Shown: positions 1-64,000 of the stretch, in pieces
Layout: every line of letters begins with the position of its first letter
Numbering within the stretch: the stretch's first letter is position 1
Source: Eledone cirrhosa
Taxonomy: Eukaryota
DNA: 64,000 nt
Direction of reading: 5' to 3'
Assembly: GCA_964016885.1 (NCBI GenBank)
Contig: OZ024743.1
Location: 102,610,001-102,674,000, forward strand
Notes under the pieces: generated by a model
What the model saw: only the letters and a program-made list of their open reading frames with translations
What the model was told of the DNA's origin: nothing
The model's database searches: none
Position numbers and translations under genes: made by a program

Positions 1-350
1 CATCAAATAAAATTAATCAGTTAATCGTTAATTCTAGGAGTAAATATAAATTTTAGTACAGCATAGACGAAGCTCTAGTATACGGCCAAGCTAGCTTGTA
101 TGCTTATTCGGTTTGTAGCTTTAGCACTCATATGAGGTAAGACCCCAGAGTATAACATTATGTTCAGACAGCTTAGCAAATTAGATATAGCAGTCGGCAG
201 TCCGACCGCATCACTAGAGCAACGAAAATACAGGACCCAGGTAAAGATTTTTTACTGACCTGGACATAACGCTGAGGCTGGGTGTAAAATATACAATCCA
301 CATGGTGTTTCCACAATATTGATCGCAAAATCGCACGCAGCGTATATATA

Positions 351-1862
<1,512 letters not shown>

Positions 1863-2439
1863 GAATATGAAAATGTGAAGTAGTTACAGATGTTAAAGTG
1901 CTTTATTGATAAGGTTGTGATACACATTTCAATGACGACAGTGGCCACGCGATTTCGTGTACCCAGAGCCATGAGCTCATCTGACAGCTTTTTACATAAT
2001 GAAGTTACGTCCTCGAGGCAATCCAAGTTAAAATGACAAGGGAACAGACAAAGATGATGTTCTTGAAGCCTTCGTCCGTTCGCTTTTGAGACCAAATTCT
2101 CCTCCACCGTTTTGCGCAGGCGCAAATGTGAACGAAACCAGCCTAGGTACCTCCCCCACAACCAATTCTCATCATTTCAGCCGGTAAGGTGATACGGTCA
2201 CAGGGTTCATACCAACCACTAAGTTATAGTTTACTGCCAGTCTAGCAGACGTGCGAAAATTTGGGGCAGAGGTAGAGTATAAGTTCCAATAAGTTTCAAT
2301 ACTACCCTTGCTTGGACAATTGAATTGACCACCACCCGCGAAGAGAATATAAACTTAATTCTAGGATCTAGGTATTATGGTTTCACATTGGAGCTTAACA
2401 TTGGTAATAGCAATACGTATATATATATATTTGGCTACT

Positions 2440-5400
2440 CATTTGGCGTATGGAGAATGGGAGATTGTCAAAAGATATGCTTTACGGAACCAGCACCAGG
2501 CGAATGGGTCACTCACCGCTCCATTTCAGGGACGCATGCAAGAAAGACTTGGAAGCCTGCAACATCCCTTCTTCCAGCTGGGAGGGACAGGATGGAGACC
2601 GTGATGTCTGGTGTCAGACTGGCTGCAACATCCCTTCTCCCAGCTGGGAGAGACAAGATGGAGACCACGATGTCTGGTGTCAGACTGGCTGCAACATCCC
2701 TTCACCCAGCTGGGAGAGGCAAGATGGAGACCGCGATGTCTGGTGTCAGACTGGCTGCAACATCCCTTCTCCCAACTGGGAGAGACAAGATGGAGACCGC
2801 GATGTCTGGTGTCAGACTGGCTGCAACATCCCTTCTCCCAACTGGGAGAGACAAGATGGAGACCTCGATGTCTGGTGTCAGACTGGCTGCAACATCCCTT
2901 CTCCCAACTGGGAGAGACAAGATGGAGACCACGATGTCTGGTGTCAGACTGGCTGCAACATCCCTTCTCCCAGCTGGGAGAGACAAGATGGAGACCACGA
3001 TGTCTGGTGTCAGACTGGCTGCAACATCCCTTCTCCCAGCTGGGAGAGGCAAGATGGATACCGCGATGTCTGGTGTCAGACTGGCTGCAACATCCCTTCT
3101 CCCAACTGGGAGAGACAAGATGGAGACCGCGATGTCTGGTGTCAGACTGGCTGCAACATCCCTTCTCCCAGCTGGGAGAGACAAGATGGAGACCGCGATG
3201 TCTGGTGTCAGACTGGCTGCAACATCCCTTCTCCCAGCTGGGAGAGACAAGATGGAGACCGCGATGTCTGGTGTCAGACTGGCTGCAACGTCCCTTCTCC
3301 CAGCTGGGAGAGACAAGATGGAGACCGCGATGTCTGGTGTCAGACTGGCTGACAAATCCCTTCTCCCAGCTGGGAGAGACAAGATGGAGACCGCGATGTC
3401 TGGTGTCAGACTGGCTGCAACATCCCTTCTCCCAGCTGGGAGAGGCAAGATGGATACCACGATGTCTGGTGTCAGACTGGCTGCAACATCCCTTCTCCCA
3501 ACTGGGAGAGACAAGATGGAGACCGCGATGTCTGGTGTCAGACTGGCTGCAACATCCCTTCTCCCAGCTGGGAGAGACAAGATGGAGACCGCGATGTCTG
3601 GTGTCAGACTGGCTGCAACATCCCTTCTCCCAGCTGGGAGAGACAAGATGGAGACCGCGATGTCTGGTGTCAGACTGGCTGCAACATCCCTTCTCCCAGC
3701 TGGGAGAGACAAGATGGAGACCGCGATGTCTGGTGTCAGACTGGCTGCAACGTCCCTTCTCCCAGCTGGGAGAGACAAGATGGAGACCGCGATGTCTGGT
3801 GTCAGACTGGCTGACAAATCCCTTCTCCCAGCTGGGAGAGACAAGATGGAGACCGCGATGTCTGGTGTCAGACTGGCTGCAACATCCCTTCTCCCAGCTG
3901 GGAGAGACAAGGTGGAGACCACGATGTCTGGTGTCAGACTGGCTGCAACATCCCTTCTCCCAGCTGGGAGAGACAGGGTGGAGACCGCGATGTCTGGTGT
4001 CAGACTGGCTGCAACATCCCTTCTCCCAACTGGGAGAGACAAGATGTAGACCTCGATGTCTGGTGTCAGACTGGCTGCAACATCCCTTCTCCCAGCTGGG
4101 AGAGACAGGATGGAGACCGCGATGTCTGGTGTCAGACTGGCTGCAACATCCCTTCTCCCAACTGGGAGAGACAAGATGGAGACCTCGATGTCTGGTGTCA
4201 GACTGGCTGCAACATCCCTTCTCCCAGCTGGGAGAGACAGGATGGAGACCGCGATGTCTGGTGTCAGACTGGCTGCAACATCCCTTCTCCTAACTGGGAG
4301 AGACAAGATGGAGACCACGATGTCTGGTGTCAGACTGGCTGCAACATCCCTTCTCCGAACTGGGAGAGACAAGATGTAGACCTCGATGTCTGGTGTCAGA
4401 CTGGCTGCAACATCCCTTCTCCCAGCTGGGAGAGACAGGATGGAGACCGCAATGTCTGGTGTCAGACTGGCTGCAACATCCCTTCTCCCAGCTGGGAGAG
4501 ACAAGATGTAGACCTCGATGTCTGATGTCAGACTGGCTGCAACATCCCTTCTCCCAGCTGGGAGAGACAAGATGGAGACCACGATGTCTGCTGTCAGACT
4601 GGCTGCAACATCCCTTCTCCCAGCTGGGAGAGACAGGATGGAGACCGCGATGTCTGGTGTCAGACTGGCTGCAACATCCCTTCTCCCAGCTGGGAGAGAC
4701 AAGATGGAGGCCACGATGTCTGGTGTCAGACTGGCTGCAACATCCCTTCTCCCAGCTGGGAGAGACAAGATGGAGACCACGATGTCTGGTGTCAGACTGG
4801 CTGCAACATACCTTCTCCCAGCTGGGAGAGACAAGATGGAGACCGCGATGTCTGATGTCAGACTGGCTGCAACATCCCTTCTCCCAGCTGGGAGAGACAA
4901 GATGGAGACCACGATGTCTGGTGTCAGACTGGCTGCAACATCCCTTCTCCCAGCTGGGAGAGACAGGGTGGAGACCACGATGTCTGGTGTCTGACTGGCT
5001 GCAACATCCCTTCTCCCAGCTGGGAGAGACAAGATGGAGACCACGATGTCTGGTGTCAGACTGGCTGCAACATCCCTTCTCCCAGCTGGGAGAGACAATA
5101 TGGAGACCGCGATGTCTGGTGTCAGACTGGCTGCAACATCCCTTCTCCCAGCTGGGAGAGACAGGGTGGAGACCACGATTTCTGGTGTCAGACTGGCTGA
5201 CAAATCCCTTCTCCCAGCTGGGAGAGACAAGATGGAGACCGCGATGTCTGGTGTCAGACTGGCTGCAACATCCCTTCTCCCAGCTGGGAGAGACAGGGTG
5301 GAGACCGCGATGTCTGGTGTCAGACTGGCTGCAACATCCCTTCTCCCAGCTGGGTGAGACAAGATGGAGACCACGATGTCTGGTGTCAGACTGGCTGCAA

Positions 5401-6750
5401 CATCCCTTCTCCCAGCTGGGAGAGACAGGGTGTAGACCGCGATGTCTGGTGTCAGACTGGCTGCAACATCCCTTCTCCCAGCTGGGAGAGACAGGGTGGA
5501 GACCGCGATGTCTGGTGTCAGACTGGCTGCAACATCCCTTCTCCCAACTGGGAGAGACAAGATGGAGACCACGATGTCTGGTGTCAGACTGGCTGCAACA
5601 TCCCTTCTCCCAACTGGGAGAGACAAGATGTAGACCTCGATGTCTGCTGTCAGACTGGCTGCAACATCCCTTCTCCCAGCTGGGAGAGACAGGATGGAGA
5701 CCGCGATGTCTGGTGTCAGACTGGCTGCAATATCCCTTCTCCCAACTGGGAGAGACAAGATGGAGACCTCGATGTCTGGTGTCAGACTGGCTGCAACATC
5801 CCTTCTCCCAGCTGGGAGAAACAGGGTGGAGACCGCGATGTCTGGTGTCAGACTGGCTGCAACATCCCTTCTCCCAACTGGGAGAGACAAGATGTAGACC
5901 TCGATGTCTGGTGTCAGACTGGCTGCAACATCCCTTCTCCCAGCTGGGAGAGACAAGATGGAGACCACGATGTCTGCTGTCAGACTGGCTGCAACATCCC
6001 TTCTCCCAGCTGGGAGAGACAGGATGGAGACCGCGATGTCTGGTGTCAGACTGGCTGCAACATCCCTTCTCCCAGCTGGGTGAGACAAGATGGAGACCAC
6101 GATGTCTGGTGTCAGACTGGCTGCAACATCCCTTCTCCCAGCTGGGAGAGACAAGATGGAGACCACGATGTCTGGTGTCAGACTGGCTGCAACATCCCTT
6201 CTCCCAGCTGGGAGAGACAAGATGGAGACCGCGATGTCTGATGTCAGACTGGCTGCAACATCCCTTCTCCCAGCTGGGAGAGACAAGATGGAGACCACGA
6301 TGTCTGGTGTCAGACTGGCTGCAACATCCCTTCTCCCAGCTGGGAGAGACAGGATGGAGACCGCGATGTCTGCTGTCAGACTGGCTGCAACATCCCTTCT
6401 CCCAACTGGGAGAGACAAGATGGAGACCACGATGTCTGGTGTCAGACTGGCTGTAACATCCCTTCTGCCAGCTGGGAGAGACAGGATGGAGACCACGATA
6501 TCTGGTGTCACACTGGCTGGAAAAGCATCGTAGGTGCAGATGCGAGGAGAGGTCAACTTGCGGCTAAAACGTGGAGTCGAAAAAGCGATTCGCAAACATA
6601 CCAACCACCCAAGATACCACATGTATCTGTACCAAGTGCAAACATGACATTCACTCATGTATCGTTCTGCGCAGTCACAGTAGACGATGCCAGTGACTAG
6701 ACATAATTCCAGTCGTATTAAGCTTAATTTTCCGAGACTGAGTTGCCAAT
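2440..6750 (+). mobile_element. RTE-clade (BovB-like) LINE 3' fragment with an internal tandem amplification
   Basis: Translation MENGRLSKDMLYG...PLHFRDACKKDLEACNIPSSSWE...DRDVW matches the RTE C-terminal pattern (GR.PK..LYG..R.KD..K.DL...W...DR..W). After the array it resumes and ends in a C2HC-type finger CTKCKHDIHSCIVLRSHSRRCQ* near 6625-6697. Confidence 0.75.
2557..6520. repeat. Minisatellite, 66-bp unit, about 60 copies
   Basis: Unit CTGCAACATCCCTTCTCCCAGCTGGGAGAGACAAGATGGAGACCGCGATGTCTGGTGTCAGACTGG, repeated head-to-tail with a few substitutions per unit. Confidence 0.97.
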
Positions 6751-6753
6751 GAA

Positions 6754-6797
<44 letters not shown>

Positions 6798-7288
6798 CAA
6801 TTCTTCCTTTTCATTGTATGGTTTCCCTCCACCAACCAGACAGTTACACAATAGCTGGTTACGGGCACGATTGATTGTTTTAATTTTCTTTGTATATAAA
6901 ATAGAATAAAATCTACTGTACCTAATATCAATGCAGTCTATATTAGTGTCTTTTCTCTTTTTTTACCTCTCTATTTTGGTTTTGTTTCTTATTTCTGTTC
7001 TTTATTAGCAAGTCTCTAAATATCCAGATATAGGAAATACATATTTGGTTGAGTTCTTCCTTTTTCTTAGTCGTCTATTGATGTCTGTTTGAATTGCTGC
7101 ATTGATTAGGATAGATTTCTTTTTTCCTTATAGTGTTTGACTATAATATCCAGAAACGGGACGTTAAACTCTATGTTCGTGTGAATCGACATGAACCAAT
7201 CTGTAGCCACTTTGTAATTTGACATTATCTTAAATTTGTCTCTTTGTAGCATGTTTTTTCTACTTTCTTTAGATACGTCATTATGGTC

Positions 7289-7355
<67 letters not shown>

Positions 7356-7414
7356 TAGGATCTGTAGACAATCTATAATAGAGACAGAAACATATATATA
7401 TAGGAAAAAGTATG

Positions 7415-7510
7415 ACCCCGACGGCAGAGCTCAAGCCGTTTCGACAGTTATTTCTGGACTAAATTTGAACTTTTAGTCTGTTAAATAAATAGCCGAACTT
7501 GTCAAGGGGT
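7415..7510 (-). ncRNA. Type I hammerhead ribozyme candidate, family B (U3-A8 core variant)
   Basis: Minus strand: ACCCC-TTGACAA-G..CGGCTATTT..GACTAAA..TTTAGTC..AAATAACTG.C-GAAA-CGGC-TTGAGCTCT-GCCG-TC-GGGGT. Stem I is 5 bp, stem III is 5 bp and the triplet is GUC. Confidence 0.75.
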
Positions 7511-8211
7511 ACTTCCTTATATGGAAAGATTGTAGTTGTCAAGAGTATTGGTCAAAATTTGTTGTAAACACAAATAAGTCTGTCATAGCATTTGGTGGGA
7601 GGTAGGGGTGGCTGAACTTGCCTGTAGAACAATGAGGGAGTGAGTGGAGCCGGTCAAGCGTTGAAAGTGAAATCTATACAGCAGATTCTAAGGATAGTGT
7701 ATGAAAAGTCGAAAAATTGTTCTGGAGAAAATGGTGGAGGGAAGTTATAGAATAGGTAATTCAAATGAGAGTAGGAGACAATAAAAAATAATAGAAATAA
7801 ATATTTAAAAAATATATGAAATTAGATAGTGCGAAAAGAATAAAAAAACAACAAAAAACAGTAGAGTCTAGAGACAGCTGCTATAATTAGTAGGTGTTGT
7901 TTGTACGGCCAAAGCTATAGAAAAGGTTAATAAGTTGAGAATGGAAAATACTAAATAAGAAAGTGTAGAAGTGTAGTAGTGAAAAAATATAATGCAAACT
8001 TTTCCGGGGTCTAACACAGCTGCTATAAATAGTTAGTAAAGCGTATTCCGCCAATGCTATCTTACAATTACAGGTTTATAAGTTGAGAATAGAAAATACT
8101 AAATAAAAGATATTGAAATTATAGAATTGGAGTAGTAACAAAAATGATACAAAATTACAGGGGTCTAACACATCTGCTATAAATAGTTAGTAAAGCGTAT
8201 TCGGCCAGTTT

Positions 8212-8542
8212 GGATTAACCGCTTGTGACTTCAAGACCCGGCTCTACCAACAGCGACCTACTTCCGAAACCCGGTCCGGGACATGCCACTACACATTTGG
8301 GCCACATCTGGGACCTCCAAGATAATAATATAACCTACAATCTCACTTGGAGCTTACTGTCCAGAGCTAACTCTTACACGGGAGGATGCCTTCCGTGTAA
8401 CTTATGGTCGGAGGAAACATTACAAATGCTGTTTTCGAAGGACCAACTCCTAAACAAGTTAGACGAACTGGTAATCGCATGCAAACACAGATTACGTAGA
8501 ACTTACCTCGCCCTCAAACCACATAACGACCCGGGTGGGTAG
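8212..8542 (+). pseudogene. Penelope-type GIY-YIG endonuclease C-terminal fragment (frameshifted)
   Basis: GLTACDFKTRLYQ (the YIG.T...FK.R motif), then HATTHLGHIWDL..NITYNLTWSLL..ANSY....PCNLWSEE......LLNKLDELVIACKH. This matches the PLE endonuclease tail HIW.L...Y...W.IL...C.LC..E...LLNK..EL...C.H. Confidence 0.8.
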
Positions 8543-9471
8543 ACAAGGGCTGATACCCCCCACTTGCCGAATAAGTTAGGGGAAACCCCAGCTTACATAG
8601 GTAGATGTACCTCTTTTCTTTTCCTCTATGTTGTCTTCTTCCCCCTGTCTCATCCTATCACTTCTTTCCACCCCCGATCTTCTTCCTCGTCGGTTTTTCC
8701 CCTTCCGCCTACCCCGATGCAGCCCATCGGGCCGCTGTAGCCTCAGTACCCCCACACCTGTAATTTTAAGATAGAATTGGCCGAATACGCTTTACTAACT
8801 ATTTATAGCAGATGTGTTAGACCCCTGTAATTTTGTATCATTTTTGTTACTACTCCAATTCTACAATTTCAAAATCTCTGATTTAGTATTTTCTATTCTC
8901 AACTTATTAACCTGTAATTGTAAGATAGCATTGGCAGAATACGCTTTACTAACTATTTATAGCAGCTGTGTTAGACCCCTTAAAACTCGCATTATATTTT
9001 TTCACTACCTACTTCTACACTTTCTTATTTAGTATTTTCCATTCTCAACTTATTAACCTTTTCTATAGCTTTGGCCGTACAAGCAACACCTAATAATTAT
9101 AGCAGCTGTCTCGAGACTCTACTGTTTTTTTCGTTTTTTTTTATTCATTTCGCACTATGTAATTATATATATTTTTTAAATATTTACTTCTATTACTTTT
9201 TATTGTCTCCTACTCTCATTTGACTTACCTATTCTATACTTCCCTCCACCATTTTTTCCAGAACAATTTTTCGACTTTACATACACTATCCTTAGAATCT
9301 GCTGTATAGATTTCACTTTCAACGCTTGACCGGCTCATCTCACTCCCCATTGTTCTACAGGTAAGTTCAGCCACCCCTACCTCCCACCAAATGCCATGGC
9401 AGACTTATTTGTGTTTACAACAAATGTTGACCAATCCTCTTGACAACTACAATCTTTCCATATAAGGAAGT

Positions 9472-9567
9472 ACCGCTTGACAAGTTCGGTTAGTTATTTA
9501 CCAAGCTAAAAATTCTAATTTAGTCCAGAAATAGCCGTCGAAACGGCTTGAGCTCTACCGTCGGGGT
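9472..9567 (+). ncRNA. Second copy of the family B hammerhead (some stem mismatches)
   Basis: ACCGC-TTGACAA-G...AAATAGCCGTC-GAAA-CGGC...ACCG-TC-GGGGT. Confidence 0.65.
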
Positions 9568-9658
9568 CATACTTTTTCCTATTACCCACTCTAGTACCCT
9601 AAGTATTGAGTACTCTGGTTCGTTATGGTCCATCTGGTTCCCTACCACATTTCCTTCG

Positions 9659-9731
<73 letters not shown>

Positions 9732-9759
9732 TACATATATATATATACTAATATATATG

Positions 9760-10066
9760 TATTGTTATACTTTGGGAGGGTCATGTTGCCAATAAGAAAC
9801 ACACGCACCAGTTGCTTTCACTTCAATTTATTATAAATTAAATTTATAAATTTCCGGTTGGTTGGTTGATTTATATCTCCGAAGTTCTTTCGTCACAGAT
9901 CTGTGACATCATCAGTGGTGCCATTATGTTTCCTTCCATTGAATTGTAATGTCTACGCCATTTTTATTTAATTTATAAAAAACAAAAAACTATCCAAACC
10001 AAACAGTGAGTTTGTTTTACTACTTCTGGCAATATTATATCAATATGACCCTCCCCAAATATAACA

Positions 10067-10069
<3 letters not shown>
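9760..10069 (-). mobile_element. Family C short element with inverted ends and a minimal hammerhead-like core
   Basis: Ends are TATTGTTATACTTTGGGAGGGTCAT and ATGACCCTCCCCAAATATAACAATA. Minus strand 9878-9920 reads CTGATGA-T-GTCACAG-AT-CTGTGAC-GAAA-GAACTT. Confidence 0.65.
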
Positions 10070-10135
<66 letters not shown>

Positions 10136-10196
10136 GAGAGAGAGAGGGGGGGGAGTGGAGAGCATGAGATTCAAGGAATCGGAGAAGAACATAACT

Positions 10197-10375
10197 GTTT
10201 CTACTTTAGGCACAAGGCCAGCAATTATCCAGTGCATTACTGGTACTTTATTTTATCGACCCCGTAAGGATGAAAGGCAAAGTCAACCTCGGCGGGATTT
10301 GAACTCAGATCTTAAAGGGACGTAACTATGCTGGAAAGCATGGCGTCCGAACTTCTACCGATACTGCCAATCCAC
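10197..10375 (-). mobile_element. tRNA-derived SINE (major family of this window)
   Basis: A-box TGGCAGTATCGG, B-box GAGTTCAAATCC and conserved core TTTGCCTTTCATCCTTACGGGGTCGATAAAATAAAGTACCAG, all shared with many copies. Confidence 0.85.
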
Positions 10376-10964
10376 AGAAGAACATAACGATAGTAAGTTT
10401 CTAATTCAAATGCTAGGCAAGAGAAAACAAACTTTTCCGTTATTCAGCTATTCGTAGCGGCGACTAGCCAGCGGTATACACTGGTAAACAGCGTTCATTC
10501 CCTACGAGTTATTACATTTGTCCTGGTTTCCATTTGCATGTTTCATAATCTAATTTGTCTAAGTCTGTATTTGGCTTACACTAAAAATGTTCATGTATAT
10601 TTACGTTGCATTCTGTCACCATCATTGATTTTGCTAATTAATTATGTAAGACTGAAACACTTTTAAGTTGATTGTTTCAGTTTCTTCAGGTTTCCACAAT
10701 CTTGTAATCGATTCAGATACCTGGCATGTTATTTGTATGTGCCATCTTCTTAACTAGAATCTGATCAATTGCTTCGTAGTCTTTGAATATACAACGCATT
10801 AGCTCCACATGTATTACATTCTTTTAGTATTAGTAATTCATGTTTTAGTTTATATTTTTAAATATCTTGTTAATTAAAACATAATTAAAAACAATTTATT
10901 AAGTTATATGATTTCGGACAGGTAATTAATAATTTTTGCAGCCGTTTTTTTATTGCACTTTATA

Positions 10965-11110
10965 TTCTGAGTTTATAACCAACCGAGGTCATCTTTGCCT
11001 TTTATCTCCTCGAGATCGATAAAATAGACTACCAGTAAAGTATCGCGGTCAATATAATCGACGACTTTCCCCTTCGCACAATTGCCTGGCCTTGTGCTGA
11101 AACTAAAACC
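10965..11110 (+). mobile_element. Degraded copy of the major SINE
   Basis: TTCTGAGTTT..CCGAGGTCATCTTTGCCTTT..GATCGATAAAATAGACTACCAG..GGCCTTGTGC. Confidence 0.7.
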
Positions 11111-11321
11111 ATCATTATTAATGTTATTTTCTATGTTACTGTTGTTATAAATATTAATAATAACAACATCAGCATCTATATAACAACGTTCTTATCAACA
11201 TTTTCTATATATGTTTACAAATATTCCCTATAATATCTACACACATACTACTTATTAATTTTCATATTGCAACAGGCTTCTATTATATAAAGTAAAAGAA
11301 GCATATATGCATTTGTAAAAT

Positions 11322-11377
<56 letters not shown>

Positions 11378-11723
11378 TTGTATTGTACAAATGTATATAT
11401 GCATATATATATTTGTATAAAACATCGTCGTGTAGGCATATCGCTGCGAGTGTCAGAATATAGATATATATATGAATATTCGCTTCTTTATTTATTTTAA
11501 GATCAAATGAATAATGACGCCAATAAATATGAAATGAATCCTATATTTGAAGCAAACAGCAATTAATATATTAATGGATGGAAAAAATATGGTGTGGAAG
11601 AAAATATCACCGATAGAATTTCTATTTCTTATTTTAATAATAAGAGTTCTGATCGGTTCCGTTTATTTTCTGAAGTTCATTTCCAATATACATAACATAT
11701 GTACACACACACACACGCACACA

Positions 11724-11764
<41 letters not shown>

Positions 11765-12159
11765 GCATGTGTGGGTGCATATGCGTGTGTAAATATGTGT
11801 GTATATGTATGTATATATATATATATATATATTTATATACATATATGTGTGTGTGTCTGTGAGTGCGTTTATATTTATATTCACACACACATATATATAT
11901 ACTTTGAGTTTATTTACATGTATATTTATATGAAAAATATCAATGTTTGCAGTGCAGCGCATTTCACAATATTTATATACAACATACATAAAACAATATA
12001 AATGAAAAGGCAAATTATATTTACAGAAACAACGTTACGGAAATACCAGGCGGATATTTATTAAATTAAAGAGGTAAAACATGCATTGAAATAGCAGTAA
12101 AAGAATGTTACTAAAGGATATATTTCATTAAAAAATTGGTATATATATATGTATGTATG

Positions 12160-12190
<31 letters not shown>

Positions 12191-12193
<3 letters not shown>

Positions 12194-12588
12194 ATATAGA
12201 AATGGCTTCTACGGGAGTAGAACTGTTCCGGGAGAAATCATCAGGAAGCCGACTGTCCAAGTAATATGGTGGCATTTATACCTTTTCTGGTGGTTGGAGA
12301 GTGTGGTGATTGGGATGAATTTAAAGGAAATTCTTTAAAAATTATATTTAGAGTAACAAAACCCATCAACCGATGACTTCCACCTATCCCAATCACCACC
12401 CTCTCGTACCACCAGAAAAACTAAAAATACTACCATATTAGTTGGACAAACGGCTTCCTGATGATTTCTCCCGAATGAAACAGTTCTAGTCCTGTAGAAG
12501 CCATTTTTATATTAATTTTTTATACTCTGCTATGTATTGAATACTTTGCTTACTGTGGTTATCCCCGATTCAACCCGGGATAAACGTA
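12191..12588 (+). mobile_element. Family D fold-back element in (TA)n (inverted arms about 12191-12317 and 12386-12514, plus a tail)
   Basis: Reverse-complement arms are visible. Related fragments occur at 45897-45976 and 60013-60120. Confidence 0.7.
12452..12502 (+). ncRNA. Type I hammerhead ribozyme candidate, family D
   Basis: GGCTTC-CTGATGA-T-TTC-TCCC-GAA-T-GAAA-CAG-TTCTAGTC-CTG-TA-GAAGCC. Stem I is 6 bp, stem III is 4 bp and the triplet is GUA. Stem II is closed by a non-canonical U-U. Confidence 0.7.
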
Positions 12589-12678
12589 TATATATATATA
12601 ATTGTTGTTGGATGCTTAAAGTGCCCGTATGCGGTAGGCCGTATGAGCATTAAATGCTCTCATAGAGCAGAGTATGAT

Positions 12679-12915
12679 ATCACAGAAAAAAGAGAATCAG
12701 TGTTGCGACGAATGGAATTAATTGGACATATTACCAACGTTTCTCTAGCGACCAGCTCGAGGCCCGATCGATGTGATGATCGAATCTGACTCAGAAAATC
12801 GCAAGATACGTCTTGATTCTACGAAGCAGATTTTCCTCGAGCTAATCGCCAGAGAAACGATTGTATTATGTCAAATAAATTCCATTCGTCGGAACACTGA
12901 TTCGCTTTTTTTCTG

Positions 12916-12920
<5 letters not shown>
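12679..12920. repeat. Fold-back element (arms about 12679-12763 and 12836-12920) carrying only the 3' half of a hammerhead-like motif
   Basis: Inverted arms are visible. It contains GAAACGATTG...CATTCGTC-GGAACAC but no intact CTGANGA upstream. Confidence 0.55.
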
Positions 12921-12953
<33 letters not shown>

Positions 12954-12967
12954 TATATATTTATATA

Positions 12968-13575
12968 CTAGCAATGGTATCCGGCGTTCCACGGGATAAA
13001 ATACTTTGGAACGCGGGCCGCTAACAGACCTAACCGTGTAAAAATTGCATGCCTGGACAATATGTAAAGAAAATAAACCGAATACTATGATGGCTGGATA
13101 ATCTTTAAGATTTTCCTCGATGAAGCAGGAAAAATGCAGGTTTTCACCTAATGCGGGCCCTAGAGTTTCAAGAAAATGAATTTTGTTTATGTGCATAATA
13201 TGCCTTGAAATTTAAAGAAAATCGGCTACACGTAACGCCTCAATAAAGCCCTAAAACGCTGAAAAAATGAAGTTTTTCACCTAATGTGATCCCTAGGCCA
13301 TACAAAAGTTGGATTTTCTTTGCTCACGGTATGTAGAAGAGACTGACTAATACATAGTTACAATTTCAAGGAAATCAGTCTCATGTAACGTCTAAAAAAA
13401 AAAACCCTGATAAACGCAGTTTTTTACCTAATGCGATCCCTAGGAGATCAAAATGTTGAATTCAAAATGTTAAATTGTTATGTGCATAACACTCCCTTAA
13501 GCATAAGTAATACACATGTAAAGTTTGAAAAACGTCGGTTGGGTACTTCTCGAGTTTTAGGGATTCAAACTCACA

Positions 13576-13637
<62 letters not shown>

Positions 13638-13946
13638 GACATCCTCAGGGAAGTGACGTAATGCAGATAGTCAGACATACATACAGATATTATAAGGGCG
13701 CGACGTTAAATGTATGTATCTATCTAAAAAGAGAAAGACTAAGAATGATAGAGAGAGATCGCTAAATCGCGTGATGCGGTCCCTAGGGCATTGAAAATTT
13801 GAAATTTCTTTTGCTCAGAACACTCCCTGAAACATAAGTATTACAACTGTAATGTTTGAAAACAGTCGGTTGTGTGCTTCTTGCGTTTTAGGGATTCAAT
13901 CTCACACACACACACAGACAGACATCCTCAGTTTTATATATATAGA
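12968..13946 (-). mobile_element. Non-autonomous Helitron
   Basis: The minus strand starts TCTATATATATAAAACTGAGGATGTCTGTCTG and ends with hairpin CCCGTGGAACGCCGG followed by CTAG. It is similar to 35068-35867. Confidence 0.75.
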
Positions 13947-13982
13947 CTAGCAGAAAACCACCCGTGGGCGGTTTTCTGCTAG

Positions 13983-14258
13983 TCTATATATCTAAAACAG
14001 AGAAGGTCTGTCTGTCAGCTCACTAAAACTTGAGAACCATCCAACCGATTGTTTTCAAACTTTAGACATGTAATACATATGGCCCTGTGAGTGTTTTGAG
14101 CAAAAATTATTTCAAATTTTCAATGCCCTAGGGATCGCATTAGGCGATTTAGCGTTCTCTCTATATAATTCTTAGTCTTTCTTTTTAGATAGATACATAG
14201 ATATAAGGTTGTGCCCTTATAATATATGTCTGTATCTCTGACTGTCTGCATCACGTCA
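13983..14258 (+). mobile_element. Helitron 5' fragment, mirror image of 13654-13946
   Basis: Starts TCTATATATCTAAAACAGAGAAGGTCTGTCTGTC directly after CTAG, with reverse-complement similarity to 13654-13946. Confidence 0.7.
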
Positions 14259-14755
14259 TTATGACGCGCTCAGCGTGATTCCCTCGGCCTCAGTGACCAG
14301 AGTTAGTGGAGAGGGGAAGGTAATGTTTCTGTAGCACGTGTTTTAGCGTCTATTCACTCTCTCCCTCTCTCCCTCCCGCTATCCCCTCTCGTAGTCTGTC
14401 TCTTTCTTTCACTCTCACTCTCTCTCTACGCACGTGTTTCCACTGTCGGACAGACAGACAGAGAAATTGCAGGTTATATATATAAGTAGATAATTGTCGT
14501 TTTAGAAGCCTCAACAATGCAGATGAGTAAATCTCCGGGTAACAGAATCAGGTGGAAACGAGAGAGAGAGAGAGAGAGAGGTGTAAGAAGAAGCGCAGAA
14601 AGAGACGTAGAGAACGTAAAAGAGTATAGGAAAAGTGTAAAAAACAATAACACGAGATATAAAGTTACCTTGCAAGTTATTTAATAGTCCCTATATTTCG
14701 GATTTCGCATCCACCAAGTGGGGTTTTTCCGAGTGGGAAGTTGTTTATCGTGTGC

Positions 14756-14824
<69 letters not shown>

Positions 14825-15157
14825 TGTGTAGATTTATATGTATGTGTATGTATATCTATATATTTAGACACACACATATATAAATATATATATATGTATA
14901 TAAATATATATGTATATATATGTATATGTATGTGTATATGCATATATATGCATATATATGTATGTATGTATATATATATATGTGTGTGTGTGTATCTATA
15001 TTTATATATACATATATGTTTATATAAATATACATGTTTATTTGTACATGGATGTATATGTGTATATATATGTTTATATATATATGTATATGTACATGCA
15101 TGTATATATGAATTAGTTTTGCGAGGTTTTTGATATGAAATCGTGTGTCGAAACAAA

Positions 15158-15817
15158 TATTGTTATACTTGGGGAGGGTCATATTTGTGTAATATTGCCA
15201 GAATTAATAACAGAACACACTCACTGTTTGGTTGGTTTTCGCATTTCGCTTCTGTGTCTTTTATATCGGTAATCTAATTTATTCGGTCCTCAATGTTGCC
15301 ATTGACTGACCAACGGTAAAAAATAATACAAGTACAATATAGACACAAACACATATATATAGTTTATCAAAGTTCTTTCGTTGCACATCTGCAACATCGT
15401 CAGAGGTGCTATTGTTTCCTCCCGTTGGATTGTATTTTCTACGCCATCTTTATTTAGTCTGTGTATATATTTATTTATTTGTTTATTTTATTTTGTCTTC
15501 TTTGCGCATGCCTTTGCGTGTGTGTATAGTGTTTTGTTAGATGTGTGTTCGTGATTGGGTGACTGTGTATTGGTTAATGTATTCTATCTTTACTAGTGTG
15601 TGTTTATATGTGTTTGTTGTTATTGTGCTTGTGTATGTATTTATTTATTTATTTATTTATTTATTTATCTATTTATTTATTTATACTTCTCTTAGGTCAG
15701 TGTTGTTTGTTTGGGTGTGGTTGTTATTCCATTCATTCTTTCTGTTTAGCCTTGGCCTTCTAAGTTATTAATTCTGGTAATATTAAAGACATATGATCCT
15801 CCCCAAGTATAACAATA
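15158..15817 (-). mobile_element. Family C element, longer copy
   Basis: Inverted ends of about 54 bp. Minus strand 15366-15408 reads CTGACGA-T-GTTGCA-GATG-TGCAAC-GAAA-GAACTT-TGAT. Confidence 0.65.
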
Positions 15818-15834
15818 CACGTATATATGTATAT

Positions 15835-15907
<73 letters not shown>

Positions 15908-15946
15908 TGCATACATATATGTATATATATATATATATATATATAA

Positions 15947-15986
<40 letters not shown>

Positions 15987-16312
15987 GTCTAGGGCGTGTA
16001 AAATTCCCGAGAGCCATGGACGAGTTCTCTCCAGCGGTCTCTGTTCCTCATTATCGCTGCCATGTCCTACGTCTCCAAGAGACCAGTGCCTGTCCTTATT
16101 GCATCAACATATGTTAACCTCAGTCTTCCTCTTCCAGTGTGGCCATGCAGGGGCTCCCACAGGAGCAATGAGTGCAGTGCCAACTCCGGATGTCGGTGAG
16201 CAAATCCAGCTAACCTCAGCGTCCTGTGAGCTACTCTCGAGCTGACTTTTGGGAGGCTCCAGTACAGCTCTGAGTTCTCCATCCTCAGTGTATACTGATT
16301 AATGTTCAGAGC
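15987..16312 (-). mobile_element. RTE-clade LINE 3' fragment
   Basis: MALNINQ...[27 protein letters not shown]...[20 protein letters not shown] is a typical RTE/RTE-X C-terminus. Confidence 0.75.
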
Positions 16313-16313
16313 C

Positions 16314-16505
<192 letters not shown>

Positions 16506-16509
16506 ATAT

Positions 16510-17113
16510 GTCAGGTCACCAGTTGGTGCTACTAGTAACATGTATCCCAGTACAACCTGTCTCATGGTCCGGTCGTTGGCGACTAAACTGGCAATCCCAC
16601 CAAGGTTTCTTGGTGAGGAGGGTGACTTTGGACATCCTGCAGGACTAAAAACAAAACCTGTCAAAGGGCAAAGGAGCTCTTAAGAGTCAATGGCCATCCA
16701 AAATCACCGGGAGAGATGACCCCTTAGCCTTTGTCAAGGCAGAATTCTAGGAGAAGTAAAACTCTGATATAACACCTGCAACCCTGATGGTATCCAATGA
16801 TGTTGACTTGTTCTTCTTTTTGGTAAATATCATCTTGGTTAAAAGAGTGGGACTGGCTTTGTGCAGTGCCTTTGCTCACTATAAAAGGTTCACGGCACAG
16901 GCATTGCTTTATATCTGGAGATCTCTCTGCACTTGCGTCACATGGTACCATGCGCACAGGACTATGTGTCAGTAATTGTCACAAGTGTAGTGTTTGTACC
17001 AGAGTTTTCAAATCGCTGGCTGGAATAGAAAGTCACACTCGTTCAGCCCATTGATAGGGTTCTCCTACATGGATATAAAGTAGTGGCCGTACTCGAAAAC
17101 GAGTCAGCAGCCA

Positions 17114-17116
<3 letters not shown>
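16510..17116 (+). mobile_element. Non-autonomous RTE-derived element of about 600 bp, copy 1
   Basis: Near-identical to 19106-19694 and 23945-24527. The 3' part encodes a C2H2 finger remnant ([22 protein letters not shown]) like RTE ORF ends. It lies within TA/TATG repeats. Confidence 0.65.
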
Positions 17117-17151
<35 letters not shown>

Positions 17152-17273
17152 GTATGTGTATATATATATATATATGTATGTATGTATGTATGTAGTGTAT
17201 GTATGTGTGTGTATGTGTATGCACATATATGTGTGTATATGTATATGTGTATATATGTATGTGCATATGTATG

Positions 17274-17304
<31 letters not shown>

Positions 17305-17592
17305 GTATGTGTGTATACGTGTATCAATGTATATGTATGTAAATGTATATACATGTATGTATATATATATATATATATGTATATGTATATATATATATAT
17401 GTGTATGTATGTATATGTGTATGTATGTATGTATATGTGTATGTATGTATATATATATGTATATGTATGTATATGTATGTGTATATATATATATATGTAT
17501 ATATATGTATATATATATATATATGTGTGTATTTATATATGTATATATATATATGTGTATGTATATATATGTGTATGTATATATATATATGT

Positions 17593-17648
<56 letters not shown>

Positions 17649-17671
17649 TTATATATATATATGTATATATG

Positions 17672-17704
<33 letters not shown>

Positions 17705-17881
17705 ATATATAAATATATATATGTATGTATGTATATATATATGTATGTATATATATATACACATATATGTATATGTATGTATGTATATATATATATGTAT
17801 GTATATATATATGCATATATATGTATGTATGTATATATATATATATATATGTATGTATATATATATTTATATATATATATG

Positions 17882-17913
<32 letters not shown>

Positions 17914-17955
17914 TGTATGTATATATATATGTATGTATGTATATATACATGTATG

Positions 17956-18000
<45 letters not shown>

Positions 18001-18109
18001 GTATGTATATATATATATATGTATGTATGTATATATATATGTATGTATTAATATATATATGTAGGTATATATATATATATATGTATGTATATATATATAT
18101 GTATGTATG

Positions 18110-18142
<33 letters not shown>

Positions 18143-18145
18143 ATG

Positions 18146-18176
<31 letters not shown>

Positions 18177-18371
18177 GTATGTATATATATATATATATGT
18201 ATATTTATATATGTATGTATGTATGTATATATATATGTATATATATGTATGTATATATATATATATATGTGTGTATGTATATGTATATGTGTATATATAT
18301 ATATATATGTATGTATATATATATATATGTATGTATATGTGTGTATGTATGTATGTATATATATATATATG

Positions 18372-18462
<91 letters not shown>

Positions 18463-18556
18463 GTATGTATATATATATATGTATGTATGTATATGTGTAT
18501 GTATATATGTATGTATATGTATGTATATATATGTATGTATATGTATGTATACATAC

Positions 18557-18587
<31 letters not shown>

Positions 18588-18713
18588 TGTATGTATGTAT
18601 GTATGTATGTATGTATGGATATGTATATATATATATGTATGTATGTGTATATGTATATATGTATATGTATGTATGTATGTATTTATGTATATGTGTATGT
18701 ATATGTGTGTATG

Positions 18714-18744
<31 letters not shown>

Positions 18745-18761
18745 GTGTGTATGTATGTTTG

Positions 18762-18795
<34 letters not shown>

Positions 18796-19069
18796 TATAT
18801 GGATATGTATGTATGTATGTATGTATATATATGTATATATATATGTATGTATGTATATATATATATATGTGTGTATGTATATATATATATGTATGTAAGT
18901 ATGTATGTATATATATATTTATGTATGTATGTATATATGTATGTATATATATGTATGTATGTATATGTGTGTATGTATGTATGTATGTATATTTATATAT
19001 GTATGTACGTATGTATGTATGTATATATATATATATATGTATGTATGTATGTATGTAAGTATGTATATG

Positions 19070-19100
<31 letters not shown>

Positions 19101-19105
19101 ATGTA
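17117..19105. repeat. 2-kb compound (TA)n/(TATG)n microsatellite
   Basis: Direct reading. Confidence 0.95.
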
Positions 19106-19694
19106 TACCGGTAACATGTATCCCAGTAAAACCTGTCTCATGGTCGGGTCGTTGGCGTCTAAACTAGCAACCCCACCAAGGTTTCTTGGTGAGGAGGGTG
19201 ACTTTGGACATGCTGCAGGACTAAAAACTAAACCTGTCAAAGGGCAAAGGAGCTCAAAAGAGTCAATGGCCATCCAAAATCACCGGGAGAGATTACCCCT
19301 TAGCCTTTGTCAAGGCAGAATTCTAGGAGAAGGAAAACTCTGATATAACACCTGCAACCCTGATGGTATCCAATGATGTTAACTTGTTCTTCTTTTTGGT
19401 AAATATCATCTTGGTTAAGAGAGTGGGACTGGCTTTGTGCAGTGCCTTTGCTCACTATAAAAGCTTTACGTCACAGGCATTGCTTTATATCTGGAGATCT
19501 CTCTGCACTTGTCGTCACATGGTACCATGGGCCCAGCACTATGTGTCAATAATTGTCACAAGTGTAGTGTTTACACCAGAGTGTTCACGTCGCTGGCTGG
19601 ACTAAAGAGTTACACTCGTTCAGCGCATCGGTAGGGGTTCTCCTACATGGATATAAAGTAGTGGCCGTACGCGAAAACGAGTTGGCAGCCACCA
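19106..19694 (+). mobile_element. RTE-derived non-autonomous element, copy 2 (about 20 bp shorter at the 5' end)
   Basis: Aligns by eye to 16530-17116. Confidence 0.65.
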
Positions 19695-19718
19695 TGTATA
19701 TGTATGTATGTATGTATG

Positions 19719-22700
19719 TTTTCTCTTTCTCTTAATTTCGAGTATATTTTTTTGACCGGCCACCTTCCTGGTGGCAAGGTTGTAAAAGAAAAGAAATTGT
19801 CATCCCTTGAATCGCAAGAATGTTTTGCATATTTTGAAGGTGCCAGCTATCGCAGCCATTTGTAGACTATGAATTAGGGAGCTGCGCTTTTTGTCCGCAA
19901 ATCCAAGTTCGGTCATACTTTGGTCCAAGCGGGTTGGTATATAACCCGTAGCACCAATAATGATGGGTATGAAGCTAAAGGTGTATCTTGGATACTGGAT
20001 TTGTAAGCTCCTCATCAATGGTCCGTAGATGTCCTCCTTCTCCTGTATTTTTCTGACAACGTTTACATCAAGTGGGCAGCTGATCTCCACAACAGAACAC
20101 GTTTTCAATGTGTGGTCCCAAACTACAATATCAGGCCGGTTGTGCTTTAATTTGGTGGCAGTTTTTATTTTCAGGTTCTACCAGTATTCCTTAGTGCCAT
20201 CTGTCTCAATATATTCTTCCTCGTTTGTTGTTAATTTTGTTTTCCGAAGTGCGTTCCAGATAGTTTTAGCTATCCCATCGTGTCTCATGGGAGGTAGTAG
20301 CGAGATGACATTCTTTCGCAGCTGGCAACAATGTGGCTTACATCCTCGATCTTTGTTTTACATAGCCTACATTTATTGTCAGCTGCTGGCCCTCCTCTTT
20401 TGTGCAGCAGATATTTGGTAGGGAGTTCTTGTTCCTGTATTGCATAGAGATATCCCTCAAGGTGTGGTGTCATAAACTTGTCGGAACTCCATGCCAGGCT
20501 TTTTGAGTGGTTTATCCCCTCTATGGTCTGTGTTTTACGCCTCAAGTATCCATGCACAACTTTCTCTGTAAATTGGTCAATTTTTTTTTCTTGTTTGAAC
20601 ATTGAATAGGATCTTCCGATTTCTCTGGGTGAGAGATTTATATCAGGCTTTATTCCATATCTCTCCTCCAGATCAGTCGCTATTCTAATGATATTTCTTT
20701 TTTCATGCTCATAAACCTGAGCAAGATGGTCGCCAACCTTTTTCCTCTGTTGAAGGTGTTGCTTCAGTGTTACTATCCGGGTCTCATATGTTGTTAATAT
20801 TGATTTTAGACCCCGGCCACCTTCCTTGCGTGAGAAGTATAGCCTATCCACATCACCATTGATGTTAAAGTTCCCAGTAACACTGAGAAGTTTTCGAGTT
20901 CTAACATCCATCTCACTTAGTTCTTGCAATGACCAGTTCAGTAGGCCAAATGTTGGCGTTAGAATTGGCACAGCATAGGTATTGTGGGCAATGTATTTGT
21001 TGTATGCTGACAGTTCTGATGACCATATTTTTTTTACTCTTCTGAGGTATTCAGTTCTGGTTCTCTCCTTATTTATGGGTCCATCATATCTGACATTCTC
21101 ATCCTGTCCAAGATATCTGTAGTTGTCACCTGACTGCAGAGGTTGTATTGTCAGGCCGTTCATATCTAGATTTCTAGAGGAGGGCACAGCTCTTCCACGT
21201 TTTACTGCCAAATATGCACACTTGGACTCACCAAATTTCATTTTGATGTCGGTTGAAAATTGTGTAATGAGGTCCAATTGTTTCTTGATGTCATTGATAT
21301 TTGGCCCATACAACTTCAGGTCATCAACAAAGAAAAGATGGGAGATACTTCTGGGCCCACTTCTTTGTCCACCTTGTTTCCTGAGTAGGTAAGATAGTGG
21401 ATTCAGTGAGAGAACGAAGAGTAGTACTGACAAGCTATCACCCTGAAAGATGCCCTTCTGGTAATGTATCCTATCAGTCTTAACCTGCTCCTTCTCACCT
21501 CTAAGGATCAAATTGGTGTACCAGTTCTTGGTCAGGCGTTCAACAGCAGCTACTAATGGTTGTGGGACTTTAGCTAACTGTAAAGCCTTAATAATCCACC
21601 CATGAGGTACACTATCAAATGCTTTTTGATAGTCCAGCCACACGACAGTCATGTTTCTGCGATTCTTTGTTGTTTTTTCCTGAATCATTTTGTTAGTTAG
21701 TAGGTGATCTATGCAACCCCACACCTCCCTCTTTCCACCAGCTTGCTCAGGTGTTATGATGTTGTTGGTAGCACAGTGATCCTGTAAGAACAGGTTAAGG
21801 CACCCAGTATATAATTTATACATGATGTTTTGGCAGGCAATTGGGCGGTAATTTTTAGCAAGGGTGGTTTGGCTATTTTTGGGAATGAGGAGAGTAGTGG
21901 CAGTTGATAACCATCTGGGCAGTTCTTGTGTGCCCTTAATGGTTTCTGTAAACAGCCGTATGAGATCTTGCCGATAGAAAGTGAAATTCTTCAACCAGTA
22001 TCCTGTAATGAGGTCTGGGCCTGGCGATTTCCTATTCGACATTTTCTGTAGAGCTGTTTCCAGTATTGACCCATCTATGTCATATTGTTTTGTCTGGACA
22101 TGTTGGCAGTAGTCCTGTTCCAGTTGTTTTAGCCAATTAGCTTGTCTGTTGAATCCGTCATCCGTTTCCCATACAGATCTCCAGTAGTTCTCAACCTGTT
22201 CTTTTGAAGGAGTGTCGTTTACAGGGATTGAGCTTTTGCCACCGAAGCTGCGATAAACTGATTTAGGATCTCTGGCAAACAATCTATTTAGCACTTGTCG
22301 TTTATGTGCTGTTGACTTATATTTTAGTCTTTCTGTTGTAGCTGTGAGTTGTTGTTTCAACTGGTGTAATTTGGAGTTCAAAGTTTTAAATTTGGTATCT
22401 CCAAATCGTCTCTCTAACTTTTTCTTTAGGTCTTCCTGGTGTCGTGTGAAGTTTCTCTCTATGTTGCATTTCATAACGACTGCGATGTGTGAGATACTTC
22501 GTCTCAGGGACAAAATTTTGGTTTTTAAATTTCGCATCCACGCTGGTTCAGGCTTTCTGTTTGTATCTTGATTGCGTGGTTTTAGATGTGTTTTATATGA
22601 TAGCAATGTGACAGCTGAAACATATAACAAAATATTGAGCGTTTCAAATGTCGTTTCTACACCTTTAGATCGTATAGCCTTCAGATAATTGCCAGCTATT

Positions 22701-23772
22701 TCGTTCACCGCTTCCAATTCCAATTTAGTGGGTTCTTTACTGACTCTAGTGTTGTATGGTCTGTCACTCACATTAAGGCTGTGTATCTCTTGAAACATAT
22801 CGTTCCATATCACTTGTAGGGTGCCCACAAGTTTTTGGTGCTCTGTTTGTTCAGTAGAGTCATGAATTGCAGCCTCGTTGTTGATGTGGTGACAATTACT
22901 ACTAGAGTCAGCTGACCTTTCTCGCTGTTCTTCAGTGGAAGTGGGATGGATTTCAGCAAAATTGTTGGTGAGCTGTTCACTGTTAGATTTAGCTGGCCAT
23001 TCTCTTTGTCTGTCAGTGGAGGTGGGGTGGTTGTCTACAAGGGCTGTATTTGTAGTATCACTCGATTCCGTTTGATGTATCAATTTACATCTAATGATAC
23101 GTTTTGCCTGTTCATTTAGATGCTTTGGAGAAAAGTCTAATTCTGGGTGTTTGGAGTTCCATAAAGTTTTTAGCCTTTGCATAAAACCGAACTTTTGAGG
23201 TTCAGATTGTTTGTATGCTTCATATAATTCTTTGTTAAGCTCGTAGCTCCACTGTATACAACGGTTGTAATTGCGATTTGGTCGAAGGAGACTTGTACTT
23301 TTTGCCATGATCAGTTCGTCTATTCACTAATATTTTGTATTTATTTTTTTTAAATAGTCGATGATCTTCTTTAAAAGTTACGTCAAAGTTCTGTCAGAAT
23401 CAAATTTAAAGTTATTCACAGCTTGGGTAATATTTCTTTTCAGTTAGTTTTTAATTCTACAACTGTGTTTTAAACGTTGTTCTTGAATCGTTTGAATCGA
23501 GAACAAAAAGAACCGTTACTTAGTATATTCCTTTACGAATGTAATATAATATAACAACGCTGTATTTATATGTTAAAGTTTATGTATCATTCATATAAAT
23601 AGGTGTTCTACAACATATTCACAACATTCACAGTTCAAACACTTATGTAGAATTATTGTATGTAATCTTACCGCATAATGTAGCTCAACTTTTTCCAATA
23701 TATGGTATGTTGCCTTCATGTAAGCCGTAATTACACACGTCCGATTATCGGACACTGACCACAACGGTCGCC
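19719..23772 (-). mobile_element. Full-length R4/Dong-like non-LTR retrotransposon (RT + RLE) inserted in (CATA)n
   Basis: Single long ORF with 5' and 3' UTRs. Both boundaries fall into TATG/CATA repeats. Confidence 0.85.
19800..23308 (-). pseudogene. Reverse transcriptase, CCHC zinc knuckle and restriction-like endonuclease ORF with one frameshift and one stop
   Basis: Motifs KSPGPD, NYRPIAC, WLDYQKAFDSVPH, GIFQGDSLS, FFVDDLKL, YRYLG and CRLC..KIEDVSHIVASC. A frameshift near 20290 restores YYLPMRHD, and a TAG at 20178-20180 precedes RPDIVV..VVEISCP..K.D.Y (PD-(D/E)xK). Confidence 0.9.
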
Positions 23773-23803
<31 letters not shown>

Positions 23804-23944
23804 TGTATGTATGTATGTATGTATGTATGTATGTATGTATGTATGTATGTATGTATATGTGTGTATGTAAGTATGTATGTATGTGTATATATATGTATAT
23901 ATATGTGTATGTATGTATATGTATATATAATATGTATATATTGT

Positions 23945-24527
23945 GTCAGGTCACCAGTTGGTGCTACTGGTAACATGTATCCCAGTAAAACCTGTCTCAT
24001 GGTCGGGTCTTTGGCGACTAAAATGGCAACCCCACCAAGGTTTCTTGGTGAGGAGGGTGACTTTGGACATCCTGCAGGACTAAAAACAAAACCTGTCAAA
24101 GGAGCTCTTAAGAGTCAATGGCCATCCAAAATCACCGGGGGAGATGACCCCTTAGGCTTTGTCAAGGCAGAATTCTAGGAGAAGGAAAACTCTTATATAA
24201 CACCTGTAACTCTGATGGTATCCAATGATGTTGACTTGTTCTTCTTTTTGTTAAATATCATCTTGGTTAAGAGAGTGGGACTGGCTTTGTGCAGTGCCTT
24301 TGCTCACTATTAAAGTTTCACGGCAGAAGCATTGCTTTATATCTGGAGATCTCGCTGCACTTGTCATCACATGGTACCATGGGCCCAGCACTGTGTCAAT
24401 AATTGTCACAAGTGTAGTGTTTGTACCAGAGTTTTCAAGTCGCTGGCTGGACTAAAAAGTCACACGCGTTCAGAGCATTGGTAGGGGTTCTCCTACATGG
24501 ATATAAAGTAGTGGCCGTACTCAAAAA
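23945..24527 (+). mobile_element. RTE-derived non-autonomous element, copy 3
   Basis: Aligns by eye to 16510-17100. Confidence 0.65.
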
Positions 24528-24544
24528 TGTATGTATGTATGTAC

Positions 24545-24586
<42 letters not shown>

Positions 24587-24619
24587 TTATATGTTTATAT
24601 TTATCAGAATTGATATGTT

Positions 24620-26740
24620 TATGTTGATTATGGTTTCCTTGTGGCATAGTCCAGGACAATTATGAAAAGATATGGGGCAAATGTGTCACATTAAAGGACA
24701 CTCTGTTCCATTTCAAAATCTCTATAACTCCCAAGAGAGAGAACTTGATAAAAACTAAGGCATCAGATATGCCAAATTCGACTACGTTTGACACAAGCTT
24801 TCTTCTATGGGTGGAGTCAAAAGCTTTTTTGAACTCAATGATAGTTAGTACAGTTTTCGGGTTCTTTGATCTGACCCCTACTTGATAACCCCGCAAAAAC
24901 AATATTTGTGAGGCAATTCTGTCTGAAACAATTTTAGTTTCTTGTTTCGTGTCTAGCTCTAGTCTTATATTGTTTAGTTGCATTCTTTTCTGGATTTTAG
25001 CTGCAACTATATAGAACATTATTCGTCTGTAATTTGCTGTATATCTCAGGCCACCTTCTTGGGGTAGAGGCACTATTTATCCTTTTCTCCCGATTTTCTT
25101 TACATCTCCTTTGTAGGTTTTTGGCAGATTTCATGCAGCTCACCTTTTATGTATACTTTCCGTACTTCTACTGGTATATTATACAAATGTGTAGCTTTGT
25201 TGTTTTGTGTCGAGTTGATTGCATCCTTAAACTCATGCATTGCAAATTCACCAATATTACTAGGCCGTGGGTTAAATACCTTGTCTATATTTCCTTCAAC
25301 TTTCAAGGGAGGTTGTCCAGGTAGCTTGCAAAATGCTCTATCCTCGACTTTACTCTTTTCTCGGTGCTTTTGGCTTGTATCTTACATTCGGTGGATTTTT
25401 TTCCAGTTATTTAGTTTATAACACCCATTGCAAGCTCAACATTTTAATTTAAGTGGACATTGTACAGTAGTTCTATATACTCCTTAATGTAGCTTTCTTG
25501 TTATTTGTTATACCATCATCCAGTTTAGCTTTAACTATAAGCTGTTTATTTCTTTCAGTTGAATGAAGCATGTGTTTAGAATAGGCACTTTTTAATTCTT
25601 TCCTTTTTCCTTACTACTTCCTGGTTTTCACGTGATACCTTCTTTGCTTTGCGTGATTTCAAAGATATGTGCAGTTCCGCAGCCTTTTTATGTGCTACAA
25701 TTATGTCTTACTATATTGTCTTAAAATTGGTCTTGAAGAGCATGGTATCTCTTACTAATTTCAACTGTAATTTTCCCTGATGTTATCATTTGTCTTCTCA
25801 GAATATGTGTATATGTATGTATAGGGAATTTTATTTATCTTATTAGTGATAATCTGATCCTTATTTTGATAGGACTTTCATCTGAATCTAGTACTTAGAA
25901 AAGGTTATAAGCCTCACAGTTCATTGCATTATTTTTCCAATTATTATCAAAATATATTACATTCATTTTAAAGATCCAACAATAAATCTCCATTTCTGTC
26001 TGTTTTGTCACGAAAGCAAAACCCTTTAAAATATTATGCGACGAGATAGTTTATGTTTTGGGACTTCACTTATCAAACCTGAAAGTTCATTGTAAACATT
26101 TTCAGCAATCCCTAATTCTACAGTATGTTCAGGACTGTGACAACAGATTATGGTTAGCTTCGGATTTCCATTGAAAGTTGCTAGCATTATACTCAGTGTT
26201 ATAGACTAATAAAAAGCAAAGATACCCGTGCTTTTGGATTTAAAATTATGTCTATTCCTCCAATGGGAGTCAGATCTATCTAGAAAAATCAAAATATTAT
26301 TATTCAAAACACCTGTTGAGTCAGTGTTTTTGTATGGAACAGGTACATGGACCCTGACACAGGCCCTTGAGTTGAATTTGGATGTTGCATACACTAACAT
26401 GCTTCGGCTTGTACAAAATATAAACTGGCATCAACATATTACAAATGAAAGTTTATACAGAAACTTGCCTAAGATAACGACTACACTTGCTTAAAGATGG
26501 TTACGATTTGCAAGACATTGCTGAAAAAGTAAGCAGAAAGTTATAAAGAAGCTACTACTGCGGTAAGCAACTCGCGGGAGACGCAATAGAGTAAAGCCTG
26601 CTCGAATCTTCATCGATCAACTCTCAGATGATACAAACCTTAGTAAGAAACAGTTGCTAGCAGCAATGGAAAATCGTGAATTGTGATGAAACTTTGTCAG
26701 GAATGTTCAACTGTGATCCCAATGATGATGATGAGGATGA
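24620..26740. mobile_element. Decayed RTE-clade LINE with an inverted 5' part (24620-26195 minus, 26200-26740 plus)
   Basis: Minus part: NYR.I, IEFKKAFDS.HR and GDTFAPYLFIIVLDY. Plus part: WESDLSRKIKILLFKTPVESVFLYGTGTWTLT...AYTNMLR, ending in a (GAT)n tail. Confidence 0.7.
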
Positions 26741-26870
26741 TATATGAACATATGTATATATGTGTATGCAAATATATATGACACTGTGCTTCTGTTTTCA
26801 TTGAAGTATATATATGTATATATGTATATATAGTGAAAAAAAGTGTGGACGTTAGAAAAAGTTCTATACA

Positions 26871-28476
26871 GAACCCGTTATACAAGAAAAATGATAACAC
26901 TCACTCTAGAGCTATTACTGCACAAACTGGAGTCGTTTCAGGGCATCCCGCGCGAACTGGGATGCAGGAGAATCATGTCAGCTTATGACGACGACGTAAC
27001 CGTAGAGGTGTCGAGCGCAAAATACATCGAGGCGATTCGCAATACTATAAGAGAATACGGCGTGGTGACAGGAACTGATATTAACCAGTGAGGGTCGGTG
27101 GGCCAGCGACGGCACCTGGAGAGGCAGGTCTAAATCATCCACAGAGTCGTCGGGCGCTGGACGTACAGACCAATTAAATTGCTAGGATCTGGTTTGGTCC
27201 GGACCTCCAGACGGACAAAAGCTTGGATGAGGTGTCGAGCAGACTGGCCTCTATCACCCAGAAATGGGCCGACAGAAAGCTATCCCTAAAACGTCGGGCG
27301 GAGGTGGTGAACGTGTATTTCGCGTCCATCATTTACTACCGCCTTACCGTCGAGCATTATCCTAAGCTTCGTCTGACTACACCGAAGTGTTTGCTCTTTC
27401 GCTTTTTGTGGAAGGGACACGCTCCCGTGTTTACACGGCCTATGTGCTGTCAACACCCGCTGCGTAGAGGAGTGGATATGCCGTGGCTGATGATGCGCAG
27501 ACATGCACTGAGGCTCCGACATCTCCAGATTTTCCTCAATAGTGAACAAGTGTGGTCATCTTTCACTAAGCACGTTTTTCCGGATAGGACCGCTTGGAAA
27601 CTGGAATGTATTCAAGCGCTCAATGCTCTTTACCAATCGGGCATTGCGATAGCTGAAAGCTCTACGATGGCGTTCTATAGGGGGTTAGTGGATAGCAAGA
27701 ATGACAGCGTCCTCGGGGTAACTCTGGCTATCGACGAATGACAACTAGCTATTCTGTTCAGGTGGACTTTCGGTCCATGGCCAATGGATAACTTCCAGAA
27801 ATCCCTGGCCTGGTAGTGTTACCGGGGAGTGTTGCCTCTCCGAGATAAACTTTACAGGCACTGACGTGTCATCAGTCGGGCCTGTCTGAGGTGCGCGCCG
27901 AGTGACGACACGATCCTGCACGCACTCGTACCCGAGTATCGGTGACTCGTGGGTATATGTCGAATATCTGCTGTCGCGTGTAGGACGGATCCGACTATGA
28001 ACTCAGTCAATTATGAAGATTGTCCGGCCACCCTCCTTTAACCAGGAAGGACAGGCAGGTTTTATATGCCTAGTGGTCACGGTGAAAGAAGTCGTGTGGT
28101 GCACGCGTCTGAAAGGCACTTTCCTCTTCAGTGAAACTCTCATTAACTTTTTCAGGTTTTACCTGAAAAGGTAAACCAGAGTGGAGAGGCAAGTGTTGCC
28201 ATCCATCTGGTTTGATAAGATGTGGGTGAGAGGAGCAGGAATAGACCTTGTGAGTGAACCTGAGCTGAACGTGTACTTGTAGTATTGAAGACAGACAACC
28301 GGGAGAGGGCGCTTGCCTCAGCGGTTAGGGTGATCGTGACTTTTGTGGGCTTCCTCCACGATTAACCCTCGGTGGTTATATTGTTATTGTTATTTTCGAT
28401 TTGTATTCGATTTAATTGTAAACCCCCACTTTCCCTATCTTTGTATTGTCCCCTATATGACGGCCCTTGTGGCCAA
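26871..28476 (+). mobile_element. 5'-truncated Tx1/L1-clade LINE fragment
   Basis: SAYDDDVTV, WADRKLSL..RAEV and LFRFLWKG. Homologous to 32670-34260 and ends in (ATT)n. Confidence 0.8.
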
Positions 28477-28490
28477 TATTATTATTATTA

Positions 28491-28531
<41 letters not shown>

Positions 28532-28718
28532 GGCGGTGGATTGGCAGTATCGGTAGAGGGTCGGACGCTATGCTTTGCAGCGACGAGTTACGGCCCTTTA
28601 TGGTCTGAATTCAAATCGTGCCGAGGTTAACATTGCCTTTAATCCTTACGGGGTCGATAAAATAAAGTACCAGTATTACACTGGGATAATTGCTGGCCTT
28701 GTGCCAAAAGTAGAAACA
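28532..28718 (+). mobile_element. Major tRNA-derived SINE
   Basis: GGCGGTGGATTGGCAGTATCGGTAGAG...TTCAAATC...GGGGTCGATAAAATAAAGTACCAG. Confidence 0.85.
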
Positions 28719-28730
28719 ATTATTATTATT

Positions 28731-31700
28731 GGCGTCCTACGTAGGAAATCGTATTATCACGAGCTCCGCAAAGGTTTGTTGTTTTCAGTTGTTTCAAATT
28801 GCCAGTTATGGAAACATTTTGTTGTTAAGTGTTTATAAGTTCACACATATTGCTTTCTCAAAAGGACACTAATAAAATTGGGGCCTTGAGCACAAAATTT
28901 AAAAAATTTCTTTGAAAAAAACTTGGACGGCTCTCAGTCACACAAAGCTGACAGCCTTCCTTACAAACTAACACCTCACACCAACACCACAATTATAAAC
29001 ATTAGTACGGTTGCCAACACTAAAAATATAAGCAGTGGCAATAATTTAAATTTGTCACATGCAGACATACATTTCCCGCCATTACCAATAACTGCAGGTG
29101 TTAAAGCCGCCACTCCCACCCCAACCACACCACCACCACAGCGACAACAGAAACAAACAAAAAATTATTATCTCGTGACCACGAAATGGATTCACCCAGA
29201 ATCTACTCTTCCACGCCGAACAACACTGACACCACCATCACCACCACCACCACAACTGAAACTAAAAATAACAATAACAAAAATAACAATAACAACAACA
29301 GCAACAACAACAACAATGAGAATAACAACAACAACATCAACACCAGCGCCAAACAAAATGTGTCGTTTGCCAAAGCAACCAAGAAAAGCGAAACAATCGA
29401 GGTAAGCCAGGATGAATTAAATGAAGCTAAGAGAATGCTAAATACAGATGGGTACAGGGTCAGACCCCCCCCTCCATCTAATAAAATGGAACATTGGCGC
29501 CTATGCACCGTGTCATATCGGATGATAAATCCAAAATCGCGCCGAGTGGGACGAGCAACCGAGTCCTAGATACAAAAAGCTTTGGGACATGTGTGGGCGA
29601 AAAAAACCCACATCAGACGTGGGCAGAAGTATGGAACCGTGGACGTGTTCTTCGGAACCCCACAGGAAGCCAGAGAGCACTCCATGGCCCCATTAAGAAG
29701 TGACGAGTTCACACTCATCCCAAGCTATTGTGGTCAGAGTCTCGTGAAGATCAGGGTGACCCACGTTCCGCCGGCCATCGAAATTCCCTGGCTAATGGCT
29801 TCCCACCTCGCCGGCATCGAGGCCAACACGAAAATTATTGAGGTAACAAAAGAAAAGCAGGAGAACTGGTCCGGATCTGGGATGGAGCTACTGATACAAG
29901 CGGACCAAAAAAACATTGAGGAAATTCCAGAGGTGATAGACCTCAATGACGGCAGCCACCTCACCGTAATCGTTGAGGGTAGAAGGCCCAGGTGTGTCGT
30001 TTGTGGGACGGAACCCACCTAAAGGCTTTCTGCCCTCAGACTAAAATTTGAGGCCACCTCTCCTAACCACCCCAGTGACTCCCCCATCAAAATCACCAGC
30101 AGCAGAAATGGCAACAACAACTGTAGCAGCAACAAAAAAAGAAACTGTTGAGCAACAACCCCAGCAACAATAGCAAAACCACCACCACCACCACCCACCG
30201 CGCCAGAATTAGCACCAGCCTCTCCACCATCCACCAGACCACAACCAAAACCAATGCATGTGGAGTATTTTCCACTCCTCGACCTATCCCAACTGGTGAC
30301 AGATTGTGAGGATGAGGAGTGGGAAATGGTATCAGGAAAAAATAAAAATAAAAAAGAACCCAAAAGAGAAAAAATCCTCTTCCTTCGCCCTCCAAAAACA
30401 AAATGCAGGGGGAAACAAATAAGCAAACAAACAAAAAAGTTAAGACAGCTATGCCACCACCCACACCAGTATCACTAGCCCCATTACACAAACATCAACA
30501 CCATCACCATCATTAAGCCCACACCACCATCACCAACACCATAAAAATTCACACCACCTCCACATAAAAATCACTCGCATCACACAGAAAACGTACACGA
30601 CACTAAAACAAAAATTTCCCAAGGATATCGGAGACTTCCGACAAATACTCTCCAGGAGGATTTATAAGGACATCCTTCCGGAGGAGGCCACATGCAGTGA
30701 GAAGGATGGTTGAACCATCCTTCCTCTACGAGAACTGAGACAAGTGGTCTTGCCAATCTTTTTCCACTCATTTCCAACATGACCTCACTCAGAATAGGCC
30801 TCATAAATGCGCGTGGCCTGGGGTCATCACGGAAGCAGAGCCACCTGCCCCAACGACTTCAGGTCACTAAACATAGATGTGATAGCCATCAGCGAGACCA
30901 GAATCTCCGAAGCACGAGCCTTCGCACCGATCTTCGGCGGCTACGATGTGTACGCATCTCCCAACCGTTCATCGGGGAAAGGAGTTGCTGTGCTTTTTCG
31001 GAGAGGTTTGGATCTCGCCATACGGGCCATCTTCCTGGACCCAGAAGGTACGTTTTTGGTACTGGACATGACCAGGGGAAACGGGCAAGCATCAGGCTAC
31101 TGGCCGTCTACGCCCCGACAGGAGCGAGGCGGCAATTTTCTTCCGACGTCTGGAGCCCTTTCTTGCAACGTCCCGCTCTTTAGTGTTAGTGAGCGACTGG
31201 AACGGGATCTTAGATGCACGCTGGGACTGTGTGGGATTAACGGATAGGGGAGGAGGGTGTAAAAGCCTCGCAAACATCCTCAGACGGTTTCAACTGTCTG
31301 ACAGGTACCGTCTGAATTTCCCGAATGTGCCAATGTGGACATGGACAAACCGCATCGGGTCATCCAGATCATATCTAGATAGGGTATTTTCTAGGGAAAT
31401 AGATAGGTCTAGCATAGGCTGTCCACATTTCAAAATAGTCGACTGCACGGACCACAAATTCGTGATCTGTGAGGTTGACTTAGATAGGCTTCATAGACAG
31501 GGGCCCGGTTACTGGAAGCTAAACGCGTCATTAACAGCGCACTAGGCCTACAGAGACCGGATTAACGAACTACTTAAGCAGGCGTTGACGGAGGCCATCG
31601 TCAACAACAAATGCTGGTCTGCTCTGAAAAGACCGATTAGAATAGAGTCCACTAGGTTTAGTAAAGGTTTAGCAATAGAGAAAAAAAGAACAGAGGAAGA

Positions 31701-34263
31701 ACTAATTAAAAAATTAGACGATGCGCTTAGTAAAGGCATCGCGACCGATGTACTTGCGGCGAAATTGGCCCTTGACCAATTCTGCAATGCAAATCACGAA
31801 GGCTGCGTTGTCAGAACTAGGGTGCGTGCTCTCAGACACGAGGGAATGAGAGTGGTTCAATGGGCCCGAGTGGCGGAGGCGCGTCGTGGCAACAAAGCCA
31901 CGATCCGGTCTTTGGTGGACCACGACGGGCGCATGCTGCTCGATCCCGGGCAAATGTGTGAAGCTTTTCAGTGACACTTGGCTCAGCTGTTTGGTTACAG
32001 CGGCGGGCCGGATCAAGGGATGGACTTTAGTGCCTACCTCGACGAATTGCTGCAGCTCTCGCCCACTGAGGCGGAGTGTTGCGAAAAGCCGATAACAATC
32101 GCTTAAGTACGGGAAGCAATGACTGGCTGCACAAGGGGTAAATCGCCTAGTTGGATGATCTGCCCTATGAACTTTACGTACAGATGCCAGACTTGGCGGA
32201 TGTCTACTACAACTGACAACAGAACGGGAGAATTCCCAGCTCTGTGAGTGGAGGAGCGGTGGCGCTGCTAAGAAAGGATCTGCACAAGGGGGATAACATA
32301 GATAACTTCAGAGTTCTAGATTTTGGCCAAGGTGCTAGCAATAAAGTTGGCGCATGTCATTTGTGGTCTGGTGGGAGAGGGGCAGACATGCGCCATTCCA
32401 GACAGATCCATCCACGACAACATCCATCTCATGCGATACATCGTGGAGAGGGTAGCTATGGAACCTGGCATGCGTGGGTACTTGATCAATTTAGATCAGT
32501 CGAAAGCATTCGATAGGCTCGACCATCGTTATCTGGCGGTCCTGAGGGCGGATGGCTTTGAGCCCGTCTTCAGAGGCTGGATCGCTGCTATGCACAGCGA
32601 TATCTGCTCTGGTGAGAGTGAACGGTCACCTTTCGGAACCGTTCAACATCATGCGCTCGGTCCGCCAAGGATGTCCCATCTCGTCCCTGTTGTACGTATT
32701 GAGTCTAGTGCCATTACTGCACAAACTGGAGACGTTGAGGGGTCCCGCGCGAACTAGGATGCGGAAGATCCGTGTCAGCATATGAGGACGATGTCACCGT
32801 AGTGGTGTCGAACGCCAAACACATCGAGGCAATCGGCACTACACTAAGAGAATACGAAGCGGTGACAGGAGCAATGATCAACCAGGAAAAGTCGGTGTGC
32901 CTGCAGCTCGGCACCTGGAGAGGCAGGTCCATGCCGTCCAACAGCGTCGTCGGGCGCTGGATGGACAGACCAGTTAAATTGCTAGGGGTCTGGTTCGGTC
33001 AGGACCTCCAGGCGGACAAAAACTGTGACGAAGTGACGAGCAGGGTGGCTTTTCTCACCCATAAATGGGCAGAGAGGAAGCTATACCTGAAAGGTCGAGC
33101 GGAGGTGGCGAATGCGTACATCGCGTCCGTCATCTACTACCACCTGACCGTCGTGCCCTGTCCTAAGCCACGCCTGACTGTGCTGGGGCGTTTGCTCTTT
33201 CGCTTTTTGTGGAAGGGACGCGCTCCGATGGTCAGGCGGTCCATCTGCTGACAAAACCCGCTACATTGAGGGCTGAGCATGCCGTGGCTGATGATGCACA
33301 GACACGCGCTCAGAATACGACATCTCCACCTCTTCCTGGACGTTGATCAGGTGTGGTCACCGTTTTCTAGACGCGTCTTGGAGATTGGAATGTCTTCAGG
33401 GGCTCCAGCCCTCGACCTGTCGGGCAATGTGATCGATGGAAACTCAAACTTGGCGTTCTATAGAGGATTAGTGGAAAAGCGAAGACTTACTTGGAGAAAC
33501 TCTAGGCGTCAACGGATATCAACTAGCCAATCTTTTCGGAAGAACTTTCGGGCCGGGGCCTATGGACAACTTCCAGAAATCCCTGACATGGCAGTGCTAC
33601 CGAGGAGCTTTGCCAGTTCAGGATAAACTCTACAGGCATGGAGCATCTCTACAGGCTCTACAGGCATCGAACATCTGCTGTCGCGTGTAGAACGGATCCG
33701 GCTATCAGTTGAGTCTATCGTGAAGATTGCCCCGCCCTCTTCCTTTAGCCGGGAGGGGCCGGCAGTTTATATATGTCTGGTGGCCATGTCGAAAGAGATA
33801 GTTTGGTCGACGCGTCTGAAAGGGCTGAAGACGAGCATTTATCTCTTCGGTGATGCCCTGATTAACTTTTTCAAATTTCATTTTAAAAGGAAAATCAGGG
33901 TAGAGAGAGAAGTGCTTTCTTCCCAGCATTTTGTTGAAAGATGGGTGCGAGAGGCAAGAATGGCCCGAGTGAATGGGCCTACTTTGAGTATATGCCTGTA
34001 AATTGAAGGTGGAAAACTAGGAGAGAGCACTTGCCCTGGTGGTCAGGGTCACCGTCGCTTTTTTAATGGGCTTTCTCCACGATGGGCCTCGGATCTCTCC
34101 CCCTATTGGAGAATTTTTCATTGTTTCTTTATTGTTACATCCTCTGTTTTTGTTTTTTTACACGTAGAAATGCTCATTTGTAGCGTTCTGTAGTGTCATG
34201 TATTGTGCTGTACTGTCCCTAATGTCTTACTTTGTGTAAACCCTTGTGGTTAATAAAGAAAGC
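28731..34263 (+). mobile_element. Full-length decayed Tx1/L1-clade LINE (ORF1 plus APE-RT ORF2), flanked by (ATT)n
   Basis: ORF1 remnant has VIVEGRRPRCVVCG..H....CP (zinc knuckle). ORF2 from about 30779 has LRIGLINARGL, DVIAISET, SDWN, RSYLDRV, TDHK, GPGYWKLN, LDQSKAFDR, SVRQGCPIS and AYEDD, with many frameshifts and stops, ending at 34001. Confidence 0.9.
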
Positions 34264-34280
34264 ATTATTATTATTATTAT

Positions 34281-34597
34281 TTTGTTGAAAGATGGGTGAG
34301 AGAGGCAAGAATGGCTCGAGTGAACTCTGAGTATGTGTCTGTAAATTAAAGGTGGAAAACTGGGAGAGGGCATTTGCCCTGGTGGTCAGGGTGACTGTGG
34401 CTTTTTAATAGGCTTTCTCCACGAATGTTCCTCGGAAGTCTCCCCCCTCTTGGGGAATTTTTTCATTGTTCAATTATTACATCCTCTATTTTTTGTTTTT
34501 TTTTACACGCAGAAATGCCCTTTTGTACCGTCCTTTATTGTCCTGTACTGTCCTTAATGTCTACTTTGTGTAAACCCTTGTGGTTAATAAAGAAAGC
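34281..34597 (+). mobile_element. Second 3' end of the same Tx1-like family in tandem
   Basis: Repeats 33930-34263 with substitutions and has its own (ATT)n tail. Confidence 0.85.
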
Positions 34598-34627
34598 ATT
34601 ATTAATATTATTATTATTATTATTATT

Positions 34628-35029
34628 GGTGCGTTGGCAGTATCGGTAGAGGGTCGGACGCCATGCTTTCCAGCATAGTTACGTCCCTTTATGATCAGAG
34701 TTCAAATCCCGCCGAGGTTGACTTTGCCTTTCATCCTTACGGGGTCGATAAAATAAAGTACCAGTAATGTACTGGGTAATTGCTGGCCTTGTTCCAAAAG
34801 TAGAAACAATTATTATTATTATTAGTAGTAGTAGTAGTAGTACTAGTAGTAGTAGTAGTAGTATTACAGCCCTTTACGTTCTGAGTTTAAATCCCGCCGA
34901 GGTTAGCTTTGCCTTTCATCCTTACTGGGTCAATAAATAAAGCACCAGTGATGCAGTAATGCACTGGGGTCGATTTAATCGACTTTCCCCTCCCTTTCAA
35001 ACTGATGGCCTTGTGCCTGAATTGGAAAT
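34628..35029 (+). mobile_element. Two tandem copies of the major SINE (34628-34808 and 34868-35029)
   Basis: B-box and conserved core in both copies. The second is 5'-truncated. Confidence 0.85.
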
Positions 35030-35067
35030 AATTACTATTATTATCATCATCATCATTATTATTATCA

Positions 35068-35867
35068 TCTATATATCTAAAACAGAGAATGTCCTTCTGT
35101 CTGTCTGTCTGTCTAAAACTCGAGAACCACCCAACCGATTTTTTCAATCTTTACACATGTAATATTTATGGTCGTGTGAGTATTTTAAGCGAAAAATATT
35201 TAAACTTATCAATGCCCTAACGGAACAATAATCCAGGCGATTTCTTCAAAGTTCGCATTACTTATGTCGTTTAAAGTATTTTGAGCCAAAAAGATTTTCT
35301 CATTTTTTGCCCCAGGGACCGAATCAGACGAAAATCCGACTTTTTAAAGCATTTTGGTTGTGTTAGGGGCCTGTAACCCGAGAAGTACCCAACCGATCTT
35401 TTTAAAACTATACATTACTTAATGTTTCACAAATTTTCTTGACTGAAAAAGATTTCAAATTTTTTCCCGCGGACCGCATTGTTTAGCAATTTGGTTGCGA
35501 TAGGGCCTGCAACCTTAAAATATCCAACTAAATTCCTTCATGCTCTCCACCACTGCGGTCCCACATGCTTACTGTTCTGTAACTATTGCTTTCATTGTAC
35601 CATAGCACAACAAATACATGTTCGGTTTGTTGACTGCCTTTATACTTAACCGTATCGTCTTGGCTTTCGTGGGTTGAACATTTTACTCTCAGGCACCCAA
35701 TTAAGTTAAACCCCTGGTAATCTACGACGAATTTCTTTATAAGCACAAAATGTAGACACCATCCCGAGGCCGAGGTATTCCGTACTTCTCTGTACTGTTT
35801 CAGAAAGGAGGGATAAACATGACAATCTATGTTTAGAATCCCGAGCAACGCCGGGCCATTCTGCTAG
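35068..35867 (+). mobile_element. Non-autonomous Helitron
   Basis: A|TC start (TCTATATATCTAAAACAGAG), (CTGT)n near the 5' end, 3' hairpin CCCGAGCAACGCCGGG, CTAG|T end, no TSD. Confidence 0.8.
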
Positions 35868-38800
35868 TTATTGTTATTATTATCATTATTTTTATTCATG
35901 GTGTCCATGCAGTTGATCACAATGATTATTGGGAGGGACGTCAGAAAGGGAAATTGAAAAATTACTATTAATGAATGGTTTATAAAGAATAACAATGAAA
36001 TTATAGCAGCACTGAATTGGGCGTTGGAAAAAAATAGATGAGCTATGCTAATTCAATATGGAGCTTACAAAAAAAGAAGAACATTTTGAGAACTGATAAC
36101 ATAACAAGTGGAAAAATAGTTAATGATATATAATTGAAATTGAAATGACTAAAATGCAGTTCTAGCAACAAAATATTCTCAGTTAGAGTGAGAAATGCAA
36201 AAAGGAAATGTTTCAAACATGTTATTGTTCCGTAACAAGCACTATGTTGTTGTTGATGATGATGATGGAGAGAATATTTTAAAATAGATTGAATGTTCTC
36301 ATATATGAGTATGAGTACTTAATGCCGTGAACTTCATTAAAAGCTTTATTAAAATAAGTGTAAATGTTTCAACAAAATGAGAAAATAAACAATGAAATAT
36401 TTTGCTATGTAACACTACAATTTCAATACAGCATGTTTACATACGTATGAAGAACTTCACACATTGAACATGCGAATGAAAAATATTGATATAGAAAACT
36501 AATATGAAAAATATTAAAATAGAAATTAAAATGTTTATGACAAATCAAATATTTAAAAAATGCCGACAAGCATATGTGATCAAGAAGTTTGATTAACAAA
36601 CACTGGCTTGTAACTGAGAGGAATAGTGCCATGGGGATTTAGCATGTTACGTGAGAGGGCATCTTGTGGTGTGGGGTCCCAGTTGGATAATATGTGGGCC
36701 TTCTGATGCAAACAAAGTCTAAAGAGCTCCGTCTTGGTGTTTAGGTATGTTTCCAGTGAGTATAAATCCTGCAAGATTCTAAATCTGAGGCACACCGGCA
36801 AATCTTCCTTCCGTTTTTATATGGCGAGACTTTTTGAGCACTTTCTATGTAATGTAATGCGGTACTCCGTTTACTTTTGCAGCCAGACACTGTTTGCCAG
36901 CGGTGTAGTGGGATAACATTATGAGTTTGAATGCAACTGAAGTTAAATTTATCGATTAGACACATACAGTATATATTGAAACAGACAGATTTCTAAATAA
37001 TTAGCAGGGTATTGGTTTCATTTTTACCAAGTATACTCTTGAGTGAAGGAGGTATATACAGTTATGATACACAAGAGGAACTTAGTGTATTTTTAAAGAT
37101 GAAATTGCACTGAAAGCTGTAGTCTTTATTCTCCACCGATAAACTATCTCTACCTAGTGGGTTTTTTCATATTGTTAACAAATGTACCTACCTTTATTTT
37201 TTGTTTACTTCAATGTTCACTGTGTCATTTCTATTCTTAAGAATATTGGTCATGTGAAGAGATAATGTTGCTAATATAATATAATTTTCGTACAATCGTC
37301 AGTCACAGGAGCAGCACATTTAAACGCCGTGAGCGATGTGTTTTGAAAGAAAGCCCGTTAAAAATATTAATACTTTTGATGTTAATATATCTAAGACAGC
37401 CCTAGGAACAAATGTTTAAAGCTTTAAGTAATTTCATGTATATAATGACAAAGAAAAATGATTTAATTTACTAAAGAGCAAGTTTTACCTGTTGATCATT
37501 GGAGAGCTATTCTATGATCTGTTGAAATTGTGTCACATACGTAGCAGCGATTTATTCAATAGATTCAAAATGTCGCTGGTATGAAGAATACAAACTGTTG
37601 ATATCTAAGTTAAAGGATGTAGATGATGTTGCAAAAGTCGTGTCAGTCACGATATATATTGAAATGCTGGAACTTAGAATTCAGAACTATTCATGTTCAC
37701 CTGCGCATGGCTTGATAGCAAAGATGATACAATTTTAATAGGACACGTCACCACTCTAGATTTATCCCCACTCACTCATTTACTCTATCAGTTTATCAAT
37801 CTCAGTAAATCGAACAACAAATATTTATTTATATATATATTTATTTATTGTTACGAACATCTTCAGTAGAGGTTAGTAAATGAAATCGCGATCACGAAGT
37901 GGTTTCAGTCCCTTGTTGTTGAAAGTGATTTGTTTTCAATTGCGTACCTATTTCGTTTGTGAAAGTATGAATATTAATACTTTACATGTTATATAATTTA
38001 AAACGTTTCAAGTTAAATAGAACCAATATAAATTTATCGATTCCGCCAGGATTTGCGACCGGTAGATATTATCAGCACTGGAAAGACCAATGGAAACATT
38101 GTTTCGTAGTCTAAGTTGACGAGTTCCACCCAACTCTGTAAGCGAATAAGGTTTGGGATCTTGTCGAACAGCATCGAACGCAAATCAAATGAATAGAATT
38201 AATTGCATCCGTTCTTCTCAACATGGTAATTGAACTCAGCACAGTAAACTAAACGTTTTTTACTGCAGTTAAGCATAATAACAACTATAGTTTAAAGTAT
38301 TACATTGCTTCCCATATGCGTATTTCAACTATATTGTTTGTGTATTGTTATAGATGTTTATCTCGAGGTCACACATCATAAAACAAACAAAACCTATCTA
38401 GAACTATTTCCTTTTCATTAGGGTGCGAGTTGAAGAAATTATTATTAATTTTTTTAGTATACTTAGTTAACACGTTGCGTTTCCCTAGTTTGCTAGTGTA
38501 GATCATATCTGTCAGTTAAAGATATCTTGATGATTGAAGATAGGCCGACACCCAATGGACTACTCTGGAATCCGTTATATAGATATGATAAAATAAAAAT
38601 GTAACATATTTCATTCGGCAATCTCTTGTGTTTAAGAAATGATGAATTATGTATGTCTGCTTGAGCGTTTACAGTGTTATTGACGCAGTGAATCAAATTG
38701 ATTGATGCATTAGACATTTCTAAATTTCTAATGAATAGAATTAGAATTCATTTGACACATCAGTTACCACATAGAGAACAAGACAAGCTAGTTTGTTTTG

Positions 38801-53021: not shown

Positions 53022-56000
53022 CCCCGTGACCAAGAAATACCGGGGTGGCGCCCGGCGTAGAATAGCCGTGTCTCTAAGGAAGGACGACCCCTCTAGTCTT
53101 GGTTGACACTCGTTCTAGAAGTGGTAACACGAAATGATTACCCCTTGGCGGTTAAGGATAAAACGCGACAAAATAAAGTAAATGTAAAATGATAAAATCT
53201 CATACCGGATCGGCACTCACCCGGGTCAAATAGTGCCGCGTCCCTCAGAGAGGAACCAGACTGGGGTCGAAAAATCAGCTAATGGTTCAAACCTTCCCAT
53301 CACTTCGGAGCTGGAGACTTCCCATAACTGGAATACTCCTACTGTTGGCCCTCCATGCTCACCACCAAGAAATCCAAAGAAAAAGATAGATAAATGGTCA
53401 AGGGAAGACAATAAAGAAGTCCTTGAGGCTTTCTACACTGCCATGTACTACCCATCAATTAGATCGAATACAGAACAGACATATATCAACTGGGAAAATA
53501 AACATCCCGAAAACAGAGGCTATATTGACAGTAACAAACTAGCCAATATACGAAGAAATATTGTTAAAAAAAAGTTACTAACTGATATAGAAATTGATCA
53601 GATCAAGCTATTAGCACAACGTCAGCGAAGGGAAAATGAGACATGTGTCAGTGAAAACGAGGTAAATTGTAACACTTCGAATCCCAGGGTTGGGGCGAAA
53701 TCACTGACAGCAGAACAAATTAAAGAAAGGATCGAAAAAGTGGAGCGAGTGCATGCTCAATATGAAACTCAAAATGAAAACATGAAAACAATGAGATCAT
53801 AAATGATAAAGAAATGAATGAGAATGAACTTGTCAACTTGAAGGATGAAATTATGATCGAATGGAAAAAAATGAAAGAATCTGACATGAGGTAACGAGAC
53901 ACTCTCACTGAGATCCAGAACTCCAAACAGAACCCAAAGATAATACACAAAACTAACTTAATTCTCAAAAACACTATCATCACAAACAAACTAAACATTA
54001 CTGATCTAAATCATCTCTATTATGCATCGGCTAAAGTCACTACTCACTTATGTGGAGTGAAAATGAAAAATCAAAGGAATTCCCACAAGAAATCTACTTG
54101 GCAAGAGAACATCAATCGCCAAATTAACCTTCTCCGATCTGACATAGAAATTTTAACAAACTACAAAGTAGGTGAACATGTTAAACAAACTAAACTTAGA
54201 AAATTGAAAAGAAAATACAGTAGCAAATCAAAAAGTGACATAGACATGCTGATAGAAATAATCAAGCAAAAAGTGTCGACCAAAGCTGCTCGTATAAGGC
54301 GCTTTGAAAAATGATCTAGATTTTATAAGGACAATAATATGTTCATAAACAACCAAAGAAATTTCTACAGAAAAATTGGCAAGTCAACAATAACTGCTAA
54401 ATCAATACCACCCAAGGAGGAAGTGCAAGAATTCTGGGAAAAGATCTGGGCCGAAGAAAAAGTTCATAATATACATGCCCCATGGATAGACAGACAAATG
54501 AAAGATACAGCTCACCTTGAGGAACAAACATGGGAAAATATAACACTTGAACAGTTGCGTTTGGCTCTTAGAAAAACCAGCAAATGGAAATCCCCAGGAA
54601 AAGAAAAAATACCAACTTTCTGGATAAATGCCTACACAGAGTCTCGTGAGCTGTTAGCCCAACTTTACAATGAAATAGTTAAGGAGCCAGAAAAGATACC
54701 ATCATGGCTAGTTGATGGCATTACATTCCTACTTCCGAAGAATCATGAGACAAACAATCCCAAAAATTACAGACCGATAACTTGCTTGACTACAATGTAT
54801 AAAATGTTAACATCAGTCCTAACTGAATATACATATGACCACCTGATAAATGATCTATATCCCAATGAGCAGAAAGGGTTTAAACGAGGCTGATATGGCT
54901 GTGAAGATCAGCTTTTGGTTAACATAATGATACTGGAAGATTGTCATAATAGACACAAAAATCTATCAATTGATTGGATAGATTACACAAAAGCATTCGA
55001 TAGTTTGCCACACAGTTGGATTTTAAAATGTTTAGAGATTTTCAAAATATCTCCCGTTGTCAGGAGGTTCCTGTCATTCAGTATGAAGACATGGAAAACG
55101 ACACTCCTTTTGAATAGTAAAAAAAAAATCACTGGAAGCAGAAGTTAATATTAATTGTGGAATTGTTCAGGGTGACTCTTTATCACCGCTTTTATCCTGC
55201 ATCGCACTTATACCATTAAGTAAAATGCTCAATGAAACAAAACATGGATATAAAGTCTATGACAAAACCATTAATCACATGTTCTACATGGATGACCTGA
55301 AAATATTTGCAAAAAGTGATGAACAATAGCAAGGGCTATTATGCTCTGTGAAGCAGTTCAGTGGTGACATTAAAATGGAGTTTGGACTAGATAAATGCGC
55401 CAAAGCAACGTTCACCAGAGGAAAGCTGCTGAAAAGTTCAGACATTAATCTTGATCAGGGGAATGTGATAAGAGAACTTGATCAAGAGGAAACCTAAAAA
55501 TATTTAGGTGTTTGTGAAGGAGACGGAATCAAGCACTCGACAATGAGGGAAAGGATAAGAAAGGAATGTTACCGCAGAGTAAGAGCAATCTTAAGGACGG
55601 AATTGAATGCAAGGAATAGGATCGATGCCATAAACACGCTTGCCATACCAGTTGTAACCTACAGTTACAATGTCATCAACTGGTCAAGCACAGAGATCCG
55701 TAGGCTCGATACAAAAATCCGAAAATTCTTAACCATGCACAGAATGCATCACTCTAATGCAGATACAGATAGAATATATCTCCCTAGGAAAGAAGGTGGA
55801 CGTGGGTTAATCCAGTTAGAGATTGCGTTGAAAACTGCAACAATTGGATTATCTACATATCTAAGGGAATCACATGATTGGATGATCAAGCTCGTTTTGA
55901 AACACGAAAGTATCAAAAGATCATACTCCATTACAAAAGATGCACAAAGATACAGCAATGGACTACAAATCCTACAAGTTCCATTTACTGCTGAAATGTA

Positions 56001-56957
56001 AAACACAGAAAAAGCAAAGCAGGTAAAAGTAACTGCAAAGAAAGAACTGCTACAGAAACTGGCTAAGAAATGGCAAGAAAAGCCTCTGTATGGAAAATAC
56101 CTAGAAAGAGCTAACAATCCTGATGTTGACAACACTTTAACCTATCATTGGTTGGCATCCTCTGGACTGAAATCTGAGACTGAAGGACTCATTATATCAT
56201 CACAAGATCAGTGTCTGCCAACAAAAAATTACCAACATAATAAAAAATGGATGCAACACATTATGCTGTGTATGTAAAAAACAACCAGAGACCATTGATC
56301 ATATAATTTCAATGTGCAGTCCTATAGCTCCAACCGAATACCTAAACAGGCATGATAGAGCTGCACAATACATACATTGGATAATGTGTAAGCATTTTGA
56401 CCTGCCCCATCAAAAGAATTGGTGGGAGCATCAACCACCTCCCATACTTGAAAAAGATCACATCTCAATCTTGTGGAACTTTAGCATCCAAACAGACCGA
56501 AAAGTAGATGCAAATAGACCTGATATATTACTGAAAGACTTTAAAAAGAGGGTATGCCTGCTAATTGATATGTCCGTTCCAATAGACAAAAATGTATCTA
56601 TAAAAACATTTGAAAAATTGAGCAAGTATAAGGACCTGGAAAAATGTGGAAATTGAGAACTAAAACAATACCAGTGGTTGTAGGCGCTCTAGGAATGATA
56701 CCTAAGGGACCTAATGATTACTTATCACAAATCCCAGGAATCCTGAGTATAGAAGAAATACAAAAGATAGTACTTATGGGAACTGCCCATATACTAAGGA
56801 AGATTCTGTCAATATAAGTACATCACAAGTCTAAACACCTAAAGACTCATGTGTGTGTGTGTATGTTCTTTCTTGAACATGGCGGACCTTGTTGTCTCTT
56901 GAGGTCACTGGTTGTGACTTGGTGATAACTCGTATGAACATAAAGCAAGATAAATCC
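53022..56957 (+). mobile_element. Full-length decayed Dong/R4-clade non-LTR retrotransposon (RT + RLE) ending in (AAT)n
   Basis: KWSREDNKEV, WKSPG, NYRPITCL, WIDYTKAFDSLPH, QGDSLSP, FYMDDLK, R.EGGRGL, RHD and NRPDILLKD...LIDMSVP...K..KY, with several stops and frameshifts. Confidence 0.9.
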
Positions 56958-57645
56958 AATAATAATAAAAATAATGGTGATGATGATTGTGCTAGAACAA
57001 TTAATTTACCGATTACTTATGTTGCCAAAAATCATGTAATTATTCGATCCAAAATAAGGGTCTGTACATTAAGGTTTGACTTGTTAAAAATACCAGGTAG
57101 ATCTCTCACGCATTAGACCTGGCCGTCTTACAAATAGATATAATTGATAATGTAGATGGGAGTGAAAATGTAGTATTTGATATTTATGGCATGATCACTG
57201 CAATTAAAGGTCCGCCGTCGTTATCTGACTCTATAATGTCATTGTCCTGCGATGAGTGTGGTTGTGGCGAGCAAATAAAAAAATATAAGCACAAAAAGTA
57301 CATATACATAAGATTTTATATTGACAAACGCCTGAGCCATACGAGGACCACTCTAGATATTTAAGAACCTTAATATAACATCAAGAAAAAAAATCTATGT
57401 AGTCAGAGACTACGTACACAGCAAATTCATGTTAAATTATCCTCCCATTCCGTGTAACAAAGTGTGACAAACCTGGCCTTTTGAAACTCAAGTAGTTTTC
57501 ATTTTTTCATTTTTGCCATCTGTGAAATAAAATGTCTTACTCGATCTTACGACCTTACGACCGCAGTTTCATGTAAAAGTATCCTTCTCACAAATCATCT
57601 AAATACATATATATAACACACATATATATATATATTTATACATAC

Positions 57646-57726
<81 letters not shown>

Positions 57727-57728
57727 TC

Positions 57729-57764
<36 letters not shown>

Positions 57765-57770
<6 letters not shown>

Positions 57771-58176
57771 AAGGTTAAACAAGGTTGAATGAATAAATCA
57801 ATGAATAAAGTTTTACAATAGATTAGAAGCACTCCACAGCAATGGTTTTCCGGAGTTATTAATATTAATTCAAAATAATTAACAAATATAGAAATTCGTG
57901 TGATCAAGTATATTTTATTATACATATTACAGAGGTACTGAGCTATCTTCAACAGTACGTCCTCATCAGATAAAACAAGATGATGCTTGAGATACCTTGA
58001 CTAAGTAGATGCCATGACTGAATTTTAACCATCTACTTAGTCAAGGTATGTCAAGCATCATCTTGTTTTATCTGATGAGGACGTACTGTTGAAGAGAGCT
58101 CAGTACCTCTGAAATATGTATAATAAAATATACTTGATCACACGAATGTCTATATTTGTTAATATTTTGAATTAAT
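57765..58176. mobile_element. Family E fold-back element in (TA)n (arms about 57864-58011 and 58030-58176, extra tail on the left)
   Basis: Near-perfect inverted repeat of about 148 bp with a spacer of about 18 bp. Confidence 0.75.
58064..58130 (+). ncRNA. Type I hammerhead ribozyme candidate, family E (minimal stem III)
   Basis: TGTTTTAT-CTGATGA-GGA-C-GTACTG..CAGTAC-C-TCT-GAAA-T-ATGT-A-TA-ATAAAATA. Stem I is 8 bp and the triplet is AUA. The mirror copy has GAAA changed to GTAA. Confidence 0.75.
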
Positions 58177-58360
58177 ATATATATATATATATATATAAAA
58201 TCAAGGGAGTGTAAACAGAAAATATCTTTAAAAATAATAAATAATTAAATACCAAAAAATTCACTGTATTTTATTAACATGCCATTGAACCACACTGGCA
58301 TACGGTTGGACTATACTTGTGTCCCTGTGTGTATTAATTACATGTAGGAACACATACTTT

Positions 58361-58426
<66 letters not shown>

Positions 58427-58601
58427 TAGCAGAGAAGGATAGACAGACAAATTTACTTTATTCTCTGAAAGATCACGTGTGTGAAAATTAACTTTTCTTT
58501 CCCTCTCTCTATATTTTTTGTTACTATCATTATTTTCACTATTTGTACAAATATGCAACTTAACAATATTCTGCATAATATCTGCAATTGACAATCTAAA
58601 C

Positions 58602-58941
58602 CAGGGGTTCTCAACCTGGTCTATGTGGACCACTAGTGGTCCACAAGAAAATTCAGGTGGTCCACAGACAATTTTCAATAGCAAATTCCTTTTTGATCCA
58701 TGCATTTGACTTAAAGCGCTGTTCTTATTCTTCGCATAAGTACGACTTCAGCTGTTTATTTGCGTAGATTTTTAGGCACTGCGACATGATACTAGCATTT
58801 TCTAATTCATTGGAAAAAAAACATCTACTGATGCTTTTAAGTAGCAGTTCTATTTAAAAAGATTTAAAAGTTTAGGTGGTCCACAGGAAATAAATTACTT
58901 ATTTTGGTGGTCCACAGCGAAAAAAAGGTTGAGAACCGTTG
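58602..58941. mobile_element. hAT (Charlie-like) MITE
   Basis: TIRs CAGGGGTTCTCAACCT and AGGTTGAGAACCGTTG. Perfect 8-bp TSD ATCTAAAC at 58594-58601 and 58942-58949, with subterminal GGTGGTCCAC repeats. Confidence 0.85.
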
Positions 58942-59560
58942 ATCTAAACTATACTAAAGTAAGGAGCGCGCGACTGCGTACGGTTTATAATGTTTATCCC
59001 ATTAGTAAAATAAGTTCGATTACTTTGAATAAATAATGAATAAATATTACATAATTTATCTACTAAATTTCGTGGCTGTTGATTAAATATAATTTGTTTA
59101 TTTAAAGATTCACTTCTTTAAAATTTCTGAAATGTCAACACTTCTCGTGGGCCATCGCTTAAATAAACATACTAATTTTCTGTCACTAATTTTCTCCTAA
59201 TGCAGTTTATATACAATATCGTCTTTTAATAATGTATCATGGATTACGTTACTGATTAAATAAGACAGTGTAACGCAGTCTTCATTCAATTTCTATGTAT
59301 TATATATTCTCAATTACGATTTTATTTGATGTATCATATCTACATGTGTATATATATACCTACGTATAATATAAATATACACCTACGTATAATATAAATA
59401 TACACACTACACATGCTAGCAGAAAACCGCACGAAGGGTGGTTTTTTTGCTAGTACATTTAATGCTGAAACCGGTATTGTAAATAAATTAATGCTTTGAA
59501 ATTTCACTAAAATATCTCTTCAACATTTTCTACTGAAAAAATCTTTTCCTTTCTACTATT

Positions 59561-59617
<57 letters not shown>

Positions 59618-59763
59618 CTTTATCTTTATTGTCCTTTATTCATTCGGTGATTATATGTTTTATGCCTCCTATTTTTCCTAGTCATAAAATTCTGTTCCGT
59701 TTTCAAAAGACAAGGTAGAGTAGAAGTTTAAGTCCAGGAAATAGAGGAGGAACAAAACTGCTA

Positions 59764-59910
59764 GTCATTGAGGGGGTCACAGAATGTGTGACGAAAGAAC
59801 TTTGACAAACGAATGAATAACGAACAATAAAGATAAAGTGAAAATGATATGGTGCAAGTGTTTCATTTTATTGGCAATATTGGCAACATGACTATCCCCA
59901 AACATAACAA

Positions 59911-59911
<1 letters not shown>
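59764..59911 (+). mobile_element. Family C fragment with decayed hammerhead-like core
   Basis: GTCA-TTGAGGG-G-GTCACA..TGTGAC-GAAA-GAACTT-TGAC. Ends ATGACTATCCCCAAACATAACAA. Confidence 0.55.
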
Positions 59912-59992
<81 letters not shown>

Positions 59993-60272
59993 TATGTATA
60001 TACATATATATATAGGTAAGTTATTCCGAGTTAAATCGGAGGTAACCACAGTAAGGAATGTACTCAATACATAGCAGAGTATAACAGTTTTAATATAGAT
60101 GAGATTCTACAGGACTAGAATATATATATATATATATATATACTACCAAAATTAAATTACAGATGTCATGTCTAAGAATATCAGAAACATGTGCCATATC
60201 ACCTGTAGAATAAGCTCAAAGATTCCAAGGAATAAATCCGAGCTTTTATTAACATTAAATTAAAAGTCGATT

Positions 60273-60337
<65 letters not shown>

Positions 60338-60413
60338 AACTCATCTATTTTATATATATGTCAATCGAATTTAATGTTGATATATATATATATATATGAA
60401 TCGAATTTAATGT

Positions 60414-60455
<42 letters not shown>

Positions 60456-60634
60456 CATTCTGTCTGCTTCATGGTTAAATATTTCAAACAAATGTTGTTC
60501 TTCAACCCTCGTTATATTAAAAAAAACCATTTACTGTGTTTATTACTACATATATTATTGTTATAATGGTCAGTATTTATACTTTGAGCTTGTTAATTAC
60601 AGGGTTTCAGTATGAGTTACTAAATCTACATTTC

Positions 60635-60683
<49 letters not shown>

Positions 60684-60753
60684 CGGAACAAGTAAACATT
60701 AAACAATCTTTTAGATAAATTAAAATACGATTTAAATATTTACCTCTTCTAGT

Positions 60754-60833
60754 GCCATGACCGACGGTTTCGCTTATCAAAAGATTGGAATTTCAGAGAA
60801 TTTCCAATTGAAATATATGGCTCTTCAGATAGC
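60754..60833 (-). ncRNA. Type I hammerhead ribozyme candidate, family F
   Basis: Minus strand GCTAT-CTGAAGA-GC...ATTGGAA..TTCCAAT...GC-GAAA-CCG-T-CGG-TC-ATGGC. Canonical core, G-C closing pair of stem II, near-palindromic stem III and GUC triplet. Confidence 0.75.
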
Positions 60834-61158
60834 TTTTCCAAATCTACTAGACATAAGTCCGTATAGATGTAGATATATCACCCTCTGCCCAGTGAATGAA
60901 TCAAGCCGTTAAAATGACCCACACACTTATTGGACCGTTAGAAAAAGCGGGAATTATAGACTCGCTGATATTTCACGCTGCTAGAAATAGCAGCATGATA
61001 CAGCATTTTTTTCTCTACATTAAGGAGAATTAGATAAATGATATAGATATCCCAGTAGGTACTAGGTACCCACGGAAATATATATGGTGTCTATAATAGT
61101 GGTTGTTCTATGGTACTGATTTGAGATACCAGAACTGTAAATATGAGCGGAATAAGTA

Positions 61159-61251
<93 letters not shown>

Positions 61252-61611
61252 CTGTATGACGGTGTATATTAAAGTATATGCACATCATTTAATGGGCATT
61301 GCAACTTTTGAGGATAGCTTCCGCCATTAACTCCTATTTCTGTGGGGAACTCCGTATAATGTAAATGCGTCTTTTATGTTTTCTGCTCTCATTTCCTTTT
61401 GTTTCGTGTTGTGTTATGTAGTACATTATAATAGCTCCTTGTTGTAGAATTAAATCACGAGCCGGCGGGGGATACTCATACTTATATAGTCGAATTATCA
61501 GTTAAGTTTCATATTATATAATGGTCATATTTCTGAAATTAAATCGTACACACACACACACACACATAAACACACACACATACGCGCGCACACACACACT
61601 CACATATATAT

Positions 61612-61733
61612 AGGAAAAGGTTTGACCCCGGCGGCAGAACTCAAGCCGTTTCGACGGTTATTTCTGGACTATCTATCTATCTATCTATCTATATATATAT
61701 ATATATAGATAGATAGATAGATAGTCCAGAAAT
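61612..61733. mobile_element. Family B fragment folded back through a (CTAT)n-(TA)n-(ATAG)n palindrome
   Basis: GACCCCGGCGGCAGAACTCAAGCCGTTTCGACGG..ATTTCTGGACTATCTATC....GATAGATAGTCCAGAAAT. Confidence 0.7.
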
Positions 61734-62926
61734 CTTTGGAAGAGGCGGGCTCCTTTGGTAAGAAGATCCATCTGCTGCCAACACCCTTCTAACGGAGGGC
61801 TGGGGATGCCGTGGTTGACGATGCGCAAACACGCGCTCAGGCTGCGGCATCTCTACGTATTCCTCACCGGACAACCGGTGTGGGCCCCGTTCGTGAGGCG
61901 AGCCTTCCCACGACTCGTCTCACTGACCGAGCTGCAGTCCTGGGTCAAGCAGAGACCGAGGAAAATGGGCGACTGGCACATCGAATGTGCTCAGGCGCTC
62001 ACAGCCCTCTGGCAGGCGGACCCGGCGATCAGTGGAGACTCCACTTCGTCATTCTATAGAGGGTTGGTCCGCAGCAAGTGCGACGACGCGCTCGGTGAAA
62101 CTCTAGGCGTGGAGGAAGATGAACTGGCCAGTCTGTTCGGTAGGACCTTCCGCCCGGGACCGATGGACAACTTCCCAAAGTCCCTGGCCTGGCAGTGCTA
62201 CCGAGGAGCTCTACCAGTTCGAGACAAGCTCTACAGACATGGGCGCCCGGGCAGGGACCCTGCAAAAAAGATCTGTCCGAGGTGCGTGCGAGACGAAGAA
62301 ACCGTCGCGCACGCATTCATACACTGCCCGGGCGTCACTGACCTGTGGGGCTATGTAGAACGACTATTGTCGCGGGTGGGACCAATCCAGTTGACCACCG
62401 AGTCCATTGTCATGATCAAACCGCCACCCTCCTTCAAAAACGAAGGAGAGGCGGTTTTCCTTTGTGTGATAGCTATGGCGAAAGAGGTTGTATGGTGGAC
62501 AAGGTTGAAAGGGCTGAGGTCAGACACCTTTCTCTCCGGCCAACAACTGATTCTTTTTTTCAAATACCACTTTGGAAGAAGAATCAGGATGGAGAGAGAG
62601 GTGCTGTACCCCAGCAAGTTTTATGAAAGGTGGGTGAAAGTGGCGAGAATGGCCCGAGTGAATGGGCCTTCTCTCTATATCAGCCTGTAGGTTGAGGAAA
62701 AGGAGGAGGAGAGGAAAGGAGTACAAGCTCTTCGTACTCCTGGAGATGAGGGTTGCACATTTTTTTCGGGGGTCTGTGTTACCCATATAAACTGTCTCCC
62801 TCTATTGGGGAAAATCGACTAACTTTTAAATTCCATCTGTGATAACATTTTACACGTTTTTATTGTATGTAAACTTCCCCCTTTGTATTTGTCCCCTTCT
62901 TTTGTGCCCCTGTGGCTAATAAAGAA
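61734..62926 (+). mobile_element. 5'-truncated Tx1/L1-clade LINE with an open 311-aa ORF2 C-terminus (61755-62690)
   Basis: GGLGMP, W...RGALPVRDKL and CPRC..DEETVAHAFIHC (zf-RVT-like). Homologous to 33200-34001, with AATAAA at the 3' end. Confidence 0.85.
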
Positions 62927-62931
62927 ATATA

Positions 62932-62971
<40 letters not shown>

Positions 62972-62974
62972 TGA

Positions 62975-63006
<32 letters not shown>

Positions 63007-63150
63007 ATGGGTCCCAAAAAATGTATACACACCTCAACAGCATTCTAATAAATCTGTATGCATTTTGGGGGGCAAAATGTATATATATATATATATATAT
63101 GTGTGTATGTGTGTGTGTGTGTGGGTGTGTGTGTGTGTGGGTGTGTGTGT

Positions 63151-63241
<91 letters not shown>

Positions 63242-63910
63242 TAAATATAAGTGCATATATTTTTGTATGTATGTATTGAGTCGTCAATTATGAGATTTGT
63301 AGCAATTTATTAAAAAAAAAAAATTTCTACAAATTTTATACTTGACGGCCCAATATATATAAATATGTACGTGTACAGCCACACCCACATATATGTATAT
63401 ATATATATATGTGTGTGTTTGTGTCTGTGTGTGTGTGTGTGTGTGAGCGACAAAACTGTCAGGTAGATGGTGAGGTTGAGAGAGAAAAGTGTGCATTTAT
63501 AAATAGTTTGTCATTGTAAGTTTGAATTATATTTGATTATATTAATTAATATGTGTTTACTTCCTCTACATGCGAAATATTTGGATTGTTTGTTTCTATA
63601 AATGAATAGATTATTTTTTCAGCTTCAGTCGATTATAGAAGATTTATATTTAATAGACGAAATATTCATATTGTATAGGCACTTTAAATATAATTTACAT
63701 TCATAAATGGCCATAAATATTTCTTTTCACTTTGACAGCCATATAATTGTTTGTTCAAATACGACTTAGAAGGAAACACATATGCACACATATATACTCG
63801 TATACGTATATATATATATATATATATATATTTATGTGCGTGTGTGTATGCCTATATATTTATATATACACACATACAAATATATATGTATATACATACA
63901 TATATAAATG

Positions 63911-63969
<59 letters not shown>

Positions 63970-64000
63970 TAATATATATATATACATATATATATTTATA

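What the first reader, a model, noticed from the sequence alone, without database searches (positions are those of the whole stretch)
7415..7510. Natural U3-A8 hammerhead variant (UUGACAA core) with extended stem II
Seen: in both family B arms the core reads TTGACAA instead of CTGANGA, while stem I (ACCCC/GGGGT), stem III (ACGGC/GCCGT), GAAA and a GUC triplet are canonical. Stem II is a long two-segment hairpin. Established: C3 and G8 form a tertiary Watson-Crick pair in the active hammerhead, so U3-A8 is a compensatory double change. Inference: the ribozyme was under selection in the active element and would be missed by CUGANGA-only searches.
Basis: partly seen in the sequence, partly recalled or inferred. 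Interest (0 to 1): 0.75.

Follow-up and report, generated by a model that had tools for sequence, protein, structure and literature searches.

The report
Penelope hammerhead with drifting core pair
This is a decayed copy of a hammerhead RNA motif at the end of a very abundant Penelope-type jumping gene; its swapped U3-A8 core pair is the family norm and is already published, but the family kept multiplying through a long phase with that pair mismatched and then restored it, so the predicted self-cutting is likely helpful rather than essential.

Summary
Real, and mostly known. Window 7510-7415 (minus strand) is a type I hammerhead motif with core UUGACAA. It lies in the pseudo-LTR of a Hydra-clade Penelope-like retrotransposon that is inserted here as a truncated, tail-out inverted pair. 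U3-A8 is inherited, not decay: C3-G8 occurs in 4 of 2,607 matches. Related families carry C3-G8. Along the master lineage 1 of 44 core and stem positions changed, against 115 changes in 158 upstream positions, so the fold was under selection. Natural U3-A8 is published (2011; in Penelope elements 2014). In the ORF tree they form about 40% of the trunk and gave rise to the youngest, ORF-intact U3-A8 elements, with the ORF under purifying selection throughout. The pair is therefore favoured but not required. The long stem II is shared with C3-G8 families here; only its outer helix is conserved. Both window arms are damaged. Cleavage is untested. The scan noted this family and its mismatch phase before, on other copies (e1-10307551, e1-10308940).

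The parts
7415..7510 (-). Type I hammerhead motif, left arm; U3-A8 core at 7505-7499; predicted cut between 7420 and 7419; outer stem II damaged by two private changes
7402..8210 (-). Left, inverted arm of the insertion (3' UTR and pseudo-LTR); it ends 18 nt past C17, next to (TA)n
   Evidence: 93.9% identical to 8775-9582 over 813 nt; end class +18
8219..8542 (+). 3' remnant of the element's ORF (end of the GIY-YIG endonuclease with the CxxC and CxH motifs)
   Evidence: 85.6% identical to residues 628-717 of the intact ORF in L043 (row L031)
8211..9659 (+). Right arm: 5'-truncated element (ORF end, 3' UTR, pseudo-LTR, 80-nt tail); it ends about 98 nt past C17, next to (TA)n
9472..9567 (+). 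Hammerhead motif, right arm; U3-A8 core at 9477-9483; mismatches in stems I, II and III; predicted to misfold
9660..9750 (.). (TA)n microsatellite at the insertion end (a short TA run also flanks the left end, near 7391-7401)
43742..43960 (.). Fold-back fragment of the same family: only the 3' half of the hammerhead, in inverted pair, plus the tail
61615..61671 (-). Further fragment with only the 3' half of the hammerhead

Best explanation
The motif is a type I hammerhead sequence in the pseudo-LTR of a Hydra-clade Penelope-like retrotransposon; its fold was kept by selection, and it likely cuts slowly after GUC to trim the element's RNA, a step that likely helps transposition but is not required for it. 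Shown: full-length members carry the motif in both pseudo-LTRs, with the predicted cut 191 nt upstream of the ORF's ATG. Genomic copies end 18 or about 98 nt downstream of the predicted cut. Inferred: reverse transcription starts at those two sites and copies back through an uncut or re-ligated downstream hammerhead, so a fast ribozyme at the 3' end would destroy its own template and a slow one is tolerated. Shown: across seven successive subfamilies every core and stem position is fixed except N7, position 3 and one wobble change; position 8 stayed A while position 3 went U to C to U. Inferred: U3-A8 is a working but context-dependent pair that came from an ancestral C3-G8, possibly through U3-G8. 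C3-A8 would be a much weaker state that the element survived and later corrected. The two arms in the window are dead, mutated copies.
For: Element anatomy: L043 has pLTR - 722-aa ORF from the ATG - pLTR, with the motif in both repeats. The ORF has RWR, DKT, YRDD, CxCx5C, VIY..YIG, CxxC and CxH, matching the Hydra-clade description (PMC8557442 section 11). Ends: +18 in 81 of 196 arms, +97 to +99 in 71 of 196, followed by (TA)n; this is like the two reverse-transcription start sites of the anole element (PMC11167929). Selection: 1 change in 44 core and stem positions against 115 in 158 upstream, 14 in 16 downstream and 20 in 39 in inner stem II; Poisson P = 4e-13, and 0.0014 for the 9 single-stranded core positions alone. 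With the core left free in the pattern, U4-G5-A6, A8 and A9 were intact in 100 of the first 100 listed of 4,299 matches, while N7 took all four bases (hand count). Outer stem II covaries with the sister family: G-C to A-U in 9 of 32 rows, U-A to A-U in 8 of 32. Tolerance of the mismatch: 1,888 C3-A8 arms; L134 is full length with C3-A8 in both pLTRs. The ORF tree of 59 rows x 813 columns puts them on the trunk over 0.064 of 0.163 changes per site; a single C3-A8 clade is rejected, p-AU 3.6e-5, and a single U3-A8 clade is rejected on the pLTR tree, p-AU 5e-50. Within that phase the ORF fixed 23 synonymous and 10 non-synonymous changes in 243 codons. In the anole element, hammerhead mutants did not impair insertion in vitro. 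Single changes at this pair give low activity in a type III hammerhead (PMC9901934).
Against: No cleavage or expression data exist for this family. During the mismatch phase the rest of the motif stayed fixed (0 changes in 43 positions where about 5 were expected, P = 0.006), which fits retained activity or a non-catalytic role better than a crippled ribozyme. In the pairwise scan of PMC9901934 only the G-C swap rescued this pair, so U3-A8 itself may be weak. Stem III shows no change on both sides of a pair, and the 3' half of the motif is about 30 times deeper than the 5' half in the contig sets, so that half may be conserved as an end signal rather than as a ribozyme. The root of the family is unsettled: searches place it among the oldest U3-A8 copies, inside the C3-A8 grade, and monophyly of the old U3-A8 copies is not rejected (p = 0.24). 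The U3-G8 step towards this family rests on one copy (L279). Fold predictions depend on the 140-nt window chosen, and only copies with intact anchor motifs were scored.
Confidence: 0.62

Rival explanations
1. The hammerhead-shaped RNA is kept mainly as a binding or priming signal for the element's protein at the pseudo-LTR end, and cleavage is vestigial, so the 3-8 pair drifts freely between U and C.
For: Copies end at fixed distances from the motif. Fragments holding only the 3' half are abundant. The mismatch lasted about 40% of the trunk. The anole element inserts without cleavage.
Against: The single-stranded catalytic positions stayed fixed while N7 changed twice (P = 0.0014). Position 3 returned to U, and positions 3 and 8 covary between families. 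A protein signal need not follow hammerhead chemistry so exactly.
Confidence: 0.15
2. C3-A8 is itself a competent core in this scaffold (C-A wobble; help from the long stem II, a dimer or the element's protein; or the linked G7 standing in for G8), so cleavage was required throughout and position 3 simply tolerates either pyrimidine.
For: The rest of the motif was conserved during the mismatch phase. C3 is nearly always linked to G7. Loop III holds the palindrome GAGCUC, and two copies of that part pair as a dimer at -30.1 kcal/mol against -8.1 for one. The anole hammerhead needs protein to cleave.
Against: Single mutants at this pair have low activity in the tested hammerhead. The lineage went back to U3. 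C3-A8 subfamilies are predicted to favour a hairpin that hides G12-A13 (median probability 0.56 in 16 of 36 scored, 0.81 in 15 of 20, against 0.01 in 50 of 68 for the window's subfamily and 0.23 in 17 of 17 for the youngest).
Confidence: 0.15
3. A-to-I editing of A8 restores a C3-I8 pair in the RNA, which switches the mismatched ribozyme on.
For: Another note of the scan reports editing marks in Penelope copies of this genome (e1-8671701; its claim was not checked here). A8 lies in a structured RNA.
Against: Edited templates would leave C3-G8 progeny. These are 4 against 428 C3-A8 under the same pattern (0.9%), no more than the neutral A-to-G rate of 1.3-1.7% in these subfamilies. The test is blind if edited RNA is always cut and never copied.
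Confidence: 0.03
4. The C3-A8 copies are non-autonomous passengers moved by U3-A8 masters, so the pair was never broken in an active element.
For: Penelope proteins are thought to move non-coding elements. Three loci hold one U3 and one C3 arm (L093, L107, L341).
Against: The youngest intact elements are nested inside the C3-A8 grade behind several starred nodes in two trees built on different regions. A side clade is rejected, and the ORF evolved under purifying selection in that phase.
Confidence: 0.05

Closest known systems
U3-A8 minimal hammerheads of Schistosoma mansoni Cercyon Penelope-like elements (Cervera and de la Pena 2014, PMC4209133; parts 1-2 of 4 and supplement part 1 of 3 read)
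   Same: Same core swap, in the pseudo-LTRs of a Penelope-like element, about 1,300 hits; pairs on opposite strands; palindromic helix III region; conserved G10.1-C11.1.
   Different: Here stem III is a full 5-bp helix with a 9-nt loop, so a monomer can fold. Stem II spans 56 nt instead of 7-8 bp, there is no extra base between positions 9 and 10.1, and no mismatch lineage is described in the parts read.
Hydra clade of Penelope-like elements and their hammerheads (Craig et al. 2021, PMC8557442; section 11, passages, supplement parts 1-2 of 59 read)
   Same: C-terminal GIY-YIG without CCHH, DKT, CxCx5C linker, CxxC and CxH, (TA)n targets, hammerhead in the pseudo-LTR, inverted 5'-truncated arm.
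   Different: All 26 Hydra-clade rows of File S2 have C3-G8 cores and a short stem II (loops of 3-10 nt). RWK reads RWR here, and the unit is about 3.5 kb against the 'generally <3 kb' described.
Natural U3-A8 covariation in hammerhead cores (Perreault et al. 2011, PMC3088659; section 8 and passages read)
   Same: The same compensatory change, reported there in several natural examples and said to be active in vitro.
   Different: Rare examples there; here it is the majority state of two high-copy families, with C3-G8, U3-G8, U3-A8 and C3-A8 all present among related families.
Hammerhead of the anole Poseidon element PAc (Frangieh et al. 2024, PMC11167929; parts 1-2 of 4 read)
   Same: Two reverse-transcription start sites downstream of the hammerhead give the tail signature; the template is uncut RNA; the 3-8 pair matters for cleavage but not for insertion in vitro.
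   Different: Different clade, C3-G8 core, minimal protein-assisted ribozyme that overlaps the start codon; here the predicted cut is 191 nt upstream of the ATG.

Membership tests
Type I hammerhead ribozyme | Three helices around the core, with stem I open-ended | tested here: met
   (86.3% of cells paired against 82.0% shuffled; 29-48% when the partners are slid)
Type I hammerhead ribozyme | U4 G5 A6, A9, G12 A13 A14, A15.1-U16.1, H17 and G10.1-C11.1 conserved | tested here: met
   invariant across the majorities of seven subfamilies and of the sister family
Type I hammerhead ribozyme | Watson-Crick pair between positions 3 and 8 | tested here: met
   met in the window's copies and subfamily (U3-A8); not met in 1,888 C3-A8 arms of related subfamilies
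Type I hammerhead ribozyme | Tertiary contact between stems I and II | tested here: inconclusive
   stem I extends with bulges in the folds, but its sequence changes freely (14 changes in 16 positions); no contact was identified
Type I hammerhead ribozyme | Self-cleavage after NUH | not testable with these tools
   needs an RNA assay or raw RNA reads
Rfam hammerhead families | Match to an Rfam covariance model | tested here: not met
   no hammerhead family among the 5 matches at E up to 10 for 7380-7560
Penelope-like elements | Single ORF with reverse transcriptase and GIY-YIG between pseudo-LTRs that hold a hammerhead | tested here: met
   L043, L045, L160. Pfam and PDB gave no hit for this ORF; the assignment rests on motifs and on a homologue with a GIY-YIG hit (P0001)
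Penelope-like elements | 5'-truncated inverted arm and a tail present at one end only | tested here: met
   window arms end at +18 and about +98; 18 of 77 loci are tail-out pairs
Hydra clade | RWK, DKT, CxCx5C linker, CxxC, CxH, no CCHH | tested here: met
   RWR at 37, DKT at 117, CxCx5C at 572, CxxC near 667-673, CxH at 698; no cysteine pair inside the VIY..YIG core
Hydra clade | Insertion into (TA)n | tested here: met
   186 of 196 arms have a TA run within 200 nt of C17
Hydra clade | Placement in a reverse-transcriptase tree with reference Hydra elements | not tested
Metazoan retrozymes | Non-coding tandem units without an ORF | tested here: not met
   the motif belongs to an ORF-bearing element

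The most novel reading that the evidence does not exclude
The genome holds a dated record of a catalytic RNA base pair evolving through every intermediate (C3-G8, U3-G8, U3-A8, C3-A8, then U3-A8 again) in an autonomous retrotransposon lineage, and the C3-A8 form is a working natural hammerhead that breaks the 3-8 pairing rule, helped by the long stem II, by G7, by dimer formation or by the element's protein.
Probability: 0.15. Interest if true: 0.75.

Novelty: new variant of a known kind. Interest (0 to 1): 0.4.

Why it matters
The U3-A8 core alone adds little, because it has been in print since 2011. The family history matters more. Why Penelope-like elements keep a hammerhead is open: the 2014 paper proposes processing of precursor RNA, the 2021 paper raises the possibility that the motifs are passengers, and the 2024 in vitro work finds cleavage dispensable. 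Here one lineage supplies natural, successive versions of the same ribozyme with the key pair intact, broken and restored, each with hundreds of copies. Measuring their rates would show directly whether cleavage speed matters for a successful element, or whether a C3-A8 core can work. In practice, searches for hammerheads in such elements should allow Y3 with A8 and a stem II of 50-60 nt.

Tried and rejected
Decay from a CTGACGA consensus: rejected. Assembly artefact next to the C-run as the source of C3: rejected. The state follows subfamilies in the trees and is balanced on both strands (925 and 963), and three contig sets cover the site of a C3-A8 copy with no other letter listed at position 3 or 8 (these may come from the sample that was assembled, so they are not independent). 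Expression: no RNA holder listed, which says nothing either way. Rfam gave no hammerhead hit (the 150 listed of 262 matches were microsatellite look-alikes and a tRNA match). Pfam and PDB sequence searches with the ORF were blank. A technical slip: the protein query used to locate ORF DNA was translated one base out of frame, so the identities printed there are not protein identities. The trees are DNA trees of the homologous stretches; the search and the codon counts were redone in frame, which replaces the codon counts. Rows left out of the ORF tree: 4 near-duplicates and 5 loci with mixed or unread cores. Left out of the test: three lone copies whose state differs from their neighbours (L013, L083, L062) and 7 rows with other cores. 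In frame, one of the 20 loci of the family of the hammerhead at window 60828 had a hit to this ORF (L184, a neighbouring copy of the present family), so its parent element was not identified. Papers sought but not held: Przybilski and Hammann 2007 (known here only through its citation in PMC3884650 and PMC3088659), and two further ids. No kinetic value for a C3-A8 hammerhead was found. The 2026 retrozyme preprint gave 0 hits for six terms and was not read further.

Full report
Observation. On the minus strand, window 7510-7415 reads as a type I hammerhead: stem I, core UUGACAA, G10.1, a 56-nt stem II, GAAA, a 5-bp stem III with a 9-nt loop, GUC, and the closing strand of stem I. A descriptor allowing C-G, U-A or G-C at 3-8 found three motifs in the window: this one and two with C3-G8, at 58072 (+) and 60828 (-). 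The region folds better than 199 of 200 shuffles. Rfam has no model that detects it. The second arm (9472-9567, +) has the same core but mismatches in stems I, II and III. The left arm has two private changes in stem II and is predicted to pair G12-A13 away. Both are aged copies.

What carries it. 7400-8210 is a 93.9% inverted copy of 8775-9582. Between the arms lies the end of an ORF (8219-8542) with 46,646 first-look candidates in the genome, of which 150 were scored. Ten loci with long open frames were fetched. L043 is a full unit with the hammerhead in both pseudo-LTRs. Its 722-aa ORF has RWR, DKT, YRDD, CxCx5C, VIY..YIG, CxxC and CxH, the features given for the Hydra clade of Penelope-like elements (PMC8557442 section 11). 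Of 196 arms, 81 end 18 nt and 71 end 97-99 nt past C17, at (TA)n; the ATG lies 191 nt past C17. The window's arms are one of each class. This matches the tail signature, which in the anole element marks two reverse-transcription start sites (PMC11167929). It follows by inference that the template still held an intact or re-ligated hammerhead at its 3' end. The host is probably an octopod; this comes from other notes of the scan and was not tested.

Is U3-A8 inherited? With positions 3, 7 and 8 free, one pattern matched 2,607 times (reversed control 0). Of the first 100 by position, 84 were U3-A8, 14 C3-A8 and 2 other. C3-G8 matched 4 times and C3-A8 428 times. With the whole core free, a wider pattern matched 4,299 times; in the first 100, U4-G5-A6, A8 and A9 were intact in all, position 3 was U in 91 and C in 9, and N7 took all four bases (hand count). 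The decay alternative is excluded.

Selection. Between the majority states of seven successive subfamilies (5 to 22 copies each), 44 core and stem positions changed once, and that change kept a G-U pair. In the same steps 158 upstream positions changed 115 times, 16 downstream positions 14 times and 39 inner stem II positions 20 times; N7 and position 3 each changed twice (P = 4e-13, and 0.0014 for the nine single-stranded core positions). In 32 hand-picked copies, outer stem II shows double changes against a sister family, the inner helix is 72.9% paired, and stem III has no double change. Only the outer helix of the long stem II is under strong constraint.

Origin of the pair. A sister family (356 matches; first 100 by hand count: 83 U3-A8, 8 U3-G8, 3 C3-G8, 6 other) and a more distant family with C3-G8 share stem III and the GUC site. 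Their ORF fragments are about 51-71% (one decayed copy 38%) and 53-57% identical to L043. U3-A8 is thus derived from C3-G8, given that outgroup. One U3-G8 copy is sister to the present family (98/92), a weak hint at the wobble route. The pattern (87 matches, reversed control 58) and the family at 60828 (2,074 candidates, 40 scored) show that long stems II also occur with C3-G8 in this genome.

The broken pair. A further subfamily set had 1,860 matches, with 66 of the first 100 C3-A8 (hand count); the genome total for C3-A8 under one pattern is 1,888 arms. A tree of ORF DNA (59 rows, 813 columns, independent of the ribozyme) is a ladder: oldest U3-A8, the window's U3-A8 subfamily, a C3-A8 grade crossed by several starred nodes, then the youngest U3-A8 elements with intact ORFs. 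A pseudo-LTR tree with the core masked (99 rows) has the same ingroup order but roots inside the C3-A8 grade. A single C3-A8 clade and a single U3-A8 clade are both rejected; the root is not settled (p = 0.24). Under either root the youngest elements descend from C3-A8 ancestors. The phase covers 0.064 of 0.163 changes per site on the trunk, and in it the ORF fixed 23 synonymous and 10 non-synonymous changes. The rest of the hammerhead did not change in that phase (P = 0.006). Predicted folds of those subfamilies favour a hairpin over G12-A13, which fades in the youngest subfamily. C3-G8 progeny are no more frequent than neutral change predicts.

Mechanism. Most likely the motif is a slow ribozyme that trims the RNA in the upstream pseudo-LTR, while the downstream copy has to survive until it is copied; the 3-8 pair then tunes a helpful but non-essential step (0.62). 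The rivals are a non-catalytic end signal (0.15), a competent C3-A8 core (0.15), passenger subfamilies (0.05) and rescue by editing (0.03). Anatomy, counts, conservation and tree order are shown; cleavage, its rate and its role are inferred.

Relation to what is known. Natural U3-A8 covariation is reported in PMC3088659 (section 8) and, in Penelope-like elements of Schistosoma, in PMC4209133 (about 1,300 hits). The 26 Hydra-clade rows of File S2 in PMC8557442 all have C3-G8 and short stems II, though two non-Hydra rows have long loops II. [quoted passage not shown] I found no report of an amplified C3-A8 lineage in eight searches of the held library, which lacks most subscription papers. The scan's own notes describe the same family and the same mismatch phase on other copies. 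I saw these after noting the result; they are not independent support.

Verdict. A real hammerhead motif of a known kind with a published core swap. What is worth following up is the family's passage through a mismatched core and back. New variant of a known kind; interest 0.4.

Noticed in passing
window 60746-60833 (-): Canonical C3-G8 type I hammerhead with a long stem II and palindromic stem III, followed directly by ATG; young high-copy family (2,074 candidates; the 40 best are 95-98% alike); no parent ORF found in 20 loci.
   Followed up: partly
window 57930-58125: Fold-back element with a C3-G8 hammerhead-like core at 58072 (+) and an inverted copy to its left.
   Followed up: no
window 43742-43848 and 61615-61740; L006, L012: Short fold-back fragments made of only the 3' half of this hammerhead (stem III, GUC, stem I strand). 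That half is about 30 times deeper than the 5' half in the contig sets, which suggests a very large non-autonomous offspring.
   Followed up: partly
L093, L107, L341: Loci whose arms differ at position 3 (one U3, one C3); private change, gene conversion or nested copies.
   Followed up: no
family-wide, 3' strand of stem II and 3' strand of stem III: GCCGUCG occurs twice, which allows a hairpin AGCCGU-CGAA-ACGGCU that hides G12-A13; the youngest subfamily changed the second copy and gained an A-U pair next to G10.1. A possible folding switch.
   Followed up: partly
L215, L219, L220, L224, L230, L237, L241: Several more C3-G8 hammerhead families with 40-65-nt stems II; L215 and L224 lie beside ORFs 43-58% identical to this Hydra-type ORF.
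   Followed up: partly
window about 2700-6520: Long tandem array of a 60-bp unit that stays open in several reading frames.
   Followed up: no
window 20285-23323 (-), 53188-56656, 26905-34000 and 61725-62690: Non-LTR retrotransposon ORFs: one open frame of 1,012 aa with reverse-transcriptase motifs and several decayed copies.
   Followed up: no
window 43993-44054 (-): Rfam tRNA match of 41.9 bits, probably the head of a tRNA-derived SINE.
   Followed up: no
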